Positions 1 to 64,000 of a DNA stretch of 64,000 nt are shown in pieces. The number at the start of each line of letters is the position of its first letter. Positions within the stretch are counted from its first letter, which is position 1. The translations under genes were made by a program, and so were the position numbers. Below the pieces are notes generated by a model. That model did no database searches and had not been told where the DNA came from. It worked only from the letters and a program-made list of their open reading frames with translations. Origin of the DNA: an uncultured Verrucomicrobiae bacterium (GTDB lineage: Bacteria > Verrucomicrobiota > Verrucomicrobiia > Limisphaerales > SIBH01); the NCBI GenBank assembly GCA_963760275.1, contig CAVXCM010000013.1, forward strand, positions 910,653 to 974,652, read 5' to 3'.

Positions 1-1155
1 CGGGTGGCCGACGTGCCGCTTGCTGCCGATTTGTTCCAATACATGGCGGGATGGGCGACAAAGATCGAAGGCAACACAATCCCCATCAGCGTGCCGTATG
101 CTCCCGGCGCTCGTTTTCACGCGTTTACACGACGCGAGCCGATTGGGGTCATCGGACAGATCATTCCCTGGAACTTTCCGTTGCTCATGGCGGCGTGGAA
201 GCTGGGGCCAGCGCTCGCTACGGGTAATTGCATCGTGTTAAAGCCCGCGGAGCAAACTCCCTTGAGCGCACTGCGGCTGGCAGAGTTGGCGTTGGAAGCT
301 GGAATTCCGGCCGGCGTGTTGAACGTGGTCACCGGCTTTGGTGAAACCGCAGGTGCGGCGCTTGCCGCCCACGACGGCGTGGATAAGATCGCATTCACCG
401 GCTCCACTGAGGTGGGAAAACTTATCGTCAAGGCAGCCGCTGGAAATCTTAAGAAGGTCAGCCTCGAACTGGGCGGCAAGTCCCCTAACGTGGTGTTTCA
501 GGATGTCGGCGATGTGGACCAAGCCATCGCTGGCGCGGCCAATGCCATTTTCTTTAATCACGGCCAATGCTGCTGCGCCGGTTCACGACTAATGGTGGAG
601 AAGGGGATTTTTGATCAGGTGGTGGAGGGTGTCGCGGAACACGCGAAGAAGATTAAGCTGGGTCCTGGCCTGAACGCCGACACGCAAATGGGTCCGCTGG
701 TTTCCGAGGAGCAATTCAATCGCGTCACGCACTACATGAATGCCGGGCGGCAGGATGGCGCCTGTGTAATGACCGGGGGCGAACGGCATGGAACGAAGGG
801 CTATTTCGTGAAGCCGACCGTGATCAAAGATGTGAAGGCGGACATGAGCGTGGTGCGCGAAGAAATCTTTGGGCCTGTGGTGGTCGCTGAACCTTTCAGC
901 AGCATGGACGATCTCCTGCGGCGCGCGAACGAAACGAACTACGGGTTGGCCGCCGGGGTTTGGACGCGTGACATCTCCAAAGCTCATCTCGTCGCTGAGC
1001 AGTTGCGCGCGGGTACGGTATGGGTGAATTGCTACAATGTTTTCGACGCAGCCTTACCCTTCGGCGGCTACAAGCAATCCGGCTGGGGACGTGAGATGGG
1101 CCACGAGGCGCTTGAACTCTACACAGAAACCAAAGCAGTGGTGATTGGGTTATGA
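1..1155 (+). CDS. NAD(P)-dependent aldehyde dehydrogenase, 5'-truncated by window edge
   Basis: ORF 4..1155 is in frame with base 1. ALDH hallmarks present: ELGGKSP, FFNHGQCCCAGSR (catalytic Cys region), PFGGYKQSGWGRE. Only the C-terminal ~380 aa are visible. Confidence 0.9.
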   Translation, partial: RVADVPLAADLFQYMAGWATKIEGNTIPISVPYAPGARFHAFTRREPIGVIGQIIPWNFPLLMAAWKLGPALATGNCIVLKPAEQTPLSALRLAELALEAGIPAGVLNVVTGFGETAGAALAAHDGVDKIAFTGSTEVGKLIVKAAAGNLKKVSLELGGKSPNVVFQDVGDVDQAIAGAANAIFFNHGQCCCAGSRLMVEKGIFDQVVEGVAEHAKKIKLGPGLNADTQMGPLVSEEQFNRVTHYMNAGRQDGACVMTGGERHGTKGYFVKPTVIKDVKADMSVVREEIFGPVVVAEPFSSMDDLLRRANETNYGLAAGVWTRDISKAHLVAEQLRAGTVWVNCYNVFDAALPFGGYKQSGWGREMGHEALELYTETKAVVIGL

Positions 1156-1315
1156 ACTCGCTGTCACTTCCGGCTCTGCCAAGTAAGCGTGCGCGTGTTT
1201 CCACGTTTTCAACCGGGTCTACGCAGCTGCATTGATCCTCTGGTGTGAGCGTCGAGCGAAAGGGGACAGCATTTGGTTTTCAAGTTACAGAAGGCAACTA
1301 ACGCGGTCGTCCAAA

Positions 1316-2473
1316 TTAATAATAAATCACGAACGTGCCGTCGGGTTCAGCAATGGCCGATACCAATCCCCACACGGGCACACCCGGCGCCCGGCCTTTC
1401 GCAGCGGTGGTGTTGCCGCTGGCGTCAAACACCTGCCACGCGACGGAACCACCTTTTTGCCAGCCGGTACCTTCCGTCCAAGCCAACAGCACATCGCCAT
1501 TGTTGTTCGCGACGGCTGCGGGATGTTTGCGCTTGCTGAATCCTGGCGGTGCCACCGGGCGTGACACCTGCCAAGCTTGGTCCACTGTGGCGAAGTACAC
1601 CTGCTCGGCGGTTTCCCATGCGGCGATGGTGCCGGCTTTGCTCTCGCTGAGTGCGGCGCTGCTCATCGGACATGTCGCCAGCTTCCAACGATGCTCGTTA
1701 ATGACCTCAAAACTTTGGCCACGGTTTTTGGACACGAGTAAAGTTTCGTCGCGATTCACTTTCCCAGACGCTGAGCGATAAAGCGCGAACACATTTCCGG
1801 CGGCATCCGCAAAAGCCTTCACTCCGCAACAAGCGCAGGCTCCGGTATCGCGGGGATCGACGCGCGTTTCCCGGGCGAAGGTCTGGCCGTCATCACTTGA
1901 CCGCGCGAGGAACAGGCCGCGGCCTTCTTCTCCCCGCGTGTCATTGGGCGGCTGGCCATGCCACAGGACGTAAACGTTCCCGGCTGCATCCGCAGCGAGG
2001 GAGCCGCCTCCATCCAGCGCGCCCGTGGTGTGGATGACGTCGCGTTGAGGCTCGAAGGCGCTACCGGCATCATTCAGTCGAGTGTACCACATGGGCGAAC
2101 CCGGATGTTTGCTGCCCGCGACGTTCTTGCTTCCATTCCACGCCACGTGGACGCGCCCATTTCTTCCAAGTGCGAGTTGCGCACCGCGGATAGTTCCTAC
2201 AGCGATGGCGGAGCCTGCGATGGTGTTGATCTGCAGCGGTTGGGAAAACTCGCGCGAACCGGCCGGGCGTTGCGCGTAAAAGATGTCGCCCGCCTTGGCG
2301 TCACCCTTGAAATAAACGAGATGCACCGTGCCCTTCGCGTCGACGAATGTTTGTGGCTGAATGCCGCCATTTGGCGTGCGCACGAGTTGAACGCGAGCCG
2401 CGTCACCGGTCCCCGCCGCGGTGGCGATCTGGAATGCAGACAAAACAACTGCGAGAAGGCGAAGCGTGATCAT
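1316..2473 (-). CDS. secreted BNR/Asp-box repeat beta-propeller protein (sialidase-like fold), function unknown
   Basis: N-terminal signal peptide MITLRLLAVVLSAFQIATAAG. Asp-box motifs SSDDGQTF and SKNRGQSF. No competing ORF. Confidence 0.6.
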   Translation of the reverse strand: MITLRLLAVVLSAFQIATAAGTGDAARVQLVRTPNGGIQPQTFVDAKGTVHLVYFKGDAKAGDIFYAQRPAGSREFSQPLQINTIAGSAIAVGTIRGAQLALGRNGRVHVAWNGSKNVAGSKHPGSPMWYTRLNDAGSAFEPQRDVIHTTGALDGGGSLAADAAGNVYVLWHGQPPNDTRGEEGRGLFLARSSDDGQTFARETRVDPRDTGACACCGVKAFADAAGNVFALYRSASGKVNRDETLLVSKNRGQSFEVINEHRWKLATCPMSSAALSESKAGTIAAWETAEQVYFATVDQAWQVSRPVAPPGFSKRKHPAAVANNNGDVLLAWTEGTGWQKGGSVAWQVFDASGNTTAAKGRAPGVPVWGLVSAIAEPDGTFVIYY

Positions 2474-2558
2474 GGTGCGACTTTAAAGTGGTCCAGTAGC
2501 GGGTCAATACGGCTGACGGTCGGAATGGTTTTGCGAGCGTTTCCGGACGGGGAAGTCG

Positions 2559-3515
2559 CTAGGGATTCACCACGTGGCGTGGCGTTCCCGCGAGGAACGC
2601 GCGGACATTGTCCACCGCAATATCCATTAGTCGCGAACGTGCCGATCGAGTGGCCCAAGCGATGTGCGGTGTAATGATGCAATTCTTTGCCGTCAGCAAA
2701 GGGTTCTCTGCTGAGGGCGGCTCCGATGCGAGGACATCGATCCCGGCCCCCGCGATCCGCCCTGAGTTTAACGCCTCAGCAACAGCGCCCTCGTCCAGCA
2801 AAGGTCCTCTGCTGGTATTGATCAGGAAGGCGTTGGGCTTCATCTGCGCCAGTCTGTTCGCGTTGATAAAGTGTTTGTTCTCCGGAGTGAGCGGGCAATG
2901 CAGCGAGATCACATCGCTACGCCTGATCAGTTCATCAAGCTCTACCAACTCAAAACCGGCGGGCAACTCAGCCGGACGCGAGCGATTATGAATGAGAACT
3001 TTCATCCCGAAGGCATCCGCCAGTTTCGCCGCCGCCCGGCCGATTTGCCCGAACCCGATGACCCCGAAACTGAGCCCGTGCAATTCAATGAGCGGCGTGT
3101 CCCAATAACAAAAATCCGGGCTTCGGACCCAGCGCCCTTCGCGCACGGAGTGGGCATGGTGGCCGACATGGTGAGTGAGTTCCAGCAGCAGGGCAAAGGT
3201 GAGCTGTGCGACGGCTTGCGTGCTGTAACCGGGAACGTTGGTTACGGGAATACCCCGTTCCTTGGCGGCTGCGGCGTCGACGACGTTGACGCCCGTGGCA
3301 AGCACCCCGATGTATTTCAGCTTTGGCAGTGCGTTGATAATTTTGCGATCCACTACCGCCTTGTTCGTGAGTAAGACCTCCGCGTCGCGTGCGCGTTCCT
3401 CAATCAACTCGGGCGGCGTGCGGTCATGAATAACGCAGGCGCCCAGTCCTTTCAGCCCGTTCCAATCCAGATCGCCGGGGTTCAAGGTGTAGCCATCGAG
3501 CACGACAATGTTCAT
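2559..3515 (-). CDS. D-isomer-specific 2-hydroxyacid dehydrogenase (glycerate dehydrogenase / hydroxypyruvate reductase-like)
   Basis: Start taken at the internal ATG (MNIVVLDGYTLNPGD), not the 3629 ORF extension. NAD-binding GVIGFGQIGRAAA; catalytic-region motifs SRGPLLDE and TPHIAWAT. Confidence 0.85.
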   Translation of the reverse strand: MNIVVLDGYTLNPGDLDWNGLKGLGACVIHDRTPPELIEERARDAEVLLTNKAVVDRKIINALPKLKYIGVLATGVNVVDAAAAKERGIPVTNVPGYSTQAVAQLTFALLLELTHHVGHHAHSVREGRWVRSPDFCYWDTPLIELHGLSFGVIGFGQIGRAAAKLADAFGMKVLIHNRSRPAELPAGFELVELDELIRRSDVISLHCPLTPENKHFINANRLAQMKPNAFLINTSRGPLLDEGAVAEALNSGRIAGAGIDVLASEPPSAENPLLTAKNCIITPHIAWATRSARSRLMDIAVDNVRAFLAGTPRHVVNP

Positions 3516-3574
3516 CGCATCAATTTGAGAGGAACCCGGACATCGATGGCAATGCGCTTTGTGCTGGGGGCGTT

Positions 3575-4852
3575 TCAGTGTGCGAGGCGAAAGAATTTTC
3601 CGGCCCCGGCCGCGGCGTTGGTAAACCAATTACTTCCATTAGCCACAATTGGAGAGCCAGAAACTGTAGTCCAAGCGGTGCCGCCAAGCTCGCAAGCTTC
3701 TAACGAGAAAGTGGTCGGAGTTTGTGACCAGGAAAGAATGACTGCTCCGCTGGCACAGCGCGACATGGCCAAAACAGGGACAACCGTAGAGCCAGAGGGG
3801 TTCGGTACCCGAGCAAGGCCTGTTCGGGCTTCGCCGTTCAATTGCGTGAATGCCCCGGCCAGCAATATGTCGCCACTAGGTTCGATTGCCACGGAATGAA
3901 CCGCACCGTCAACTTGGGCATGGAAGGAATTATCCGTTGTTCCATCTAGGTTGAATCGCGCAGCGAAGGCGGGGAATCCGCCTACAATGACTTTGCCGTC
4001 TGGCTGGACAGCCATGGCAACAAAACGTTCCACTGAAACACCGTCCACTGTCACGGGCGGGAAGGAAGGATCAATGTCTCCGTTGGCTAAATGGCGGGCC
4101 AAGGCGGATTCGCTAAGGCGGAAAACTTTCCCATCCGGCAGAGGCGCCAGGGTCAAGACCAAGGGGTCAGCCGTGCATGTGAACCCCGAATCGTAAGAGC
4201 CGTCCGCGTTAATCTTCGCCATGTGACTAACGACGTTCACGGAGTTGACGGATTGAAATTTACCGCCGACGAAAACGGAATCTCCCACTGTTGCCAGTGC
4301 GAACACTCCTTCGCCCGCGCAACACCCGATGGACGGTGAGAAGGACGTGTCTAAAAGTCCTCCTGCGGTCAGGCGGGCAAGGTTCCGATGCGCCTGATTT
4401 TCAATCCGGGTGAACTGCCCGCCGATAATTACGCGTTGTTGCGGGTCCACCGCAAAGGTCGCCACCGACATGGGGAATCTCCAATTCAGCGTGCCGTTGA
4501 GGTCGAAACTTCGGAGGCCATCGCCAGCGCCGACGAAGAGGTTCGAATCCGAAATCACAATCCGATTCACGAACGCTTGCGGAGCCTGGGTCGGTGAGAA
4601 TGAGGTATCGGAAGAACCGTCGCTATTGAGCCGGGCCAGGTAAGGTCGGGCGACTCCGTTGACGGCGGTGAAGTTTCCGCCGATGAGGATTTTGCCATCT
4701 GCCTGCACCGCCACGGAACTGATCGGCCCGTTGATGTTTGGTTGAAAGGTTTCGATGGCGCCGCCAGCACTGGAGGCCAGTAGCACCGCTGCCAGGAGCG
4801 CGAGAGCCTGCTGAGAAAAGGCTGCGGATTGGGGGCCAACATTTCGCTTCAT
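3575..4852 (-). CDS. secreted delta-60-type repeat beta-propeller protein
   Basis: Signal peptide (LALLAAVLLASSAGGA). Periodic repeats ending in D(T/P/N/S)SF (LNSDGSSDTSF, GGLLDTSF, NGDIDPSF, LDGTTDNSF, INADGSYDSGF), typical of delta-60 repeat proteins. Confidence 0.7.
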   Translation of the reverse strand: MKRNVGPQSAAFSQQALALLAAVLLASSAGGAIETFQPNINGPISSVAVQADGKILIGGNFTAVNGVARPYLARLNSDGSSDTSFSPTQAPQAFVNRIVISDSNLFVGAGDGLRSFDLNGTLNWRFPMSVATFAVDPQQRVIIGGQFTRIENQAHRNLARLTAGGLLDTSFSPSIGCCAGEGVFALATVGDSVFVGGKFQSVNSVNVVSHMAKINADGSYDSGFTCTADPLVLTLAPLPDGKVFRLSESALARHLANGDIDPSFPPVTVDGVSVERFVAMAVQPDGKVIVGGFPAFAARFNLDGTTDNSFHAQVDGAVHSVAIEPSGDILLAGAFTQLNGEARTGLARVPNPSGSTVVPVLAMSRCASGAVILSWSQTPTTFSLEACELGGTAWTTVSGSPIVANGSNWFTNAAAGAGKFFRLAH

Positions 4853-5028
4853 ATCGTTCCTGTGCTGCCGACGAGAATACGAGAAACGCCTTTGCCGGAC
4901 GCATGTTTTCGCTTGAGACAGAAGCTGATTTTGGAATCCGGGAAATGTCCGATGAGGGGGTCAAGCGGAATACGGATTCATGGTCGTGAAGGGGCGCTTT
5001 CAGAAATCAAAGCCATTGCTTACCGTGG

Positions 5029-6183
5029 TTGGATTCCGGTTTAAGTGACCATCGCGTGAGCAAACGAAAAGGAGCTAATCGCCGACGTGCAGGAGTCATT
5101 CTGCTCGTGTTCGCCCTGCTGTCGGGCGGGGCAGTGTGGGTGTTTTGGCAGAAAGGATATCTCAGGAATGGGAATCCAAAGCCCTTCTCATCCGGCAGTG
5201 TCGATAAACCCGTGCCGCCGTTACCAGAGCTGGAGGACTCTCCTGCGACGACACCGCCGCGCCTTCCCGTGTCGGCCCTCGTTGTCGTGCCGAGGACCAA
5301 CACTGCGATCCCGACCAATCCCCCGCCGGTGAAATCATCAGCGGTGCTTGAGGCCCAGGTTGCTTTGGACCGGATCGGCATTTCCTCCGGTTCCGTGGAC
5401 GGAGTAATGGGTTCACAAACCCGCACCGCCTTGCGCGCGTTTCAGTGGCGTGAAGCTCTGCCCCAGACGGGTGAATTGGATGAAACCACCCGCAGCCGTC
5501 TTCCGAGCGCAGGCATGGTGCTATCCCGCTATCGCGTGGAGCTGGAAGATGTGACTCGTTTGCTGCCCTTGGCGGGAACGTGGCTCGGCAAATCAGAGCA
5601 GGAGCGTCTCGATTACCAGTCCCTCATCGAATTGATTGCCGAGAAGCATCACGCCCATCCAGGTCTAATCCAGCGGCTGAATTCGGCGGTGGACTGGAAC
5701 AGCGTGGGTGTGGGGGCTGAAATTGTTGTTCCGATGACGAAGCGCTACCCGCCAACCGCCCGAGCTGCATTCCTTCAAATTCGATTAAGCCAACGGACGT
5801 TGCAGGCATTCGATGGGGCCAATCGATTGATCGCCCATTTCCCTTGCAGCATTGCGCAACGGGTCGAGAAACGCCCCGTCGGCGAGCTGGTCGTCGCGGT
5901 GCTGGCGCCAAATCCGAACTACACCTTTGACCCCGAAATATTTCCTGAATCTGCCGAAGCGCGGGAGTTGGGCCGCAAACTCGTCCTGCCGCCGGGACCC
6001 AATAATCCGGTAGGCGCGGTGTGGATTGGACTCAACCGCCCGGGTTATGGAATCCACGGCACTCCGAAACCGGAAGAGGTGGGTCGGACTGAATCGCATG
6101 GCTGCTTTCGCCTGGCTAACTGGAACGCGGAGTATCTCCTGCAACTGGTGACCATCGGGACGCCGGTGCGAGTGGAGGAGTGA
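5029..6183 (+). CDS. L,D-transpeptidase (YkuD domain) with N-terminal peptidoglycan-binding domain
   Basis: PG_binding_1-like GSVDGVMGSQTRTALRAFQWREALPQTGELD. YkuD active site IHGTPKPEEVGRTESHGCFRLAN. Start is uncertain: TTG at 5029 or GTG at 5056, both upstream of a TM/signal segment. Confidence 0.85.
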   Translation: MDSGLSDHRVSKRKGANRRRAGVILLVFALLSGGAVWVFWQKGYLRNGNPKPFSSGSVDKPVPPLPELEDSPATTPPRLPVSALVVVPRTNTAIPTNPPPVKSSAVLEAQVALDRIGISSGSVDGVMGSQTRTALRAFQWREALPQTGELDETTRSRLPSAGMVLSRYRVELEDVTRLLPLAGTWLGKSEQERLDYQSLIELIAEKHHAHPGLIQRLNSAVDWNSVGVGAEIVVPMTKRYPPTARAAFLQIRLSQRTLQAFDGANRLIAHFPCSIAQRVEKRPVGELVVAVLAPNPNYTFDPEIFPESAEARELGRKLVLPPGPNNPVGAVWIGLNRPGYGIHGTPKPEEVGRTESHGCFRLANWNAEYLLQLVTIGTPVRVEE

Positions 6184-6293
6184 TTGAAAGCGCAAGGCCA
6201 ACGCTTTCGCCTGTTTCCCAGTTTTATTCGTCGCCCGCTCAATGTGAATAGTCGCCACTCGACATTCCGGAGGTGTGACTCGAAATTCTTACC

Positions 6294-9200
6294 ATGTCTC
6301 ATGCGGACTTCGTTCATCTTCACCTGCACACCGAGTATTCGCTGCTCGACGGGGCGTGCCGTCTCGACAAGCTGGTGGAGAAGGCGCACGCGCTGAAGTT
6401 CCCCGCGCTGGCCCTGACGGATCACGGCGTCCTCTACGGCGCGATCGATTTTTACCAGGCCGCGCGTAAGGCAGGCATCAAGCCCATCATTGGCTGCGAG
6501 GTTTACGTCGCGCCCGGGAGCCGGTTGGAGAAGAAAAGTTCGGGCGGCGGCGGGCGAGACGTTTACAATCATCTCGTGTTGCTGGCCAAGGACGAGCAGG
6601 GCTACAAGAACCTGATCAAGCTCGCCACGGCCGCACATCTCGAGGGCTATTACTACAAGCCGCGCATCGACAAGGAAATTCTCGCAGCGCACAAGGAAGG
6701 AATGATCGCGCTCTCCGGTTGCCTCGCCAGTGAGATTCCCGAAGCCATCGCCAAGGATGATTTGAAGAAAGCGCGCGCCAGCCATCGATTGGTTCAAGCA
6801 AACGCTGGGCGCGGAGAATTTTTATCTCGAACTGCAGAACCACGGCATCGCCGAACAGGCCAAGGTCAACCAGCACCTCATTCCGTGGGCGAAGGAGTTC
6901 GGGCTGAAATGCGTCGCCACGAACGATGTGCATTACGTCGAGAAGAAGGATTCGCAGGCGCACGACTGCTTGATCTGCATCGGCACGCAGACGGTCCGTG
7001 ATGATCCGAAGCGGATGCGTTACCAGCCCGAGCAATTCTTCCTGCGCTCCGCGCGAGGAAATGAAGGCGCTGTTCGCGGAAGTTCCGGAGGCGGTGCTAG
7101 AACACGCTGGAGGTGGCGGAGAAGTGCAACCTGGAAATTGAATTCGGCAAGCTGCATTACCCGGTCTTCACACCGCCAGAGCATTTCACGCGCGAAGGTT
7201 ACCTGCGCCAGTTGTTGGCGGAAGGGTTGTATCGCCGCTACACGATTCGGGCGCGGGCGGATGGGCCAGGACTTTATCGTCGAAGGCATCGAGAAGCCGG
7301 AGCGTCTGCCCACTTACGCCGCACCACCTGCTTCGGATTCTTCCGGCGAGAAGGCATCCGCCACCATTGAGGATCCCGCCGTCGCTGCCGCAATCAAGGT
7401 CGTCATCGATCGGTTGCAGACTGAACTCACCGTCATCGAGAAGACCGGATTCATCTCCTATTTCCTTATCGTGGCGGACTTCATTCGTTACGGCCGCGAA
7501 ATCGGCATGTCCTGCGTGGCGCGCGGTTCGGCGGCCGGTTCCATTGTCACCTACCTGCTCGACATCGCGAACGTCGACCCGATTCGTTACGGACTGCTGT
7601 TCGAGCGGTTTCTGAATCCTGAACGCGTCAACCCGCCTGACATCGACATCGATTTCGCGGACGACCGGCGCGCGGACGTGATCGAATACGTTCGCCAGAA
7701 ATATGGCCGCGAATGCGTCGCGCAGATCATTACCTTCGGCACGATGGGCGCGAAATCCGTCGTGCGCGATGTGTGCGCGCGTGATGGGTTTGAGCTATGG
7801 CGATGGCGACCGGCTCGCGAAGATGATTCCCACGGACTTGAAGATGAGCCTTGAACTGGCGCTCAAGCAATCGCCGGAATTCAAGGAGGCTTACAATACC
7901 GAGGAGATCACGCGCGAAGTGGTGGACATGGCTTTCGTGCTTGAGGACATCACGCGCAACTCCTCCGTGCACGCGGCGGGCGTGGTCATCAGCGACAAGC
8001 CGCTGGTGAAGTTGCTTCCGCTCAAACAGGACGAAGACGGGACGATCGTGACGCAGTACGCGATGAACCCCGTCGGCGATCTCGGTTTGCTGAAGATGGA
8101 TTTCCTCGGGCTGAAGACGCTCACCGTCCTTCGCAACACGGTGGAGATGATCAAGCGCACGCAAGGCATCGACATCGTCCTCGATGATCTGCCGCTCGAT
8201 GACGCGAAGACGTACGAGATTCTGAACAAAGGCAACACCGTGGGCGTGTTCCAGTTGGAATCCGGCGGCATGCGGGACTTGTGCCGCAAATTTCAAATCG
8301 CCTCGGTCGAACACATCACGGCGCTTGTTTCGCTCTATCGTCCCGGCCCGATGGACCTGATCCCGGACTTCATCAAGCGGCGTCATGGCGAGGTCCCGAT
8401 CGAGTATGCGCATCCGTTGCTCGAATCGATTTCGAAGGAGACTTACGGCGTCCTCATCTATCAGGAGCAGGTGATGCAGGCCACGCAGTTGCTGGCCGGC
8501 TATACACTGGGCGGGGCCGATCTGTTGCGACGCGCGATGGGCAAGAAGAAGCCTGAGGAGATGGCCAAGCAGCGCGGCATCTTCGTCAAAGGCTGCAAGG
8601 AGACAAACAACATCCCCGAGTCCAAGGCAAATGAGGTGTTCGACCTGCTGGAAAAGTTCGCGGGTTACGGCTTCAACAAATCGCACGCGGCGGCTTACGC
8701 GATCGTCGCTTATCAGACGGCTTACCTGAAGGCGAATTACCCGGTGGAGTTTCTCTGCGCGATGATGACCAACGACCTGAACAGCGCGGATAAGCTGGTC
8801 GTGCTGCTCAACGAAGCGCGCGCGATGGGCGTCGATGTGTTGCAACCGGACGTGAATGAAGGCGGCATGTTCTTCTCACCTGCTCCGAAGCCGGGACAGG
8901 CGGAGGGTGAGCGCGGACAAGTGATCCGTTTCGGGCTGGCAGCAATCAAGGGCGTGGGGGAGGCGGCTGTGGAAAGCATTCTCAAAGCTCGTGAACAGGG
9001 TGGGCCGTTCAAGTCGTTCGCCGACATGCTGGAGCGTGTGGACCTGCGGGCGGTTAACAAGAAAGCGATCGAAGCGTTAATCAAGTCGGGCGCCTGCGAC
9101 TGTTTCGGTGAAACCCGCGCCACATTGTTCGCCTCGATTGATCGCGTTTCCGGCCGGGCAGCCAGTGCGGCGGCAGATCGGGCTCGCGGACAAGTTTCGC

Positions 9201-9979
9201 TCTTTGGGATGCTGGAGGAAAAGGCGGAGACCAGGGACGACGGGATGATTCGTGTTCCCGAATGGTCGCAAAGCGAGTTGCTCGCCCACGAAAAGGAGTT
9301 GCTCGGGTTTTATATCACGGGTCATCCGCTTACACCTTTTGCCCCATTGCTGGAGAAGTACACGCTCACCAACTCGGGAACCGCGTCGGCGCTCGCTGCC
9401 CGCACCATGACGCGGATTGGTGGCATCGTGACGGCGGTGCAGCAAGGCATGTCGAAGAAGAGCGGCAAGCCTTACGCCATGGTGACGCTCGAAGACTTGG
9501 AGGGCACTTTTACGATGCTGTGCATGAACGAGAACTATGACAAATACCGGCACCTGCTCGAAGTGAACAAGGCGTTGTTGATCGTGGGCGAGGCAAACAA
9601 CGACGAGGATCGGGCCAAGATTTTTCCCACGGAGATCATGCTGCTGGATGACGCGCCGCGAAAATTTACCAAACAGGTTCATCTGCGACTCAACGCGGTT
9701 CATCTGAACGACGACAAGCTGCGCGCCATCTTCGATCTGGTCGCGGCTTTTCCAGGCAAGTGCCCGCTGTTCCTTTCCATACGATTGCCCGGGGGCGAGA
9801 TCGTTTTCATTGAGACCCACGATAAATATTTCGTGGCGCCATCGCGTGAATTTGAAAGGGCCGTCAACGACTTGTTGGGCGAGGACACGTATTACGTGCG
9901 GGTAGACACGACCGTGCCGGAACGGGTCAAGCGGGCTTGGGAGAAGAAAGAGCGTGAGCCCGCGATGGCCACGGAATAG
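6294..9979 (+). CDS. dnaE: DNA polymerase III alpha subunit, interrupted by five frame breaks in this assembly
   Basis: PHP domain N-terminus MSHADFVHLHLHTEYSLLDG. To follow conserved DnaE sequence the frame must be switched by +1 at about 6780, 7054, 7099, 7263-7265 (GGG run) and 7772-7774. The segments read AIDWFKQTLGAENFYLELQNHG / EEMKALFAEVPEAV / NTLEVAEKCNLEIEFGKLHYP / GQDFIVEG...GFISYFLIVADFIRYG...PPDIDIDF / ARVMGLSYGDGDRLAKMIP. 7703..9979 is one intact ORF. Confidence 0.9.
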
Positions 9980-10055
9980 GGCCCGGGAAGGGACCTTTTG
10001 CGTCAAAATAAACAGTTGCCCCACCTGCTTCCTTTGTTATCTTGCCGCCCCTTTG

Positions 10056-10090
10056 AAAAGGCTGTGGGCACGGGCTGACAGGCTTTTTTT
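10056..10090 (+). terminator. weak candidate intrinsic terminator after dnaE
   Basis: AAAAGGCTGT (10056-10065) pairs with ACAGGCTTTT (10078-10087) with one G-G mismatch. A 12-nt loop and a T7 run (10084-10090) follow. The stem is AU-rich and imperfect. Confidence 0.3.
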
Positions 10091-10219
10091 CGGGAAACGG
10101 CCTTAAATATCCGCCACTCGTGTGAGTGCGGTGGCCACAATAACACTCAATTGAATCCCGACTTTCCGCGGGATGGGCTGGCCGAATACGGCCGCTAAGC
10201 TCGGAACTATTGGAAATAC

Positions 10220-11038
10220 ATGACTACCATCGGAGTTAAGGAATTGTTGGAAGCCGGTGTCCATTTTGGACACCAGACGCGTCGCTGGAACCCCAAGATG
10301 AAGCCGTTCATCTTCGACGCGCGTAATGGCATCCACATCATCGACCTCAGCAAGACGGCGCACCAACTTGATGCAGCCTGCCAGTTTCTTGGCAGCGTAG
10401 TGCGCAAGGGCGGACATATTCTTTTCGTCGGCACAAAGAAGCAGGCGCAGGAAACCATCAAGGAGTCCGCCAAGACATGCGGCCAGCTGTACGCCACAGA
10501 GCGCTGGCTCGGCGGCACGCTCACGAATTTCGGCACGGTCAAGAAATCGATCGCGCGGATGAAGGCGATCGAGAAGATGGAAACCGACGGTTCGATCAAC
10601 GACTACGTGAAACAGGAACAGTCGATGATCCGTCGCGAGCACGCCCGTCAGTTCAAATATTTTGATGGCATTCGCAGCATGGACAAGTATCCGGCCGCGA
10701 TGTTCGTGGTGGACGTCAAACGCGAGCATAACGCCGTGGCGGAAGCGCGCCGCTTGAAGATTCCCATTGTCGCGCTGGTGGATACGAACTGCGATCCTGA
10801 CCTGGTAGACTACCCGATCGCGGGTAACGACGACGCCATTCGTTCCGTCCGCGTGGTGTTAAGCGCCATAGTGCAGGCCGTTGGCGAAGCCAAGGCGGAG
10901 TATGATTCCAAGCGGGCTCGTGGCAACAAACCAGCGGAGCAGGCGGGTGAACAAGCTCCGGTTGATGCTCCTGCCGAGACCGCAGCCACTGCGGCACCGG
11001 CGGCTCCTGCGGAAACAGCCGCGGCTCCTGCTGCCTAG
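10220..11038 (+). CDS. rpsB: 30S ribosomal protein S2
   Basis: MTTIGVKELLEAGVHFGHQTRRWNPKMKPFIF... is the canonical S2 N-terminus. Ala/Pro-rich acidic C-terminal tail. Confidence 0.97.
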   Translation: MTTIGVKELLEAGVHFGHQTRRWNPKMKPFIFDARNGIHIIDLSKTAHQLDAACQFLGSVVRKGGHILFVGTKKQAQETIKESAKTCGQLYATERWLGGTLTNFGTVKKSIARMKAIEKMETDGSINDYVKQEQSMIRREHARQFKYFDGIRSMDKYPAAMFVVDVKREHNAVAEARRLKIPIVALVDTNCDPDLVDYPIAGNDDAIRSVRVVLSAIVQAVGEAKAEYDSKRARGNKPAEQAGEQAPVDAPAETAATAAPAAPAETAAAPAA

Positions 11039-11054
11039 TTCGTTTTCAATCGAG

Positions 11055-11084
11055 GGCGAGGAGCGACTCAGTCGTTTCCTCGCC
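11055..11084 (+). promoter_or_regulatory. rpsB-tsf intergenic hairpin (possible attenuator or processing site)
   Basis: GGCGAGGA (11055-11062) and TCCTCGCC (11077-11084) are perfect 8-bp complements with a 14-nt loop. An alternative pairing AGGGCGA/TCGCCCT overlaps. A T-rich tract lies downstream but there is no clean U-run. Confidence 0.35.
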
Positions 11085-11125
11085 TTCGCCCTTTCAACAT
11101 TTAATTTTCAACCAGTAAGAATTTT

Positions 11126-11972
11126 ATGGCCGAAATTACAGCTAGTGCCGTCGCGAAACTTCGCGAAATGACGAATGCAGGTTTGATGGATTGCAAGAAG
11201 GCTCTCACCGAGTCCAGCGGGGACCTCGATGCGGCCGTGGATATTCTGCGGAAGAAGGGGCAGGCCTCCGCCGCCAAGAAAGCCGGACGTGACGCGAAGG
11301 AAGGGGTGATTGCCGTCCACATTGCTACCTGGAGCGAGGGTGGGCGTGATTGTCGAAATCAACTGCGAAACGGATTTCGTGGCGCGTAACGAAAGCTTCC
11401 GTGCCTTCTGTGATGAGATCGCGAAGAAGTTGGCGGCAAATCCCCAGGCGGATCTCGAAGCCGATCGCGTGGCGGCGGTCTCCAAGATTGGTGAGAACGT
11501 CTTGATCAGCCGTCATCAACGCATTGAAGTAAGTGGCAATGGCCTCGTGGCGGCCTACATCCATACGGGCGCCAAAGTCGGCGTGCTGGTGGAGGTCGGA
11601 GCGAACAATGCCGAGACCGCGCAAAAGGAGGAGTTCAAGCAACTCGTGCGTGACATCACGCTTCAAATCGCGGCTTCCCATCCCGGGGCCGTTTCCCGCA
11701 ACGAAGTTTCAAAAGCCGTCATCGATAAGGAAGACGAGATCAACAAGCAATCGGACCGGCTGAAGGGCAAGCCCGCCCAGGCCATGGAGAAGATTCTCCA
11801 GGGAATGCGGGAGAAATTCTTCCAGACCTTCTGTCTCGTGGATCAGGGGTTTGTGAAGAATCCTGAAATGACCGTGCAGCAACACGTTGGTTCCGTTTCC
11901 AAAACGCTGGGCGACGAAATCACGATCCGCCGGTTCGTGCGCTTCCAAGTTGGAGAAGCAACGGCGGCCTGA
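11126..11972 (+). CDS. tsf: translation elongation factor Ts, one +1 frame break at about 11327
   Basis: N-terminal UBA-like [27 protein letters not shown]...GVIAVHIA is in the frame of 11126. The continuation [22 protein letters not shown]... is in the frame of 11310. The junction reads gct[a]cctgga. Confidence 0.93.
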
Positions 11973-11991
11973 GCAGCCGGATTTGTCGGAC

Positions 11992-12022
11992 GCCGCGCCT
12001 TTTCACGAAGGCGCGGCTTTTT
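11992..12022 (+). terminator. Rho-independent terminator after tsf
   Basis: Perfect 10-bp stem GCCGCGCCTT (11992-12001) / AAGGCGCGGC (12008-12017), 6-nt loop, then TTTTT (12018-12022). Confidence 0.85.
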
Positions 12023-12101
12023 CGTTGGCGGTTCGTTGACTCATGGGTGAGCCACTGCTACAACCCGCCCGCATGTTTTCTTTGGTTTGTCAGGCGCGCG
12101 C

Positions 12102-12824
12102 ATGAAATCTCAAAAAGCCAAATATCGCCGTATCTTGTTGAAGCTCTCCGGCGAAGCGTTGGGCGATGCCAACAGCAATGGCATTGATGGCGCCCGTGTT
12201 TCGGACATGGCGGAGCAAATTGCCGAAGTACGTGAATTGGGGATCGAGGTGGTGATCGTCATTGGCGGTGGCAATATTTTCCGCGGCGTCGCCGGCAGCG
12301 AGAAAGGCATTGAGCGGGCGACGGCCGACTACATGGGAATGCTCGCCACGGTGATTAACGCCCTCGCTTTGCAGGACGCTCTGGAACGCCGGGGCACGCC
12401 GACGCGAGTCCAAAGCGCCATCAACATGACCCAGATTGCGGAGCCTTTCATTCGCCGCCGCGCGGTGCGCCACCTGGAGAAGGGGCGCGTGGTGATTTTT
12501 GCTGCCGGCACCGGCAATCCTTATTTCTCCACCGACACCGCAGCGGCGTTGCGAGCGAACGAGATTGGCGCGGAAGTGATTTTGAAGGCGACCAAGGTGG
12601 ACGGCATTTACGACAGCGATCCCAAGAAGAATCCGAAAGCCCTTCGTTATGCGCGTATCAGCTACCTAGAAGCATTGCAAAAGCAGCTCAAGGTCATGGA
12701 CTCGACCGCCTTCAGTCTCTGCATGGACAACAAGATGCCGATCATCGTGTTTGACTTGTTCAAGTCGCACAACTTGAAGCGCGTGGTGTTGGGAGAGGAA
12801 GTCGGGACGCTGGTGACCGGATAG
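12102..12824 (+). CDS. pyrH: UMP kinase
   Basis: [20 protein letters not shown]... and [33 protein letters not shown] are canonical PyrH. ATG at 12102 is preferred over the TTG at 12087. Confidence 0.95.
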
Positions 12825-12839
12825 TTCCGGCACGAGCCG

Positions 12840-13307
12840 TCACCGCGTGGGCTCGGTGGCACGAGCCGTTTCGCTGGTGACGTGAAACGTTGGTCGGGTA
12901 TTGAGCGGACGCTTTATGTGTTCCGAAAGCCACTCCTTGATTTCCCGTATGAAACCGCCGTTACCTTCCTGGATTTCAAACACAACACGAACCGGGGGGC
13001 CGGGGTCGTTAATTGGCACGCCCACCGTCATACCACCGAAGCTACCCATCAATACGGGGGTTCGTCCCTCGTTTGTCCACTGCCCCGGGGCTTCCGCGCG
13101 GTAAACATGCGCGGCGAACAAGTTGAGATAGCCGGGATGGTTGCTGATCTTGAACAGAGCCAGATTCCTTCCAAGTGCGTTCGTGAAGGACTGGAAATGG
13201 AATTCTGATTGCGCCTTCAGCGGTTGAACAGGATGTCGGTTCATCAGCAAGAGGATGACGGCGCCGCCCACAAAGACGAGGATGAGCAAGACCAACATCT
13301 TTTTCAT
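12840..13307 (-). CDS. hypothetical membrane-anchored protein
   Basis: ATG-initiated 155-aa ORF with an N-terminal TM helix MKKMLVLLILVFVGGAVILLLM. I recognise no family. Confidence 0.5.
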   Translation of the reverse strand: MKKMLVLLILVFVGGAVILLLMNRHPVQPLKAQSEFHFQSFTNALGRNLALFKISNHPGYLNLFAAHVYRAEAPGQWTNEGRTPVLMGSFGGMTVGVPINDPGPPVRVVFEIQEGNGGFIREIKEWLSEHIKRPLNTRPTFHVTSETARATEPTR

Positions 13308-13409
13308 GCGGCCTACTCTGCACGCCGGGAATCGGGAAACAACATCAAGGGCGGGCGATCAGGGTTTGCACTTTCCGCCCTTCCATCCAGCCGATACAAC
13401 CACGCGCAC

Positions 13410-14390
13410 ATGATCATCAGCCGGACACCGCTGCGCATGAGTTTTGTGGGAGGCGGGAGCGATCTGCCTTCCTTCTACCGGAAGTTTGGCGGCGCAGTGG
13501 TGTCCACGGCGATCAACAAGTTCGTTTACATCACGCTGAACGAAAAGTTCGACCATCGCATCCGGGTGAGCTACTCGCGCACGGAGGAGGCGGACTCGGT
13601 CGCGGAAGTTCAGCATCCGCTTGTTCGTGAATCGATGAAACTGCTGAACGTGCAGGGTGGGATCGAAATCACTTCCATTGCCGATATTCCCTCTAAAGGC
13701 TCGGGGCTTGGCTCTTCGAGCGCCTTTACCGTCGGACTGCTCCATGCACTCCACGCCTACGCTGGTCGTTCTTCAAATGCAGAACAGTTGGCTCGCGAAG
13801 CGTGTTCCATCGAGATCGAGCGCTGCGGGGAACCGATTGGGAAACAGGACCAGTTCGCGGCCGCATACGGCGGTTTCAACTTCATCCAGTTCGAGCCGGA
13901 TGATTCAGTGCGCGTCGAACCCATCATGTGCCGTCCCGAAATTTTGAAGCAATTGGAGGAGAACATTCTTGTTTTTTACACCGGCATCTCGCGCAGCGCT
14001 TCGGCCATTCTGAAGAATCAGCAGGATGTCGTGGCGCAGAGCCCTGGCAAGCAACGCGTCATGCAGCGCATGGTGCAACTGGCTGGCGTTCTCCGTAAGG
14101 AACTGCAGGGAAACAATCTCACCAGTTTTGGCGAAATCTTACGGGAGGGGTGGGAATTAAAGAACAGCCTCACACCGGAAATCAGCAACGAGCAAATCAA
14201 TGCCTGGCACGCGGCCGGCATTCGAGCCGGGGCCGAAGGAGGCAAACTCCTGGGCGCGGGCAGCGGGGGATTTCTGATGTTTTATGCGGGGCGCGAGAAT
14301 CACGAAGGGATTGCGCACGCCCTCAAAGAATTACGCCGAATCCCGGTCGCCTTTGAATCAGAAGGCAGCCGGATCATCTTCGTCCACTGA
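13410..14390 (+). CDS. GHMP-family sugar kinase (D-glycero-D-manno-heptose 7-phosphate kinase-like)
   Basis: Start at the internal ATG (MIISRTPLRMSFVGGGSDLPSFY). GHMP ATP-binding motif PSKGSGLGSSSA. The upstream ORF extension from 13209 overlaps the divergent gene. Confidence 0.8.
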   Translation: MIISRTPLRMSFVGGGSDLPSFYRKFGGAVVSTAINKFVYITLNEKFDHRIRVSYSRTEEADSVAEVQHPLVRESMKLLNVQGGIEITSIADIPSKGSGLGSSSAFTVGLLHALHAYAGRSSNAEQLAREACSIEIERCGEPIGKQDQFAAAYGGFNFIQFEPDDSVRVEPIMCRPEILKQLEENILVFYTGISRSASAILKNQQDVVAQSPGKQRVMQRMVQLAGVLRKELQGNNLTSFGEILREGWELKNSLTPEISNEQINAWHAAGIRAGAEGGKLLGAGSGGFLMFYAGRENHEGIAHALKELRRIPVAFESEGSRIIFVH

Positions 14391-14403
14391 CGCTCTCCAG
14401 CGA

Positions 14404-14565
14404 TCAAGACTCCGGTCTCAGCACCACGATCGCCAATAATCCGGCCACGACAGCAACAGAGGCCGGTGCGGAAACGCCGGTCATGCGCGCGAATTGCATC
14501 AAAGCGGGAAGCATCGCCAAAAGCAGCAAAACCAGCACGAACGTCATTAGCGGGATTAATCTCAT
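14404..14565 (-). CDS. small hydrophobic protein (two predicted TM segments)
   Basis: ATG-initiated 53 codons MRLIPLMTFVLVLLLLAMLPALMQFARMTGVSAPASVAVVAGLLAIVVL, immediately downstream of the BON gene. Confidence 0.35.
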   Translation of the reverse strand: MRLIPLMTFVLVLLLLAMLPALMQFARMTGVSAPASVAVVAGLLAIVVLRPES

Positions 14566-14572
14566 GGTTCTC

Positions 14573-14893
14573 TCATCGCACAGAGATTTTATTGTCCACG
14601 TTCTGAACGCCGCGAACGCTCTTGGCAATTTCGCCCGCCGTTGACTTCTGGGCTGATGTCCCGACGAACCCACTCAACTGCACGCTGCCGCGCATGCTCT
14701 CGACGTGGACGTCCGTGAATTTGTAGTCGGGACTTTCGTTCAGCGCCGCTTTAACACGTCCGCTCAGCGATTTGTCGTCCATGTACTGTCCAGCAGTCCG
14801 TCCTCCGCGCTGGTCAGTCGTACAACCGATGGGGAGGAAGGAAATGCTGCTGATAATCACCAACCACCGGACTACGAGAAATCTCCTTTTCAT
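14573..14893 (-). CDS. BON-domain lipoprotein (OsmY-like)
   Basis: Lipobox-like SSISFLPIGC after MKRRFLVVRWLVII. BON domain DDKSLSGRVKAALNESPDYKFTDVHVESMRGSVQLSGFVGTSAQKSTAGEIAKSVRGVQNVDNKISV. Confidence 0.75.
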   Translation of the reverse strand: MKRRFLVVRWLVIISSISFLPIGCTTDQRGGRTAGQYMDDKSLSGRVKAALNESPDYKFTDVHVESMRGSVQLSGFVGTSAQKSTAGEIAKSVRGVQNVDNKISVR

Positions 14894-15129
14894 GATGGGC
14901 CAGGGTAGCCAATCGAATGCCAGCCTCACCTCACCGACTGGAAGTCGTCATTATGGGGCGAGCCGGTGACACGCTTCATTTGATTCGCACTCTGCCGCTT
15001 GCAAGGCGCAACTAACAATGTTCCAAAGACTGCACAGTGCGCGAGAGGGCGTGTTTCTATTTCCCAATCATCATTGTTTCCTTAATGTCCGTGACCGAAC
15101 GCCTACAACAGTATGAACCAGCCTCAACC

Positions 15130-16434
15130 ATGAAAGCTGTCCTGCTAATCGAGGATGACGAGGCCTTGCGGCCAATGATCGCTGCGCTTTTGGGTGAAAA
15201 CGGCTGGAAGGTCTTGGAAGCATCGGATGGCGAGGCTGGTATCCATCTTGCCCGCCAGCACAAGCCTGATGTGGTCGTGTGCGATCTGCTGATGCCCCGT
15301 TGTAATGGCTATCAAGTATGCCGGGCCATTCGTGCCACTCCCGACCTGCATGGGACACGGATCGTGATGATTTCCGGTCGCGGTTATTACACAGATCGGC
15401 TCAATGCGTTGGAAGCGGGTGCGGACGAATATCTGATTAAGCCGGTCCAAGCCGAGGAATTGCGTGAAGCACTTACCCGCATGACGGAGGGAAACTCCCC
15501 AACCAAGGCGGCGGGGCGTCCAGCCCCTTCCCAAACTTCGGGGCCGACTCGTGTTAAATTTTGGGGTGTTCGTGGCTCGATCGCTTCACCGGGGCCCGAA
15601 ACAGTTTTTTATGGAGGTAACACCTCCTGCGTTGAAGTGCGTGCTGACGGGGAGATAATCGTGCTCGACGCTGGGACTGGGATTCGGATGCTTGGTTTGA
15701 GCCTCGCCGAAGAATTCGATGGGCAGCCGCTGAACCTGACGCTTCTTCTCACGCACACCCACTGGGATCATATCCAGGGATTCCCATTCTTTGTGCCCGC
15801 TTACGACCCGAAGAATACGGTTCGAATTTTGGGATACGAGGGCGCCCGTCAGGGCTTGGCGGCCACTTTGGGTGCACAGATGGAAAGCCCCTACTTCCCC
15901 GTCGGCATCAAAGAACTTCCCGGCAACATCACGATCGAAGAATTGCGGGACATGGAGTTCATGGTCGGCGCTGTGCGCGTGCGGGCGATGTTTGTGAATC
16001 ATCCCGGCATCTGCGTGGGGTATCGCCTTGAGACCAGCGGCGGCTCCGTGGTGTTCATCCCCGACAACGAGCCGTTCCTCCGGCTGCGCACCCAGCCCAG
16101 AAACATGGACCCACACGCGGCGGAATTTGCGGAGGCGCAGGATGCGAAGCTTGTTGAGTTCATACGGGAAGCCGACTTGCTCATCATCGATGCTCAATAC
16201 GATGCGGCTGAATACGAATCCCATGTCGGTTGGGGGCATTCCTGTGTTGATGACGTCGCGGCCCTCGCCACGCGGGCAAACGTCAAGCAGCTCTTTTTAT
16301 TCCACCATGATCCGACGCACAATGACGAGCGAGTTTCCCGAAGCCTGGCCCACGCGCGTCGCCTTGTGGGTGATGCCACGTTGGTGGAAGCGGCGCGCGA
16401 AGGACTCGAAGTGCTTCTGAAGGCCAAGGGCTGA
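15130..16434 (+). CDS. response-regulator receiver domain fused to MBL-fold metallo-hydrolase
   Basis: REC domain MKAVLLIEDDEALR...PDVVVCDLLMP...EYLIKP. MBL motif LLLTHTHWDHIQGF (HxHxDH). Start could also be 15085 or 15037. Confidence 0.8.
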   Translation: MKAVLLIEDDEALRPMIAALLGENGWKVLEASDGEAGIHLARQHKPDVVVCDLLMPRCNGYQVCRAIRATPDLHGTRIVMISGRGYYTDRLNALEAGADEYLIKPVQAEELREALTRMTEGNSPTKAAGRPAPSQTSGPTRVKFWGVRGSIASPGPETVFYGGNTSCVEVRADGEIIVLDAGTGIRMLGLSLAEEFDGQPLNLTLLLTHTHWDHIQGFPFFVPAYDPKNTVRILGYEGARQGLAATLGAQMESPYFPVGIKELPGNITIEELRDMEFMVGAVRVRAMFVNHPGICVGYRLETSGGSVVFIPDNEPFLRLRTQPRNMDPHAAEFAEAQDAKLVEFIREADLLIIDAQYDAAEYESHVGWGHSCVDDVAALATRANVKQLFLFHHDPTHNDERVSRSLAHARRLVGDATLVEAAREGLEVLLKAKG

Positions 16435-16514
16435 CCTGTCTGCGGCAGCGTGGAAAAAGGCGGCGGTTCATCCCTTCATTTACCCCGCATACCCCGCGTG
16501 GCTTCCCGCGTTCC

Positions 16515-17609
16515 TTACAACCCGTGGTTCGTTCGGCGCAGTAATACGACGCCCAGGGCCTGGAAAACGAAGTTGGGCAGCCAGACGATGAGGTAGGGCG
16601 CGTATTGGGGCTTGGTATCGAGCGACTGCCCGAGAATCAGGAAGCTGTAATAGGCCAGCACCAATACAAGGGAGATTGCAATGCCGACACTGGTCTCCCG
16701 GCGGTGCGCTCGAATTCCCAAAGGGATTCCAACCAATGCAAACCCGATGCAGGCAAACGAGAAGGCGATTTGAGAATGTATTTGCACGTCCACGGGCGTG
16801 GTAGGGATCCCTTTGGCAACAAGTTCGCGTCGTTTTTCCCGCAGCTCCATGAAGCCCAAGTCCGAAAGGCCGGGCTGCTTGGTGGCTCTTTCCTGCAATC
16901 CCAGTTCGATCGCCGCCTGGCCCCAATGCGATGGGCGGTGTTGGCCGTCGCGTCCGTCCACATGGGAGGCGTCAAAAAGTTGCAGCCGAATCACCCGGTT
17001 CGTTCCCGTGGAATCGAGGGCAAAGGTGCCGCGCGGTGCGCGCGTGGTGCTGAGCAGGTTGCTCCCGCTTTTATCCATCTCGTAAAGATAGATGTCTTTG
17101 ACCTCGTTCCCGCGGAGACGTCCGAAGTAGATGGTGTAGGGCTTGAAGTCCCGGATAAAAGTGCGCTCCTGGAGCAGCATGTCGAACCGTTCCATTGCAC
17201 TCTTGAAGAGAAGGCGCTTGTAGGCCACACGGCATTGCGGCGCGAGTTCAAGGTTCACAAACGCACACACCGCACTGAGCAACACGCTTAGGACAAGAAT
17301 CGGGGTGATCAAAGAAAGTAAACTAATGCCGCTCGCCCGCACCGCGGTCAGCTCGTTGTCGGCACTGAATCGTCCAAACGTCAGCAACGTTGCCGTCAGC
17401 ATCGCCATGGGCAATGCAAAGACGAGCACGTAGGGAATCAACAGTCCCACCGCCTGGAGTACGGTGAGCAGCGTCACCTGCCGGTTGACGAGCAGTCCCA
17501 GGATTTCCCGCAGCACGTTGCCGATCAGCAGGACAAAGGTGAAAACGCCCACTGTCAGCACCAGGGATCCAAGCACCTGGCGGGTTAAATACGTGTGAAG
17601 GGTCTTCAC
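16515..17609 (-). CDS. LptF/LptG-family (YjgP/YjgQ) permease
   Basis: [36 protein letters not shown]...[21 protein letters not shown] is typical of LPS export permeases. Six hydrophobic segments with a central periplasmic domain. Confidence 0.8.
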
Positions 17610-17727
17610 GTTCGAATGGACCGGCCTGCGATATGCCGCGTTCTAAAACTAAAATACATCACCACATTATGCAGTTGGCGGTTGGTGCCGGAAACAAAAA
17701 GGCGGCGCAGCCCGGCAAAACAAACCG

Positions 17728-19537
17728 TCATGGCTTTAATTTCGTTCGCACCAGTTCAGGGAGATATTTCACCGGAACCGATCCCTGCGAGAGAACCGCT
17801 TCGTGATACCGGGCGAGGCTGAATTTTTCTCCCAACTCGCGCTGCATTTGTTCCCGCAAGCGGACGTGCGCCATGCGGCCCACGAAGTACGTGCTCAGTT
17901 GCGTCGATGTTTGTTTCGCCCGAACCAGCTTGGCTCTCGCCTCCTCTTCGGATTGGAACGCTCCGTTCGTCATCAGTTCAATGGCTGCTTCGTCGGACAT
18001 TTCCTGCACATGGAGCTTATGATCGAGGATGGCATTGCACACCGCGCGCAAATAGAACTTCAACTGGTTCAGCCGCAACGCCAGTTCGTCCGTGCCCGCC
18101 CCGTAGCCTTGGTCGAGCATCATCTGCTCTGTGTAAACGGCCCATCCTTCAATGGTGACGCCGGATTGCAGAACGCGCCGAAGGAAAGAGGGGGTACGGC
18201 TGGAATATTCGAGCTGCACGTAATGGCCCGGATAGGCTTCGTGGATGGTGAGGATTTGCAGCATGTGCCGGTTGTACTCCTCGAGCAGGCTCCGAGTGCG
18301 CTGCGGAGTCCAATCGCTGGCGGGCGGGCTGATGGCGTAAAAGCTCGGCGCTTCCGGGTCGAGCGGCGGCGCGCCGTTCAAGTAGGCGAGGGAATTGCCT
18401 CGCTGAAACTCCGGCATCTCAATGATCTGGCAACGATCAGGTTCCGGCAGGCGTAAGATGTTTTTCTCGCGGATGAACTTTTTGATTTGATCGACCTGCG
18501 CCCGTGCATCCACCAGCAATTCCTCCGGCTTGCTGTGTTCCTTCGACACTGCCGCAATGACCTTGGCCACCGTTTCGCGCCGACCGGCGACGTCTGTGAC
18601 CGGCAACGGCGTCATGGGGAAATACCGATGCCAAAGCTGGCGTGCTACAACATACATGTCGCTATGCACCCGGGAGAATTCGGTCTCGGCATCCCGCAGA
18701 ACTTCCTCCGCGGTTAAACCGGCGTTCAAGGTGAGCTCCAGTTTCCGCGCGAATTTCCGTTTACCTAACCGCCATTCGCCGGTGGCGGCGCGGCAATAAA
18801 TCCTTCTCCAGAAAATCTTGGTACTCTTTCAGGACGGGCACAATCCGCGCCGCTTCCGCCTTGAGGGTTTCAAGTTGTGATGTTTCACCGACCGCTTCAA
18901 ACAGGTCCTTTTCGTAAAAGCCAATCGAACCTTTATTCTGACGAATGGCCGTCTCCAGGACCACGCGCGGAGGATGTTTCAGGTTCAATTTTGCCGCGGC
19001 AACGACCGCGGGAACGCCTTTCATTCGTTGGATGGCATTGGCCACGTTCGTCTCCTTGGGCAACCGCGATTGGGTGAGAAGTAGGAAGATGCTGTCGCTG
19101 ATGTATTCGTTGTAGATGCGCGGGTTGTTTGCGAAGGGCTGAGTGTTCTCGCGCACCCAGATCGCTGCCTCCAGTTCGTGCGCGAAAATATCGAAGTTGA
19201 TGCGTTCATCGGCTGACAGTTTCGTCCGGTCAATATCCCGTCGGAGCCGCGCGCGGGATTGCTTCAAGTGATCGAGCGAGTTTTCCAGCCCCGCTGGGGA
19301 AAGGTCATCCAACTTGTGATCGAAGCGATGATCGCCCAGTTGTGTCGCCTCCATGGGATGCAGCGCAAAACGCTCGTCGAGGTACCGGCGGAAGAATGTT
19401 TCAAGCTGCGACTCGGCGCCCGAGGCCTGGGACGAGAGGAGGAATACGGTGAGCAGCCCGAAAACAAATTGCCCGTGGGCGTCTCGCTTCAAGCAGAGGC
19501 GGATGAAACTGAACAAGGCTGTTTTGAATTTACGCAT
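17728..19537 (-). CDS. DUF885-family protein (metallopeptidase-like), one +1 frame break at about 18785-18795
   Basis: N-terminal part is ORF 18761..19537 and the C-terminal part is 17728..18729. They join as EKDLLPR/AATGEWRLGKRKFARKLELTLNAG. The HEAYPGHY motif is characteristic of DUF885. Confidence 0.75.
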
Positions 19538-20796
19538 AACGATCTGGATTCAGCAGTGTGATGGGGAGCGACGGCTCTTCGCCACTGAGGATTTCGCTGA
19601 TCAGCCGGCCGGTGATTGGTCCCAAGCTCAAGCCCATCATGGCGTGGCCGGTGGCGATGGTGAGGTTCGAGAACTTCGCCGTGCGGCCGAGATACGGCAG
19701 CCCATCCGGCGAGCACGGACGCAAGCCGCGCCACGGCTGGATGCCCGCGAAATCCTCCGGCGGTGAACTTCGGAAAGTATTTCGGCACCGCCTTGATGAT
19801 GCCGCGCACGCGCACGGGATTGATGTCCTCGTTCAAGCCCGGCGATTTCCATCGTGCCGCCGAAGCGCAGCGTGTCGCCCATCGGCGTCACCGCCACGCG
19901 CGCCTCGGTGAAGATGGAACAAAGCTGCGGCAGTTCGCGCGGCTTGGTGAGCGTGAGGCTGTAGCCTTTGCCGGCTTGCATCGGGAGTTTCAGTCCGAGT
20001 TCGCGCGCCGAGTGACGGGAGACCACGAACCGCCGCAGAGGATGAATTCGTCTGCCGCGAACTCGCCCGACAGCCGTCGCAGACTGCCGGAGACACGACT
20101 GAACCGTTTTGCGCGAACGGCAGTCACCTCGGTGCGCCCAAACAAACTTCACGCCCAGCGCGTCGCACTGCCGCTTCAATCCCCGCCATGAAGCGATTCG
20201 GCGAGAGATGGCAGTCCTTCGGGAAATAAACGCCGCCCACCACGTCCATCGTCACCGTCGGGATCGAGTTTCGCGAGTGCCTTGGCATCGAGCACCTGCG
20301 CCGGCACGCCGAGTTCATTGGCTTGCGCGGCGTACTTCGCCTCGTCATCCAGGCCATGCTGGGTTTTGCAGAGCATCACCAGGCCTTTCTTCACCAGACC
20401 GAAGTCATTGTCTGGCAGCGCCGCCAGTTCCTCGAAGCAATCACGGCTGGCGAAACTCAAATCGCGAATCAACGGTGCGCTGCGTTCAACGTGTGCGCAT
20501 TCGCGGCGCGCATGAACTTCCAGCCCCACGACATCAGCTCCCAGTTCAGGCGCGGCTTGATGTAGAGCGGCGACTCGGGATTCCACATCCACTTGAGCGC
20601 CGTGCTCACCGACGCCCGGCGCCGCCAGCGGCACGAAGTGACTCGGCACCACCATGCCCGCGTTGCCGAACGAGCAGCCATCTCGCTCATCGGCATTCCG
20701 ATCGATGACGGTGACGCGATGGCCGCGGCGTGCGCAGTAATAGGCAGTGGAAAGGCCAATCACACCGGCGCCGATGACGAGAATGCGTTTGCTCAT
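19530..20796 (-). pseudogene. FAD-dependent D-amino-acid dehydrogenase (DadA-like; candidate cis-4-hydroxy-D-proline dehydrogenase), about 8 frame breaks
   Basis: FAD fold MSKRILVIGAGVIGLSTAYYCARRGHRVTVIDR. DadA-like blocks are scattered over three frames: STALKWMWNPESPLYIKPRLNWEL / HVERSAPLIRDLSFASRDCFEEL / TVTMDVVGGVYFPKDCHLSPNRF / LGVKFV / TEVTAVRAKRFSRVSGSLRRLSGEFAADEFILCGGSWSP / ELGLKLPMQAGKGYSLT...TMEIAGL / NEDINPVRVRGIIKAVPKYFP / DFAGIQPWRGLRPCSPDGLPYLGR...TGHAMMGLSLGP. Confidence 0.8.
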
Positions 20797-22301
20797 GGCG
20801 CCGTGACCGCACCATCCAGCGCGCGAATGGGCCAGAGCGGTGACTTCACGTGTTGCTGGTCCAGCAAGGCGGCCAACTTTTTCACGACGACGGGCTCTTG
20901 CGAAGCGACGTCCATCGTCTCGCCCGGATCGTTTGCGAGATTGTACAGTTCAATGCGTCCGGGAGTTTGATCCCTGGCATTGCGTGGCGGATTTAGCCGG
21001 GTGCGAATCGCTTTCCAATCCCCCACCCGCACGCATTGTTGTCCGCCGTAACCTGGAGATTCGCGGTAAAGAAAAGGACGCGGCGGTTGAGCGTGGCCCA
21101 ACAGTGTCGGGGCAAAACTAATTCCGTCTGTTCCTGCCGGCACCGAACTCTTTGCGCCGGTGAGTTCCAACAACGTGGGCAGCCAGTCTTCAAAGCCTGT
21201 CACGCGATCGCTGGAACTGCCGGGCTTGATTTGGCCGGGCCAGCGAACCAGGCATGGGATGCGAAAACCGCCTTCGTAATACGAGCCCTTGCGCCCGCGC
21301 CAGCCTGCGGCGCTGCGGAAGAAATCCGTGTCCGTTCCTCCGAGTTGATCGTACAGCGGTCCATTGTCGCTGGTAAAAATGACCAGCGTCCGTTCGTCCA
21401 ATCCAAGTTCCTTCAGCAACGCCAGCACCCGGCCCACATCCCGATCCATTCGCGTGATCATTGCGGCGTAAGCTGCCCGTGGCGTGCGGTGGGGCAGGTA
21501 GCCGCGGCCGCCGGGATAGGGCGTCTCAGGAAATCGTCCTTCGAATTCCCGCAGGGAATCCTCCGGCACTTGCAACGCGAGATGCGGCACCGTCGTCGGG
21601 TAGTAGAGGAAGAAAGGGCGATCCTTATTCTCGCGCAGGAAACGCAGCGCTTCGCGCCCAATGAGGTCGGGCGCGTAATCTGTGCCGGTGAACTTTACAT
21701 AGCTGGCGGGCGCATTCGGATCGGCACCAGCCGGGAGTTTTTGGTGGGCGGAGAATTTCTCGTTCCTCAGCACCGTGCGAGTGGCGTTGGACCAGAGATG
21801 AGTAGGATAAGAATTGTGCGCCACGGCCTGGCAGTTGAAGCCAAAGAAGCGATCGAACCCCTGCCGCAGCGGATCACCCGAACTGCCGACCGGACCGAGG
21901 CCCCATTTTCCGAAGGCACCCAGTCGATACCCTTCAGCCTTCAACAAAAGGGGGAGTTTCAACTCGCCCGGCGGCACCGGTTGCTGGCCTTCGCCGTTTT
22001 CGCCAAGGCCGCCGCGATTCTCCCGGATGTACCCATGTCCGGGATGTTTCCCGGAGAGCAATGCGCAGCGGGACGGGGCACAAACGTTATGCCCGGAATA
22101 GTGTGCCGTGAACTTCATTCCTTCCGCGGCCAAACGATCAATGTTCGGCGTCTTGAACTTCTCCTGCCCGTAACAACTCAGGTCTCCATATCCCAAATCG
22201 TCCGCCAGGATGAACACGACGTTCGGGCGATCCGCCGCCACGACTGTCAGGGCAACGGCGAGCCAGCTCGCGCTAATAATCCACTTCCGGCACCAGTTCA
22301 T
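20793..22301 (-). CDS. arylsulfatase-family sulfatase (formylglycine-dependent)
   Basis: RPNVVFILADDLGYGDLSCYG and the CxPxR motif in NVCAPSRCALLSGKHPGH. N-terminal signal peptide. The start overlaps the upstream stop by ATGA. Confidence 0.9.
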   Translation of the reverse strand: MNWCRKWIISASWLAVALTVVAADRPNVVFILADDLGYGDLSCYGQEKFKTPNIDRLAAEGMKFTAHYSGHNVCAPSRCALLSGKHPGHGYIRENRGGLGENGEGQQPVPPGELKLPLLLKAEGYRLGAFGKWGLGPVGSSGDPLRQGFDRFFGFNCQAVAHNSYPTHLWSNATRTVLRNEKFSAHQKLPAGADPNAPASYVKFTGTDYAPDLIGREALRFLRENKDRPFFLYYPTTVPHLALQVPEDSLREFEGRFPETPYPGGRGYLPHRTPRAAYAAMITRMDRDVGRVLALLKELGLDERTLVIFTSDNGPLYDQLGGTDTDFFRSAAGWRGRKGSYYEGGFRIPCLVRWPGQIKPGSSSDRVTGFEDWLPTLLELTGAKSSVPAGTDGISFAPTLLGHAQPPRPFLYRESPGYGGQQCVRVGDWKAIRTRLNPPRNARDQTPGRIELYNLANDPGETMDVASQEPVVVKKLAALLDQQHVKSPLWPIRALDGAVTAP

Positions 22302-23182
22302 TGTGAGAGTTTCTCCGCGATTTTATGGAACCGTTTTCTTATCTCTGCCGACGTTCCAATCGTCAACCACGCGTCATACTCGAACTTCATTCCGGGCGTG
22401 ATGGCGAAATCCTTGATGGGCGCAAAGTAAGAGCACGAGCCGTGATCCCGCTTCCCATCTCCGAAGCGATAGCACGTCAGCGACGTTGCCACGGGCACAA
22501 ACACGCCCACTCCCACGTCGCTGGCATTGACATATGCCGCCCATCGCTCGGTGAATCGCCGGTACTCGTTCGGCCAACCCGGCTTAAAGCCGACGATCGG
22601 CTCACCTGCCCAGGCGTTCGTGCCTTCGTAAACCAGCAGCGTGCTGTACTGCGGCTCGACGAACACGGCAGGAAGTTCCTGGCTTCGATTGGGATGTGTG
22701 TTTGTCCCGGTATAAGTCATCCGAAACTTTACGTGCGCCAACAAACCGGTGAGCGAAATCCATTCCTCGAAGATCACCTCTGGCAAATCTGCGCCGGTGG
22801 CCCAATGCTTCGCCATCGTTTTGGCGTAGAGCGACGATCCTTCTAATTTTAACTCCAGGACGGTTGCCGGTTCGTGATTCCAGCCGCCGCCTTGCACTGG
22901 GTTCCAGTGCCACGGCTGGTTGTTCCACATCGATCCATCCTTGGCGCCGTAGAACGATTGCTGTACCAGCCTCCCGCGGTCCCAGTGATTGATCACGTTC
23001 TCGCCGGTGGCATTGAGCGCAAGATATGCGATGCCGGCGCCGGAGGATTTCTTTACACCCAGGCGCAAGGCACCGTTTTCGATGTATACGAAGTCGTTGG
23101 TCGCGCGCTCGGCGGGCGCGGCGGAGAGGAACCACGGAAGACACAGCAGACACAGAATCAGGAGGCGAAGGACATTCGTCAT
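22298..23182 (-). CDS. secreted hypothetical protein
   Basis: Signal peptide MTNVLRLLILCLLCLPWFLSAAPA. 294-aa Trp-rich ORF translationally coupled (ATGA) to the sulfatase. I recognise no family. Confidence 0.55.
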   Translation of the reverse strand: MTNVLRLLILCLLCLPWFLSAAPAERATNDFVYIENGALRLGVKKSSGAGIAYLALNATGENVINHWDRGRLVQQSFYGAKDGSMWNNQPWHWNPVQGGGWNHEPATVLELKLEGSSLYAKTMAKHWATGADLPEVIFEEWISLTGLLAHVKFRMTYTGTNTHPNRSQELPAVFVEPQYSTLLVYEGTNAWAGEPIVGFKPGWPNEYRRFTERWAAYVNASDVGVGVFVPVATSLTCYRFGDGKRDHGSCSYFAPIKDFAITPGMKFEYDAWLTIGTSAEIRKRFHKIAEKLSQ

Positions 23183-23210
23183 AGGCGTGCGTTTCTACTT
23201 TGCCCACCAC

Positions 23211-24134
23211 TCAACGTATCCCCCAACAGAACGGATCTCGTTCATCGAGCAGGAGCGTAGCCTCTGAATTGACGAATGCGGTACCCGTGATAATGGGAAT
23301 GATTTTGTCGCCATCGCGTCGATAACGGCCGGTGAAGGAACTGCCAATCAAGCTTTCCTGCACCCACGAGTCACCTTCCTTGAGCTTTCCGTCGGCAGCG
23401 AGACAAGCGAGCTTTGCACTGGTGCCAGTGCCGCAGGGCGAACGGTCGTAGGCTTTGCCGGGACAGAGGACGAAGTTGCGCGAATGGCCGCCAGGCAATT
23501 GCGGCGGGCCAAACAGTTCAACGTGATCCACTTCGGGATAACCCTGCGCGTTCAGCGCCTGTCGAATCGCCCATGAAAGTTCCGTGAGCTTCTCGACGTT
23601 GCTCAAGGCCAGCGACTGGCCGTGTTGCTCCACGAGAAAGAACCAGTTGCCGCCCCACGCCAAGTCGCCGGTTATTTTGCCCACGCCCGGCACGTCCACC
23701 GTCACGCCCTTGGCCTTGCGATAGCTCGGCACGTTCTCGACGGACACCGAGCCATCCTCGTGCAACGTGGCCGTGACCACGCCCACGCACGTTTCGATGC
23801 GATGCGCGCCCGGCTGGATGCGCCCCAGATGCGCGAGCGTGACGATCAGGCCGATGGTCCCATGCCCGCACATTTGCAAAGGCCCGACGTTGTTGAAGAA
23901 GATGACTCCGGTGACGCATGTCGTATCCGTCGGCGCCACGAGCAGCGCGCCGACAATCACATCCGAACCGCGCGGTTCGTTGACGACGGCAGAGCGGAAG
24001 TGGTCATGCTTTTCGCGGAACAACTTCACACGCTCCGCGATGGGGGCGTTCCCAAGATCCGGCCCGCCGCTGATGACGATGCGTGTTGGTTCACCGCCAG
24101 TGTGGGAGTCAATGATTTGGATGCGTTTCAACAT
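23211..24134 (-). CDS. proline racemase-family enzyme, most likely 4-hydroxyproline 2-epimerase
   Basis: [14 protein letters not shown]-terminus. Both catalytic Cys contexts are present ([10 protein letters not shown] and [11 protein letters not shown]). Confidence 0.88.
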
Positions 24135-24168
24135 GGATACTTCTTCAGTTGGATGGCTGGTCTCACGT

Positions 24169-25548
24169 TCAGTTCACCCTCAGTGCCCGCTGAATCCTTA
24201 TCGCCGGCTTGAGCGATTGGCCGTCAGCCGGGGCGGCGTGAATCTTCCGCACCACGTCCATGCCCTTCACCACTTTGCCAAAGGCGGCGAAGCCCTGGCC
24301 GTCGGGATTCCGTTTGCCGCCAAAGTCCAGTTCAGGCTGGTCGCCGACGCAGATGAAGAAGTGGTCCTGCGCGCTGTCCGGCTCCGCGCGCGCCATCGAG
24401 ATGGTGCCGTCGAGATGCTTCAGCCCGGTGTCGCGCGTGCGCTCGATTTGGATGGGCGGGAAGAACTCGTTGGTCTTCGCCGGATTGGCCGAGGCTTGAA
24501 TCACGGCAATCTTCACCGCGTTCGTCGGCTGGTTTGCGGACGTGACGGTGCGGTGGAACTCGCCGTCGTTGTAGAGACCGGCCTGCACGTAGCGCAGGAA
24601 ATTCGTCACGGTCTGCGGCGCGGCTTTCGCATCCAGTTCCACTTCAATCACGCCGAGCGCGGTCTCGATGGAGACGCGCGGCTTCTCCGGCACGTCCGGT
24701 TTGCGCCATTGGAAGCGCGGGGCCTTGCTGGCGTCGTAGCCGGCGAGATGCGCGCGGTCGGCGGCGGCGCGGAGGGCAGGTTTCTTGTAGCGCCACGGGC
24801 CATCCCCGAAAACCTCGGCGCACAGCGCGGCGACCTTCGGATCGTATTCCTTCAACTGCGCGCGAGTGTGGACGTGGTTGTGCAGCGCGTCGTTGCGGCG
24901 GTTGTCGTCGAACCAGTTCTGCGCGGCCTCGGCCCAATACTCGCCGGGATTGCTCGCGGCGTAGGTGCCTTTCCACAGGCCGGCAGTTGGTCGCGCTTTG
25001 ATACGCCTCACGCAGGCGGCGATCGAACGTCGGGTCAATCGCCCGCAACGCCACGCCGTGAATGACGTGCGAGAACTCATGCACCAGAATGTTCTCGGTC
25101 GAATACGGATCGCCCGGGAAGCTCAGCATGTTTTCCTCCGCACAACTGGCGATGCGCCCGCCCAATCCACGCGCGCGGCGATCCCAATACACCTTCGGGG
25201 TCATGTTCGCCTGCTCGGGGATGTCGGTCGTGTATTCGTTGTGCGCCATCACGACGAGCCGCGCGCCATTCGTGGCGAGCGCATGGAGGATGTCCGCGCG
25301 GTTCGTGAGCATCTGCCGAATCACCCAGGCCGACTCCAACATCGCGAAGTCCGAGACGTTCGAAGAGCCGAGGATGGGAAAGCCGTCGAGGTCGATGTGC
25401 TTCTGGTAGAACGGGGCGAGTTTGGCGCTGCGCCGCAACTCATCGGAAACCGGGCGAACAACGTCGGCAGCGGACGCGGCGAAGCCACAAAGAATTATTA
25501 CCGCAGAGGCGCAGAGGCGCAGAAATGGGGGGACAGAAGTGGGAACAA
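24169..25548 (-). CDS. HExxH zinc-metallopeptidase-like domain fused to cyclophilin-type peptidyl-prolyl isomerase; one frame break at about 24985; start unresolved
   Basis: N-terminal domain carries [14 protein letters not shown] and, after the frame switch, [14 protein letters not shown]. The C-terminal ~165 aa is cyclophilin-like ([36 protein letters not shown]...GTISMARA...[12 protein letters not shown]...[14 protein letters not shown]). A signal-like [19 protein letters not shown] has no in-frame canonical start before it. The only upstream Met codons lie inside the REP element. Confidence 0.7.
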
Positions 25549-25583
25549 AGGCCGTGCTCGATCGTCGCGATGCGCTTCCGCGC

Positions 25584-25675
25584 GAAGCCCGGAGGGCTTC
25601 AACACGAATAGCCCCCGGTGCAACCGGGGGTAACGGCGTGAAGGAAGAAACCAACCCCGGAGGGGTTGAACCCAA
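25584..25675. repeat. REP-like cluster of three GC-rich hairpins (left flank of RAYT)
   Basis: Three 7-bp-stem hairpins: GAAGCCCggaGGGCTTC (25584-25600), CCCCCGGtgcaaCCGGGGG (25611-25629), CAACCCCggaGGGGTTG (25652-25668). It is the near-perfect reverse complement of 26188..26276. Confidence 0.85.
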
Positions 25676-25719
25676 TCGCGCCGTCTGTCCAAACACCGCC
25701 TGAACCATGGCACACGTCT

Positions 25720-26166
25720 TCATGGCAAAAACCTTTCATCCAGTTCCATCCCCGCCCTCTGCAACATATCCCGATATTCTTCCAGAAACGGCACGGCGCG
25801 ATGATGTTCCTCCTGTCCCTTGATGTATTCGATCAATCCATCCCGTTCCGCCCACGAACAGGTCAGCGCGGCATAACCCTCCTGCCACCCCTCAAACTCC
25901 GGGAACACACGCTCATCTTTGATCCATTTCGACGAAGCGACCTTGAGGTCTTTGATGAAATCCGCGAGCGCCACCGTTGGATGCAGTGAGGAGAGGATGT
26001 GAACGTGATCTTCCACACCACCAATGCGGTAGAGATGACAGTCGTGGTTTTTGATGACGCCCCAGAGGTAGCGGAACAGATCGTCACGCCTGGCTTTGTT
26101 CAGAACACGCCGCCGCCCCTTCGTCGCGAAGACGATGTGATAGACGATTTGCGTGTAGTTGGACAT
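25720..26166 (-). CDS. REP-associated tyrosine transposase (RAYT; IS200/IS605 TnpA-like HUH Y1 enzyme)
   Basis: MSNYTQIVYHIVFATKGRRRVL..., HUH motif DHVHIL, C-terminal LIEYIKGQEEHH (Tyr helix). 148 aa, the typical size. Confidence 0.85.
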   Translation of the reverse strand: MSNYTQIVYHIVFATKGRRRVLNKARRDDLFRYLWGVIKNHDCHLYRIGGVEDHVHILSSLHPTVALADFIKDLKVASSKWIKDERVFPEFEGWQEGYAALTCSWAERDGLIEYIKGQEEHHRAVPFLEEYRDMLQRAGMELDERFLP

Positions 26167-26187
26167 GGCTGGGAATGGTTCGTCGTT

Positions 26188-26276
26188 GGATTCAACCCCT
26201 TCGGGGTTGCGTCGTAATTCGGTTCGTTACCCCCGGTTGCACCGGGGGCTATTCACGTTGAAGCCCTCCGGGCTTC
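26188..26276. repeat. REP-like cluster of three GC-rich hairpins (right flank of RAYT, inverted)
   Basis: CAACCCCttcGGGGTTG (26193-26209), CCCCCGGttgcaCCGGGGG (26230-26248), GAAGCCCtccGGGCTTC (26260-26276). The order is mirrored relative to the left flank. Confidence 0.85.
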
Positions 26277-26314
26277 CGTTGTGGGCATTCGTGAGCTCAG
26301 TTTCCTTTCGCGAT

Positions 26315-27225
26315 TTACTTCCGCTTCGGAATCTTCGGCCGGCTGGCGATGCCGTCGTGGATGATCTTCAGCACGCGTTTGCGTTCCTCGCCTTTCAACA
26401 CGAGGCGCGGCGCGCGAACCCATTCCTTGCCAAGACCGGCTTCCTGCACGGCCAGCTTGATGTATTGCACAAACTTCGTGCTGACATCGAGGTGCAGCAG
26501 CGGCGTGAACCAGCGGTAAATGTCGCGGGCCTCGTCCCATTCGCCGCGCCGGGTCAGTTCCCAGAAATATTGGTTCTCCGCCGGGAAGGCGATGCCGCTG
26601 CCGGCCACCCAGCCGTCGATGCCGAGGATGCTCGCCTCCAGCGCGAGGTTGTCCACGCCGGTGAAAATGGCGTAGCGGCCACCGACCGTATTGTGCAGGT
26701 CGGTGATGCGGCGCACGTCGCCGGAACTTTCCTTGAGCGCGACGAAGTTCTTCTGATCGGCCAGCTTGCGCGAACAGCTCGGGCGTGATGTCGTTCGCGT
26801 AGCTGATCGGGTTGTTGTAAATCATGATCGGCAACCCGGTGCACTTCGCCACGGTGCGGAAGTGCGTCAGCGTTTCGTCCGGGTCGCCTTTGTAGAGCAT
26901 GGCGGGCATGAGCATTACGCCGTCGGCGCCGAGCTTCTCCACGTCGCGCACGTAACGCACCGCTTCCGCCGTGCTGGTTTCGGCGACGCCGCTCAGGACC
27001 GGGATGCGGCCGTTCACCGCCTCGATCATCGCGGTCATCACGCGGCGCTTTTCCTCGCCGGTCATGGGCTGGTTCTCGCCGAGCGAGCCGAGGAAGATCA
27101 TGCCGCTCGACGCCGGACTTGATGAGCGCTTCGACGTGACGCGCGGTCGCGTCAAGGTCGAGCGAGCCGTCCTTGTGCATTTGGGTGGTGATGGCGGGAA
27201 AGACGCCTTGCCAGATGTGTTTCAT
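26315..27225 (-). CDS. DapA/DHDPS-family lyase (candidate pyrroline-4-hydroxy-2-carboxylate deaminase), two +1 frame breaks at about 27105 and 26766
   Basis: MKHIWQGVFPAITTQMHKDGSLDLDATARHVEALIKSGVE / GMIFLGSLGENQPMTGEEKRRVM...GADGVMLMPAMLYK...IMIYNNP / LADQKNFVALKESSGDVRRITDL...LGIDGWVAGSG lie in three successive frames. Confidence 0.8.
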
Positions 27226-27258
27226 GTCAGTGATTCGTGGTCAGTGTTGGGATTGGAA

Positions 27259-29460
27259 TCAAAATGCTACGTCCAGTTTGTTCAATGTGAGGTAAAGCGG
27301 CCCGGCCGCCGATGGCCCGGTTGTGAAGGGCAGATTGTACCGCACTTCCATCTGCATCACGGGTCGCAACTCAGCCGTCTCAATGAAAACAGATTTACCG
27401 TCGGGCAACACTTTCGCAGAGCGCACGGCGACTTCATCGCGGCCTTCCTTGCCCGGATCGGCGGAGGAGTAATCCTTTGAACCGTAGTCGGCGGCGTAGC
27501 GGTAGTTCCATTGCTTCAACGCATAGCTTCCTGGATCTTCGGCGGCGGCTCTGTCGAGAGGCTCGGCGAATGTGAGTTTCAATCCGTTCCGATGCGCGTG
27601 CCAGGCGATGGGAGTGCGCGTGACGGTGCCGGTGCGGCGGACTCGTTGCAGTGAACCGTCTTTCGCGGCGCTGGTCTGCCAACCGGTGCTGCCGGCGATG
27701 TAGAGATGACCATCCTTCGGCGAGAACGTTCCGCGCATCGGTCCGGACAAAAATCTCCCGGGCAACGCGACGGCAGCGCCTTGTGGCTGGCCATCAACTA
27801 CATCACGTAAGATCAACGCCATGGCACAACGGCCCCAGAGCAGGTGCAACATTTTGCCACCGAGCGCGCCCCAGGCGCCTTCAGGCACCCAGACCTGGCT
27901 GGAGCTGGAATTATCAAACGCGTGGGGCAGCCAGCAGAGCGGCGCGTCGTATCCCAGCGGTCGCTCCGAATTTGCTCTCGGTCCACCATAGCCATAATGC
28001 GCGCCAGGCCTTACCTCGAAGATTGCCGAGGAGGGCGTCCACTCGCCCTGCTGCGGCGCGGTCGTGATGGTGGGCCCGGGCCCTACGCCGAGCCCGTTAG
28101 GATTTCGAAGGCCGGCGGCTAATGTCTCTTTTATCTCTCCATCCGCAGAAATGCGCTGCACGCCTTTGGGATCGACGTAGTAAAAATTGCCAGCCGCATC
28201 CTGTTCAAGGCAGGTCACGTAATCATGCCCGCCCGTCGACGTGGAAATGTTGTTGAAGAAGTTTTCATAGAAGTCTGCCTCACCGTCTCCATTCTCGTCG
28301 TGCAACACGGTGATTTGGTCTCGACCGAGAACATAAATCTTTCCGTCGCGCACCCGCAGGCCCAACGGCTGAAACAAACCCGTCGCGAACCTGCGCCACG
28401 TGAGTTTTTGGAGACTTTCATCAACCCCACTGACAAGCCAGACGTCGCCATGAATGGTGCAAATCGCTGCGTCGCCATCCGGCAGAAAATCCACGCCGGA
28501 GACAAACATGAGCGCCTTCCAGGGGTTGTCGTACGGTAGCGTCAATGTGTCGATGGCGAATCCATCAGTGGCGAAGCCGCGCTGTCCCTTGGTGGTCAGC
28601 GGCTTCCAGCGGGGCGCAGAGGCCTTCGCAAGTTTCGTTAAATCTTCTGCGGGGGCGGATTGTTTCACCACCGACGCCAGGGCGCTGGCGCTGTCCGTTG
28701 TGTAGAATAGTTTCGCGCGCAGGATTTCGTTGGTGGCAAGAAGGCGGAGCTTGAGCAGGCCGTTCTCCTCAAAAAGCTCGGCGGCATTCCCGAGCACGGC
28801 GAATCTTAAACGCTCGTCGCGTAACGCGACCGTGGCGACTTTCACTCCATCAACATTTGTGATTTCAACCGCCCTCGCTTGCGACAGTGTCAGCAAATTC
28901 TCGCTGTCTCGCGAGATTTCATAAGTGCGCGTCACGGCCGTGATCCCCGCTGCGCGTTCGACCCAGGGAGATTCGAGGACGCGAGTTTTACCCACGATGT
29001 ATTCGAGAACGACGCGAGCGTCACTCACGTGCAAACCGCGCCAGCGGACGGTTCCCCTCCACGCCGGAGATCCTGCGGCGAGGAAGCGTACTTCACCGTC
29101 CGGCTTAGGCGCGCGCACCAGACCGTATCGAGCGGAGTCAAACTTCAAAAATCCGTCCGTCCAAATTCCGCACAGCGTCGCGGTGGCGGTGTCGTACACA
29201 GCGGATACGATGCGCTCATTGCCCATGCGTATTGAAAGCCCCTTGGCCACCGAACCGCCTGGCAGCGCCACCACGGAGGAATGAAAGTTCCCAAGAACCG
29301 TTTTATTCCAGCGCGCATCCACCCAGTCTCCCTCGTCCTGCCGCTCGACGGACTTCCCTGCGGACGCAGTCTCGCCGGCACGCGGCGCCTCCGCCGACCA
29401 GGAAGTGAAACTCAACGCCAATGCGGCGGCACTGGTCACAAGGAATGCTTCAATCTTCAT
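27259..29460 (-). CDS. secreted beta-propeller protein, PVC-type putative membrane-bound dehydrogenase-like domain
   Basis: Signal peptide MKIEAFLVTSAAALALSFTSWSAEA. Core PLGLRVRDGKIYVLGRDQITVLHDENGDGEADFYENFF...GGHDYVTCLEQDAAGNFYYVD...GLRNPNGLGVGP resembles the soluble sugar-dehydrogenase-like propeller of Planctomycete/Verrucomicrobial proteins. I saw no CxxCH haem motif. Confidence 0.55.
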   Translation of the reverse strand: MKIEAFLVTSAAALALSFTSWSAEAPRAGETASAGKSVERQDEGDWVDARWNKTVLGNFHSSVVALPGGSVAKGLSIRMGNERIVSAVYDTATATLCGIWTDGFLKFDSARYGLVRAPKPDGEVRFLAAGSPAWRGTVRWRGLHVSDARVVLEYIVGKTRVLESPWVERAAGITAVTRTYEISRDSENLLTLSQARAVEITNVDGVKVATVALRDERLRFAVLGNAAELFEENGLLKLRLLATNEILRAKLFYTTDSASALASVVKQSAPAEDLTKLAKASAPRWKPLTTKGQRGFATDGFAIDTLTLPYDNPWKALMFVSGVDFLPDGDAAICTIHGDVWLVSGVDESLQKLTWRRFATGLFQPLGLRVRDGKIYVLGRDQITVLHDENGDGEADFYENFFNNISTSTGGHDYVTCLEQDAAGNFYYVDPKGVQRISADGEIKETLAAGLRNPNGLGVGPGPTITTAPQQGEWTPSSAIFEVRPGAHYGYGGPRANSERPLGYDAPLCWLPHAFDNSSSSQVWVPEGAWGALGGKMLHLLWGRCAMALILRDVVDGQPQGAAVALPGRFLSGPMRGTFSPKDGHLYIAGSTGWQTSAAKDGSLQRVRRTGTVTRTPIAWHAHRNGLKLTFAEPLDRAAAEDPGSYALKQWNYRYAADYGSKDYSSADPGKEGRDEVAVRSAKVLPDGKSVFIETAELRPVMQMEVRYNLPFTTGPSAAGPLYLTLNKLDVAF

Positions 29461-29671
29461 TACAACGATGGAGTGTTTGTTGGCGAATTGGAATTGAACG
29501 GGGACGCGGATTCAACGCTGTTCGCGAGAAGGTCGCGCTGTGTTTTGGATTTCCTCTTTCCTAAGCGGGAAGAGATTTTCTGAAAGTGAGAATCGCGCAT
29601 CAGATCTTTGAGCGTTGATACAACGAGGCTGTCCTCAGCGAGCTCGGGAACGCACAAACAGTCGGTCCTGC

Positions 29672-32152
29672 TCAGTTCCACCTTGGTTCCCTCCGGTGCA
29701 GGGCGCGCACGAAGAAATCCTGCAGTCGGCGTTTTCCATAGGCGCTGCCCGCCACGCCGTGGCCCGCCCCGGGCACGACGAGATACTCAAAGTCCTTGTT
29801 CGCTTTGATCAGTGCATTGGCGACCTGTGCGGTGCTGGCCGGGTCCACATTGCGATCCATTTCACCCACCATCAAAAGCAGCTTGCCCTTGAGGTTCTTC
29901 GCGAGCGTGACGTTGCTTTGCTCATCGTAATGCTTCTCCACGGGCCAGCCCATCCACTGTTCATTCCACCAGATTTTATCCATGCGATTATCGTGACAGC
30001 CGCAGTCCGAGACCCCGGCCGTGTAGAAGTCGCCGTGGGTGAGCAGGCCGCCCAGGGCATTCTGGCCGCCCGCACTTGTGCCGTAGATTCCGACGCGCGT
30101 GAGGTCGATCTCGGGGTGTTGCGCGGCGGCGGCTTTAATCCAAAGAATGCGATCCGGGAAACCCGCGTCGCCAATGTTCTTCCAACACACGTCGTGGAAC
30201 TTTTTGGAACGCTGGCTCGTTCCCATCCCATCCATCTGCACGACGATGAAGCCGAGTTCCGCCAGTTCCTGCATTCGCGGGACGGCACTAAAGGACTTCG
30301 GTGCAAAGGCGCTGTGAGGGCCGGCGTAAATGTTTTCAATGATGGGATATTTCCTCGCTGGATCGAAATGGGTCGGCCGCACAATCACGCCGTGGATATC
30401 CGTGGTCCCGTCGCGGCCTTTGGCAACGAATCGTTCCGGCGCGCGCCAGCCTTCTTTCACCAAGGCGCTCGCGTCAGCGGCTTCCAAGCGACACACCATC
30501 CTGCCATCGTCGGCTCGCCTCAGCTCCGTTACTGCCGGCATGTCCACGCGGGTGTAAGTGTCGATAAGAAACCTGCGGTCCGGCGAGAACTCGACTGTGT
30601 GTGTGCCATCTCCTTCGGTGAGTTTCACCAGAGAACTGCCGTCGAAATTCACACGGCAGTAATGGATGAAGTAAGGGTCTTGTTCCGGAAAGATGCCGCC
30701 AGCTCGAAACCAGATTTGCCGCTTCTCCCGGTCCACCCGTTCAACCCCGCGCACGACCCATTCGCCTTTCGTGATTTGGTTTTTCACCCGGCCCGTCCTG
30801 GCGTCGTAGAGATACAAGTGGTTCCACCCATCCCGCTCCGACATCCAAATGAGCTCCTCGGTTTCATTGAGCCATTCGAGAAAGCTCTTGCCGCTGTAGT
30901 CGATGAAGGTCTTGCTCTGCTCATCGACGATGGCGCTGACGTGAGCCTGGTTTGCGCTTCGTGGCTCCTGGTTGGTGGGTACTTCGACGGCAATGAGCCG
31001 CAGCACTTGATGCCCTCGCTGGTTGTAGCGGAAGGTAAAGCGGCTCGAGTCTTTCTCCCAACGAATGTCCATGTTGCCAGTCTCGGTGAATGGATTCGGG
31101 AACAACTCGTCACTCACCGAAATCTGCGACTTCGCGTTTACATCGAATAGCGCTGGCCGCGGATGCGGCAGCTGGTCTCCAGGTTTGTAGTAATCGAACG
31201 TGACGAGCTTGGGCTGCACCTGATCCTTTGGCGACGACTCCACGAGACTGACCTTGCGTTCCTGTCCCGGCTTCACGCGCACCGCCACGAAATGTTTCGA
31301 GTTGGTCGACCAGTAAATACGGTCTCGATACGCATCCGTCTGGCTGCCGTCCGTCGTCAGCACGGTTACTTCACCGGTGGTGATCTCTTTGAGCACCACG
31401 TTGTAGTCCTTGATGACAGTCCGCCATTTACCATCGGGCGAGGTATCGCGCGGTTGAACACCATTCGCGCCGCCGTTGCGATTGCTGCGTGGGGGGATTG
31501 CACTCACCGGCGCACCGTTGGTGGTGATAACGGCGTCACTTGCTCGCTCAACGGCTTCGAAGCTTGCCAGCGTTTTGCCCGCGGCATCCGCTGCCACCCA
31601 GGCATGACCGGCAAACGTATGCTGATCGCGCTGGGCGCCTGAGGCGAGCTTGCCATAGCTCTGCCGGGTGCCATCAGTCGCAAGCCAGAACAACTCCACT
31701 TCGTCGCTGGTTCGGTTGATGAAAGTAAGCGAAGTCTCGAGCCCGGTGCGTGGACTGGAGCGGCGTTCACCCAGGTTTGGAGCGGTTGGTTTCAAGGGAT
31801 CCACGGGCCTTCGGTCCAATTTTTGGCGCTCCCCGGTTTCCGCGTTAATCAAAAAAATCTCGCTCGTGTTGGTCCCCGTCTTCACCTCGTACCAGAAGTT
31901 GGTATTGCCGGGCATCCAATGGGCCTGCACCCGGTCGCGAAAAACTTTTCCTGAGAAGCGCTGCGAGAGATTCGCGGCCCGCTCGTAATCGGCTTTGGAC
32001 CCTTGGGCTTGCGCGGGCGATGTCGTGAGGAGCACGAGCCCGACCGCCAGCGAGGATAGAAACTTATATGCGGATTGGCCGGGGCGCTTCCAGGAAAGCG
32101 CCCGCTCGTTCGCATCCTTCGAAACGCGAGGCCAGTATTTTGCGCGTGTCAT
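29672..32152 (-). CDS. S9-family serine peptidase, dipeptidyl-peptidase IV-like (N-terminal propeller plus alpha/beta hydrolase)
   Basis: Nucleophile elbow IYGTSAGGQNALG, acid region MVGEMDRNVDP, His region VVPGAGHGV. Long N-terminal DPP-IV-type propeller region and a signal/anchor LSSLAVGLVLLTTSPAQAQG. Confidence 0.85.
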   Translation of the reverse strand: MTRAKYWPRVSKDANERALSWKRPGQSAYKFLSSLAVGLVLLTTSPAQAQGSKADYERAANLSQRFSGKVFRDRVQAHWMPGNTNFWYEVKTGTNTSEIFLINAETGERQKLDRRPVDPLKPTAPNLGERRSSPRTGLETSLTFINRTSDEVELFWLATDGTRQSYGKLASGAQRDQHTFAGHAWVAADAAGKTLASFEAVERASDAVITTNGAPVSAIPPRSNRNGGANGVQPRDTSPDGKWRTVIKDYNVVLKEITTGEVTVLTTDGSQTDAYRDRIYWSTNSKHFVAVRVKPGQERKVSLVESSPKDQVQPKLVTFDYYKPGDQLPHPRPALFDVNAKSQISVSDELFPNPFTETGNMDIRWEKDSSRFTFRYNQRGHQVLRLIAVEVPTNQEPRSANQAHVSAIVDEQSKTFIDYSGKSFLEWLNETEELIWMSERDGWNHLYLYDARTGRVKNQITKGEWVVRGVERVDREKRQIWFRAGGIFPEQDPYFIHYCRVNFDGSSLVKLTEGDGTHTVEFSPDRRFLIDTYTRVDMPAVTELRRADDGRMVCRLEAADASALVKEGWRAPERFVAKGRDGTTDIHGVIVRPTHFDPARKYPIIENIYAGPHSAFAPKSFSAVPRMQELAELGFIVVQMDGMGTSQRSKKFHDVCWKNIGDAGFPDRILWIKAAAAQHPEIDLTRVGIYGTSAGGQNALGGLLTHGDFYTAGVSDCGCHDNRMDKIWWNEQWMGWPVEKHYDEQSNVTLAKNLKGKLLLMVGEMDRNVDPASTAQVANALIKANKDFEYLVVPGAGHGVAGSAYGKRRLQDFFVRALHRREPRWN

Positions 32153-32272
32153 GATGCCGGGAATTCTGACAGCGCCGCTTCGATTGTCTTGTTCAAATTA
32201 ACTCCCCGCGGCCTTCAAGCATTTTTTAGGCGGGAAAGGCTCAGGCGCTTCGAGAAGATGTTCCTGATTATC

Positions 32273-33844
32273 TCAGAGACCGCCTGGAAGTTTTAATTTC
32301 TTAGCCGCTCCCCCCAACCACTTTGGAGCTCGCGGCGAGTCGTAACGTTCTGCGGCCGCGCGGCGAAATTCTTTTTCCAATTTGCCCTGGGCCCAAGTGA
32401 AGAAGATGACACTCTTGGCAACCATCAGCCCGGGCCCAATCCCCCAACAGCAGGGCACCACGAGGAGGAGGAGGGGGAGGATCAGCACGTAGAGCACGGT
32501 CTTGGTCAAGGCCTGGGCGGGAGTGGAGGAAGTGAGGCCCAACCATAAACCGACTTCGGCCACGGCGAATAAATCCAGCACGAACCAGGCGAGGCAAAAG
32601 CCCAGCACTAAAATCAAGATGAGACGCGCGATGACTGGGTTCCCACTCTGCACAAACAGAACGACCCCCGCCGCGATGAACGTTTCCACGGCCAGCAGTG
32701 CAATCACCGGCCCCATGAAAAGCTCGCGCAGCGCAAGGTGCTGTCCCCGGATTATCTGACGGGCCGTCAGCGGAGTGCAAAGGAGCAGTTCCATGGCTCC
32801 AGAATTTCGGGCGTCAGCAAACGAATGGCAGGCTTCGAATGCCACCCAGATGGCCAGTCCCAGGTGCAGGAGGATTGCGCCGACGAAGACGACCCACAGG
32901 ACGGCACGTTCCGAAAACCCCATGGTGAATCCGAGCAGCCCGAGAGTGGATGTGATCATCACGACAATCCGCAGCCAAAGTTGCCGATCATGAGTGCGCG
33001 CCGTGAGCCACCAGATTGGATTGAGGATCAGGAGCGTATTGCGACGGCGAAGTTTTTTGTTGGGGTCCTCGATCCGCCGCCGTCCGATCGGTCGCCGTCC
33101 GGTTTCCTGCCAGAGGCGCGGCAAGAGGTAGCTGGCCAGCGCCAGCCAGCACCAGCTAATGCCGTGCGTTATCCAGAATGCATTCCAATACCGCGATGGA
33201 AGTGCGGTATAGCGGCTGTCCTCAAATAGCCAAAAGGGTGTGAAAGGACTGACTTGCGAAAGCAGGTTGAATTTCAGCACGGCCCCCAACGTTGGGCACA
33301 CGACGACGAACAACAGGACGAGGAGGAACGTCGCGGTCCACGCTCTCCGGTCACTACGGCTGACTGCCGATACAAACGTGCCGGCGGTCAGCGAAAAGAA
33401 GAGCGCATTGATCAGCGCCAGGACCAGCCGCCAGAACTCACCGCCCGTGACGCCGCCCAGCATCACAGGCACGGCCAGGGCCGGAATCATGGCGATGAGC
33501 GAATAAAAACTGGTGAGCGACGACGCAATGAATTTTCCCAGGACCACGTCGTAGCCTTTGAGGTCCGTGAGGAATAACAGCCCCAGAGTGCCTTCCCGCT
33601 TTTCCACGCTGAGCGAGTCTGCGGTGTTGCGCAGCCCTTCCAAGACCACGAAGGGAAAGGCTAGCCAGCCGAGAGTGACAAGCACGCCATGGCCGATGGG
33701 CCCGGCGGACGCGACAGACATGAACATCAGGACGAAGCTCACCACGGCGGTGGCGAGGAAGGCGATAGCGCCGCGAATCCAGTAGGTGGAACGCCACCGT
33801 GCTCGCTGGCGCAGTTCGCGCTCGACAACGGGAAGGAAAGTCAT
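32273..33844 (-). CDS. ABC-2-type permease, paralog 1 (apparent internally duplicated TMD)
   Basis: MTFLPVVERELRQRARWRSTYW... The N-half motif VEKREGTLGLLFLTDLKGYDVVLGKF is echoed in the C-half by ARNSGAMELLLCTPLTARQIIRGQHL. About 12 hydrophobic segments. Confidence 0.75.
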   Translation of the reverse strand: MTFLPVVERELRQRARWRSTYWIRGAIAFLATAVVSFVLMFMSVASAGPIGHGVLVTLGWLAFPFVVLEGLRNTADSLSVEKREGTLGLLFLTDLKGYDVVLGKFIASSLTSFYSLIAMIPALAVPVMLGGVTGGEFWRLVLALINALFFSLTAGTFVSAVSRSDRRAWTATFLLVLLFVVVCPTLGAVLKFNLLSQVSPFTPFWLFEDSRYTALPSRYWNAFWITHGISWCWLALASYLLPRLWQETGRRPIGRRRIEDPNKKLRRRNTLLILNPIWWLTARTHDRQLWLRIVVMITSTLGLLGFTMGFSERAVLWVVFVGAILLHLGLAIWVAFEACHSFADARNSGAMELLLCTPLTARQIIRGQHLALRELFMGPVIALLAVETFIAAGVVLFVQSGNPVIARLILILVLGFCLAWFVLDLFAVAEVGLWLGLTSSTPAQALTKTVLYVLILPLLLLVVPCCWGIGPGLMVAKSVIFFTWAQGKLEKEFRRAAAERYDSPRAPKWLGGAAKKLKLPGGL

Positions 33845-33944
33845 GCGTCAGCAAGTCCAGCGTCCACCCTCCTCCCAATCGCAAGTGTTGCGCCGGGGAA
33901 CAATCGGAACTGAGCAACCCGGAATGAAGATTCGATGGAGCAGT

Positions 33945-35648
33945 TCATTTCCCGCCATCCTGAGCTTTTGCGTTGAACCATTTTGCCCAGAAACCGGCGG
34001 GTGAGTTCCCCCGTTGGCCGGCCACTAAGCGGAAGTTTGTGCTCAGGTTTCGCAGAGCCCAGAGGCCCAGCAGCAAATCATTCAAGACGGAGAGCAGGAA
34101 CCAAACGGTCAGGAAGACTGTGCCCGGCCAATTGTTGAACAGGCGGGCTCTGAAGACGAACTCCAGCATCGCCGCGAACGCACAGAAGGCGGCAAAGGCA
34201 AACCAGGGCACGATGCAAACCCGCACGATGGCGCTGAAACCGGCCTGGCTGGATTTGCGATTGCGAAGGCTCAACCATGTGGCGACCAGGGCGATGGTGA
34301 CGAGGTCTAGAATGAATATTGTGATTCCTGCAAACCAAACGCCGAGCCAAAGGTCGCGGTCGCTGCCAACCTGGCTGAAGCCAGCGGCGACAAAAATGAA
34401 ATCCAGTGCGCACACTAATGCGACAGCCCCGCCGAACTGGCGCAGCAGCGCAAGCCATTGGCCCCGCAGAATCTCCTTTACGCTGAGGGGTGTGCAGAGG
34501 AGGAGTTCCATGGCGCCGCTTTGCCGATCCTCCCCCAGTCGGCGTGAGGCTTCCATGGCCACCCAGCACTTGAAAAAGCTATGGACCATGACGGCGGTCC
34601 AAATGTAAACGGAGTCGTCGAGCCAGTCTTTTTGGTTGCTAAGAAGACCACCCGTCCAAAGCAAAGCGCCGACTGCGATGCAGAGCCACACGAGGACCAC
34701 CTTGAAGGGATCGCGCGAGGCTAACCAATAGAAGGGATTGATTTCCAAGAGCCGCCGACGGAAGGCAGCGCGAGTGGCCTCGTCTCCTTGGATCCAGGTT
34801 CTGAGTTTCTTCTGGTGGCGACCGGCTTCGGGAGTTGCGGCTTTATCATGCCAGACGCGCGGAAGAATGACCGTGGTGAGGATCAGTGCCAGCCAACCCA
34901 TCGCATGGGTGATGGCGAGGGAGTAGTAAAACCACTGATTCTTTGCAGGCCCCAGAATGGATTTGTAGGGCGCGTCAAAGGCCATAAAGCAGGCAAAGCC
35001 CGGACTGGGCGCCAGCATCATATAAGCCTGATCGTGAAACAATGTGTAGAGGGCATCACCCTGTCTTGTCTCACTGGCGATCCATCCGACGATTCCGGGC
35101 CAGCCACCGGTGACGAGGATGATGAGCAGGAGGGTAAGCCCTATGGATTTCCGTTCGTCCTTGGAGATGGTGGAGCAGATCATTCCGAAGGCCAGCGAAA
35201 GGAAAAGGTTGTTCACGCACACCAACGCCACGCGCCAGAATTCCGCCGGCGCGACACCACCCAGCAGGAGCGGAATAGCCATCACGGGAAAGATGGCAAG
35301 CAAGCCGTAGATGGCAGTGACGGAGGACGCAGCGAGTTTGCCGAGGACAATGTCGTAACTTTTGAGATCGGTAAGAAAGAGCAGGCCGAGCGTGCCGTCG
35401 CGTTTTTCTTCACTGACGCAATCCGCGGTTGAGAGCGCCCCCGCGATGAGCGAGTAGATGTAGGCGATGATCGAGAGAGAGGTGAAGAGGACCATGCCAG
35501 TGCTGCGGGGGGATTGCCGAAACAGAAGCGTCCAGACGAACGAACCGACGACAATGGCGAGCAGCCCGAATGTGAATCGGGTCCAGTATGTCGAGGTGCG
35601 GCGTGAAGACACGCGAAGTTCACGGGCGACGATTGGCAGCAGAGTCAT
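33945..35648 (-). CDS. ABC-2-type permease, paralog 2 (apparent internally duplicated TMD)
   Basis: Start at ATG 35648 (MTLLPIVARELRVSSRRTSTYW) by analogy with the paralogs. SEEKRDGTLGLLFLTDLKSYDIVLGKL and DRQSGAMELLLCTPLSVKEILRGQWL. Confidence 0.75.
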   Translation of the reverse strand: MTLLPIVARELRVSSRRTSTYWTRFTFGLLAIVVGSFVWTLLFRQSPRSTGMVLFTSLSIIAYIYSLIAGALSTADCVSEEKRDGTLGLLFLTDLKSYDIVLGKLAASSVTAIYGLLAIFPVMAIPLLLGGVAPAEFWRVALVCVNNLFLSLAFGMICSTISKDERKSIGLTLLLIILVTGGWPGIVGWIASETRQGDALYTLFHDQAYMMLAPSPGFACFMAFDAPYKSILGPAKNQWFYYSLAITHAMGWLALILTTVILPRVWHDKAATPEAGRHQKKLRTWIQGDEATRAAFRRRLLEINPFYWLASRDPFKVVLVWLCIAVGALLWTGGLLSNQKDWLDDSVYIWTAVMVHSFFKCWVAMEASRRLGEDRQSGAMELLLCTPLSVKEILRGQWLALLRQFGGAVALVCALDFIFVAAGFSQVGSDRDLWLGVWFAGITIFILDLVTIALVATWLSLRNRKSSQAGFSAIVRVCIVPWFAFAAFCAFAAMLEFVFRARLFNNWPGTVFLTVWFLLSVLNDLLLGLWALRNLSTNFRLVAGQRGNSPAGFWAKWFNAKAQDGGK

Positions 35649-35995
35649 TGAGGAAAACTCCAAACTTCAAATTCGAAACTCAAAAAAAGCGCCAGGCACC
35701 AAGTCATTGCTCGGCAGACCTGCGGAGCTGCGGTCGCCCGTCGGCGTTGTGATTGACTTGCGTTCATCCGGTTCGATGGCGCGGCGCGCGGCGTGAGTGT
35801 GGCGCGGTGTCGGCGCAGCCACCAGCCTGCTTTGACCACATGGTGTGATGCGGTGCATTCGTGTTTGCCGGGAACATCCGAGGATTGAGCGGCCACTAGT
35901 TTCAAAATCAGGCTGTGGGTATCGCGTGGCTTGAGCGCTGCGTTTTGAAAGTTGGTTGGCGTTTGGATTCTGAAGTTGCGGGTTTTCATGGCCGG

Positions 35996-37588
35996 TTACC
36001 GAAAAGAAAAGGTTCGGCGAGTCAGGTTCAATTTCAGCCGCCACAGGAGCAGGGCGCCGATGGTGAGTTGCACGGGAACTTGGATGCCAAGTCGCGGCAA
36101 CTCGACGCGGAAGACGAGGCCGTCCGACCCGACGTGCTTAATGGCCGTCAGCAGTTCATTGCATCCCCACCACACTAGTTGCGGCAGCCCAAAGCACACA
36201 GCCAGCGTTGTTAGCCAGGCGAGGAGAATGAGGCGGGTGCGGAGTGAGAAATACAAGCCGACGACGGGGACAACAATGTAGAGCACGGCGAACTCGAGCA
36301 CGTTGAAGTACTGCCAGTTCCCCACCGCCACCGAGAGGTAGAGCAGCATGACGATCCAAATCGCGAACGTGGGCAGGAACTGCGTCCACAATCCATGCAA
36401 CCGGCCAAAGATGATCTGCCGCTCCGAAAGCGGCGTCACGAGGATCAGTTCCAATGCGCCGGTTTCGCGCTCGCGGCGAAAACTGCCGGCGGCAACGTAG
36501 GCCATGCTGACGAGTAACATCCACATTAGGCTCCCGAAGTAACCAAATCCTCCGTAGCCCGCGGACGTTCCGTAAGCGAGCGTCGTGGCGAACGAGATCA
36601 TGATGGAGAACCAGATCCACGAACCCATCCGGCCCGCCCAGGTGCGTTTCTCCAGCCAGCCGATGGGATTGCGCTCCAGCGAGCGGCGCATCCAACGGCG
36701 GAAGAGACCGGTCATGAAGATGGGCGAGTAGAACAGCTTCTCGGCCTCGGTTTGGCGCTTGGTTTTGGGTTTGTCCTGCCAGTGGCGGCGGATTCGCCAT
36801 GCACAGAGAAGCACGATCAGAAGCAGGGAAAAAAAGGAACAGAATGCCACGGCAAAGATGCCCGCGAGGATTGCGTTTGGAGTTTGGGCTGGACGCGTTG
36901 TCGATGTGAGCAGGTCGTGCCAGGCGCCATCGACGTTGAAAACAATCACGGCCACCACTTCGACGATTGGAGCAAAGGAAAGATACGGGAATAGGTTGCG
37001 AGAAGAGAAAAATGCTGCGATGGCGTTCAAACTAAAAACGGTGACGATCCCAAAGCAGATGAAAAGCAGTCCGCTTAAGCACAAAGCACCTCCTGCCGCG
37101 CGCGAAATCCCAGTGCTGACAGAAGAGGCAACCATACCGGCCGCCGTCCCCAAACTGACCGCGCTCAACATGAAACCAACCGACATCAGAAGTTCCTTCC
37201 AGTGCAAACCACCCAGCAACAAGGGCACCGCAATGATTGGAAGCGTCGCCAGCCAAATGGTGAGAGAGCGAAGGCCGTGGGCGAAGGTTTTGGCGGCGAC
37301 GATTTCCCAGGATTTCAAATTCGTGAGGAACAGCAGGCCCAGCGTGCCTTCGCGCCGCTCCTGGCTCAGGCAATCGCAAGTGATCAACGGCGCGAGAATC
37401 CAGATGGCACAGAACACAATGCGATGCATGGCCGCGAACAATTCGCTGCCGGCACTCTTTGAGGATTGGTCTTCCGCGAACCAAAAGAAGAGGGCGGTGA
37501 CGACCGCTGTCGCGCCGAGAAGCCGGAGCCAGTAAGTGGTCCATCGCCGTGAGCCGCCACGGAGTTCACGGAGAATGAGGGGCCACAT
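35996..37588 (-). CDS. ABC-2-type permease, paralog 3 (apparent internally duplicated TMD)
   Basis: MWPLILRELRGGSRRWTTYW. SQERREGTLGLLFLTNLKSWEIVAAKT and RERETGALELILVTPLSERQIIFGRLH. Confidence 0.75.
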   Translation of the reverse strand: MWPLILRELRGGSRRWTTYWLRLLGATAVVTALFFWFAEDQSSKSAGSELFAAMHRIVFCAIWILAPLITCDCLSQERREGTLGLLFLTNLKSWEIVAAKTFAHGLRSLTIWLATLPIIAVPLLLGGLHWKELLMSVGFMLSAVSLGTAAGMVASSVSTGISRAAGGALCLSGLLFICFGIVTVFSLNAIAAFFSSRNLFPYLSFAPIVEVVAVIVFNVDGAWHDLLTSTTRPAQTPNAILAGIFAVAFCSFFSLLLIVLLCAWRIRRHWQDKPKTKRQTEAEKLFYSPIFMTGLFRRWMRRSLERNPIGWLEKRTWAGRMGSWIWFSIMISFATTLAYGTSAGYGGFGYFGSLMWMLLVSMAYVAAGSFRRERETGALELILVTPLSERQIIFGRLHGLWTQFLPTFAIWIVMLLYLSVAVGNWQYFNVLEFAVLYIVVPVVGLYFSLRTRLILLAWLTTLAVCFGLPQLVWWGCNELLTAIKHVGSDGLVFRVELPRLGIQVPVQLTIGALLLWRLKLNLTRRTFSFR

Positions 37589-37598
37589 GGGTGGGAAT

Positions 37599-37650
37599 GT
37601 TGAAAGTTGAGCGTTGCAGGTTCGTTCGCGGCCGCGGTTTAACTTTCAAC
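37599..37650 (-). promoter_or_regulatory. 10-bp perfect inverted repeat in the ATPase-permease spacer (possible mRNA hairpin close to the permease-3 start)
   Basis: GTTGAAAGTT (37599-37608) and AACTTTCAAC (37641-37650) are exact reverse complements. A 32-nt spacer holds the palindrome CGCGGCCGCG (37627-37636). One arm ends 10 nt from the permease-3 ATG (37588). Confidence 0.4.
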
Positions 37651-37676
37651 CTTCAACCCGCACCCTGTCACTTGCT

Positions 37677-38673
37677 TCACTGCGTCTCGCCTTTCGTCAC
37701 GCGCATGAAGACTTCTTCCAAACCAATCTCATCCTCGCGCAGGCCTTTGAGCTTCACGCCGCCGAGGACGAGGGTTTCGGAAATGATGCTGGGGTCGGTG
37801 TCGTGATTTTGCAGGACGACCTTGATGCGTTCCTCCAGCTCTTCCACCTCGCGCACTTCGGGCCGGGCGCGGAGAAGTTCGATCGCTCGCACATGTTGTT
37901 CGGGCGGGACCTTCGCCCACATGACGCGAGTCTCGGAGAGTTGCTGCGTCACGCCCGTCACCGGTCCGCTGTAAATGAGCCGGCCCTTCTCGATGATGGC
38001 GACGCGATTACAGAAGGTCTGGAGTTCGCTGAGGATGTGCGACGAGATGATGATCGTTTTCCCCATGCGCTGGAGTTCCTGGAGAATGGCCATCATCTCG
38101 ATGCGGGCGCGCGGGTCGAGGCCGCTGGCAGGTTCGTCGAGCAGGAGCAGTTGCGGATCGTGAATGAGCACGCGGGCCAGGCCGAGGCGTTGTTGCATGC
38201 CGCGGCTGAGGGCGCCGATGAGCGCGCCTTTCTTCTCGGTCAGGCCGACGAGTTCCAGAACGTCGAGCGACGGTTTTCTCGCGTTGGGCGGTGGGAATCT
38301 TGTAACAGGCGCCAAAGAAATCGAGATACTCGGTCACTTCCATGTCCTTGTACACGCCGAAGAAATCCGGCATGTAACCGATGACGTGGCGGACGGCATC
38401 CGCATCGCGCACCACGTCGTGGCCCAGCACGAAGGCCTTGCCCGCGGAAGGAGCCAGGAACGTGGCAAGGATGCGCAGCGTCGTGGTCTTGCCTGCGCCA
38501 TTGGAACCGATGAAGCCAAAAAGGTCGCCGCGTTGGACGGTGAGGTCGAGCGAGTTTAACGCCGTCATGGCTCCGTAAGTGCGGGTAAGCCCGAGGGTCT
38601 GAACGGCGGGCACCGGTGGCGCGGCGAGAGTCGGTGGTGTTGCGGCGGTAGGGGGCTCGTCGGTGGCTTCCAT
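37677..38673 (-). CDS. ABC transporter ATP-binding protein, one +1 frame break at about 38265
   Basis: Walker A GSNGAGKTT, signature LSRGMQQR, Walker B LLLLDEPASGLD, H-loop SSHIL. The N-part is in the frame of ORF 38008..38778 (start MEATDEPP at 38673) and the C-part is ORF 37677..38315. Confidence 0.88.
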
Positions 38674-38675
38674 AA

Positions 38676-40871
38676 TTATTTGCTCAACGGGACGGTCACG
38701 CGAAGGATCGTGTCCGTGCGAGAGTAGCGGGGATTGAACCGGTTCAGCTTGGGCGTGAGGGTTTCGCCGGGCAGCCACGCGATCAGGATGGCATCCCCCC
38801 GCTGCATGAGCTCAGTAAGGTCGAATCCGGGCGGAGAGATGAAGCGGCTGTAATAGGTATAGTTGTTTTGCGGCTCCGCGGCTTCGCTACGCACGGTTAA
38901 CCCAATAAAAGAGGCGGCCAGCGTGCCCTCGAAAATATCGGCGATGCGACCGCTTTCGCTTCCACCGAACTGGTTCTGCCGCTGTTGCACCACATTGTTG
39001 TAGTTGTTAACCCGCGTTTGCACGAACGGCTGCAACGACAGGCCGCCCACGCGCCCCACCCGGAAGGTCTTTTTCCCGGAGATTTCGCCGATCTCATACA
39101 TGCGTCCCTCGATGATGAGCTGTGCCTTGGTAATTTTTTTTCCAGCCAGGTTCTCGATGTTTACTTCGAAGGCATCAGCGCGGGGCGTGACCTTCATGTT
39201 CAGCGGGGGAGCTGCTTGTTTCCAAAAATCGTTCACGAAAAGCTGGCTGGTCCACACCGGTACCGTGAGCTGGCCCGTGAAGCCGTTTCCGCGTTGATCG
39301 ATCACGGCGGTGCTGACCTCGCTGCCGCTATGCGCTGCGGCCTCGCCGCGCAAGGTCGAAAAGCCCTGCTCGGAGGCGACGTTGTATTTGGCGTTGGCGG
39401 GCGAGTAGGCGGAGCAATACACGCGTCCCCGCAAATCCGCGCGCTCGCCATGCGGGAGGACATCGACCACGTGGAGTTCGTTCCACTCCATTTCGCCGGA
39501 GCGCAGCTTGTAGCCGATGAAATAGATCAGGAGCGAAAACAGGACAACGTAGCTGGGAAAGGTGATCCACGTAAGCATCTGCTTGTTGATCTTCTTGAGC
39601 CAATATTGATCGAGCGGACCGATCACAACGAGGTACGCCAGAAGGAGAAGGAGCAGCCAGCCGACGGGCAGCTTGCGAATCTGTTTGCTGTCCACCATCG
39701 CGCCAAAGATGCCGTCGATGGGCATGAATCCGTAATTGGCAGTGTTCGCGGAAGCGAGCCACGTCATCGGTACATTCCCCAGGTTAGCCCAAAACCAGTT
39801 TTTATTTTTCCACGAGCGGAAGGGTTCGAGTTCCGGGCTGAATAGCAGGACCGTAACGCGGCCGCGGCCGCGGGCCGCTTGGACGGCGAGCGGCGCCTCA
39901 GCCGGGCCAATAAGTGCGGTTCCATCCCGCACGAGGGCTCCGACCGTGGGCAATGAGGCGGCCTGGAACGTCGCATCTGGCACCAGCTGCTTGAAGGGGT
40001 TGGCGACGGTTTGCGCTGTTGTTTGCCTTCGACCCGTCGGCACCGGGATCGTAGCGGCTTCGTCCGGTGTCCCCTGCAACCATTGCTGCAACGCGGAGTG
40101 CGACGGATGAGGCGCAATTTCACCGAGAGTGCAGGGAAGAAAACTTTGCAGCCAGGGCGTTGCCTTGACGTCTCCGGGTTGTTCGACCCCGACGACCAGG
40201 TGGCCGCCTCCATGAACCCATGCGAGCAAGGAGTTGACTTGAGGAACCTTCAACTCCATGGCGCGGGCTGAGTGGAGATAAAGCATGGAGATCGATTCCA
40301 GCGTGAGCGGGTTGTCGGGAAATAATTCAGGTGAAAGGTGCACCGCGGCCGGTTTGAACGGGGAATTCCTGCCCACGCCTTCCGGGAGCGCCGCCGCACC
40401 TCCGTGGGTCCGGGAGAGGCTGGCGATAAGCGGGCTTTGCGAATCAACCACGGCGCGTGCCTCCAGGTTCAGCCGTTCGGCAATGACCTTGTTTCCCTTT
40501 TCGTTGAGCAATCGCGCATCGACTGAAAGGCGATGGCGGCTGGGACAGTAGAGCGGGACGGTGAAGCGTTTCTTCGTCCTCGTGGGCAGTTCGACGGCGA
40601 CGCGGCGCAAGGGTCCATTACCGAATTGCCCCGCCGTCAATTCAACGACTGCGTTGAAGCTGGGCCCATCATTTTGAATCTCGACCGTGACGGGAAACCA
40701 ACTCGCCTCCGCGACGGTGCTGTCCGCGACGCCCAGCCCATGACCCGCGAAGACATCAAAGATGAGTTGAGCGTGCAATGTCCTGGCACTAATGAGCAAC
40801 GCGGCCAACCCGAACAGGACTCGCGCGCAGCTCAAAAATTTTAGTGCGGCAGATTGCGACGTGTTGGCCAT
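38676..40871 (-). CDS. 731-aa membrane protein of unknown function, first gene of the ABC module
   Basis: Start at MANTSQSAALKFLSCARVLFGLAALLISARTLHA (signal/anchor). About 430-aa extracytoplasmic region, then a central TM cluster (LPVGWLLLLLLAYLVVIGPL, TWITFPSYVVLFSLLIYFIGY) and a ~210-aa C-terminal domain. The stop lies 2 nt before the ATPase ATG. The part of ORF 38676..41924 upstream of 40871 is antisense to pilT. Confidence 0.65.
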   Translation of the reverse strand: MANTSQSAALKFLSCARVLFGLAALLISARTLHAQLIFDVFAGHGLGVADSTVAEASWFPVTVEIQNDGPSFNAVVELTAGQFGNGPLRRVAVELPTRTKKRFTVPLYCPSRHRLSVDARLLNEKGNKVIAERLNLEARAVVDSQSPLIASLSRTHGGAAALPEGVGRNSPFKPAAVHLSPELFPDNPLTLESISMLYLHSARAMELKVPQVNSLLAWVHGGGHLVVGVEQPGDVKATPWLQSFLPCTLGEIAPHPSHSALQQWLQGTPDEAATIPVPTGRRQTTAQTVANPFKQLVPDATFQAASLPTVGALVRDGTALIGPAEAPLAVQAARGRGRVTVLLFSPELEPFRSWKNKNWFWANLGNVPMTWLASANTANYGFMPIDGIFGAMVDSKQIRKLPVGWLLLLLLAYLVVIGPLDQYWLKKINKQMLTWITFPSYVVLFSLLIYFIGYKLRSGEMEWNELHVVDVLPHGERADLRGRVYCSAYSPANAKYNVASEQGFSTLRGEAAAHSGSEVSTAVIDQRGNGFTGQLTVPVWTSQLFVNDFWKQAAPPLNMKVTPRADAFEVNIENLAGKKITKAQLIIEGRMYEIGEISGKKTFRVGRVGGLSLQPFVQTRVNNYNNVVQQRQNQFGGSESGRIADIFEGTLAASFIGLTVRSEAAEPQNNYTYYSRFISPPGFDLTELMQRGDAILIAWLPGETLTPKLNRFNPRYSRTDTILRVTVPLSK

Positions 40872-41028
40872 GGCGAGTGTTGCTGGAGACTTATAGATAT
40901 CGCGAGATGCTGAGGCAAACGGAATCCTGATTCGGGCGGGTGGAATCCCGTTCCTTGCCTCTCTCCAAGTTCGGCGCAACCATTGCCCGTTCGTAATGTT
41001 GAACGAACGTGGCCGTGGCTTGACGAGC

Positions 41029-42234
41029 ATGAATTTGGAGACACTGATTTCCGTGGCCCGAGACCAGGGCGCGAGCGACTTGCACCTGGAAGCCGGCCTG
41101 CCTGCGACCCTGAGAGTGCGGGGCACTTTGCGTCCGATGGGTGAGGCGATTTCAGCAAAATCCCTGCTGGAAGCGGCGCGTGACGTGATCGGGACCCAGC
41201 ACTGGAACGAGTTTTTGCAGCGGCATTCCTTTGACCTTTCCAAGACCATTTCGCGCGTTCGCTGTCGCATTAATATTCTGCAGACTTCGCGTGGCGTGGG
41301 CTTTGCCATTCGCTTATTGAGCGCCTTCCAAGCGACGGTGGAGAATCTGAATCTGCATCCGGACCTCAAGCGATTGGTCACGGCCACGCATGGCCTTGTG
41401 TTGTTAAGCGGACCCACGGGGAGCGGAAAGTCTTCGACGATGGCGGCGATGATCCAGGAGATTAACCTGGGTGAACCGCGGCACGTAATTACGTTGGAGA
41501 GCCCCATCGAATACGTATTTCGGCCGCGGCATGCGTTCATCCGACAGCGGGAGGTGGGACGGGACACGCCCAGTTTCGAGCAAGCCCTGCTGGATGCGCT
41601 GCGCGAGGATCCCGATGTCTTGATGGTGGGAGAAATGCGCGACCCGCAAACGATGCGGCTCACTCTGAACGCGGCGGAGACGGGGCACCTGGTGATGGCC
41701 ACGGTGCATTCCTCGACCTGCATTGAAGCGTTGCAACGAGTCGTCGGCGCCTTCCCCGCTGAGATCCAGAATTCGGTGGCGGCGCAACTCGCCGATTCGC
41801 TGGTGGCGGTGATTGCCCAACGTCTGCGCTTTCGGACGGACCTGAACATTCGCGTGCCGGAGTGCGAGATTCTGATGCCGACGAACCCGGTGAAAATGTT
41901 TATCCGCAATCGCGAGTTCTTCAAAATTAATCAGGTGATGGAAACGGGCGCGGAAGCCGGGATGTGGACCTTCGCCCGTTATCAGGCTTGGTTGAACAAG
42001 CGAACAGCGTGGCATTTGCCGGCATCGACGGATGAGGCTCCGGATTCCGAGCCAAGCGAAGCCCCCCCGATGATCGGAAATGCAGTGGAAAGGGCCAGGG
42101 TTGATCGGCCGGAGATCTCATTGCCTACGCCCGCCAAGGAAGCGTCGAAGCCTATGAAAGTTGACGCGCCGATTGAGATTGAGCCGGTCGAAGGCGGCTT
42201 GGGCGCAGTGTTGAAGAACTTTGGTCGGGAGTGA
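41029..42234 (+). CDS. PilT-family type IV pilus retraction-type ATPase with a ~70-aa acidic/Pro-rich C-terminal extension
   Basis: MNLETLISVARDQGASDLHLEAG, Walker A GPTGSGKS, Walker B/Asp box DVLMVGEMRD, His box GHLVMATVHS. Confidence 0.85.
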   Translation: MNLETLISVARDQGASDLHLEAGLPATLRVRGTLRPMGEAISAKSLLEAARDVIGTQHWNEFLQRHSFDLSKTISRVRCRINILQTSRGVGFAIRLLSAFQATVENLNLHPDLKRLVTATHGLVLLSGPTGSGKSSTMAAMIQEINLGEPRHVITLESPIEYVFRPRHAFIRQREVGRDTPSFEQALLDALREDPDVLMVGEMRDPQTMRLTLNAAETGHLVMATVHSSTCIEALQRVVGAFPAEIQNSVAAQLADSLVAVIAQRLRFRTDLNIRVPECEILMPTNPVKMFIRNREFFKINQVMETGAEAGMWTFARYQAWLNKRTAWHLPASTDEAPDSEPSEAPPMIGNAVERARVDRPEISLPTPAKEASKPMKVDAPIEIEPVEGGLGAVLKNFGRE

Positions 42235-42411
42235 CGTGAGTGAGTGGATCGAGACGCAAGTCGTAGGCGTGCGGAAGAATCATTGGCGGGACGAGCGGCT
42301 CATTTTCGCATGCAGAGAGGAGGCGAGAGGGACAGATGAATGGTCTGTTTTGGGTTTAACCCACCGACAAGAGGTCCCTTGACGTCTCATCAAACAGCTT
42401 TGTGAACCGGA

Positions 42412-44406
42412 ATGAAAAAAACTTTATTGATGCTCGCCACCTGCGGGGGGATCGCCGCCCTGGCGCAGACAGCGCATAATGATCCGGCGCCCGCTGCCAT
42501 TTTTGGCCCTGCGCAGGAGGCGACTAAGCTCGTGACGCGTTTCGATAAGGATGGGAACCAGCGCCTGAATTCAGCCGAACGAAAGGCGGCCCGCGAATTC
42601 ATCCAAGGTGAACGTTCTGCGGGACGCGGACGGCGCGGTCCGGGAGCGTTTAATCGGCGGCAGGATGAGCAAGCGCCGGCGCAGCCCGGCCCGAGAATTT
42701 CACCGGATCAAGCGAAGCTGTATCCCGATGCCCCGCTTTACGCCTCGAACGTGGTCCGGACATTTTTCCTCGCGTTCGAAAACGCCGATTGGGAGAAGGA
42801 GTTGTCGGACTTCAACAACACGGATGTCGAGGTCCCGGCCCGTCTGATCGTGGACGGAAAAACCTATCGTGACGTGGGGGTTCATTTCCGCGGCGCGTCC
42901 TCTTTTTTCACCGTGAGTGAAGGCCGGAAGCGTTCCCTCAACGTGTCGCTGGATTTCGTGCACGAGCAACAGCACATCGGCGGTTATCGCACGTTGAACC
43001 TTCTCAATTCCCATGCGGATCCGAGCTTCCTGCGGACCGTCTTATACTCGCATATCGCGCGCGAGTATATCCCCGCTCCGCAGGCGAATTACGCCCGGGT
43101 TGTCATTAACGGCGAAAGCTGGGGCCTCTATGTCAACGCCGAGCAGTTCAATAAGGATTTGGTCAGGGAACAATTTGGCACAACGAAGGGCGCACGATGG
43201 AAAGTGCAGGGCAGTCCTAATGGACAGGGGAGTTTGAAATATTTGGGCGACGACCCGGCTCCGTATGAACGCATTTATCAGATCAAATCGAAGAACGATC
43301 CAAAAGCGTGGGCGGCGCTGGTGCAGCTCTGTCGGGTATTAAACGAAACTCCCCGCAACAAACTCGAGTCGGCGCTCACGCCTCTGCTTGATATTGATGG
43401 CGCCTTGAAGTTCCTCGCTCTGGAGAATGCACTCATTAACAACGACGGCTATTGGGTTCGCGCCAGCGACTACAATCTCTACCAGGATGTAAACGGCCGG
43501 TTTCACATCCTGCCGCATGACATGAACGAAACGTTTACCAAACCGGGTGGACCGGGTTTTGGCGGCCCGGGAATTGCCGGAGCCGGCAGGATGCTTGCAG
43601 CGCACATGCTGGCCCAGGGAGACCAAAATTCAGACGGGAAAATCACCGCAGCCGAGTTTAAGGCCCTAGCGAGTGCGTGGTTTGGGAAGCTGGATAGGAA
43701 TAGCGAAGGAAAGGTATCAACAGATCAATTCGCCGAGAGAATCGATCGCGTGCTGCCGAGCGCCCGGAATATGCCGCCGGGGAATGCGGACGGCCGGGGC
43801 AATTTCCAGTCACCGCCAACGGTGGGACCGGCGTTGTTCAATGCCTTTGATAGTAACAAGGACGGCACATTAACCCGACCCGAGCTATTGCGAGTGTTCG
43901 CGGACTGGCATACGAAATGGGACGCGGCCGATACCGGGTCACTTGACGAGGAACGTTTGCGCTCAGGCCTGGCGGAAGTGATACCGGCACCTGGGGGACG
44001 AGGACGGGGCGGGCGTCCGGGCGGCGTTCGAGTCGACGGTTTCAAGCTGGACCCGCTCGTCGCGGCTAACGATGCGAACAAGCCATTGATATCGAAGTTG
44101 CTCGCAATACCGGCGTTGCGCGCTCGTTACCTCGGATACGTCCGCGATATTGCTGAACGTTGGCTCGATTGGAAAAACCTGGGTCCGTTGGCGCAGAGTT
44201 ACCAGGCATTGATCGAACCCGAAGTGAAAGTGGACACGCGCAAGCTAGCCTCGACGGAGGATTTTCTGCAGGGGCTCACGGGCGACGTTGCCGGCAGCGG
44301 CTCTGGTCCCGGAGGGGGAGGCGTTCCTGGCCTTAAAAGCTTCGCCGAACAAAGGCGTGACTATCTGCTGAAGCAGCTTGATGGAGGCAAGGCGACCCGC
44401 CCCTGA
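42412..44406 (+). CDS. secreted CotH-family kinase-like protein with EF-hand-like calcium-binding loops
   Basis: Signal peptide MKKTLLMLATCGGIAALAQTA. CotH core ARLIVDGKTYRDVGVHFRGASSF...YRTLNLLNSHADPSFLRTVLYSHIAREYIPAPQANYARVVINGESWGLYVNAEQ. EF-hand-like loops DKDGNQRLNSAE, DQNSDGKITAAEF, DRNSEGKVSTDQF, DSNKDGTLTRPEL. Confidence 0.8.
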   Translation: MKKTLLMLATCGGIAALAQTAHNDPAPAAIFGPAQEATKLVTRFDKDGNQRLNSAERKAAREFIQGERSAGRGRRGPGAFNRRQDEQAPAQPGPRISPDQAKLYPDAPLYASNVVRTFFLAFENADWEKELSDFNNTDVEVPARLIVDGKTYRDVGVHFRGASSFFTVSEGRKRSLNVSLDFVHEQQHIGGYRTLNLLNSHADPSFLRTVLYSHIAREYIPAPQANYARVVINGESWGLYVNAEQFNKDLVREQFGTTKGARWKVQGSPNGQGSLKYLGDDPAPYERIYQIKSKNDPKAWAALVQLCRVLNETPRNKLESALTPLLDIDGALKFLALENALINNDGYWVRASDYNLYQDVNGRFHILPHDMNETFTKPGGPGFGGPGIAGAGRMLAAHMLAQGDQNSDGKITAAEFKALASAWFGKLDRNSEGKVSTDQFAERIDRVLPSARNMPPGNADGRGNFQSPPTVGPALFNAFDSNKDGTLTRPELLRVFADWHTKWDAADTGSLDEERLRSGLAEVIPAPGGRGRGGRPGGVRVDGFKLDPLVAANDANKPLISKLLAIPALRARYLGYVRDIAERWLDWKNLGPLAQSYQALIEPEVKVDTRKLASTEDFLQGLTGDVAGSGSGPGGGGVPGLKSFAEQRRDYLLKQLDGGKATRP

Positions 44407-44647
44407 ACCACTCTTGCCATTGGCGGCAGTCGTCGGCGAACCCGTTGAACCTTTGCGGGACGAACACTTACAACGGTATCCGAATTTGGGATTGGGTCCA
44501 TTTCACGCGGCTCCTTTTAACCCTTAAATTGGTTATTTCCAGCGGTTTCCCGGTTTCTGAATAGGGAATGGAGAACCCTAGTCGATCATGTATAATCAAT
44601 TGCCTCTCGAGTTGGATTTCAACGCGGGTGGCGACAAGAAAGCATCT

Positions 44648-46765
44648 ATGAAAACCTCCATTGTCCGGCACTGCTGCGTTGGTTTGGCAGCCGGTCTGAC
44701 ATTCTTCCTCGGTTGTGCAAAACCTTCGGCTGAAACCGAACAACCTCGCTCCGTGGTGGCTCCGGCGCCGTCGCCTGTGGTGGCTCAATCCTCGCCCGCG
44801 CCGGTTGTTCAGACGCTGCCCAACTCCGAAGCCCCTCCTTCAACAGGGACCAATGTTCCCGCGATCATTGAGCGCGTTCCACCGACTGTGACGCCTGAAA
44901 ACGTTTCCCTCTCCACGGGGTTGTCGGAAGTGGTCAAGCTTACTCAATCCGGCGTGGCGGAAGACGTGATTCTCGCCTACGTGGAAAAATATTCCGGACG
45001 GTTCAACGTGGGGGCAGAACAGATTCTGTATTTGAACGACGTCGGTGTGGCCAGCACCGTCATCACGGCGATGCTCAAGCATGATGGCGCCGAAGGAACC
45101 GTCGCCAACCCACCGGGAACTCCTCTGCCCTCGGTGCAGACCCAAGTCGTCTCCAATCTTCCTCAGGTGCCAGTGACGGATCAGCCCGCGCCTGCGCCTG
45201 CTCCGGTCGCAACCACGGTGGCTCCGCCGCCGACCTCCTCGGATGCTGCGTATTTTTATGACGCACTCTCCCCCTACGGGAGTTGGATTTACCTGTCTAA
45301 CTACGGTTGGTGCTGGCAGCCGACTGTAGCTGTTGCAGTTGGTGATTGGCGGCCTTACAGCGATCGCGGCCGGTGGTATTGGTCGGACGCGGGGTGGTAC
45401 TGGAACTCCGATTATAGTTGGGGTTGGGCTGCATTCCATTATGGCCGCTGGTATCGGCACCCCGGGTGCGGCTGGGTCTGGACGCCGGGTAGGGTCTGGG
45501 CTCCGTCATGGGTGAGTTGGCGTTATTCTCCCGGCTACTGTGGATGGGCGCCATTGCCGCCTGAAGCCCATTTCGTCAGCGGCTTCGGTTTCACCTATTA
45601 CGGTCGGCATGCCAGTATCGGATTCGAATTCGGCCTGAGCGATTACCATTACTCATTCGTGTCCATCGGCAATTTTTGCGATTACTCCCCGCATCGCTAT
45701 TACGTTCCTCGCTCCAACGTGCGCAATGTGTACCGCAACACCACTGTGGTGAATAACTACATCGTGGGGAACAACAACACCGTCATCAATCGCGGCATCG
45801 GGCGTGAGACGGTGGCGCGCTCGAGCCAGAATCGAATTCGCGAAGTCTCGGTGCGCGAGACCTCTCTTCAGCACGCCTCGCAATCCCGAATGGACCGCGT
45901 GGAACGCAAGGGGAATGAATCAGTCGTGCTTCGCCCGCAGTTGCCTTCCACCCCGCCCCCCATTCGCACGGCGCAGTTTGCCGGGCGCTCCAGTTCATCC
46001 GGATTCAATAGCGTCGGACGTGCGTCTACCGCTGGCATCACTCCGGGCAACACCATCCGCAGCGGGTCCAGCGTGCCACCGTCCACGGCAGGGCGCGTCT
46101 CCACCGCGCGAACGAGTTCGGGCACGGTCACTGAGAGCCGGGCTTCGGAACGGGTGACTGCGCCTGAAGCGGCTCCGGCACGGCCCGTCGTGACGCCGCG
46201 TGCGGTTCCGAATGAAAGTGTGTCGAGAAGCGCCGGGCGGTCGGCGGTGGAACGTCCTGCTGCCGAGCCGCGCTCGTCGGCGCGTGTCCAACAATCGCCC
46301 GTGCCATCACCATCGCGTGCCAACACGCCGTTGTTTGGAGACGTTCCTCGGACCTCCACCCAGCCCAACGCAAGCGTGCCGCGTTCCGTAACGCCGCCGA
46401 CGGTGTCCGCGCCGCGAAGCCAGTTCCAACAACCGTCGGTTCAGCCCCAGCAACCGAGATATAGCGCGCCTTCCGCTGCCGGGAATGTTCGCAGCTACAG
46501 TCCAGCCCCGGCGCCGTCCACGCCCTCTATTCGGTCCGAGCCACGCAACAGCCCTGCGCCGACATATTCACCGCGCCAGTTGGAACAAACGCCGCGTCCG
46601 TCAGCTCCCGCGTATTCTGTGCCGCGTTCCTCAAGTGGGGGCGGCGGCGGCGTCTCCGCCCCTCAGGCTCCCTCTCGTTCTTACGGTGGCGGGGGCCGCG
46701 GTGAAGGAGCTGTTGGGGGCGGCGGAGGAGGTGGGCGCGGAGATCGATCGGATCGCGGTCGGTAA
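44648..46765 (+). CDS. lipoprotein with a Trp-rich (WxxGxW-type) repeat core and a ~300-aa Ser/Pro/Arg-rich low-complexity tail ending in a Gly/Arg tract
   Basis: Lipobox LTFFLGCAKPS after MKTSIVRHCCVGLAAG. Core YGSWIYLSNYGWCWQPT...RGRWYWSDAGWYWNSDYSWGWAAFHYGRWYRHPGCGWVWTPGRVWAPSWVSW. The tail ends GGGGVSAPQAPSRSYGGGGRGEGAVGGGGGGGRGDRSDRGR. Confidence 0.7.
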   Translation: MKTSIVRHCCVGLAAGLTFFLGCAKPSAETEQPRSVVAPAPSPVVAQSSPAPVVQTLPNSEAPPSTGTNVPAIIERVPPTVTPENVSLSTGLSEVVKLTQSGVAEDVILAYVEKYSGRFNVGAEQILYLNDVGVASTVITAMLKHDGAEGTVANPPGTPLPSVQTQVVSNLPQVPVTDQPAPAPAPVATTVAPPPTSSDAAYFYDALSPYGSWIYLSNYGWCWQPTVAVAVGDWRPYSDRGRWYWSDAGWYWNSDYSWGWAAFHYGRWYRHPGCGWVWTPGRVWAPSWVSWRYSPGYCGWAPLPPEAHFVSGFGFTYYGRHASIGFEFGLSDYHYSFVSIGNFCDYSPHRYYVPRSNVRNVYRNTTVVNNYIVGNNNTVINRGIGRETVARSSQNRIREVSVRETSLQHASQSRMDRVERKGNESVVLRPQLPSTPPPIRTAQFAGRSSSSGFNSVGRASTAGITPGNTIRSGSSVPPSTAGRVSTARTSSGTVTESRASERVTAPEAAPARPVVTPRAVPNESVSRSAGRSAVERPAAEPRSSARVQQSPVPSPSRANTPLFGDVPRTSTQPNASVPRSVTPPTVSAPRSQFQQPSVQPQQPRYSAPSAAGNVRSYSPAPAPSTPSIRSEPRNSPAPTYSPRQLEQTPRPSAPAYSVPRSSSGGGGGVSAPQAPSRSYGGGGRGEGAVGGGGGGGRGDRSDRGR

Positions 46766-46788
46766 TTCCACCGCCATCCTTCAACACT

Positions 46789-46817
46789 CCGGGCTGGAAA
46801 CGGCCCGGCTTTTTTTT
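46789..46817 (+). terminator. Rho-independent terminator
   Basis: CCGGGCTG gaaa CGGCCCGG forms an 8-bp stem (one G-U pair) with a GAAA tetraloop, then C plus T8 (46810-46817). It lies 24 nt after the stop at 46765. Confidence 0.85.
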
Positions 46818-46976
46818 GCACAGCGCAAATTCAAGTGTTCAGCCAAAGTGCGTTTGTGTTTGAATCCCTTGGTGGGAATTACGCTTCGACAGTTCGAACA
46901 GCTCCAGAACCGCAGCCGTCGCGCGGCTCAAGTTCCGGCCACAGAAGCCTCTCTTAAGCCAGTTCATGCCACCATC

Positions 46977-47465
46977 TTGGGCATCGACCCTTCTGTTCGC
47001 GGAACGGGCTATGGGATCATCCGGCTTGAGAAACGGCAGTCTGCCGTCCTGGGTCACGGCACAATCCGCTGTCCAGCCAGTTGGGAACGGTCGCGTTGTC
47101 TCGCTAGGATTGTGCAGACCATCCGCGAACAAATCCAACAACACGCCCCGACAGTCTGTATCGTGGAAGGACTGTTCTACGCCCAGAATTTTCAAACAGC
47201 GCTCATCATGGGTGAAGCGCGCGGAGCCAGCCTCGTCGCCGCGGCGGAGGCGGGCCTGGAAATCTTCGAGATCGCCCCGCGAAAAGTGAAACAAACAATC
47301 GTCGGCTACGGTGCCGCCCAGAAACTTGCCGTGGCCAAAATGGTGCAACGCATGTTGAACCTGGCCGACCTCCCAGAGGCGGATGCAGCGGATGCACTCG
47401 CACTCGCGCTGGCTTACGGGCAAAGCACGTCTCGCTACAGCTTCGATCCCCCGAAGCGAGTGTGA
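46977..47465 (+). CDS. ruvC: Holliday junction resolvase RuvC (start codon unresolved)
   Basis: ILGIDPSVRGTGYGII...VCIVEGLFYAQNFQTALIMGEARG...AQKLAVAKMVQRML...EADAADALALALAY. The only in-frame candidate start is TTG 46977, which truncates the usual M-x-I-L-G-I-D-P N-terminus. The nearby ATG at 46966 is out of frame. Confidence 0.8.
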   Translation: MGIDPSVRGTGYGIIRLEKRQSAVLGHGTIRCPASWERSRCLARIVQTIREQIQQHAPTVCIVEGLFYAQNFQTALIMGEARGASLVAAAEAGLEIFEIAPRKVKQTIVGYGAAQKLAVAKMVQRMLNLADLPEADAADALALALAYGQSTSRYSFDPPKRV

Positions 47466-47480
47466 CCTTCAGCAGAATTC

Positions 47481-48090
47481 CATGATTCATTTCCTTCGCG
47501 GCAAACTGGTCGACGCCTTGCCCACGCAAATCACCGTGGATGTAGGAGGCGTCGGATACGACGTTTTGATTCCGTTGTCTTCCTTCGATAAACTTCCCTC
47601 CCGCGGCGGTGAATTCACCATCCTCACCCATCTGTCCATTCGCGAGGATGCACACGTGCTTTATGGGTTTATGACCGCGGGCGAGCGCGACATGTTTCGA
47701 CTTTTGATCAACGCGGTGAGCGGCATCGGCCCCAAAACCGCACTGAACATCCTGAGCGGGGTGAATATCGGCGCACTGCGCACGGCGGTGGCGATGGGGG
47801 ATGTGAAGTCGCTCTCGCAAATCAGCGGCGTAGGCAAGAAAACGGCCGAACGCATTGTGGTGGAATTGAGGGACAAGCTCGGCAAATCCGCCATCCTGGA
47901 ACCCGGGGCTGGCGGGCGTCCTTCCATGAATCCGGACGATCAAAAGTTTAACGACGCCATTGCGGCACTGCTCGCGCTGGGTTTCAAACAACCGGATGCT
48001 CACGAGGCAGTGCGGGGCGCCCAAGCTGTCCTGGGTGCAGAAGCCAGCGTCGAGCAACTGGTGCGCGCATCGCTCAAGAAGGGCGCCTAG
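47481..48090 (+). CDS. ruvA: Holliday junction branch-migration complex subunit RuvA
   Basis: MIHFLRGKLVDALPTQITVDVGGVGYDVLIPLSSF..., HhH motifs SGIGPKTALNIL and ISGVGKKTAERIVVEL. Confidence 0.93.
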
Positions 48091-48091
48091 C

Positions 48092-48802
48092 ATGGCGGAA
48101 AGTTCCCCAGCTAATTCTGCGATTCCCGCCAAGGGAAGTCGCGTGGTGGTTCCCCGGCAATTGAAGCTGCGTCATCACTTGGGCGCCTTCCTTCTCTACG
48201 TGGGCTTCCGCTTGTTTTCGTTCACCTGGCGATGCCGTTACGTGGACCCGCACGGCTTCCTCAACCAACCGGCGCGTTCGGTGATTTATTGCTCCTGGCA
48301 CAATCGGCTCGCTCTCTCCATGACCATCTGGGAACGGGTTCGTCGCAAAGCGGGTCCCCCTTCTAAATTGGCCGCGCTGATCAGTGCCAGTCACGACGGA
48401 GGGTTGCTGGCCAAGGCGCTTAGTTACTTTCAGGTGGAAGCCGTGCGCGGATCATCGAGTCGCCGCGGCGCCCAGGCACTCCTCGAACTGACGTCGTACA
48501 CCGATCAGGGCTACAGCGTTGCCATCACGCCAGACGGCCCGCGTGGTCCGCGTTACGTGGTGCGAGACGGGATCATCGCGCTGGCCCAGCTAACCGGTTC
48601 CCCCATCATCCCGGTCTCAGTTCACATCCGGGGGAAACTTGTGCTGAAAAGCTGGGATCGCTTTCAGGTCCCGTGGCCGTTCGCGCGATGTGAAATTCGA
48701 ATCGGGATGCCTCTTCATATACCGCGGGAGCCGACCGAGGAACGACGCACCGCACTCAAAGAGGAGTTGCAGCGGCGGATGATGGAACTGACCGAGGATT
48801 GA
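48092..48802 (+). CDS. DUF374-domain protein (lysophospholipid acyltransferase-like)
   Basis: VIYCSWHNRLAL...SASHDGGLLAKAL...VRGSSSRRGAQALLEL...AITPDGPRGPRY. ATG lies 1 nt after the ruvA stop. Confidence 0.7.
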   Translation: MAESSPANSAIPAKGSRVVVPRQLKLRHHLGAFLLYVGFRLFSFTWRCRYVDPHGFLNQPARSVIYCSWHNRLALSMTIWERVRRKAGPPSKLAALISASHDGGLLAKALSYFQVEAVRGSSSRRGAQALLELTSYTDQGYSVAITPDGPRGPRYVVRDGIIALAQLTGSPIIPVSVHIRGKLVLKSWDRFQVPWPFARCEIRIGMPLHIPREPTEERRTALKEELQRRMMELTED

Positions 48803-48813
48803 GTTGCTACCGC

Positions 48814-49407
48814 TTACGGGGAGAAATCTTGTCGGTATTTTTCCCGCCGCTTCTGCACTGCAAGAACATATTCCTTCGTGGACGGAAATCCGATTTGCTT
48901 GATGAAGGCCGCGCTGTTGGTAGCCGCTTCCGCAGTCATCCATTTCAACGCATTCGCGCGGCCGGCATTGTAATCGGCGAGCGCATACGGCACCGGGTCA
49001 TCCGTCTTGTTGTAGCGCGACAACGACTTGCGCAGATACCACGTTCCGCAATCGATGTTAAGCGATGGGTTCCACAACATCGACTCGGAGAAGGACGACA
49101 TACGCTGGGCTCCGGCCCAATCCAATGCCGTATTTTCCATGATTTGCATCAGCCCGGTTTCGCCTTTGCTGCCTCGTGCCTTCGGGTTGAACCGGCTTTC
49201 ACGCCATACCACCGCCTTGATCAAGGCCGCATCCACGCCGTATTTGCGCGAGGCGGCGAGAATGTTTTTGTCCTGGCTGGATTCAATGCGGAGGCGCCGC
49301 CATTCAAACGTGAGAAAGCTTCCAAGCATCAATCCAAGCAATACCAGGGCAACCGGCCAACGCCATTTAGTCGTTCGAAATTGAGCTCTGGAGCGAGCGC
49401 TACTCAT
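48814..49407 (-). CDS. lytic transglycosylase (SLT domain), membrane-anchored
   Basis: TM anchor WRWPVALVLLGLMLGSFL. SLT motifs AVVWRESRFNPKARGSKGETGLMQIM and YNAG. Confidence 0.8.
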   Translation of the reverse strand: MSSARSRAQFRTTKWRWPVALVLLGLMLGSFLTFEWRRLRIESSQDKNILAASRKYGVDAALIKAVVWRESRFNPKARGSKGETGLMQIMENTALDWAGAQRMSSFSESMLWNPSLNIDCGTWYLRKSLSRYNKTDDPVPYALADYNAGRANALKWMTAEAATNSAAFIKQIGFPSTKEYVLAVQKRREKYRQDFSP

Positions 49408-49422
49408 TTGAAATTGCCCCGT

Positions 49423-51100
49423 TTACTTCCGCTCGTAGATCAACGTGCCCAGGGTGAAGTTCAATTTCTCCTGATCGCCGGTCACATCGTTGATAGTCCC
49501 AAGAAAATCCCCGGCGCGATTCAACAGGTCAGCGCGCTTCTCATTCTCGCTCACGACGCGCAGCAACTGATGTTCGGTCACGCCAATGCCTGGACCGGTC
49601 ACATCGTTGTTGTCCTGCATCTCGATCCAGAACTCGATGCGCGTGCCTTCGGCGAGCGGAGGTTGGAAATCGCGGATGCTCCACTCGTAGCGATTCTTCA
49701 TTTCCTTCACGGCGTTGGTGCCCACATCGAGCTGGATGGTTTTGATCTCAGCTTCCTCAGACTCACCGACGCGGTAGCGCAAGCGCGCCTGGGCCAGACG
49801 AAAATCGTCAGTGGCCTCAAACGCTATGGGCTGCACCGCCTGCCGCGTCACCAGCTCCTCCCGTCGATCCGGATAAAGGATGCGCACCTTCGGGGCGCGG
49901 TCCGGCACCACGTCGATTCGGTAAACGGCCGGGTCACGAGTTTCCATGCCGTTGACGGCGACCATTTCGATGGAAAATCCGGAAAGACCTTTGCCAGGAA
50001 TGTCGAACGCGCCATGCAATTCCCGCGGGTTGCTGGCACTGACTTGCAGCGGCACATCATTGCTCAAGCCCGCCAGACGAATGAACGCCTTCTGGATATC
50101 GTCGGTGGCCGTCGCTTGAATGGAAAGTTTGCTGCCCGCCAGCAAGGTGAGATCTCCCGGCGCGCGCTTCGTTTTCGGCAAGCCGGTGTAGGCGGGAAAC
50201 GTTTGCTCGCACTGGATGGATGCCATACTCGGGCGCGGCACCACGGTCACCTGGTAGGCGCGGCTCACGTCCATCATTGAGCCGCACGGTGTAGCTGAAG
50301 TCCTGCTGCACATTTTCCACGGCGCGGAAGAATCTTCCCTCTTTGTCTTTCTCCAGCGGGTATTCCTGCGTCCGTTTGCCGGAAGTTTTAACGACGAGTT
50401 TGCCCGCCCGCGGCACCACGCCGCGCGCTCGTGCTTCGATGCGAAGGCTGTCGCCACGGCCTATGCGCGTGTCACCCGTGATGATTTCGACACGGGTATG
50501 GCGGGGGACGAGAGTGGATGAAAGAAACGCTCGTTTGAGCAGGTCATGGCTTACGTCGCCGCCATACATGAAGGAAAAAATCCCCAGGACCAGCACGGCG
50601 AATGACCAGGTCATTATCTTCCGCAGTTCTTTGGTGGGAATCACCTGCGTGAAGTCCATCGGCCGCGCCAGTTCCTCTGTTTCTGCAATCGTCCTGCGCA
50701 CGAGGGAGGTGGCGGCGTTGGCGGGGATCGCGCCCGGTCGGGGAAATTGAATCGATGAAATCAATCGCGAGCGAAAGTGCGGATGCGCTTTTTCAACGCG
50801 AAGCGCAACTGAGTCGTCGTCTGGCTGCCGGCGAATGGGTGTGACAACAAAGCGCCATGTTACAAAGCCGGTGACTCCCAACACGATGCAAAGCAGAACA
50901 GTTCGCACCCCGAGCGGAAAATCCAGCCACCAATCCAGCAGCATGGACGTGGCGAGCAGAATGATGAACACGCCCACCGCCATGCTGGCGCCCGTGCCCG
51001 CCGCGACACCGACTTGCTTGCGCCGGACGGCAGCAATTTTCTCCGTGAGCAGAGCGCTCGGGGCTAAACGTGGCTCTTGGGCGGGTGGTTCAGCAATCAT
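49423..51100 (-). CDS. membrane protein of unknown function (DUF4175-like, uncertain), one +1 frame break at about 50271
   Basis: Start MIAEPPAQEPR overlaps the upstream stop (ATGA at 51097-51100). Two TM helices (GASMAVGVFIILLATSMLL, VRTVLLCIVLGVTGFVTW). The N-part is in the frame of ORF 50057..51181 and the C-part is ORF 49423..50457, joined at VRLND/DVSRAYQVTVVP. Confidence 0.6.
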
Positions 51101-53528
51101 TTCAGTTGCGACATCTTCCTCAACACCCATTCCCCGGTCAGCACCAGCAGCATCAGCATGAAATAAAGCGGTGAAGACCACAGCTCCACCTCCAGGGGCG
51201 ATTTAACGCGCTCCGTTTTTGCCGCGATTGTGTCAGGCAGCTTGAACAAATCTTCTTCGCGGAAGAATGCACCGCCGCTGGCCGTCGCGATCTCGCGCAG
51301 CATCGCTTCGTTCATCGCCGTCTCGCCGAACTCGAACTTGGGTTCGGTGACGGCGAAGTCGAGCGGCGTGTCCAGATCCTGGTCGATGAAGAACTGGTAC
51401 TGTCCGGCCAGTGGAGCGATGAATTCGCCACGATAGAGCCCGGGGTGATCGGGCGCAGAACGCAGGATGACTTCCGTTTGTTTGCCGCCGCTGCGCACGC
51501 CGAACACACCCTTGACCGAGGCTTCCTGCAACGGTTCCGCCCCGGATGTTTGCAGGCGCGCAAAAACCAGCACGCGCTCGCCCGTCACGTAACTTTTCTT
51601 GTCGGTTGAAAGGCGCGTGCGCTTGGAGCCGCCCAGCACATGCAGCATCGCCATCCGTTGCGCGACCTGACCCCACAGCGTGGTGTAATACAAATCGCCG
51701 ACGTTCTTGCGCCAGCGCCAGGTGTTGTCGGTGCCGACATACATCACCTGTCCCTGGCCATATTGTTGCATCGCGACGACCGGCATCTTTCCGAAACGCG
51801 ATTCCTTGCCGGGATCGGGATCGACCAGCAGCACTTCGGCGGCGGGCTTGGGACGGGAAACTTTTGCGACCCAATAGACCGGGCGGCAATTGTTTCCAGA
51901 TCGCCACGCTCTCTTCGTCGCGGTCGGAGAGTCGCATCATCAGGTTGGCGCGGCCCGCCGCGGTGAGTTCCAGGCGGATGGGCTTGTCCGCCACCGGATC
52001 GGTTGCCGTGACGGTCACGCCGTCGAACTCCACCGGCAACATCTTGTCGAGGACGGTGCGTCGGTAGGCGTGGGGCGCAAACTTTTTGCCGGCGAGAAGC
52101 ACAAACGAACCACCCAACTCGGACACGAAATAGCTGACCGTCTCCAACTGGCCAGGGGTGAAGCTTGCGCGGATCGATGTCGCCAAAGATCACGAGGTCA
52201 TACTTCGCGATCTCCTCCTGCCGGGCGGGGAAATGGTCCATGTACGGAGTGTTGGTGCCGCGCGCGATCGCCGGATCCGATTCGACAAGGAAACATTTGA
52301 GGTCCACGCGGCGGTCGCGCAGGAGCATGGCTTGAAGGTAGCGGAACTCCCAGCGGGGTGACTGGTCCGCGAGCAGGATGCGGATCTTGCTGTCCACAAC
52401 CCGGATTGAATGGGTGGCAGAATTGTTCTCCTTCACCGTTTCATCCTCGCGCGGATCGATGGATGCGGTGAGCTCGAACTGACCCTGGTTCTGTGGCGTA
52501 AAATTCAGCGCGACGACTTGTTCGCCATCGGCGCCGAAGAGGATTTCTTTCTCAGCCACCGTGGTGCTGTCCAATTGGAGTTTCACTTTCGCGCTTTGCC
52601 CGCTCAGCCCCTGCGAGCGGACGCGTACGGTCACCGAGACCTCATCTTTCACGAACGTCACGTCGGGCGCGAAGAGGTTGGCTACAATGATGTCCCGCGG
52701 CGAGGTGATGCCCACGCCATAGATATAAAGCGGCACGCCTTCGGACCGCAATTGGGCGGCGGCATCGCGTGGTTGGGAGCCACTGTTGTTGGCGCCGTCC
52801 GTTACGAGCACGATACCGGCGAGCGGCTGGCCCCGCTTGCGATTGATGACCTCTCGCAATGAATCGCCGATGGGTGTCAGCGGGCTGGCAGGCGCGAGCT
52901 TGTCCACCCAGGTGTAGTCATCGATCTTGCGCGACTCGTTGGTCTTCGTTTCTGGACGGGACAACTGTGCGACGCCCTGGCCGAAGGTAAAGGGATCGAG
53001 GTCAAAGTTTTTCTCCAGCCTCGGCAGCAAGTTAAGGCGGGGATTCTTCATTGCGCTGCGGACCACCTCCACGCGGGCCATTTGCTCGACCTCCCTGGCG
53101 CGAACGGCATTAAGAGGTTGGCCTAATCCTTTGTCCGGTTCGAGGATGTTTCGCGCCAGCGCTGCGCGTTTCTGATCCGCTGCATCCACGCGCGGGTCCT
53201 TGATGTTCATGCTGGAAGATTCGTCGATGAGCATGACGAGTGACCGGCGGATGCTTCCCTCGACGGTGAGGGCCAGGATTGGGCGCAGCAACAGGCCAAG
53301 TACGAGGAGAAAGAACACGAGCCGTAGAGAAGTCAGGAGATATTTGCGCGGGCGTGAAATCGTCTGGGGTGTCCATGCATAGCTCCACCAGGTGAGGATG
53401 CCGAGGACCAGCGCACCAAAGATGATCCAGGGCAGGGGAACCCCGCCGCGGAAAGCAAGGGAGGTCTTACTGATGGCGAGGGCATCGTCCATCGGTGTGC
53501 CGAGAAGTTTGAGGAGGAGTTCGGTCAT
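51097..53528 (-). CDS. membrane-anchored VWA-domain protein with C-terminal TM helix, two +1 frame breaks at about 52165 and about 51881
   Basis: Start MTELLLKLLG overlaps the BatA-like stop (ATGA at 53525-53528). VWA MIDAS-like LVMLIDESSSM and IVLVTDGANNSG. Frames run 51744..53666, then 51233..52186, then 51097..51834. The C-terminus LYFMLMLLVLTGEWVL is a TM helix. Confidence 0.7.
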
Positions 53529-55717
53529 TTTGGTCGGCTGAACCACTGGCCCAGAAATGTTTCGGTAGCCGCCACAAGCATGGCGAGGATGACAATGGGC
53601 AGCCAGAACTCCGCGCCACTGCGGGCGTACTGAACCTGGCTTTTCAAGGACATGCCCGGAGCCCACTCAACGACATGAGCGGCGGTGCTGAGCAGTTTCT
53701 TTTGCTCGGTGGAAAGTTCGTCGAGGGAGGATTCAGAGCCATCCGGCTGGGCGGCGAAGCGAAGCACACTGCGTGTATCGCCGATGCCGACTTCGTAGAT
53801 GCCGGACAGGTCAGTGCCTTCGTATTGGAGCATTGGCCATCCGTTGACCAGTTCAATGCGGCGTTGTTCGAGCAGCGCATCGGTGGCCCGTGGTTTGAAA
53901 ATGCGCGCTTCCTTGTCGAGCAGTTCGGAGGCAAGCCGGCGCACAAACTTCTCGCCGACGCGCACGTTCAACCCTTCATCCTGTCGCTGCACCAGGGCGC
54001 CGAGCGTGCGGTGGATAATTGGCACGAAAGACGGTCGGACGGGAAGATCGTTCCAGGCGGTGTCTGCCGTGCTGGCGAACATGACGACGCGCCCGAGGCC
54101 GTGGGTGTGTTCGATAATGCCCGGGGTGCCATGCGTGAACTTCGCCACGATCTGCGGAGCGCCCCCTTCCGTCTCGGTCGCCGGGGAGGCGTTGGTGGTG
54201 CTATTGATTCTGACCGGCAGGAGGTCATGGGCACGATAAAAACGGACGGACGACAACGTCCCCGCGTTGGGATCATTCCAGAGCGAGACGATGCCGTGCT
54301 CCAAACTGCGATCCTGCAGGGTGAAGAAACTGACGTCCTGGTCTGCATTGCCCCGCGCGGGGCCGAATGTGGCCGGCAGGAGACGGTACTTTCCCGCCAG
54401 TTGCTCGTTATAGAAAACCGGATTGATCCGGTTGCCGGAAAAGATCATCAAGCCGCCGCCGCGCCGGACGTATTGCTCGAGGTTCTTGGCGACCGAATCA
54501 GCGAAGTCAGCGACGTTGGCGAGGACGACCGCGTCGAAATCATCCAGGCGCGCCGTCGAAAACTCGGAGGCGATCAGGCGGGAAATCTTGATGAAATAAT
54601 TAGCCTGCTCGCTGGAAGGCACGGGAATCAGCGCGTGACGAAGGAAGAACGTTTCGCTGTCGCGCGCCTCGGCGCCGGGATCGCCATCGATGAGCAGGAC
54701 CCGCACTTCTTTGATGGCCCGAACGGCGAGGGTTCGTTTGTCGTCTGCCGGCAAGCGATCTTCGGCAAGGCGCACGACGATGGAGTGAAAGCCTTCGGTA
54801 CGGAGCTTCGCGAAAAGCGAGACGCTCTTGCTACCACCCGGCGGAAGCGCGTCGATGGTAAACTCATCGCTCGGCGGCTCGTTATCGGTGCTGAGGCTCA
54901 CCCGCACATTGCTCACTGGTTCGCGGCCGAGATTGCTAACTCTCGCTTCGAAACGCACAGGCTGGTTTACCGGCGTGAGACCGCTGGCGTTCCGCAAATC
55001 TGTCACGGCGAGGTTGCGTTCCTCATGTTCGTTGACCAACACGATGTGACTCGCAACGTCGCGCTGCGAACTTTCGAGGAGCTTCTGGATTTCGGTCAAT
55101 TGCTTCCAACCCACCAGCTGTCCGTCGGTGACCAGATAAATTTCTTTACGGATGCCGATGCGCTGCTTGAGCGTGTCGAGCGCGCGCTGAACGGCGGGCA
55201 GCAGGTCGGTGGCGCGGTCTGTGAGTGGAGCTTCGCGGATGGCTTTGCGAGCGAGATTAAAATCAAAAGTCGGCTCAGGGATTGCGCCGAAGGCGATGTC
55301 TGAGGCGAGGAACACAGCCGCGGACGAGCCGTTGGGCATGGCCTCCAGCGCCTCCTCAGCCGCCTTCTTGGCCTTTTCGAAACGCGTCATCGACCCGTCA
55401 CTCATTCCCATGCTGGCAGAATTATCCACGATGATCGCGCCGGTGACTTTCGACTGCCCGAAAAAGTCGCTGCTCGAATTCTGAAACGCCGGTCGCGCCA
55501 GGGCGAACGCGAGCAAGGCAAGCAGGAGGCAACGCAGGGCCAGCAGAATCATGTCCTCAACGCGCATCCGTCGCTGATTGCGCTCCACGCTGGTTTGAAT
55601 GAATCGCATCGCCGCCCACACGACCTTCTGAAATTTCCGTCGGTTGAGCAGATGAATGATGATCGGAACGGAAACCGCCGCCAGGCCGAAAAGGAGAAGT
55701 GGATTGAGGAAGCCCAT
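53525..55717 (-). CDS. BatA-type protein: N-terminal double-TM aerotolerance-regulator domain plus VWA domain
   Basis: MGFLNPLLLFGLAAVSVPIIIHLLNRRKF (BatA_N / TIGR02226-type). VWA IIVDNSASMGMSDGSMTRFEKAKKAAEEAL. C-terminal TM helix. Confidence 0.8.
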   Translation of the reverse strand: MGFLNPLLLFGLAAVSVPIIIHLLNRRKFQKVVWAAMRFIQTSVERNQRRMRVEDMILLALRCLLLALLAFALARPAFQNSSSDFFGQSKVTGAIIVDNSASMGMSDGSMTRFEKAKKAAEEALEAMPNGSSAAVFLASDIAFGAIPEPTFDFNLARKAIREAPLTDRATDLLPAVQRALDTLKQRIGIRKEIYLVTDGQLVGWKQLTEIQKLLESSQRDVASHIVLVNEHEERNLAVTDLRNASGLTPVNQPVRFEARVSNLGREPVSNVRVSLSTDNEPPSDEFTIDALPPGGSKSVSLFAKLRTEGFHSIVVRLAEDRLPADDKRTLAVRAIKEVRVLLIDGDPGAEARDSETFFLRHALIPVPSSEQANYFIKISRLIASEFSTARLDDFDAVVLANVADFADSVAKNLEQYVRRGGGLMIFSGNRINPVFYNEQLAGKYRLLPATFGPARGNADQDVSFFTLQDRSLEHGIVSLWNDPNAGTLSSVRFYRAHDLLPVRINSTTNASPATETEGGAPQIVAKFTHGTPGIIEHTHGLGRVVMFASTADTAWNDLPVRPSFVPIIHRTLGALVQRQDEGLNVRVGEKFVRRLASELLDKEARIFKPRATDALLEQRRIELVNGWPMLQYEGTDLSGIYEVGIGDTRSVLRFAAQPDGSESSLDELSTEQKKLLSTAAHVVEWAPGMSLKSQVQYARSGAEFWLPIVILAMLVAATETFLGQWFSRPK

Positions 55718-55721
55718 TCGA

Positions 55722-56633
55722 TCAGCGCGTGGTCGTGCGCAAGCGGAACGCCAGATAACCGCTCAAGACTTCGTGCAAGGGTTCCGCGGTGTTCACGAGC
55801 AGATAGTGCGATTGGTTTTTCTCGCAGCCCTCACGGAGGCGATCGCGGAAGGCCTGCACTTCGCGCAGATAACTTTTTCGCAACTCAGCCGGGCGCGTCA
55901 GGATTTTCGGAATGTTCTCGAAACCTTCAAATTCAACAAGGCCGGTAAAGGGAAACTCCAGTTCGAACGGGTCCATGACGTGAAAGCAAATCACCTCGTT
56001 GCCGCCAAAGCGCAAATGCTGGATGCCTTCGAGCACCTTCGCCTCGTCATCGAAGAAATCGCTAATGACGATGACGATGCCCTTGCGCCGAAGCTGGTTC
56101 GCCATGTCGTGCAGCACGGTGGAGATGTTCGTCTGCTGCGCGGGTTGAAAGGCGGCGAGGCGCGCCATGAGCCGGTGAATGGTCGAGCGATTGTCGCTGC
56201 GCGGTGAATAGTCGCGCACGGTCTGATCAAAGATTCCGAGGGCCGCGGCATCGCGCTGGTGCAGGATGAGGAAGGCGAGGCAGGCGGCGATTTGTTTGCC
56301 GTACTCGAACTTGGTGATTTTGCCCGAGCCGTATTTCATCGACTCACTGCCATCGAGCAGGATGTTCGCGACGTAATTCGTCTCCTGCTCGTATTGCTTG
56401 ATGTAGTAACGATCGGTCCGGCCGAGGACTTTCCAATCGAGATGCCGCGTGTCGTCACCGTGTGTGTATTCGCGATGCTGGGCGAACTCTATGGCAAAAC
56501 CGCGATACGGCGACTTGTGCTCGCCCGCCATGTAACCCTCAACCACGTAGCGCGCCTGCAATCCCAACGCTTCCGCGCGGGAAATGGTCTGCGGGTCAAG
56601 TAGTTGATCGAGGTGAGCCTGGTCCATGGGCAA
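55722..56633 (-). CDS. DUF58-domain protein
   Basis: GEHKSPYRGFAIEFAQHREYTHGDDTRHLDWKVLGRTDRYYIKQYEQETN is the characteristic DUF58 core. Confidence 0.85.
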   Translation of the reverse strand: MPMDQAHLDQLLDPQTISRAEALGLQARYVVEGYMAGEHKSPYRGFAIEFAQHREYTHGDDTRHLDWKVLGRTDRYYIKQYEQETNYVANILLDGSESMKYGSGKITKFEYGKQIAACLAFLILHQRDAAALGIFDQTVRDYSPRSDNRSTIHRLMARLAAFQPAQQTNISTVLHDMANQLRRKGIVIVISDFFDDEAKVLEGIQHLRFGGNEVICFHVMDPFELEFPFTGLVEFEGFENIPKILTRPAELRKSYLREVQAFRDRLREGCEKNQSHYLLVNTAEPLHEVLSGYLAFRLRTTTR

Positions 56634-56651
56634 CGATTTCTGACGGGACGT

Positions 56652-57677
56652 TTACGCCGCCAACTTCTCGTCCTTGGGAATGGTTTCGAGGATGCGCCGG
56701 GTAATGTCGTCGCTGGTGACGCCTTCACTCTGGGCGGCGAAATTGGCCACGATGCGGTGACGGAAAATAGGGAGGGCCACGGACGCCACGTCGTCGCAAC
56801 TCACGTAGGTCTGGCCGCGCAGGATGGCACGGGCTTTTGCGGCGAGGATCAGGTTCAACCCGGCGCGCGGCCCGGCGCCCCATGAAAGCCATTTCTTGCA
56901 GAAGTCCAACGCCTCGTCAGTCTTTGGCCGCGTGGATCGCACCAGGCGCTGGGCATAGGCGTAAACATGTTCTGCCACGGGCATGCGGCGAACGATTTGT
57001 TGCAGACGCAGGATTTCGTCGATGCCTAAGACGGCGCTCGGCTTTTCCATGGGCGCGCCGGTGGCCATCTTCATGATCTGCAATTCCTCCGTCGCGGTTG
57101 GATAATCCACAAGAATCATGAACATGAAGCGATCGAGTTGCGCTTCGGGCAGCGGGTAGGTGCCTTCCTGTTCGATGGGGTTTTGAGTAGCCAGGACGAA
57201 GAACGGGTCGGGGAGCGCGAAGTCGTTTCCGCCCACGGTGACTTTGCGTTCCTGCATCGCCTCCAGCATCGCAGCCTGGGTCTTGGGCGGCGTGCGGTTG
57301 ATTTCGTCCGCGAGAATCATGTTGGCGAAGATGGGCCCCTTCAGGAAACGGAACTCGCGCGCATTGGTCTGCGGGTCCTGGAAAATAACTTCGGTTCCCG
57401 TGATGTCGCTGGGCATGAGGTCCGGTGTGAACTGGATGCGCTTGAACGACATGTGCAGCGTCTGGGCCAGGGTGGAGACGAGGAGGGTCTTGGCGAGCCC
57501 GGGCACTCCAACGAGCAGCGCGTGGCTGCGGGTGAAGATGGAAATTAAAGCCTGCTCGACGACTTCCTCCTGCCCCACGATCACTTTGCCCAATTCAGAT
57601 TTGATGCGTGCGGCGGCTTCCTTGAGATGTTCCACGGCCTGCAAGTCCTGATCGCCCACTTGTGACTCAATGCTCAT
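56652..57677 (-). CDS. MoxR-family AAA+ ATPase
   Basis: VIVGQEEVVEQALISIFTRSHALLVGVPGLAKTLLV (Walker A), ILADEINRTPPKTQAAMLEAMQE (Walker B / sensor), FFVLATQNPIEQEGTYPLPEAQLDRF. Confidence 0.92.
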   Translation of the reverse strand: MSIESQVGDQDLQAVEHLKEAAARIKSELGKVIVGQEEVVEQALISIFTRSHALLVGVPGLAKTLLVSTLAQTLHMSFKRIQFTPDLMPSDITGTEVIFQDPQTNAREFRFLKGPIFANMILADEINRTPPKTQAAMLEAMQERKVTVGGNDFALPDPFFVLATQNPIEQEGTYPLPEAQLDRFMFMILVDYPTATEELQIMKMATGAPMEKPSAVLGIDEILRLQQIVRRMPVAEHVYAYAQRLVRSTRPKTDEALDFCKKWLSWGAGPRAGLNLILAAKARAILRGQTYVSCDDVASVALPIFRHRIVANFAAQSEGVTSDDITRRILETIPKDEKLAA

Positions 57678-57815
57678 TCGTTTTCTCCGGGTTAAAGCAC
57701 AGTAGTTAACGGACGGAATGTGTGTTCACAAGGAACATTGAAGTGAACGGGCGGAAAGGGCGGGATCGCTCACTCGCGCCGGCGTGTTTCACGGCACCAG
57801 ATTACAGACACTCAG

Positions 57816-58361
57816 CTACTGGCCATCTACGCCAGCCTTCGTTTCGACCCAGCGCGCCATGAGCCACAAGACGTCGGAAAGGCGATTCAAATAAACGATG
57901 ATTTCATCGTTAACCGCTTCGCCACCCTCCCGAATGCTGCACACCCGGCGCTCGGCGCGGCGGCAGGCGGTGCGAGCTAAATCGAGCAGGGCAGCCAGGG
58001 GAGTGGCGCCGGGAGTGGCCCATCCTTTGAACGAGATTTGTTGCGCCTCCAGGTTCTTCACCAACTCGTCCAGTCGCGAGGTCATGGTCTTCGTAACGAG
58101 AGTGAAGCCATCACGCGCATACCGTTCGAGGTCCGGGGGCGAAGTGGCCAGTTCGCCCATAATTTCCACGAGCTGCTTTTGCGTCGCGAATAATTCATCC
58201 CTCAGCCGGGCGTCGCTGGAATTAGCCCGTGCCATCCCCAGGGCGGCGTTGAGTTCATCGATGGCCCCGTTGGCTTCGATGCGCGGATGGGTTTTGGCGA
58301 CGCGCCGATTATACATCAGGCCGGTGGTGCCGTTGTCGCCTGTTCGGGTGGCTATGCTCAT
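57816..58361 (-). CDS. PduO-type ATP:cob(I)alamin adenosyltransferase
   Basis: TRTGDNGTTGLMYNRRVAKTHPRIEANGAIDELNAALG and the C-terminal helical bundle motifs. Confidence 0.88.
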   Translation of the reverse strand: MSIATRTGDNGTTGLMYNRRVAKTHPRIEANGAIDELNAALGMARANSSDARLRDELFATQKQLVEIMGELATSPPDLERYARDGFTLVTKTMTSRLDELVKNLEAQQISFKGWATPGATPLAALLDLARTACRRAERRVCSIREGGEAVNDEIIVYLNRLSDVLWLMARWVETKAGVDGQ

Positions 58362-58556
58362 TTCAATAATCCGCGCTTAAACGATTGAGCTAATTAAGGT
58401 GCGGGGAAAACCTGTGGGCAAGGCCAATCCCGATGGCCAACGTCCACACGCTGGTTCGCCGGTTCATTTGCATTTCGTCCGCCGCAGCGCAACGACGGGA
58501 TAGTGGATCGGCAGGAATGATTGAAAGGGTTGGTGTAACTCGGCAAGGTTTGTGCC

Positions 58557-59363
58557 GTGCCCAAGTCCCGCAAAGAAACTCAGAAGTTCTCTCGCCGCAT
58601 CCCTCTGGCGGCACTCTCCATCGCTCTGTTCGCGCTGGCCGCCGTGACCTTCTGGATAACCATGAGGCCGGAGGCGCGGCGAGCGAACGGGCACACGACT
58701 AATACCGTGGCTTCGGTGGCAAACACCAACGCACCGAGGTCGATGGCGAACACGAATCTGGAAGACGCCCGATTTTTTTTCACCTGGCTCACGAATCAAT
58801 CTGAGTCGGGTGAGCTGCTGAATATTGGAACGCGCCTTTTGGAGGAGGGGCGAGCCGGGCAGGCACTGCTATGTTATCATCGCGCATTTGAGTTGAAGCC
58901 CGACGACGAAGAAATCTCATTCAATCTCGGCGTGGCTTACGCGCGCATCGGCAAACTTCGGGAAGCCGAACATCATTATCGTGAAGCATTGAAACTCTTC
59001 CCTGATTACATCGAGGCGCACAACAATCTGGGCAACATCCTCACTCGACAGAAAAGATTTGGCGAAGCGATCGAGCAATTCAACCTGACCTTGAGTCTCT
59101 CGCCTGAGAATGCCTCAGCACACAACAACCTGGGGCGAGCATACGCTGAACAGGGCAATCCATCCAAAGCCTTGGTTCACTTCAATGAAGCTGCTCGCCT
59201 GGATGCAAACTATCCGGAGGCGCGATTCAATGCCGGGTCGGCTTATTTGAGCCTTGGGAAAACAAATGAGGCAGTCACGGCGTTCCAGGAAGCGTTGCGC
59301 CTTCGGCCCGATTTTGCGCCGGCGACCCAAGCTCTAATCCGGTTGCAATCGACGACTCCGTGA
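58557..59363 (+). CDS. membrane-anchored TPR-repeat protein
   Basis: TM helix IPLAALSIALFALAAVTFWI. At least five TPR units (AYARIGKLREAEHHYREALKLFPDYIEAHNNLGNIL..., AEQGNPSKALVHFNEAARLDANYPEA...). GTG start is assumed. Confidence 0.7.
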   Translation: MPKSRKETQKFSRRIPLAALSIALFALAAVTFWITMRPEARRANGHTTNTVASVANTNAPRSMANTNLEDARFFFTWLTNQSESGELLNIGTRLLEEGRAGQALLCYHRAFELKPDDEEISFNLGVAYARIGKLREAEHHYREALKLFPDYIEAHNNLGNILTRQKRFGEAIEQFNLTLSLSPENASAHNNLGRAYAEQGNPSKALVHFNEAARLDANYPEARFNAGSAYLSLGKTNEAVTAFQEALRLRPDFAPATQALIRLQSTTP

Positions 59364-59530
59364 AGGTTTGGGGGATTTTCGGCCTGGCCAAACGTTATGG
59401 GAAGGCTGCGGTGAGCTCGATGGACATTCCCGGGGGCGGGTGCTTGACAACCCGGAAGCAAATTTGTGAAGAATATGCGCCAATCTCACCGAGCAGAGGC
59501 TTGGGCCCATTGCTGCATTGGTGAAACTTT

Positions 59531-60229
59531 ATGTTGGATTCATTGTTCACGGCTTTAAGTAACGGCGATTACGGCGCCGCGCCTACCAATTTTCCGGCCA
59601 TGGCGCTTGGCCTGTTGCTGGCGTTCGCCATGGGGCACATTGTCGCCTGGGTCTACATGCTGACGCACTCTGGCCTTTCCTACTCCCGCTCTTTCGTGAA
59701 TGCGTTGGTCATCATGCCCACCATCGTAGCCATCGTCATGGGCGTGCTATCCAATAACTTGATCACCGCGTTTGGAATGATGGCGGTTTTTGCGATCGTC
59801 CGCTTCCGTAACATTCTCCGCGATACGTTGGACACCACCTACGTATTGACGGTGCTGGTGATTGGGCTGGCTTGTGGCTCGCAAAAATTCACGACGGCGG
59901 TGATTGGTTGCGCCCTAACGGCCATTGGGATGTTGTATCTCTGGACCACGTCTTTTGGCAGTCGGCATCGCTACGACGTGATCGTAAATCTTCATTGGGC
60001 GAGACCGCTCGTAGATTTGGGGGATTTAACGCGCGCTTTGAATCGGCATAGTCGGCGCACCCTTTGCGCCAGCCAACGCTCCCATGAAGGCTATGAAGGC
60101 ACGGATCTTTCCTACCGGTTACTCCTCCGCGACCCCAATCGTGTGGAGGAAATGCTCAGTGAATTGCGCGGGACGACCGGCGTCTCCCGTGTAACGAGCA
60201 TGCAGGCTGAAGACGAATCAGAAGTTTAA
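59531..60229 (+). CDS. DUF4956-domain membrane protein
   Basis: MALGLLLAFAMGHIVAWVYMLTH...AFGMMAVFAIVRFRNILRDTLDTTYVLTVLVIGLACG matches the DUF4956 pattern as I recall it. Confidence 0.65.
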   Translation: MLDSLFTALSNGDYGAAPTNFPAMALGLLLAFAMGHIVAWVYMLTHSGLSYSRSFVNALVIMPTIVAIVMGVLSNNLITAFGMMAVFAIVRFRNILRDTLDTTYVLTVLVIGLACGSQKFTTAVIGCALTAIGMLYLWTTSFGSRHRYDVIVNLHWARPLVDLGDLTRALNRHSRRTLCASQRSHEGYEGTDLSYRLLLRDPNRVEEMLSELRGTTGVSRVTSMQAEDESEV

Positions 60230-60230
60230 C

Positions 60231-61316
60231 ATGGATCCACTCCCACCCATCCCGACACCGCCAGCTCAACGCTGGCGTGAGTTTCGCATTCAAGCACTCC
60301 CGGTAATAACATTTCTCGGAATCCTTTGCTGCGTGGTGATGCTGTGGAAGAACTATGTTCTGCCGTCAAACGTGGTAGCTCGTGTGGAAGTTGTGCAGAG
60401 CCGGATTGTAACCTCCCTGCCCGGCAAGTTGGTTGAGCTAAAAGTTCAGCAATACCAAAGAGTAACCAAAGGGCAGGTAATCGGAACCCTCATCGCAACC
60501 AGTCCCGAAACCACTGCAGCCGAAATCGCCGCCGCTCAGGCTGATTTAAAGGTGCAAAAGGCGCAGATGGTCGTAGCCCAGCAGCGATCCAACCAGGATT
60601 ATGCGGGGTTGTTAATGGATTTGCTCAATCACCAGTCCGAACTGGCTACGGAACGGATTAATCTCCGGCTTGCTGAAACCAACTTCGCGCGCGCGGAACT
60701 GGAAATTAAGTCCGAGCCCGTCCTTATTTCTCCGTTGGAGTATGACACGGCCAAAGCGACCCGGGATGCATTAGCGGCCGCCGTGCAGGAAAAAGCAAAA
60801 CTCGTTGAGACGATGGAAAAGCTGGTTGAAAGCTACCGAGTTTCAAACGTCTCCACGGATTACGAAAAATCAATCGAGGACGCCATCGCGGCTCATTCCA
60901 CGGTTCTGAACTTGATGGGGGATCCTGTGGTGCTCCGGGCTCCCATGGACGGAATTGTTGTAGCCATTAGCAACCAAGTGGGGGAGGTCGTAATGGCAGG
61001 GGTACCCATCGTGATTATTGTTTCGGACAGCGCGGAGCACATTGTTGGATATATGCGACCCCCGTTTGAGTCCAAGGTGCAGATTGGCGATCGCGTGAGA
61101 GTACGGCGTGTCGGTATAACTCGGAAGACAGACTACGGCACAGTTCTCAACGTCGCGCCCCAGGTGCAACCGCTCGATGCCACGCATGCCTCGCCTGGGG
61201 CGACTCAAGTGGAGTTTGGTTTGGGGTTCCTTGTTAGCCTCCCCAAGAGTCTGGACCTTATCCCGGGTGAACCGGTGGATTTAATTTTTGAGGAACGACC
61301 CGCATCGGCAAAGTAA
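60231..61316 (+). CDS. HlyD-family membrane-fusion (periplasmic adaptor) protein
   Basis: N-terminal TM ALPVITFLGILCCVVMLW. Lipoyl-like hairpin SLPGKLVELKVQQYQRVTKGQVIGTL ... LRAPMDGIVVAISNQVGEVVMAGVPIV. Long coiled-coil between the two halves. ATG lies 1 nt after the DUF4956 stop. Confidence 0.7.
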   Translation: MDPLPPIPTPPAQRWREFRIQALPVITFLGILCCVVMLWKNYVLPSNVVARVEVVQSRIVTSLPGKLVELKVQQYQRVTKGQVIGTLIATSPETTAAEIAAAQADLKVQKAQMVVAQQRSNQDYAGLLMDLLNHQSELATERINLRLAETNFARAELEIKSEPVLISPLEYDTAKATRDALAAAVQEKAKLVETMEKLVESYRVSNVSTDYEKSIEDAIAAHSTVLNLMGDPVVLRAPMDGIVVAISNQVGEVVMAGVPIVIIVSDSAEHIVGYMRPPFESKVQIGDRVRVRRVGITRKTDYGTVLNVAPQVQPLDATHASPGATQVEFGLGFLVSLPKSLDLIPGEPVDLIFEERPASAK

Positions 61317-61340
61317 CCGGCCGGCTCAACGAATTCGATC

Positions 61341-61368
61341 AAGGCGCTCTACAACGAGCGCCTTTTTT
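61341..61368 (+). terminator. Rho-independent terminator after the DUF4956-HlyD pair
   Basis: Perfect 9-bp stem AAGGCGCTC (61341-61349) / GAGCGCCTT (61356-61364), 6-nt loop, T-run to 61368. Confidence 0.85.
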
Positions 61369-61417
61369 CTTTGCGCAATTTTTCCTGGAACGTGATGCTC
61401 GCATCAACACGTCAGCC

Positions 61418-63391
61418 ATGATGACTCCGAAGATTGCGCAAGTACTCTACGGTGGCGAATACCACCCTGAAGCGTGGCCGGAACCTCTTTGGAACGAAGA
61501 CATGGCTTTGATGCGGCGCGCCGGAGTAAACCTCGTCACTCTCGGCGCACTGACCTGGAACAAACTCCAACCCACCCCTGACACGTTTGATTTCGAGTGG
61601 TTGGACCGCGTGATGAATCTGCTGCACACGCATGGGATTCTGGCCGGAATCGTTACCCCCGCCTGCCAACCGCCGCCATGGCTGACGCGGCTTTATCATG
61701 AGAGACAAGACGGCTCCAGCAGCCCCTTCGGTTCTTGCCTCAATAATCCAGTTTTTCGGGAGCATGGGGACCGACTGGTCCGTCGGCTATCGCAGCATCT
61801 CGGCGCTCATCCTACACTGGCCTTCTGGCAGGTGACGCTTCCCTTGAGCGTTGGCGGCCCCTCTTGTCGCTGCGAATTGTGCACGGTTAAGTTTCGGATC
61901 TGGCTTCAATCGAGGTATCGAACACTCGACGTTCTAAACGAACACTGGGGGACCGGCGCGGCTGGCGGCCCATATCAACATTGGGAAGAGGTCGCGTTTC
62001 CGTCCGACCTTTCGCAATTCGCCACCCCTGCTCATCAACTGGATTATCTCCGTTTTCAAAGTGACGCGCTCCTCGAATATTTTCTGAGCGCGAAAAGCGT
62101 TCTGCGTGAGGCGGCACCCGAGCTGCCGGTCACGACGCTTTTCAACGGTGAGACCGGCATTTCCCCGTGCTTGAATGCCTTTCAATGGTCGAAACACGTT
62201 GATTTTATCGCTTGGAATTTCGCTTTGGATCCATTGGGCGCCGAGTCGGCCGACTTGGCGTTTGGATGCGACGTTCAACGCGGGGTGGGCGAAGGCCGAG
62301 CGTGGCTGCTCAAGTTTGTTACGTCACCCCCGTGCCCGCGCGTACAAAATCCGGTGTTGCGCCCGGGGCAAGTCGGCCTGTGGAGCGCGCAGGCCATCGC
62401 CCATGGGGCTGACGGGATCTTGTTTTCTCAATGGCGCGCTCCCAACGCGGGCTCTGACAAGTTCGAACCTGCGATGCTTCCGCACGGGCTTACTGAGACG
62501 AGGGCATTCCGTGAGGTCGAACAGCTGGGTGGCACATTGAAGAAACTGGCGGCGGTGATGGGCGCCACGGCCCGCTCGGAAGTCGCTTTGGTGCTGGATT
62601 GGGAAAGCATGTGGGCCGTGGAATCTAACTCTTCTCCCGCTCGGATTAATTACGCCGAATTGCTCCGGAGTTACTATCGCGCATTGTTCGAGCCCGACGT
62701 TCCCATCGACATCATTCCAGCGGAGGCAGACCTCACGAAATACAAGCTGGTCGTCGCGCCCGCCCTGCATGTTGTGCGCGCCGGTGTAGCCGAAAATTTG
62801 TATGGGTTCGTGGATAATGGCGGCACCCTCATCACGACTTTTCTGAGCGGTATCGTCGATGCCAGCCTAAGGATTCTGCCAGGTGGATATCCAGCGGCCT
62901 TCCGCAAGTTGCTTGGCATCCATGTTGAGGCGTTCGACGTCTTTGGTGCCGAAATAAGGCACATGAAAACGGCTCTGCGCGGCGCCCGTTGTACCGCGTG
63001 GGCAGATATCATCCAACTCGAGGGTGCGGAAGCAGTGGCCGCGTTCACGGACGATTTTTATGCGCATCAAGCGGCCATCACGCGCAACGCACTGGGACGC
63101 GGCCTGGCGTACTATGTGGGCACGCAACCAGAACCCGCGTTCCTGCGCTCGTTGCTCGCGGAGATTTGCAGTGACTCTGGCGTGCGGCCCCCCATGCGCG
63201 CTCCGGCAGGTGTGGAAGTGACCACCCGCTTCAACGATCAGGGTGAATTCCTTTTCCTCCTCAATCACAACCCCACGATCCAATTCGTCGATATTGGACC
63301 CCGGATCCGGCGGGATTTGATCAGCGGCGAAATGATCAAGGGGCAATGTCAGCTGGAGTCGCGAGCGGTGCGGGTGCTTCAGTTGGCTTGA
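61418..63391 (+). CDS. GH42-family beta-galactosidase homolog, apparently lacking both catalytic glutamates
   Basis: YGGEYHPEAWPEPLWNEDMALMRRAGVNLVTLG and the CxCxxC zinc cluster (CRCELC) are GH42-like. The DNEY acid/base position reads TLPL and the WxME nucleophile position reads WLLK. Confidence 0.75.
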   Translation: MMTPKIAQVLYGGEYHPEAWPEPLWNEDMALMRRAGVNLVTLGALTWNKLQPTPDTFDFEWLDRVMNLLHTHGILAGIVTPACQPPPWLTRLYHERQDGSSSPFGSCLNNPVFREHGDRLVRRLSQHLGAHPTLAFWQVTLPLSVGGPSCRCELCTVKFRIWLQSRYRTLDVLNEHWGTGAAGGPYQHWEEVAFPSDLSQFATPAHQLDYLRFQSDALLEYFLSAKSVLREAAPELPVTTLFNGETGISPCLNAFQWSKHVDFIAWNFALDPLGAESADLAFGCDVQRGVGEGRAWLLKFVTSPPCPRVQNPVLRPGQVGLWSAQAIAHGADGILFSQWRAPNAGSDKFEPAMLPHGLTETRAFREVEQLGGTLKKLAAVMGATARSEVALVLDWESMWAVESNSSPARINYAELLRSYYRALFEPDVPIDIIPAEADLTKYKLVVAPALHVVRAGVAENLYGFVDNGGTLITTFLSGIVDASLRILPGGYPAAFRKLLGIHVEAFDVFGAEIRHMKTALRGARCTAWADIIQLEGAEAVAAFTDDFYAHQAAITRNALGRGLAYYVGTQPEPAFLRSLLAEICSDSGVRPPMRAPAGVEVTTRFNDQGEFLFLLNHNPTIQFVDIGPRIRRDLISGEMIKGQCQLESRAVRVLQLA

Positions 63392-63400
63392 TTCAATCCT

Positions 63401-64000
63401 TCACTCGTCCCAACCCACCGTAAGGATATAACCGTAGGTTGCGCCGCCCCGATCGTGGGCGTCGATCAGGCTGACGAAGTAAACGCCATCCGCGGGAGGC
63501 GTAAAATGAATCAGAGCGTCCCGGCCTTCTTTTGTATCGTCACTGTTCGCGAGAACATGGCCCCGGGAATCGTGGACGGTAAGAATCGAATCCAGCGATG
63601 AACCATAGCGAGTGCTGAACGTCTCCAAGCGGACTTTGCGGCCCGCCTTGGCGTTGAATTGGAACACATCCACGTCGCTGGCGGGGTCGACGGAACCTCG
63701 AATCGTTCGCGGCATCTTGATCTCGTTGGCCTTCCGAAAACCTGGATTCGGCTCCTTCTCTTCGAGCAATGCTTCCCGCTGGAGCACGCGCACCAGCTGC
63801 TTCGCCGTGTCGCCCTCCGGCGTGCGGACGACGATCGCCAGTTCCGCGGTCGAAAAGTTTGATGGGATGAACAACTCCACTTCGACCTGTGTGTCGCCCA
63901 GTTTCTTGGCGTCACCTTTGTCCGGAACCACGGCTCTGCCGCGAGATTTGATGTTTGCCTGAACATTTGGTTCACTGCCGGGCACAGTCGCTTCCGTGGC
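63401..64000 (-). CDS. C-terminal part of a secreted protein ending in a pre-peptidase C-terminal (PPC) domain; 5' end lies beyond the window
   Basis: IRGSVDPASDVDVFQFNAKAGRKVRLETFSTRYGSSLDSILTVHDSRGHVLANSDDTKEGRDALIHFTPPADGVYFVSLID is PPC-like. The ORF stays open to the window edge. Confidence 0.6.
   Translation of the reverse strand, partial: ATEATVPGSEPNVQANIKSRGRAVVPDKGDAKKLGDTQVEVELFIPSNFSTAELAIVVRTPEGDTAKQLVRVLQREALLEEKEPNPGFRKANEIKMPRTIRGSVDPASDVDVFQFNAKAGRKVRLETFSTRYGSSLDSILTVHDSRGHVLANSDDTKEGRDALIHFTPPADGVYFVSLIDAHDRGGATYGYILTVGWDE

Follow-up and report, generated by a model that had tools for sequence, protein, structure and literature searches.

Gene content of the array

The window, i.e. 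the whole stretch of 64,000 nucleotides that was analysed, originates from a soil or freshwater Verrucomicrobium. It carries an unbroken run of minus-strand coding sequences, within which the following features were recognized (frame changes are those mapped against the intact orthologues of the related genome L001):

17728-32152, minus strand: entire coding run, proposed array for hydroxyproline-peptide scavenging/catabolism
29672..32152, minus strand: exported S9B (DPP-IV/prolyl tripeptidyl peptidase-like) serine exopeptidase, 826 aa (Pfam Peptidase_S9 4e-44, DPPIV_N 1e-36)
31526..31738, minus strand: VHL beta-domain-like module, aa 139-209 of the S9 peptidase, proposed hydroxyproline-peptide site (Pfam VHL 31.9 bits; cut-off 21 bits)
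27259..29460, minus strand: exported DUF6797 protein, 733 aa (Pfam DUF6797)
26315..27225, minus strand: DHDPS-family (DapA-like) enzyme, proposed pyrroline-4-hydroxy-2-carboxylate deaminase (Pfam DHDPS); two +1 frame changes (27108, 26769)
25584..26276, minus strand: IS200/RAYT-like element with a Y1 transposase gene at 25720-26166 (Pfam Y1_Tnp 4e-24)
24169..25560, minus strand: exported fusion of an HExxH metallopeptidase-like domain (motif from nt 25081) and a cyclophilin PPIase (~24187-24675; Pfam Pro_isomerase 9e-31); one +1 frame change (24985)
23211..24134, minus strand: 4-hydroxyproline 2-epimerase, 307 aa, intact, Cys89/Cys234 (Pfam Pro_racemase 7e-101)
22298..23182, minus strand: exported 294-aa protein (unk294), core member with positional orthologues
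20793..22301, minus strand: exported sulfatase, 502 aa, intact (Pfam Sulfatase 4e-59)
19530..20796, minus strand: DAO-family FAD enzyme, proposed cis-4-hydroxy-D-proline dehydrogenase/oxidase (Pfam DAO, in the N-terminal ORF); eight frame changes (20610, 20496, 20263, 20180, 20136, ~20010, 19836, 19758)
17728..19537, minus strand: exported DUF885 protein with an HEAYPGH motif, putative metallopeptidase (Pfam DUF885); one +1 frame change (18786)

A preliminary description had presented this run as a co-directional array devoted to a single theme. The run is indeed real and unbroken, but four of its genes are not single ORFs and the transposase gene had been overlooked. Pfam and NCBIfam searches bore out the family identities proposed for the S9/DPPIV_N, HExxH-cyclophilin, Pro_racemase, DAO, DHDPS, DUF885 and sulfatase proteins, while of the two exported proteins left without a function one belongs to DUF6797 and the other, unk294, has no match in Pfam, NCBIfam or PDB. 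In the ORF coordinates, genes overlap by exactly ATGA at 22298-22301 and at 20793-20796. For the 8-nt overlap at 19530-19537 to exist, the DAO gene has to be read across its frameshifts as far as the stop codon at 19530-19532, and the suggested translational coupling of DAO to DUF885 thus hinges on the repaired reading frame. As promoter and terminator scans of the array gave no signal above background, and a transposon lies in its middle, an operon organisation is only putative. The array encodes no alpha-ketoglutarate semialdehyde (KGSA) dehydrogenase, transporter, prolidase or regulator, and no dipeptidase that would release free hydroxyproline (Hyp); nor does a KGSA dehydrogenase lie nearby, where there is just a generic truncated aldehyde dehydrogenase (ALDH), 16.5 kb from the array and on the opposite strand.

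Comparison with genomes L001 and L081 delimited a conserved core of seven genes (S9, DHDPS-family, HExxH-cyclophilin, epimerase, unk294, DAO and DUF885), whose order is common to all three genomes. Synonymous sites between the core orthologues range from heavily diverged to saturated (dS 0.57-1.96), and retention of the order despite this argues for a linkage beyond chance, as does the recurrence of the epimerase-DAO-DHDPS grouping across phyla. The orthologues of unk294 are found at the corresponding place in both L001 (73-76% identity, varying with the alignment) and L081 (81%). The theme proposed earlier holds for the core and does not extend to three other genes: L001 and L081 lack a sulfatase, a DUF6797 and a transposase gene in their syntenic arrays; judged by this synteny, the three are lineage-specific insertions outside the system. 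In L001, a GH39 gene stands at the place of the DUF6797 gene, which is probably not part of the system. Sulfatases of other loci are only 21-33% identical to the one found here and, because this gene is not conserved in the array, the idea of a sulfated glycoprotein substrate is unsupported. The IS200/RAYT element is a mobile insertion between the DHDPS-family and HExxH genes: its transposase scores 72.8 bits with the NCBIfam IS200 model (cut-off 55 bits), and it is flanked by 52-nt inverted hairpin repeats (25584-25635 and 26225-26276; 96% complementary), a motif with two occurrences against 0.01 expected.

Probable enzymes of hydroxyproline catabolism

The epimerase retains both catalytic cysteines, as described previously, and its comparison with proline racemases placed it among 4-hydroxyproline epimerases (4HypE). 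The NCBIfam model for this activity gave 426 bits, against 219 for proline racemase and 182 for trans-3-Hyp dehydratase, by which the latter two identities were ruled out. Searches of PDB gave 419 bits for 2AZP (PA1268 of P. aeruginosa, the closest solved relative), ~412 bits for 4J9W and 4JBD, and ~160 bits for true racemases.

All three enzyme classes of the Hyp pathway are present, as had been claimed, and DHDPS and DAO types such as these adjoin epimerases in many unrelated genomes. Among 80 related epimerase loci, which span many phyla, a DAO-family gene is linked to the epimerase in 41 and a DHDPS-family gene lies near it in 47; orthologues of the DAO protein (at least 49% identity) are encoded immediately downstream of the epimerase in ~25 loci. 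Genes for ALDH, GntR and amino-acid permeases are also recurrent, and the published 4HypE neighbourhood matches both the trio and these additional genes (PMC4113996). The frame-repaired DHDPS-family protein (91% identity to its intact L001 orthologue) retains Lys164, the Schiff-base residue, and Tyr136. Its best NCBIfam model is TIGR00674 (dapA), with 175 bits, below the cut-off of 206; this score, together with the replacement of Arg138 by Ser, indicates that the protein is not the lysine-biosynthetic DapA. The frame-repaired DAO protein (86% identity to its intact L001 orthologue, dN/dS 0.15) is best matched by the DadA subfamily model (304 bits; cut-off 383), and both proteins fall under every NCBIfam equivalog cut-off.

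Exported peptidases and the VHL-like module

The S9 peptidase has a signal-peptide-like N-terminus and a predicted triad, Ser693/Asp770/His798, invariant across 70 homologues; the nearest structures to its AF2 model (pLDDT 82.7) are bacterial DPP4 (7Y4F), prolyl tripeptidyl peptidase (2EEP) and DAP IV of S. maltophilia (2ECF). Between disordered linkers inside this peptidase sits the VHL-like module, for which pVHL is the sole sequence match in PDB (E 3e-4). With the model of this domain (pLDDT 88.5), the best 50 Foldseek matches were all pVHL (probability 1.0, TM 0.70-0.80). The six residues given for the Hyp pocket of pVHL (PMC9528729), W88, Y98, H110, S111, H115 and W117, correspond to W156, Y166, H178, T179, H183 and W185, which are invariant or nearly so among the 70 homologues. 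At the sequence level the pocket is kept at all six positions, with Ser111 as Thr. The module is a putative Hyp binder, and its presence on the S9 peptidase adds a new and independent argument that the substrate consists of Hyp-containing peptides. More than 1700 protein clusters contain the VHL-like domain, often as tandem repeats; most of them are unannotated and metagenomic. Of 80 metagenome loci that carry S9 homologues, 51 have a VHL-bearing S9 peptidase and 29 have one without VHL; Hyp genes lie within 10 kb in 11 of the former and in none of the latter (Fisher p 0.006), a comparison confounded by phylogeny and short contigs; the other 40 VHL-S9 loci have no Hyp genes within the sequenced DNA around the locus.

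The start of the HExxH-cyclophilin gene, placed approximately, lies downstream of the repeat at 25584, and the L001 orthologue of the gene is a single 490-aa ORF. Homologues are numerous (n=3603); among the matches listed, most have ~450 aa and PF00160, and the closest (P0280, 94% identity) is intact. In locus L023 a VHL-like domain replaces the cyclophilin as partner of the same HExxH domain. This N-terminal domain belongs to no Pfam family (weak matches to ATLF, E 0.012, and to M90). The best PDB matches of its profile are Pro-Pro endopeptidases, at a marginal E of 0.09; hhalign aligned ~150 residues with them, covering the HExxH and EYWAE motifs (E 0.001, probability 21%). The domain thus weakly resembles these enzymes and is possibly related to them.

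The DUF885 protein matches Pfam in two separate ORFs (profile positions 1-205 in one and 228-532 in the other), while its L001 orthologue is one 607-aa ORF; in PDB it matches 3U24 (3e-83), a structure without assigned function. By tblastn, 6 of the 80 loci have a DUF885 gene close to the epimerase (a DUF885 ORF cluster spans 8 loci); DUF885 genes also adjoin VHL-S9 peptidases, and S9 genes are found near epimerases in 11 of the 80. Proline-specific exported peptidases do accompany the Hyp cluster elsewhere, as anticipated.

Proposed system, alternatives and known counterparts

We consider it fairly probable that the array is a two-stage system for the use of Hyp-containing peptides; the catabolic pathway is already known, and the novelty would lie in placing peptidases with a VHL-like reader in front of it. 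In the first stage, presumably outside the cytoplasm, four proteins with signal-peptide-like N-termini would attack Pro/Hyp-rich polypeptides: the HExxH metallopeptidase-like domain, with its fused cyclophilin isomerising X-Pro bonds; the S9 exopeptidase, docked onto 4-hydroxyproline residues via its VHL-beta-like insert; the putative DUF885 metallopeptidase; and the conserved 294-aa protein. In the second, cytoplasmic stage, trans-4-hydroxy-L-proline would be converted by the epimerase to cis-4-hydroxy-D-proline, by the DAO-family flavoenzyme to pyrroline-4-hydroxy-2-carboxylate, by the deaminating DHDPS-family enzyme to alpha-ketoglutarate semialdehyde and finally, by an aldehyde dehydrogenase encoded elsewhere, to alpha-ketoglutarate. 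Of this scheme, the family assignments, the synteny, and the fold and conserved pocket of the VHL-like module are observed; the activities, the binding of Hyp, the sequence of steps and the cellular locations are inferred. The core reading of the array holds, and overall the preliminary observation is partly confirmed and its interpretation partly supported.

The 12 frameshifts in four array genes, overlooked earlier, could mean that the pathway is decaying, i.e. that the DAO, DHDPS-family, HExxH-cyclophilin and DUF885 functions are lost and the array is a relic. The concentration of eight of them in the 1.27 kb of DAO, a very uneven spread not expected from uniformly distributed errors, the intact state of the interspersed sulfatase, S9, DUF6797 and epimerase genes, and the transposon inserted in the array would all fit such a history. 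Nevertheless, the essential dnaE gene of the same window is likewise broken (at least three frames), and nearly all indels are single-base insertions outside homopolymers, as would suit a technical origin. The repaired genes contain no internal stop codons, their dN/dS (0.10-0.19) is similar to that of intact genes (0.09-0.11), the array orthologues of L001 and L081 are unbroken, as are near-identical homologues elsewhere; the 1.1-Mb length of the source contig was also counted for the error reading. We regard decay as unlikely, and consensus errors in a long-read assembly are the most likely source of the frameshifts.

It also seems improbable that only the three catabolic enzymes are linked, and that the peptidases, PPIase, sulfatase and unknowns are co-directional exported neighbours by chance. 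Conservation is plainly absent for the sulfatase, DUF6797 and RAYT genes, GH39, ankyrin and GNAT genes are interleaved in the L001 array, most epimerase loci lack an S9 or DUF885 gene, and the scans gave no operon signal. Set against this are the seven-gene order kept despite the synonymous divergence, the recurrence of S9 and DUF885 genes beside epimerases in distant phyla, and the Pro/Hyp features of the accessory proteins (DPP-IV type, cyclophilin, VHL pocket and a weak likeness to Pro-Pro endopeptidases). A cluster for proline or D-amino acids, in which a proline racemase would act with a generic DadA and a biosynthetic DapA, is suggested by the best NCBIfam models of the DAO and DHDPS-family proteins; it is highly improbable, since both score below the curated cut-offs, 4HypE models and structures give the epimerase about double the score of their proline racemase counterparts, Arg138 of DapA is missing and the trio fits the published 4HypE neighbourhood.

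[quoted passage not shown] Both have a cluster with the same set of three enzyme superfamilies, the epimerase has PA1268 as its closest solved relative, and the flavoenzyme, a single-gene type, is encoded directly downstream of the epimerase. Unlike the known clusters, the array is devoid of KGSA dehydrogenase, transporter and GntR regulator genes, its DHDPS-family enzyme is a distinct subtype (~40% identical to the ALDH-adjoining type elsewhere), and it is embedded among exported peptidases. The S9 module shares its fold (TM 0.7-0.8) and the six pocket residues, with Ser111 replaced by Thr, with the beta domain of pVHL, the hydroxyproline reader of metazoan HIF oxygen sensing (PMC9528729 for pocket residues); it differs in having ~70 residues, no alpha domain or elongin-binding box and only putative Hyp binding, and in being inserted in an exported serine peptidase instead of an E3 ligase subunit.

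The HExxH domain shares with PPEP-1 (Zmp1 of C. difficile) and PPEP-2, of the ATLF/M34 family, the HExxH and downstream E-x-x-x-A-E motifs over ~150 residues and a proline-related context, although the similarity is marginal (Pfam ATLF is under its cut-off) and the fusion partner of the domain is a cyclophilin or, in L023, a VHL-like domain. The S9 peptidase is just 16-22% identical to the solved S9B exopeptidases (bacterial DPP4, prolyl tripeptidyl peptidase of P. gingivalis and DAP IV of S. maltophilia) and adds a VHL-like domain on flexible linkers, but has their DPPIV_N beta-propeller, alpha/beta-hydrolase and Ser-Asp-His triad. DAP IV of S. maltophilia has been reported to accept Hyp at P1.

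Gene order and conserved core of the array

ORF listing combined with Pfam and NCBIfam scans revealed that the minus-strand genes of the array form a continuous run, from position 32152 down to 17728. In this order, they are:

29672-32152, minus strand: S9 peptidase with DPPIV_N and Peptidase_S9 domains (Pfam)
27259-29460, minus strand: DUF6797 protein of 733 aa (Pfam)
26315-27225, minus strand: DHDPS-family gene (Pfam)
25720-26166, minus strand: IS200-like Y1 transposase (Pfam, NCBIfam)
24169 to about 25560, minus strand: HExxH region fused to a cyclophilin
23211-24134, minus strand: Pro_racemase-family gene (Pfam), the epimerase
22298-23182, minus strand: unk294, a protein of 294 aa without a family
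20793-22301, minus strand: sulfatase (Pfam)
19530-20796, minus strand: DAO-family gene (Pfam)
17728-19537, minus strand: DUF885 gene (Pfam)

The two ATGA overlaps noticed in the preliminary description, one on each side of the sulfatase gene, are exact in the ORF coordinates, while the 8-nt overlap at 19530-19537 depends on carrying the DAO frame across its frameshifts and is lost otherwise. Signal-peptide-like N-termini were found on the S9, DUF6797, unk294, sulfatase, DUF885 and HExxH-cyclophilin proteins, and none on the epimerase. For unk294, no match was obtained in Pfam, NCBIfam or PDB. A promoter and terminator scan was uninformative.

Seven genes, in identical order, are common to the window and two syntenic loci, L001 (from a Verrucomicrobiota MAG; the closest related locus, with an epimerase 90% identical to that of the window) and L081. 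This core consists of the S9, DapA-like (DHDPS-family), HExxH-cyclophilin, epimerase, unk294, DAO and DUF885 genes, whose synonymous sites are strongly diverged or even saturated (dS 0.57-1.96). Of the three arrays, that of the window alone includes the sulfatase, DUF6797 and transposase genes; L001 carries GH39, ankyrin and GNAT genes in place of these. Since the sulfatase is missing from the L001 and L081 arrays, comparison lends no support to the earlier suggestion of a sulfated substrate. The flanking genes (ABC-2 permease, LptF/G) show no conservation in related loci and were for that reason left out of the system. Immediately upstream of the array, also on the minus strand (32273-37588), come genes for three ABC-2-type paralogues, membrane proteins of 523, 572 and 530 aa. 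In L081, the epimerase-containing ORF (14797-16470, plus strand) encodes 557 aa, about 250 aa more than in the window; this may be a fusion with the next gene (GNAT at that place in L001) or an ORF-calling artefact.

The Y1 transposase (Pfam Y1_Tnp) scored 72.8 bits with the NCBIfam IS200 model (cut-off 55 bits) and 26 bits with the RAYT model, below the 80-bit cut-off. A GC-rich hairpin repeat of 52 nt lies on either side of its gene in inverted orientation (25584-26276; 96% complementary), and gene and repeats together constitute a REP/RAYT-like or IS200-like insertion. Sequences related to these repeats are also present in L001 (16079-16272), downstream of its DUF885 gene.

Enzymes of hydroxyproline catabolism

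The Pro_racemase-family protein matches Pfam PF05544 at 7e-101, which places it in this fold, and it carries the Cys/Cys catalytic pair that had been read from the sequence earlier: Cys89 in MCGHG and Cys234 in SPCGTG. Dehydratases of the same fold have Cys/Thr or Ser/Thr instead. The NCBIfam models for 4-hydroxyproline 2-epimerase (4HypE) gave 426 and 424 bits, compared with 219 for proline racemase and 182 for trans-3-hydroxyproline dehydratase. Both 4HypE scores lie below the equivalog cut-offs (450 and 442 bits, respectively), by a small distance that fits a divergent phylum. In the PDB, the closest proteins are Pseudomonas aeruginosa PA1268 (2AZP; 419 bits) and the 4J9W/4JBD group, whereas true proline racemases scored about 160-170 bits. 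The protein is thus nearer to 4HypE than to proline racemase or the dehydratase, by model and PDB scores alike.

The DHDPS-family protein (Pfam DHDPS) was aligned with an E. coli DapA sequence; in this alignment the Schiff-base lysine (Lys164, equivalent to Lys161) and Tyr136 (Tyr133) are retained, Ser141 replaces Arg138, and Ser/Leu replace Thr44/Thr45. It scored 175.5 bits with the dapA model TIGR00674, below the cut-off (206.15 bits); judged by this score and the replaced residues, it is not a true DapA. Its best PDB match was 3NA8, a putative DHDPS (136 bits vs. up to about 118 bits for true DHDPS). The DAO-family protein, whose gene is in the array with that of the epimerase, has a Pfam DAO match; its best NCBIfam model was the DadA subfamily (304 bits vs. 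a 383-bit cut-off) and its best PDB match glycine oxidase (111 bits). Its reading frame is not intact, with eight frame changes in the window sequence.

Both families recur beside related epimerases. Of the 80 related loci, 41 have a DAO-family gene linked to the epimerase, with orthologues (49-86% identity) directly downstream of it in about 25, and 47 have a linked DHDPS-family gene. Two DHDPS subtypes were distinguished: that of the window (54-92% identity), upstream of the epimerase, and a second one (about 40% identity), downstream and often followed by an aldehyde dehydrogenase (ALDH) gene. The presence of DAAO- and DHDPS-family neighbours is the neighbourhood criterion by which 4HypE function has been defined (PMC4113996), and both are found in the array.

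A nearby alpha-ketoglutarate semialdehyde (KGSA) dehydrogenase, proposed as a check of the pathway, was not encountered: no ALDH is encoded in 17728-32152, and a search of the window for this enzyme, a transporter or a regulator yielded a generic truncated ALDH only. The latter (4-1155, plus strand), the sole ALDH of the window, lies beyond dnaE, rpsB, tsf and pyrH, and is about 25% identical to cluster-linked ALDHs. Its best models were StyD and BADH, and the enzymes it resembles most are phenylacetaldehyde and betaine-aldehyde dehydrogenases; it was rejected as the pathway enzyme for being too generic and too distant.

Frame changes in the array

Four array genes, encoding the DAO, DapA-like, HExxH-cyclophilin and DUF885 proteins, are not single ORFs. 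In L001 all array genes shared with the window are intact, and alignment to this locus revealed 8, 2, 1 and 1 frame changes, respectively, nearly all of the array indels being single-base insertions outside homopolymers. A GC3 frame plot over the whole window was dropped for its weak signal.

These indels may reflect either consensus errors of a long-read assembly or real decay of the pathway. After frame repair, the four broken genes contain zero internal stops, and their dN/dS against L001 (DAO 0.15, DapA-like 0.10, HExxH-cyclophilin 0.19, DUF885 0.10) is comparable to that of the intact genes (epimerase 0.10, S9 0.11, unk294 0.09); therefore selection has not been relaxed, which speaks against decay. 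Disrupted in a like manner is dnaE (DNA polymerase III alpha, the replicative polymerase; 6294-9979, plus strand): from about 6750 to 7700 its coding sequence is spread over three or more frames, and the PHP domain, DNA_pol3_alpha positions 20-149 and DNA_pol3_alpha positions 147-260 each fall in a different one. As this gene is essential, its broken frame points to local indel errors in the assembly. Moreover, a 94% identical HExxH-cyclophilin known from other assemblies is intact, as are the DapA, DAO and DUF885 genes of L081. That the proteins of the window come from a 1.1-Mb contig also fits assembly error. After the findings on dnaE and dN/dS, selective decay into pseudogenes was dropped as the main account, and assembly error is considered quite probable. 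However, 8 indels packed in 1.27 kb of the DAO gene are not explained by a uniform error model, and decay is therefore kept as a minority alternative. In practice, the window may serve as a warning that a long-read assembly rich in frameshifts can make a pathway look pseudogenised.

Elsewhere in the window, a Bat/aerotolerance-like operon (53525-57677, minus strand) encodes a MoxR AAA ATPase, a DUF58 protein and a BatA/VWA protein. Beside it lies an open frame with partial VWA and CARDB matches (51747-53666), which may be frame-disrupted. Another gene (42412-44406, plus strand) encodes a 664-aa protein with a CotH kinase domain and EF-hand motifs.

Exported peptidases and a VHL-like domain

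The S9 protein combines a DPPIV_N propeller with an S9 hydrolase domain (Pfam) and has a predicted triad of Ser693 (in GTSAGG), Asp770 and His798, all invariant in homologues. The structures nearest to its AF2 model (pLDDT 82.7) in Foldseek were bacterial DPP4, Porphyromonas gingivalis prolyl tripeptidyl peptidase and Stenotrophomonas maltophilia DAP IV; domains and model together assign it to the S9B enzymes. In the model, a domain of its own with seven strands, set off by disordered linkers on both sides, is made up of residues 139-209; it matches the Pfam VHL beta domain (31.9 bits vs. a 21-bit cut-off). Queried against the PDB by phmmer, this region matched pVHL only (E 3e-4, ungapped over about 51 residues), and for a domain-only AF2 model (pLDDT 88.5) the top 50 Foldseek matches were all pVHL (probability 1.0, TM 0.70-0.80). 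The hydroxyproline pocket of pVHL consists of Trp88, Tyr98, His110, Ser111, His115 and Trp117 (PMC9528729). Their equivalents in the S9 protein are, in order, W156, Y166, H178, T179, H183 and W185; across 70 homologues, each is either invariant or conserved to at least 90%. The domain comprises about 70 aa of beta strands with no helical domain in the model; it is not a pVHL orthologue, because it lacks the alpha domain and elongin box. In pVHL, the alpha domain with its BC box binds elongin C for E3 ligase function, and the bacterial domain has no counterpart of it. Judging from fold and residues, the VHL-like domain plausibly acts like the reader pocket of pVHL.

A word-indexed search with a 90-aa VHL-like segment retrieved 3 fragments only, and an exhaustive search was used instead. 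The latter found the domain in 1702 representative clusters, some with up to 24 tandem copies, and a Pfam scan of 81 of the matches identified DPPIV_N as its commonest partner. Of the 120 best S9 homologues, nearly all share the VHL + DPPIV_N + S9 architecture, and the S9 genes of four epimerase loci (L001, L009, L010 and L080) carry the domain. In 80 metagenome loci with S9 homologues, hydroxyproline-pathway genes were located within 10 kb in 11 of 51 loci with the VHL-like domain vs. none of 29 without it (Fisher p 0.006), an association that is only suggestive because phylogeny and the extent of sequence on the contigs were not controlled. The exhaustive search also retrieved very large proteins (P0004-P0013; 1700-7300 aa) in which VHL-beta-like domains follow one another in up to 24 copies, as well as proteins that join the domain to fn3, ricin-lectin, TIR, SAM or ankyrin domains. 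The literature searched contained one weak in-silico paper on bacterial VHL-like domains and no study of their function.

The cyclophilin part of the HExxH-cyclophilin protein is a PPIase domain (Pfam Pro_isomerase 9e-31; NCBIfam PpiA 96 bits). No Pfam family was assigned to its HExxH domain, the weak matches being ATLF (E 0.012; 15.7 bits vs. a 27.4-bit cut-off) and M90 (E 0.044), and as a single sequence it had no match in the PDB. The family has 3603 homologues, and most among the matches listed are about 450 aa long with a cyclophilin domain. The motifs HEFSH and EYWAE are invariant in 22 homologues. When a profile built from 22 cyclophilin-less members was compared with the PDB, the best matches were the Pro-Pro endopeptidases PPEP-1 and PPEP-2, albeit weak (E 0.09-1.3); with PPEP-1, some 150 residues could be aligned, HExxH and the downstream EYWAE among them, and hhalign gave E 0.001 with a probability of just 21%. 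A relationship to Pro-Pro endopeptidases is thus a possible lead rather than a result. In the epimerase-linked locus L023, a homologue 54% identical in the HExxH domain (6845-8104, plus strand) has a C-terminal VHL-like domain in place of the cyclophilin, and its gene adjoins DapA-like and epimerase genes.

For DUF885, nothing on function was found in the searched literature. In four loci from the S9 metagenome search (L099, L106, L115 and L133), a DUF885 gene (54-63% identity) lies directly downstream of a VHL-S9 gene, about 2.6 kb from the S9 start. Since this adjacency persists where no epimerase is visible, it suggests that S9 and DUF885 are a functional pair.

From these family identities, the synteny and the VHL fold and pocket, we infer a route in which exported enzymes would cut Pro/Hyp-rich polypeptides. 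The HExxH-cyclophilin protein would be an endopeptidase with a built-in PPIase, and the S9 protein a post-proline exopeptidase docked on hydroxyproline by its VHL-like module; DUF885 and unk294 would be part of the exported set. Uptake and dipeptide hydrolysis would depend on enzymes encoded elsewhere, and trans-4-hydroxyproline would then be converted to KGSA by the epimerase, the flavoenzyme and the DHDPS-type deaminase.

Collagen and the wall proteins of plants and algae are rich in hydroxyproline, whose cytoplasmic pathway is well known; the catabolic trio is another member of that pathway. To our knowledge, the same cannot be said of the means by which environmental bacteria recognise and break down polymers rich in hydroxyproline. 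A conserved cluster joining this pathway to exported proline-specific peptidases offers testable candidates for that step, one of which bears a complete pVHL-type hydroxyproline pocket, and gives a plausible role to DUF885 and to the large unannotated HExxH-cyclophilin family. This peptidase set and a VHL-type pocket on an exopeptidase, together with hydroxyproline catabolism, were not found described in the literature searched.

More tentatively, the VHL-beta-like domain might be a bacterial Hyp-peptide binding module, genomically tied to hydroxyproline catabolism, which targets exported peptidases to Hyp-rich polymers (e.g. collagen, extensins, algal wall proteins); we consider this possible, although somewhat doubtful. 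Its carriers would be the S9B enzymes, the HExxH peptidase of L023 and the large multi-repeat proteins, and its use would resemble that of carbohydrate-binding modules on glycosidases. On this reading, a PPEP-like endopeptidase-cyclophilin, a VHL-S9 exopeptidase and DUF885 would also constitute a peptidase front end of bacterial hydroxyproline use that had gone unrecognised. The data suggest that a wide range of bacterial proteins share the hydroxyproline-reader fold of human oxygen sensing, as a family with a role in metabolism, and, if the module reading is true, the pocket with which pVHL, the metazoan oxygen sensor, reads hydroxyproline belongs to an old and widespread family of nutrient-scavenging domains.

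Follow-up and report, generated by a model that had tools for sequence, protein, structure and literature searches.

The described enzymes that come closest to the protein considered here are the Pro-Pro endopeptidases PPEP-1 (Zmp1/CD2830 of C. difficile), PPEP-2 and PPEP-3 (MEROPS M34, EC 3.4.24.89), which gave the best structural and profile match to its N-terminal domain. PPEPs are exported proteins of Firmicutes that sit beside their adhesin substrates. PPEP-1 and PPEP-2 clip proline-rich linkers of their own surface/adhesion proteins, and PPEP homologues have been defined by a BLAST criterion of 1e-25 (van Leeuwen et al., 2021; PMC8610288). The catalytic (oxyanion) tyrosine and the third zinc ligand are Tyr178 and Glu185 in PPEP-1, and Tyr190 and Glu197 in PPEP-3 (PMC12828418). 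The residues of the S1/S1′ proline pocket of PPEP-3 are Pro110, Tyr113, Trp120, Val123, His145 and Leu150, with Trp120 located in S1. A functional analogy is offered by Svx of Pectobacterium, a zinc peptidase that is secreted and recognises a hydroxyproline-rich glycoprotein (extensin arabinosides) through its second domain (PMC13164431). The Svx family, characterized by the HExxH-x22-E motif, belongs to the M60-like gluzincins (PMC9266454). Svx was therefore rejected as a relative; its accessory domain is a different one, and the two proteins have no sequence relationship. On the isomerase side, PPIase modules are parts of multidomain proteins such as trigger factor, SurA and the eukaryotic cyclophilins with TPR, RRM, U-box or WD40 domains. 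In these proteins, as proposed for the fusion described below, the PPIase module is covalently tied to a module engaging the same client polypeptide; in none of them is that partner module known to be a peptidase. Few bonds are as resistant to peptidases as those beside proline or hydroxyproline, and many proline-directed peptidases do not accept the cis isomer. As far as we are aware, the principle of isomerase-assisted proteolysis has until now been familiar chiefly from the PPIase assay in vitro.

The window analysed in this work is a stretch of 64,000 nucleotides from an uncultured Verrucomicrobiae bacterium, and its relevant features are collected in Table 1. A sequence-only reading had placed at 24169-25548 a single polypeptide in which, after correction of a frame break at about 24985, a zincin-like domain is joined to a complete cyclophilin domain. 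The break was found where it had been proposed. DNA alignments to two related loci, L001 and L087, each revealed a single surplus base at 24984/24985, and the two overlapping ORFs form one protein once this base is removed. In homologues, the junction has the form SATN-[A/S/G/T]-GLWKG and is gap-free in every one of them in the protein alignment. In the closest relatives the fusion is normally intact, as it is in the syntenic genes of L001 (486 aa) and L087 (510 aa), which bears out the proposal of one polypeptide. The lower end of the proposed span was confirmed by the stop codon, but the upper end could not be retained, as there is no start codon at 25548. The open frame runs upstream to ATG 25723. 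The stretch from the signal-like segment to the upstream inverted repeat contains no in-frame ATG, GTG or TTG, and the only candidate starts, ATG 25723 or ATG 25708, both lie within the transposase-associated repeat.

Table 1. Coordinates of the fusion gene, its predicted domains and neighbouring genes in the window
Feature	Position	Strand	Remarks
Peptidase-cyclophilin fusion CDS	24169..25525	minus	Extent homologous to intact relatives; stop codon 24169-24171; start uncertain
ORF	24644..25723	minus	Signal-like segment and first part of peptidase domain, including HEFSH
ORF	24169..25080	minus, other frame	Rest of peptidase domain and complete cyclophilin domain
+1 insertion site splitting the fusion gene into two frames	24984..24985	minus	From DNA alignments to L001 and L087
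Hydrophobic signal-peptide-like segment	25469..25525	minus	19 residues, then ADVV; comparable N-terminal segments in homologues
Predicted M34-like (PPEP/lethal-factor-like) zinc metallopeptidase domain	24676..25462	minus	About 260 aa; frameshift inside
HEFSH zinc-binding/catalytic motif	25067..25081	minus	His215, Glu216, His219 (518-aa numbering)
12-residue Tyr-Glu segment (YAASNPGE...)	24928..24963	minus	Tyr255; Glu262 is the first Glu of EYWAE
Cyclophilin-type PPIase domain, PpiA-like	24172..24675	minus	Pfam PF00160
4-hydroxyproline epimerase-like gene, proline racemase family	23211..24134	minus	Downstream of fusion gene; Pfam E = 6.8e-101
FAD-dependent D-amino-acid dehydrogenase-like gene, candidate D-hydroxyproline dehydrogenase	19533..20796	minus	Frameshifted in window
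IS200-like Y1 transposase element	25584..26276	minus	Transposase 25720-26166; 52-nt inverted repeats flanking
DHDPS-family gene, candidate pyrroline-4-hydroxy-2-carboxylate deaminase	26317..27225	minus	Upstream of fusion gene; two +1 insertions
DPP-IV (S9B) peptidase with N-terminal VHL-beta-like domain	29672..32152	minus	Human pVHL hydroxyproline-pocket residues kept

The reconstructed protein had 1885 relatives, and the best 120 listed were all single ORFs with E ≤ 2.7e-200 (best 3.6e-279) and 93-100% query coverage, values that chance could not produce. A second search returned 6112 relatives. The best 120 of each search (of 1885 and of 6112) are single ORFs of 426-557 aa spanning both halves, and the identity of homologues to the window protein reaches 91%. 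Thousands of these homologues are unbroken proteins 440-510 aa in length. The peptidase-cyclophilin architecture is common in Verrucomicrobiota and Planctomycetota and occurs in thousands of database proteins, whose only database name is 'peptidylprolyl isomerase'. The earlier description of such a fusion as unusual thus applies to the literature rather than to nature: the searches made for a cyclophilin-peptidase fusion found no paper on this architecture, and those made for bacterial VHL/DPP-IV found nothing relevant.

The assignment of the N-terminal domain was based on predicted structure and on profile comparisons. The first AF2 model, built from 19 sequences, had a pLDDT of 87-95 in the peptidase domain and 30-40 in the cyclophilin half; the second, built from the 147-sequence alignment, reached a pLDDT of 95.1 overall and a pTM of 0.90. 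Foldseek placed PPEP-3 at the top (9g5j, 9g0j and 9g3t; E = 1.8e-5 to 5e-5, probability 1.0, TM(target) 0.57-0.61), followed by anthrax lethal factor (E = 8e-3), so that the similarity to solved M34 structures is moderate, not close. The Foldseek list of the second model was filled by cyclophilins and gave no new information on this domain. Since the full-length alignment returned only cyclophilins in the PDB profile search, an alignment of the N-terminal domain only was used, for which PPEP-1 came first (E = 0.013); hhalign of the same domain against PPEP-1 gave 83.8% (E = 7.9e-6). No MtfA structure was present among the top 50 fold or PDB-profile matches. The His, Glu and His of the HExxH motif, together with Tyr255 and Glu262, are invariant among 147 homologues. 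Tyr255 aligns with Tyr178 and Glu262 with Glu185 of PPEP-1 (HMMER and hhalign), and the Tyr-Glu spacing of 7 is the same as in PPEP-1. These data support both the zincin-like nature of the domain and the suggestion that EYWAE provides the third ligand, through its first Glu. Therefore, the N-terminal domain is predicted, from fold and family, to be a zinc metallopeptidase of the lethal-factor/Pro-Pro-endopeptidase type.

Its position within this group appears to be peripheral. Pfam gave nothing significant for the N-terminal domain of the reconstructed protein, with ATLF (E = 0.051) and M90 (E = 0.28) below their cut-offs; the ATLF (PF07737) score was 13.7 bits against a gathering threshold of 27.4. 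Some relatives reach this model, namely P0121 with 41.1 bits and P0283, P0296 and P0332 with precomputed PF07737 matches, and among 79 diverse representatives an ATLF match was present in 13 (best E = 7e-14) and a Peptidase_M90 match in 14. Because the window protein lies below the PF07737 threshold while some relatives reach the model, its profile scores point to an outlying sister group of M34/ATLF rather than to a clear member. The domain shares the HExxH motif, the downstream Glu and Tyr and the clan with lethal factor and MtfA, but the protein does not carry the toxin-type accessory domains of lethal factor.

With PPEPs, the domain has in common a two-lobed zincin layout around the HExxH helix, the two His, the Glu base, the Tyr 7 residues before the third-ligand Glu, an E-[FY]-[FW]-A-E helix and a conserved W-D...G-L-G-G segment beside the edge strand. 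However, the identity is only about 16% and the TM about 0.6, and with its best profile E-value of 0.013 to PPEP-1 the domain falls outside the 1e-25 definition of PPEPs. The Pro-Pro specificity is not transferable to it, because the similarity is so remote. The domain is also about 60-70 residues longer than PPEPs and contains an extra invariant WFDxNRxxDxLHNHVxTR motif. Trp180-Asp181...Gly-Leu-Gly-Gly aligns with Trp110-Asp111...GLGG of PPEP-1, where Trp110 is taken to be the counterpart of Trp120 in PPEP-3. In the 19-sequence alignment every protein has Trp180, and over 147 sequences its conservation is at least 90%. Compared with PPEP-1, the S-loop is shortened by about 6 residues, which makes the counterpart of Trp103/Tyr113 ambiguous; in the sequence alignment, P-K-V-Y179 may match P-x-x-Tyr113 of PPEP-3, but only on the assumption that 6 residues have been deleted. 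His145 and Leu150 of PPEP-3 correspond, again in sequence alignments only, to Tyr207 and Ile212.

The C-terminal half proved to be a complete cyclophilin domain, as had been proposed. It matched PF00160 with E = 2.6e-30 (106.2 bits against a gathering threshold of 21.7) and E. coli PpiA in the PDB sequence search with E = 3.7e-23, and its AF2 model was superimposed by Foldseek on PpiA (1j2a) with a TM of 0.85, an rmsd of 2.4 Å and 36% identity. Individual residues were compared with reference cyclophilin sequences, of which the PpiA part agrees with the PDB sequence match. The equivalents of Arg55 and Gln63 of human CypA are invariant among 147 sequences, the former being Arg392; those of Ala101 and Leu122 are conserved, and that of Phe113 is present in 18 of 19. 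The position of Asn102 is occupied by Arg, the same as in E. coli PpiA/B; the Arg, Gln, Ala, Arg(102), Phe113 and Leu122 equivalents are features in common with these proteins. Met61 is replaced by Val, and His126 (Tyr/His in the comparison with PpiA) by Phe. Unlike PpiA, the domain is attached to a peptidase, and it has a 10-residue insertion after the FHR motif, which displaces the Phe60 position, as well as a longer loop. The Gln111 position is variable, and that of Trp121 is not conserved (Glu/Ala). The deviations at Phe60, Gln111 and Trp121 are a reason why the isomerase activity could be altered or reduced.

The surroundings of the gene point to hydroxyproline metabolism. The epimerase-like neighbour scored 426 bits against a cut-off of 450 in the NCBIfam model of 4-hydroxyproline epimerase. 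In the window, the Y1 transposase has been inserted between the DHDPS-like and fusion genes; the upstream ATG and the transposase stop codon overlap in the sequence ATGA. In L001, the DHDPS-like, fusion and 4-hydroxyproline epimerase genes follow one another with gaps of 13 bp and 6 bp, and the locus also carries DAO, sulfatases and DPP-IV with a VHL domain. In five loci (L022, L028, L038, L048 and L053), the gene immediately upstream of the epimerase gene encodes a stand-alone version of the peptidase domain, and a DHDPS-like gene lies upstream of it in each, adjacent in L038, L048 and L053. Among named isolates, stand-alone forms are present in Haloferula sp. BvORR071 and Singulisphaera sp. 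PoT, whereas the protein of Limisphaera sp. 4302-co has a C-terminal extension resembling a cyclophilin. In 8 loci a PTR2 peptide transporter lies no more than about 2.5 kb away, in most of them as the direct neighbour, and in 9 of 80 species loci a 4-hydroxyproline epimerase occurs at a distance of up to 10 kb. The three largest clusters of neighbouring ORFs (7, 7 and 6 loci) fit the DHDPS-like, epimerase and PTR2 genes as judged by length, in a clustering made noisy by spurious long ORFs in high-GC DNA. Hydroxyproline genes were absent from the Planctomycetota loci examined, and the link was observed only at Verrucomicrobiota-type loci. In Verrucomicrobiota, the gene neighbourhood places the fusion gene in a hydroxyproline-utilisation operon. 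The protein itself is presumably secreted or periplasmic, judging by its hydrophobic N-terminus, to which homologues have a counterpart; PPEPs, too, are exported.

Taken together, the fusion gene probably encodes an exported M34-like peptidase joined to a PpiA-like cyclophilin, which takes part in an isomerisation-coupled breakdown of Pro/Hyp-rich peptides within hydroxyproline utilisation. The role on proline-rich substrates suggested by the sequence-only reading gains support, because of the kinship with PPEPs, the hydroxyproline-catabolism operon and the VHL-beta and DPP-IV fusions found elsewhere in the family. From these relationships we infer the substrate class, the cleavage specificity and the kinetic coupling of the two activities. 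In the proposed mechanism, the active site would consist of His215-Glu216-x-x-His219, Tyr255 and Glu262, and the protein would act in the periplasm or outside the cell. The peptidase domain would cut peptides rich in Pro/Hyp, which would stem from collagen-like proteins or plant/algal hydroxyproline-rich glycoproteins, at bonds poorly handled by ordinary peptidases. The tethered cyclophilin may bind the same X-Pro segments and convert cis bonds to the trans form needed by proline-directed peptidases, so that isomerisation, possibly preceding cleavage, would not limit the breakdown. The products could then be processed by DPP-IV and peptide transporters, and the released hydroxyproline would be catabolised by the cytoplasmic epimerase, dehydrogenase and deaminase.

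Other explanations concern, to begin with, the integrity of the gene and the nature of its first domain. The break is present in the given sequence, several further genes of the same operon are broken too, and the Y1 transposase lies directly upstream, as would be expected if the frameshift were genuine and the gene were a pseudogene, or encoded two separate products, in an operon decaying after transposase insertion. However, the essential dnaE gene, 15 kb away, is split likewise, into three ORFs, and similar +1 insertions occur in the DHDPS-like, DAO and DUF885 genes of the window. In the pieces examined, every unambiguous frameshifting difference with conserved flanks was a single extra base in the window, and the pieces aligned to related loci showed neither clear deletions nor substitutions that create an in-frame stop. 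Moreover, L087 has the same transposase insertion and yet an intact fusion gene and an intact DHDPS gene. A genuine frameshift is thus very unlikely; since dnaE and three neighbouring genes bear similar +1 insertions, a one-base error in the sequence almost certainly accounts for the break. Programmed frameshifting was also rejected, because the break occurs in no homologue and similar breaks are found in unrelated genes of the window. As to the first domain, a weak NCBIfam match to the aKG-HExxH peptide beta-hydroxylase domain (E = 0.0026; 17.8 bits, with the cut-off at 40) and the lack of a significant Pfam peptidase match in the window sequence would be compatible with a different HExxH metalloenzyme, such as an aKG/HExxH-type peptide hydroxylase, or with a catalytically dead scaffold. 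The sequence-only reading had itself allowed for the domain lacking a metallopeptidase fold; the fold search instead gave M34 peptidases, in agreement with the profile searches, and the hydroxylase, with its score below the cut-off, was then dropped. The invariance of the whole catalytic set, with the oxyanion Tyr at the PPEP/lethal factor spacing, and the strength with which relatives match the ATLF model make a non-peptidase function hardly credible.

If the domain is accepted as a peptidase, the contribution of the cyclophilin and the purpose of cleavage still have to be considered. Among the 79 representatives, the partners of the peptidase domain were VHL-beta (12), cyclophilin (6), sulfatase (4) and S9 (4, of which 3 also match DPPIV_N), and the VHL-like domains retain the hydroxyproline-pocket residues of pVHL, W88, Y98, S111 (S/T), H115 and W117. 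Since the commonest partner, VHL-beta, is a binder and not an enzyme, the partners may mainly supply Pro/Hyp recognition. The cyclophilin could accordingly be a non-catalytic module that binds proline peptides or targets the enzyme, taking the part that VHL-beta has in sister proteins, or it could assist folding within the molecule, with cleavage independent of isomerisation. The deviations of its pocket from active cyclophilins and the stand-alone peptidases that adjoin the same operon genes without a cyclophilin are consistent with this explanation. On the other hand, the 147 sequences conserve the equivalents of Arg55, Gln63, Ala101, Phe113 and Leu122, some of them without exception, and the domain resembles the active E. 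coli PpiA, so that a purely non-catalytic role is considered rather unlikely. The peptidase could also have a regulatory, non-nutritional task, clipping proline-rich linkers of the cell's own surface/adhesion proteins, as do its nearest structural relatives PPEP-1 and PPEP-2 (PMC8610288). This would suit the Planctomycetota loci without hydroxyproline genes, one of which has a giant cadherin-repeat surface protein nearby, but in Verrucomicrobiota the gene regularly occupies the same site within a catabolic operon, alongside AraC-type regulators, peptidases, glycosidases and sulfatases, and fusions to DPP-IV and to sulfatases occur in the family. A regulatory role is therefore improbable, and the isomerisation-coupled breakdown of Pro/Hyp-rich peptides is the preferred reading.

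Summarizing, a predicted peptidase domain, itself comprising at least 4000 clusters at 50% identity, is hidden, unannotated, in thousands of entries whose only name is 'peptidylprolyl isomerase'. It is possible, although doubtful, that the family is a dedicated Pro/Hyp-Pro/Hyp peptidase, that the fusion is the first natural wiring of a prolyl isomerase to a proline-specific protease removing the cis/trans bottleneck, and that both belong to a new pathway for hydroxyproline-rich proteins in Verrucomicrobiota and Planctomycetota with bacterial VHL-like readers of hydroxyproline. The processing of collagen, gelatin and gluten is a field in which enzymes cutting Pro/Hyp-rich sequences attract interest. 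If the proposed function is true, the joining of a cyclophilin to a PPEP-like peptidase would provide a direct natural example of isomerase-assisted proteolysis and would supply the missing extracellular/periplasmic peptidase step of bacterial hydroxyproline catabolism. It would also hint at how Verrucomicrobiota and Planctomycetota, which are abundant in soil and freshwater, might recycle collagen, extensins, arabinogalactan proteins and algal cell-wall glycoproteins.

The two halves of the peptidase-cyclophilin gene lie in different frames of the minus strand (see the table), and were spliced at ...YQSATN / AGLWKG... to give the rejoined protein. Searched against 5.8 billion proteins, it returned 1885 relatives; each of the best 120, with identity up to 91%, is one uninterrupted ORF of 426-553 aa spanning both halves. 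In a 19-sequence alignment the junction, SATN-[A/S/G/T]-GLWKG, is gapless throughout, which bears out the sequence-only reading of one polypeptide. The frame break placed by that reading at about 24985 was located in DNA alignments with two syntenic relatives carrying intact fusion genes, L001 (JGI metagenome) and L087 (GCA_031411375.1), as exactly one extra base at 24984/24985 with respect to each of them. The frameshift may be real. Similar single-base insertions, however, occur in the DHDPS-like, DAO and DUF885 genes, whose orthologues in the relatives are intact, and the decisive point is that the essential dnaE gene is split too, into three overlapping ORFs holding consecutive parts of Pol III alpha. 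Scattered +1 errors are therefore present in the window, and any pseudogene call made there is suspect. The break in the fusion gene is best read, from these alignments, as an artefact and neither as a pseudogene nor as a programmed frameshift, and we have little doubt about the fusion architecture together with the sequence-error call.

Features of the window around the peptidase-cyclophilin gene, with the split dnaE gene
Feature	Position	Strand	Remarks
DPP-IV (S9B) peptidase with N-terminal VHL-beta-like domain	29672-32152	minus	VHL Pfam E=1.3e-7
DUF6797-containing protein	27259-29460	minus	733 aa; in the position of the GH39 glycoside hydrolase of L001 and L087
DHDPS-like gene	26317-27225	minus	single-base insertions at ~27109 and ~26768
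Inverted repeats bracketing the transposase	25584-25635 / 26225-26276		52-nt, 96% complementary
IS200-like Y1 transposase	25720-26166	minus	inserted upstream of the fusion gene
Upstream ORF of fusion gene	24644..25723	minus	359 aa; signal-like segment and HEFSH domain
Hydrophobic signal-like segment	25469-25525	minus	19 residues, within the upstream ORF
HEFSH	25067-25081	minus	within the upstream ORF
Downstream ORF of fusion gene	24169..25080	minus	303 aa; other frame than the upstream ORF
Tyr-to-Glu stretch	24928-24963	minus	within the downstream ORF
WFDxNRxxDxLHNHVxTR motif	24865-24918	minus	residues 271-288 (518-aa numbering)
Cyclophilin domain	24172-24675	minus	after the Tyr-to-Glu stretch, downstream ORF
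ORF with signal-like N-terminus	22298-23182	minus	294 aa; member of the hydroxyproline/sulfatase cluster
DAO gene	19533-20796	minus	several +1 insertions, e.g. ~20257, 20184, 19836, 19760
DUF885 gene	17731-19402	minus	+1 insertion at ~18788
dnaE	6294-9979	plus	ORFs 6294-7001 (PHP), 6928-7854 (DNA_pol3_alpha 20-150), 7703-9979 (DNA_pol3_alpha 147-260, finger, HHH, OB)

The Y1 transposase, which has a second pair of inverted repeats as well, shows a layout (25584-26276) like that of a REP-associated tyrosine transposase. Its insertion point is the gap between the DHDPS-like and fusion genes, which is 13 bp long in L001. L087 has the same insertion, and there the stop of the transposase and the ATG annotated for the fusion gene overlap (ATGA). 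No canonical start codon was found between the inverted repeat and the signal-like segment.

The first 260 residues of the rejoined protein gave no significant family match in Pfam or NCBIfam. A profile of the N-terminal domain alone placed C. difficile PPEP-1/Zmp1 at the top of the PDB-sequence matches (E=0.013-0.05, nearly full length), followed by an 'ATLF-like' PPEP-3 chain, and hhalign against a PPEP-1 sequence consistent with the PDB profile match gave a probability of 83.8% (E=7.9e-6). Independently of the sequence profiles, a Foldseek search with the AF2 model of the domain (pLDDT 87-95) returned three PPEP-3 structures at the top (E=1.8e-5 to 5e-5, prob 1.0, TM 0.57-0.61) and anthrax lethal factor next, in agreement with the zincin-like domain proposed from HEFSH. 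His215, Glu216 and His219 align with PPEP-1 His142, Glu143 and His146, Tyr255 with the oxyanion Tyr178, and Glu262, the first Glu of EYWAE, with the third zinc ligand Glu185, as had been suggested for this motif; the PPEP-1 numbers were checked through a sequence offset. The Tyr-to-Glu distance is seven residues in both proteins, and none of the five residues varies among 147 homologues. Trp180-Asp181...Gly-Leu-Gly-Gly aligns with PPEP-1 Trp110-Asp111...GLGG, and we take Trp110 to be the counterpart of PPEP-3 Trp120, part of the S1 pocket enclosing the P1 proline. Compared with PPEP-1, the S-loop lacks about six residues, so that the counterpart of Trp103/Tyr113 is ambiguous. Residue roles are those given in the PPEP-3 structure paper, where Tyr178 is the only PPEP-1 residue named (PMC12828418). 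The profile, hhalign and Foldseek results, along with the residue pairing, thus show the domain, at the level of sequence and model, to be M34-like and distantly related to the PPEPs, outside the homology criterion by which these are defined; PPEPs have been reported from Firmicutes only (PMC8610288). Just past the zinc-ligand helix, the motif WFDxNRxxDxLHNHVxTR is without counterpart in PPEPs; most of its named residues are invariant in 19 close homologues and several, including His282, in all 147, and it could form a second metal or substrate site.

The cyclophilin domain is complete, as originally described: the last 165 residues match Pfam Pro_isomerase (E=2.6e-30), and phmmer aligns them at 36% identity (E=3.7e-23) with PpiA, the periplasmic cyclophilin of E. 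coli. AF2 with the 147-sequence alignment produced a confident two-domain model (pLDDT 95.1, pTM 0.90), whose C-terminal domain superimposes on PpiA (TM 0.85, rmsd 2.4 A). The pocket was compared with the sequences of human CypA, PpiA and PpiB, the PpiA part agreeing with the database match. The equivalents of CypA Arg55 and Gln63 are invariant, those of Ala101 and Leu122 are present in 19/19 sequences and that of Phe113 in 18/19. The Asn102 position holds Arg, as in E. coli PpiA/PpiB; a 10-residue insertion at the Phe60 position is family-specific, the Gln111 position varies and the Trp121 position is Glu or Ala. Judged from these residues, the domain is probably an active PPIase, although its activity could be altered.

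The gene order in L001 is AraC/PAS regulator, DPP-IV(VHL), GH39, DHDPS-like, fusion, proline-racemase family, OsmC, GNAT, unknown gene, sulfatase, DAO and DUF885, with gaps of 13 and 6 bp flanking the fusion gene; the window differs only in the DUF6797 protein and the Y1 transposase. The 294-aa ORF, for which Pfam and NCBIfam gave no match, has counterparts of 298 aa in L001 and 294 aa in L087 at the same place in the operon. For the gene downstream of the fusion, the NCBIfam 4-hydroxyproline epimerase equivalog gives 426 bits against a cut-off of 450, well above the 219 bits for proline racemase and 182 bits for 3-Hyp dehydratase, and the DAO product matches D-amino-acid dehydrogenases. Bacterial trans-4-hydroxyproline breakdown starts with the epimerase, D-Hyp dehydrogenase and pyrroline-4-hydroxy-2-carboxylate deaminase, and we take the epimerase, DAO and DHDPS-family genes to encode these three enzymes. 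Among more distant fusion homologues, L004 and L005 have epimerase and DAO genes within 10 kb, and L003 has a PTR2 peptide transporter immediately upstream. At L005 (11542-18827), large GH43 and GH106 enzymes stand beside the AraC/PAS regulator, epimerase and DAO, a setting that would suit glycosylated Hyp-rich substrates from plants or algae. Among the 80 best species loci, the epimerase occurs within 10 kb in 9 and PTR2 in 7 (8 counting L003), both being lower bounds because many contigs are short. In five loci the epimerase gene is immediately preceded by a stand-alone peptidase, itself preceded by a DHDPS-like gene, adjacent in L038, L048 and L053 and 1.4-4 kb off in L022 and L028. No link to hydroxyproline genes was seen in the Planctomycetota loci looked at, so the association is lineage-specific.

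An exhaustive HMM search assigned 4040 clusters at 50% identity to the peptidase-domain family (E<=1e-3; 2509 of them E<=1e-10). With one genome scanned per species, the domain turned up in 589 genomes or more, nearly all of them from Verrucomicrobiota or Planctomycetota. An in-frame cyclophilin is directly attached in about half of the best 80 species loci, the others being stand-alone or carrying other extensions. Among 79 diverse representatives scanned with Pfam, the domain itself matched weakly to Peptidase_M90 (14/79, best E 4.7e-10) and ATLF (13/79, best E 7e-14), and the commonest fusion partner was the VHL beta domain (12/79, best E 1.6e-27), followed by Cyclophilin (6/79), Sulfatase and Peptidase_S9 (4/79 each) and DPPIV_N (3/79). 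Examples are P0147 (DPP-IV plus peptidase domain), P0164 and P0144 (peptidase domain plus VHL) and P0130 (plus cyclophilin). One member, P0174, continues from an N-terminal M34-like domain into Ig, ShK, thrombospondin type 1, fibronectin type III and zona pellucida domains, a metazoan-type architecture which places the family also in eukaryote-like proteins. The bacterial VHL-like domains, including that of the DPP-IV in the window, keep W88, Y98, S111 (S/T), H115 and W117, the five hydroxyproline-pocket residues of human pVHL; the VHL-like domain of this DPP-IV is therefore a candidate bacterial hydroxyproline-reader module.

Both fusion domains belong to known superfamilies, and the literature searched held no paper matching the cyclophilin-peptidase combination or the whole M34-like clade. 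Database source names for these proteins read only 'peptidylprolyl isomerase', and with precomputed ATLF or M90 matches on a few relatives the architecture is faintly visible in databases. The fusion allows a clear and cheap experimental test, and no long-standing question depends on the answer.

The gene encodes a single, exported-looking protein that joins an intact M34-type catalytic set to a PpiA-like cyclophilin, with strong purifying selection on both catalytic residue sets; the gene is a member of an operon with hydroxyproline catabolism, and its peptidase domain is recurrently fused to modules binding or processing Pro/Hyp peptides. [quoted passage not shown] Joint action of peptidase and cyclophilin on Pro/Hyp-rich peptides covers more of the evidence than cyclophilin as a binder, surface-protein clipping, a real frameshift or a non-peptidase. 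Pro/Hyp is the moderately favoured substrate class, while true kinetic coupling of the two domains is a tentative proposal. The isomer specificity of proline-directed proteolysis is established, and the standard PPIase assay is built on it. In the joint-action model, the peptidase domain would cleave Pro/Hyp-rich peptides at a periplasmic or extracellular location, and the cyclophilin would bind the same segments and provide the trans isomers required by proline-directed peptidases; the resulting fragments would be handled by DPP-IV and PTR2, and the hydroxyproline would be consumed by the cytoplasmic enzymes.

Follow-up and report, generated by a model that had tools for sequence, protein, structure and literature searches.

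A GH42 beta-galactosidase homolog without catalytic glutamates in Verrucomicrobiota: a probable pseudoenzyme conserved across a clade

Gene organization of the GH42-like locus

The window, a 64,000-nucleotide stretch of DNA from an uncultured Verrucomicrobiae bacterium, carries a GH42-like ORF downstream of two genes in the same orientation. The features of the locus are listed below, with positions counted from the first nucleotide of the window.

59531-61316, + strand: upstream neighbours, a DUF4956 membrane protein (59531-60229) and an HlyD/MFP-like protein (60231-61316)
61341-61374, + strand: intrinsic terminator, a 9-bp GC-rich hairpin with a T-run, ending the upstream DUF4956-MFP unit
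61371-61399, + strand: candidate promoter, nearly invariant TTGCGC-N17-GATGCT, about 20 nt ahead of the ATG
61418-63391, + strand: GH42-like ORF, 657 aa plus stop, a predicted catalytically dead family member
61418-62557, + strand: domain A (aa 1-380), TIM barrel homologous to the GH42 catalytic domain, relaxed yet constrained
61703-61738, + strand: shortened loop ahead of the Zn-ligand Cys107; the substrate-binding Arg of G-x-R-Q-H-Y-C is deleted
61829-61846, + strand: acid/base site, QVTLPL replacing H-V-N-N-E-Y, with Leu141 at the Asn position and Pro142 at 61841-61843
61865-61882, + strand: CRCELC, with the retained Zn-site cysteines C150, C152 and C155 (the fourth is C107)
62300-62320, + strand: nucleophile site, AWLLKFV replacing W-L-L-M-E-Q with a one-residue deletion; Lys299 at 62312-62314
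62579-63184, + strand: domain B (aa 388-589), GH42 trimerisation domain, with the clade-specific Tyr to His451 change
63209-63388, + strand: domain C (aa 598-657), GH42 C-terminal beta domain

The DUF4956 and MFP genes formed a tight two-gene unit, and its synteny with the GH42 gene was restricted to one sub-lineage. The GH42 gene falls outside the transcript modelled for this unit. The terminator was present in 10 of 10 aligned loci, with compensatory changes in the stem, and the same terminator closed the DUF4956-MFP pair in close relatives lacking a GH42 gene. The promoter-like element, whose second box reads CAT[C/G]TT in relatives, may be the GH42 gene's own promoter. GH42 proteins with and without the catalytic residues were encoded at the same chromosomal locus, downstream of DUF4956-MFP. 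A search of the PDB with DUF4956 returned noise only. Trees of the DUF4956 and MFP proteins, which bear on single or multiple origin and on vertical inheritance, were poorly resolved, and the MFP sequences of the window and of locus L037 were highly divergent.

Family assignment and predicted structure

Three Pfam domains were found on the ORF, Glyco_hydro_42 (1.9e-90), Glyco_hydro_42M (6.9e-61) and Glyco_hydro_42C (1.3e-10). The PF02449 match scored 304 bits (cut-off 21) and covered model positions 2-376 of 376. Together the three matches make up the complete GH42 architecture of TIM barrel A, trimerisation domain B (PF08532) and beta domain C (PF08533). An in-house HMM of intact GH42 sequences scored the protein at 724 bits. 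The NCBIfam search gave no match. The closest solved structures by sequence were 9TA3 (2e-149), 3TTS and 4OIF.

The AlphaFold2 model of the monomer had a pLDDT of 91.6 and a pTM of 0.93, and confidence was low only in aa 97-104, 144-146 and about 301-310, which are loops of the former active site. Foldseek aligned it to 3TTS with a TM score of 0.94 over 689 columns and to other bacterial GH42 beta-galactosidase structures with scores of 0.90-0.92. Compared with the characterized GH42 beta-galactosidases 3TTS (Bca-beta-gal), Gan42B (4OIF/5DFA), BiBga42A (8IBR) and Thermus A4 (1KWG), the window protein has the same A/B/C architecture and length, a similar fold (TM 0.84-0.94), the Cys4 zinc site, the motifs YGGxYxPExW, AHGADG and QWR, and likewise no signal peptide. 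The Cys4 zinc cluster is a feature of many, not all, GH42 enzymes. All four of its cysteines (C107, C150, C152 and C155) were present and at least 90% conserved among the relatives described below. An earlier sequence-only reading of this DNA had reported the CRCELC site and the neighbouring motifs as retained, and AIAHGADG and FSQWR are indeed kept. A homotrimer would be compatible with the strong conservation of domain B, which is not proof of one.

Loss of the catalytic glutamates and of the -1 subsite

The catalytic columns were set by a profile HMM built from 62 intact GH42 sequences. The profile segment 'WhvnneYgc' paired with WQVTLPLSV at maximal posterior probability, placing L141 at the Asn and P142 at the acid/base Glu. 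The segment 'wvlmeqtts' paired with WLL-KFVTS, in which the Met is deleted and K299 occupies the nucleophile column. Pairwise alignment to 4OIF shifted the register by one and placed F300 under the nucleophile Glu; residues 293-303 contain no Asp or Glu, whichever register is used. In GH42 the acid/base Glu belongs to the N-E motif where beta-4 ends (E160 in BiBga42A), and beta-7 carries the nucleophile Glu (E318 in BiBga42A, E323 in Gan42B). Neither has a glutamate counterpart in the window protein, unlike in the characterized GH42 beta-galactosidases, and of the 150 nearest representatives of 50%-identity clusters 141 have Glu at both positions. The replacement of both glutamates, proposed in the sequence-only reading, was thus borne out by profile alignment. 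The same reading had the alignment to GH42 as gapless, which it is not: two 4-residue loop deletions and the one-residue deletion at the nucleophile were found.

A sequencing error is not the cause of this state. A compensated frameshift or miscall at both motifs was considered and rejected, since the other two frames gave stops or unrelated sequence and the same state recurred in about 28 independent sequences. The change from AAY-GAR to CTT-CCC requires at least 5 base changes, in line with the earlier view that a simple miscall does not explain it, and the identical protein was found on two independent contigs.

In BiBga42A the -1 subsite consists of R121, N159, E160, D285, Y287, E318, W326, F356, E366 and H369, together with W200* from the neighbouring subunit (PMC10688820). 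The window equivalents of R121, N159, E160, D285 and Y287 are, in order, a deletion, L, P, N and A; those of E318, W326, F356, E366, H369 and W200* are K299, P307, S337, D347, E350 and A. Eight of the ten published residues are therefore deleted or changed in class, the other two being Asp to Asn and the conservative Glu to D347, and the conserved -1 subsite of the family is not preserved. Two 4-residue deletions shorten the loop that precedes C107. One of them removed the Arg, and the shortened loop (aa 97-104) was modelled with pLDDT below 50. The sequence-only reading had described the replacement of the two glutamates; that replacement holds, and the loss is much wider, most of the -1 subsite being gone.

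Distribution and relationships of the dead clade

About 28 sequences from Verrucomicrobiota MAGs and metagenomes, 57-70% identical, carried the same dead state (hereafter the dead clade), and the window protein is thus not a singleton. Sequences with the one-residue deletion and Arg/Lys grouped together beside an intact clade in a neighbour-joining tree, which was unbootstrapped and in which the P0034-39 subclade and P0041 branch near the base. A single origin of the dead clade is suggested mainly by the shared indel plus Arg/Lys, the latter occupying the nucleophile column in 23 of 24 dead-clade sequences. Among the 50%-identity representatives the whole dead clade was folded into clusters headed by other sequences, and its members were not countable there.

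The intact sister clade (P0014/15/18/20/24/25/27-33/35/38, for example locus L006 of a Pedosphaera sp. MAG) shows about 60% identity overall and 76-79% in domains B/C. It shares the zinc site and the position downstream of DUF4956-MFP and its terminator. R, N-E, M-E-Q, W, F, E and H are kept in it, and so, for the most part, is Y, whereas the dead clade has the one-residue deletion with Arg/Lys and the shortened Arg loop. Scattered degeneration was also observed within the intact sister clade, namely Tyr to Cys, Ser or Asn, Phe to Ser and, in P0021, Glu to Gln.

Twenty-nine family-conserved columns were relaxed in the dead clade, 28 in domain A plus Tyr451 of domain B. The -1 subsite Asn, Tyr, Trp, Phe and His and the Trp of the neighbouring subunit are all substituted and variable in this clade, unlike in the GH42 beta-galactosidases. 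Mean pairwise identity at the former active-site columns was 0.31, compared to 0.59 for random domain-A columns (P ~0.0015) and 0.88 for the same active-site columns in the intact clade; in 7 of 10 pocket-lining columns it was only 0.13-0.28. The former active-site columns of the dead clade thus rank with the most variable ones of domain A. A screen for residues re-fixed specifically in the dead clade recovered A30, R230, G254, A331, A352, H451, P488, L501, G536, Q570 and Arg/Lys299, and no new invariant Asp or Glu; apart from Arg/Lys299, the re-fixed residues do not look catalytic. His451 was found in 23 of 24 dead sequences, where 13 of 13 reference GH42s outside both clades and 87% of the intact sister clade have Tyr.

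Selection on the dead clade

All full-length dead-clade sequences that were aligned (23 database proteins and the ORFs of loci L001 and L048) were uninterrupted and 646-667 aa long, and these 25 ORFs came from separate contigs. For the dead-dead pair P0022/P0023 dN/dS was 0.078 (0.089 in domain A, 0.046 in domains B/C) and for P0022/L001 it was 0.105; domain A gave about 0.09-0.11 in dead-dead pairs, all values being approximate as dS was about 1 or higher in these pairs. The protein thus combines clear family homology and absence of the essential catalytic residues with maintained ORFs and dN/dS well below 1, as expected of a pseudoenzyme.

Pairwise identity in domains A/B/C of the dead clade was 0.60/0.81/0.78; the corresponding values were 0.77/0.81/0.83 for the intact sister clade and 0.70/0.58/0.46 for other GH42s. 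In the dead clade domains B/C, not A, are therefore the most conserved, in contrast to the GH42 beta-galactosidases. The strong B/C conservation may be a property of the lineage rather than the signature of a new role, being equally high in the intact sister clade.

A probable GH42-derived pseudoenzyme and the alternatives to it

The window protein is conserved and probably a dead enzyme, neither an error nor a decaying gene. With a probability of roughly 75%, we consider it a pseudoenzyme that derives from GH42 and is retained for a non-catalytic function, which was one of the two possibilities raised by the sequence-only reading; the intact fold, the loss of both glutamates and most of the -1 subsite, and purifying selection across the clade all speak for it. 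Retaining beta-galactosidase or alpha-L-arabinopyranosidase activity is predicted to be absent. The BiBga42A E160A/E318A variant retains slow turnover at high substrate concentration (PMC10688820), so trace activity of the window protein may be possible.

The other possibility raised earlier, an enzyme with relocated catalytic apparatus or changed chemistry, appears improbable. Such an enzyme might use Arg/Lys299 with Glu/Asp347, His451 of domain B, or an exogenous nucleophile or base, and it would account for the persisting purifying selection on domain A, for the fixed Arg/Lys at the nucleophile column, for the Glu/Asp kept at the E366 equivalent and for the fixation of His451. However, a re-tuned active site should be the opposite of hypervariable, and the pocket columns are hypervariable; the absence of any new invariant Asp/Glu extends over all of domain A. 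The alternation of Arg and Lys rules out a Schiff-base mechanism, no consistent replacement is seen for the lost sugar-stacking Trp, Phe and Tyr, and the model is disordered at exactly these active-site loops.

A lectin-like sensor that would bind galactosides in the old pocket without catalysis, by analogy with the GH18 chitinase-like lectins, is very improbable. The TIM barrel and zinc site are kept, and there are precedents for lectins and pseudoenzymes derived from glycosidases, such as the chitinase-like lectin CHI3L1 (PMC12248466) and the GH28 pseudo-polygalacturonases of beetles (PMC8213348). In both, as here, other residues replace the catalytic carboxylates, and the glycosidase fold and selection on the gene persist; fold family and organisms are different. 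Chi-lectins, however, retain the sugar-binding groove and its aromatics. In the dead clade the residues of the pocket are unconserved: the galactose-contacting Arg, Asn, Tyr, Trp, Phe and His and the neighbour-subunit Trp are lost and vary across the clade. Of the binding or regulatory roles suggested by the sequence-only reading, a lectin-like one at the old pocket is disfavoured because these sugar-contacting aromatics are lost and variable.

We give very little credence to the protein being a cytoplasmic subunit of a DUF4956-MFP-GH42 envelope system, co-transcribed or physically associated with its neighbours. The three genes lay next to each other in one orientation at all dead or intact loci with upstream sequence, despite differing outer flanks (the window, L037-L042, L044, L002, L004, L006, L045-L050, L052 and the P0025 contig). 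A three-gene operon, present in at least 11 loci with rearranged flanks, was considered as a functional clue and rejected on the grounds that the terminator lies between the MFP and GH42 genes in all 10 aligned loci and stays with the pair where GH42 is missing. Furthermore, in about 30 metagenome loci with enough downstream sequence, where DUF4956 was up to about 85% identical, the MFP gene follows and GH42 does not. The GH42 protein lacks a signal peptide whereas the MFP is periplasmic, and the clade C GH42s (see below) occur without the DUF4956-MFP pair. The apparent operon is lineage synteny, and no functional partner was found from gene context, DUF4956-MFP being set apart by the terminator and usually found without GH42.

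Finally, a decaying pseudogene or a sequencing or assembly artefact, to which one might attribute the absence of the gene downstream of DUF4956-MFP in close relatives (L054) and the scattered degeneration of the intact sister clade, is effectively refuted by the uninterrupted ORFs, dN/dS of about 0.08-0.1, domains B/C about 80% identical clade-wide, the lack of any alternative-frame signal and the identical protein on two independent contigs.

Proposed evolution and role of the dead clade

In the pseudoenzyme reading, the window gene would be the positional ortholog of an intact cytoplasmic GH42 beta-galactosidase in sister Verrucomicrobiota. One lineage would have lost the acid/base Glu on beta-4 and, through the one-residue deletion and Glu to Arg/Lys change, the nucleophile Glu on beta-7. 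In that lineage the Arg loop for the substrate was lost as well, together with the Tyr, Trp and His, the stacking Phe and the neighbour-subunit Trp, and the pocket residues would have drifted freely afterwards. The basic residue in the former nucleophile column probably forms a salt bridge with Glu/Asp347, which is retained, neutralising or plugging the centre of the barrel. The barrel fold and the Cys4 zinc site are kept, and most of all domains B/C, at the conservation level of the active orthologs. Because fold, zinc site and B/C conservation are retained, the protein would be maintained by selection for an architecture-dependent role, one that would require no hydrolysis and no binding of galactose. 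Most likely, domains B/C are at the centre of a role in structure or protein interaction, and the gene is probably expressed from its own promoter.

A further suggestion, that the dead clade is a new functional family on the GH42 trimer scaffold, with a conserved activity or binding function using Arg/Lys with Glu/Asp347, or domains B/C including His451, is possible and rather unlikely. If true, this would be the first case of a GH42-derived protein whose role is not that of a glycosidase, and a second constraint would already be prefigured in the intact Verrucomicrobiota orthologs. Likewise a non-catalytic role, if found, would be the first for GH42 and could explain the strong B/C conservation in this lineage.

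These proteins are named 'beta-galactosidase' in databases, and automated CAZyme counts would score them as galactoside-degrading capacity, part of which is probably absent from Verrucomicrobiota MAGs. The locus also offers an unusually clean case of pseudoenzyme evolution, with active and dead orthologs at one position in related genomes, partially degenerate intermediates, and a constraint that shifts measurably away from the catalytic barrel and towards the accessory domains.

Other GH42 proteins without catalytic residues

No description of a dead or pseudo GH42 was found in the searchable literature. Loss of catalytic residues was also found in clade C (P0042/47-52/54) and in the representatives P0176, P0207, P0235, P0165, P0185, P0245 and P0253. 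Of about 145 full-length representatives of 50% clusters, about 7 had lost one or both glutamates. Such loss appears recurrent in GH42 and, since about 5% of nearby representatives are affected, it may be under-appreciated. These proteins are independent lineages, the representatives being 29-35% and clade C about 50% identical to the window protein, and none of them carries the indel with Arg/Lys. In clade C, unlike the dead clade, the acid/base Glu alone is lost and the rest of the pocket is kept.

Fold and catalytic positions of the GH42-like protein

61418-63391, + strand, GH42-like ORF, 657 aa (its product is the window protein)

The window protein matched all three GH42 domains of Pfam at full length (Glyco_hydro_42, 1.9e-90; 42M, 6.9e-61; 42C, 1.3e-10), and the closest solved structures were the GH42 beta-galactosidases 9TA3 (2e-149), 3TTS (6e-132) and 4OIF (1.5e-105). 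The catalytic columns were read from a profile HMM of 62 homologs, each with both catalytic glutamates. With maximal posterior probability, the acid/base motif 'W-h-v-n-n-e-y-g' was aligned to W-Q-V-T-L-P-L-S, placing Leu141 at the Asn and Pro142 at the acid/base Glu. The nucleophile motif 'w-v-l-m-e-q-t-t-s' corresponded to W-L-L-(gap)-K-F-V-T-S, with Lys299 at the nucleophile Glu. In one pairwise alignment the register moved by one residue and F300 took this position instead; whatever the register, no Asp or Glu was found in residues 293-303. Neither NNEY nor MEQ was hidden in the other reading frames. Since the profile alignment, which could have gone the other way, placed no Glu at either position, the replacement of both catalytic glutamates described in the sequence-only reading stands. 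The zinc-site cysteines (CxCxxC at C150, C152 and C155, plus C107) and the flanking motifs AIAHGADG and FSQWR were kept, also in agreement with that reading. Its gapless alignment to GH42 was not reproduced: gaps included a 4-residue deletion before C107 and one residue at the nucleophile.

An AlphaFold2 model built from a 96-sequence alignment had a pLDDT of 91.6 and a pTM of 0.93. The pLDDT fell below 50 only at aa 97-104 and 144-146 and dipped at about aa 301-310, stretches that coincide exactly with the three active-site loops that were remodelled. Foldseek gave TM scores of 0.94 against 3TTS and 0.84-0.92 against other GH42 structures. The model thus predicts that the GH42 fold is retained but the catalytic centre is not.

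The loss reaches far past the two catalytic residues. In BiBga42A, the -1 subsite (galactose pocket) is formed by the residues tabulated below together with F221*, and these are reported to be conserved across all structure-determined GH42 beta-galactosidases (PMC10688820). They were mapped onto the window protein by motif and by profile.

Equivalents of BiBga42A -1 subsite residues in the window protein (*, from the neighbouring subunit)
R121: deleted (4-residue deletion before C107)
N159: L141
E160: P142
D285: N267
Y287: A269
E318: K299
W326: P307
F356: S337
E366: D347
H369: E350
W200*: A182

Distribution of the loss among relatives

Among the 120 best homologs, both Glu were absent from the database proteins P0001-13, 16, 17, 19, 22, 23, 26, 34, 36, 37, 39 and 58 and from the GH42 genes of loci L001 and L048. 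These members of the dead clade were 57-70% identical to the window protein. The double loss is clade-wide and comes with the same one-residue deletion and, in place of the nucleophile, Arg or Lys in all but one sequence (18 R, 5 K, 1 Q); the Arg loop is shortened across the clade. By their titles, contigs of related genomes belong to MAGs of Verrucomicrobiota, Pedosphaera sp. and 'Akkermansia sp.'.

In a neighbour-joining tree, the dead-clade sequences clustered and adjoined an intact sister clade (P0014, 15, 18, 20, 24, 25, 27-33, 35 and 38; about 60% identical) that retains R, N-E, M-E-Q, W, F, E and H. As the tree carries no support values and a P0034-39 subclade and the degenerate P0041 lie near its base, a single origin leans mainly on the shared indel.

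Within the 'intact' group, changes of the Tyr287 equivalent to C/S/N, of the stacking Phe to S and of His to Q were seen (P0021, P0025, P0027, P0028, P0033, P0014, P0040). In P0021 the nucleophile Glu was Gln, and in P0040 N-E was A-D. By sequence, these partly degenerate members look like intermediates en route to the dead state.

Conservation by domain and fate of the pocket

Mean pairwise identity by domain (A, aa 1-380, catalytic barrel; B, aa 388-589, trimerisation; C, aa 598-657, beta)
Dead clade: A 0.60, B 0.81, C 0.78
Intact sister clade: A 0.77, B 0.81, C 0.83
Other GH42s: A 0.70, B 0.58, C 0.46

Constraint on the barrel is relaxed in the dead clade, whereas domains B and C are as constrained as before, and unusually strongly so in this lineage, intact forms included. 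Twenty-nine columns conserved in the intact and other GH42s are now variable in the dead clade, 28 of them in domain A and one (Tyr451) in domain B. The ten active-site columns had a mean pairwise identity of 0.31 in the dead clade versus 0.59 for random ten-column sets of domain A (P ~0.0015), and of 0.88 in the intact clade. Residues re-fixed specifically in the dead clade were A30, R230, G254, A331, A352, H451, P488, L501, G536, Q570 and Arg/Lys299, with no new carboxylate among them. The retained Glu/Asp347 is probably compensated by the basic side chain that has taken the place of the nucleophile.

Nothing in these columns supports a repurposed pocket; on the simplest reading, the former pocket has stopped serving as a functional site. 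New chemistry at the remodelled site is unlikely, the pocket columns being too variable, and the relocated catalytic apparatus once offered as an option is not supported, given this variability and the lack of a re-fixed carboxylate. A lectin-like sensor, for which the aromatic platform has been lost, is a little less likely still.

The GH42 locus

59531-60229, + strand, DUF4956 membrane protein, 232 aa
60231-61316, + strand, HlyD/MFP-like protein (MFP)
61341-61374, + strand, strong intrinsic terminator (hairpin 61341-61364 plus T-run) between the MFP gene and GH42
61371-61399, + strand, candidate promoter, nearly invariant TTGCGC-N17-(G/C)AT(G/C)(C/T)T, about 20 nt upstream of the GH42 ATG

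In the window, GH42 lies downstream of DUF4956 and then MFP, and this trio was found at every dead or intact locus with upstream sequence. The outer flanks vary, and the recurrence of the trio despite this at first suggested an operon. However, the terminator was kept in 10/10 aligned loci with compensatory stem changes, and the same terminator closes the DUF4956-MFP pair in close relatives without GH42 (L054, L056). Among 80 metagenome loci fetched with DUF4956 (L045-L124), MFP came next almost everywhere; GH42 followed only where DUF4956 was at least about 87% identical to that of the window (7 loci) and was absent from about 30 loci whose downstream sequence was long enough to show it. DUF4956-MFP is thus a widespread two-gene unit and GH42 a lineage-specific neighbour. 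On these three grounds functional coupling of the trio is disfavoured, and a GH42 subunit of a DUF4956-MFP system is improbable.

GH42 probably has its own promoter. The nearly invariant motif, also written TTTGCGC ... CAT(C/G)TT, could be a promoter of the Verrucomicrobiota that overlaps the tail of the terminator. The dead and intact GH42s are positional orthologs; since both occupy one locus, the dead form descends in situ from an active enzyme.

The MFP start lay about 2-20 nt past the DUF4956 stop in nearly all of the 80 loci, a very tight unit, with DUF4956 at 69-94% identity versus only 27-78% for MFP. The MFP of the window was 78% identical to that of L037 and only 36-39% to those of other close relatives, which keep DUF4956 at 86-94%. 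The window and L037 MFPs formed a long separate branch of the MFP tree, which could reflect replacement or very fast evolution. In Gram-positive bacteria, DUF4956 accompanies CotH, polyphosphate polymerase and DUF4832, beside Pel loci (PMC7112168).

Selection and probable role

All aligned full-length dead-clade sequences were uninterrupted ORFs of 646-667 aa. By the Nei-Gojobori method, dN/dS was 0.078 for the dead pair P0022/P0023 (domain A, 0.089; domains B/C, 0.046), 0.105 for the dead pair P0022/L001 and 0.098 for the intact pair P0020/P0033, figures that are approximate because dS was about 1 or higher. Dead and intact pairs alike are, even so, far from neutrality. With intact ORFs and such ratios, a pseudogene or artefact is the least credible explanation.

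We consider it about 75% probable that the window protein is a GH42-derived pseudoenzyme, catalytically and probably also sugar-binding dead, maintained for a role that needs the GH42 architecture, especially domains B and C. The retained fold, the lost catalytic and -1 residues, their clade-wide sharing and the dN/dS values all favour the non-catalytic alternative of the sequence-only reading.

Comparison with other GH42s and pseudoenzymes

The window protein belongs to GH42 by homology and fold but fails its functional definition (two catalytic Glu plus the -1 subsite). Glycosidase-derived pseudoenzymes are known elsewhere, as in the GH18 chitinase-like CHI3L1 (PMC12248466) and the beetle GH28 pseudo-polygalacturonases (PMC8213348). 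No description of a dead GH42 was found in the open-access literature searched; what appears new here is a conserved, putatively non-catalytic lineage inside GH42.

Loss of catalytic Glu is not unique to the dead clade. In clade C (P0042, P0047-P0052 and P0054; about 50% identical), the acid/base Glu alone is replaced, by T, A, Q, H or R. In most members the nucleophile, Arg, Tyr, Trp and His remain; P0047 carries Gln where the nucleophile would be. Clade C may consist of glycosidases that work by an unusual mechanism with no acid/base residue, or it may show the same decay at an early stage. This second Verrucomicrobiota GH42 group has a different gene context (L003 and L043). Among the 150 nearest 50%-identity cluster representatives, about 7 of about 145 full-length ones (~5%), from unrelated lineages and 29-35% identical to the window protein, also lacked one or both Glu (both in P0176, P0207 and P0235; acid/base in P0165, P0185, P0245 and P0253). 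As a natural series, the dead and intact GH42s give a clean view of how pseudoenzymes evolve, and the dead ones are a caution for CAZyme-based functional inference.

Other genes of the window

38676-41924, - strand, 1082-aa ORF, no Pfam match at E<=1e-5
42412-44406, + strand, CotH-kinase-domain protein with EF-hand
44588-46765, + strand, DUF6600 protein
48799-50280, + strand, 493-aa ORF, no Pfam match at E<=1e-5
51744-53666, - strand, VWA/CARDB protein
53525-55717, - strand, BatA/VWA protein
56652-57677, - strand, MoxR-type AAA ATPase
57816-58361, - strand, cobalamin adenosyltransferase
58557-59363, + strand, TPR protein

The MoxR, BatA/VWA and VWA/CARDB genes form an aerotolerance-like Bat/MoxR cluster (51744-57677, - strand). 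In other phyla CotH repeatedly accompanies DUF4956 (PMC7112168), and in L042 a giant CotH-containing protein lies immediately upstream of DUF4956. The window also encodes DUF1501, PPC and sulfatase proteins in addition to the BatA/MoxR/VWA cluster, a gene content compatible with Verrucomicrobiota.
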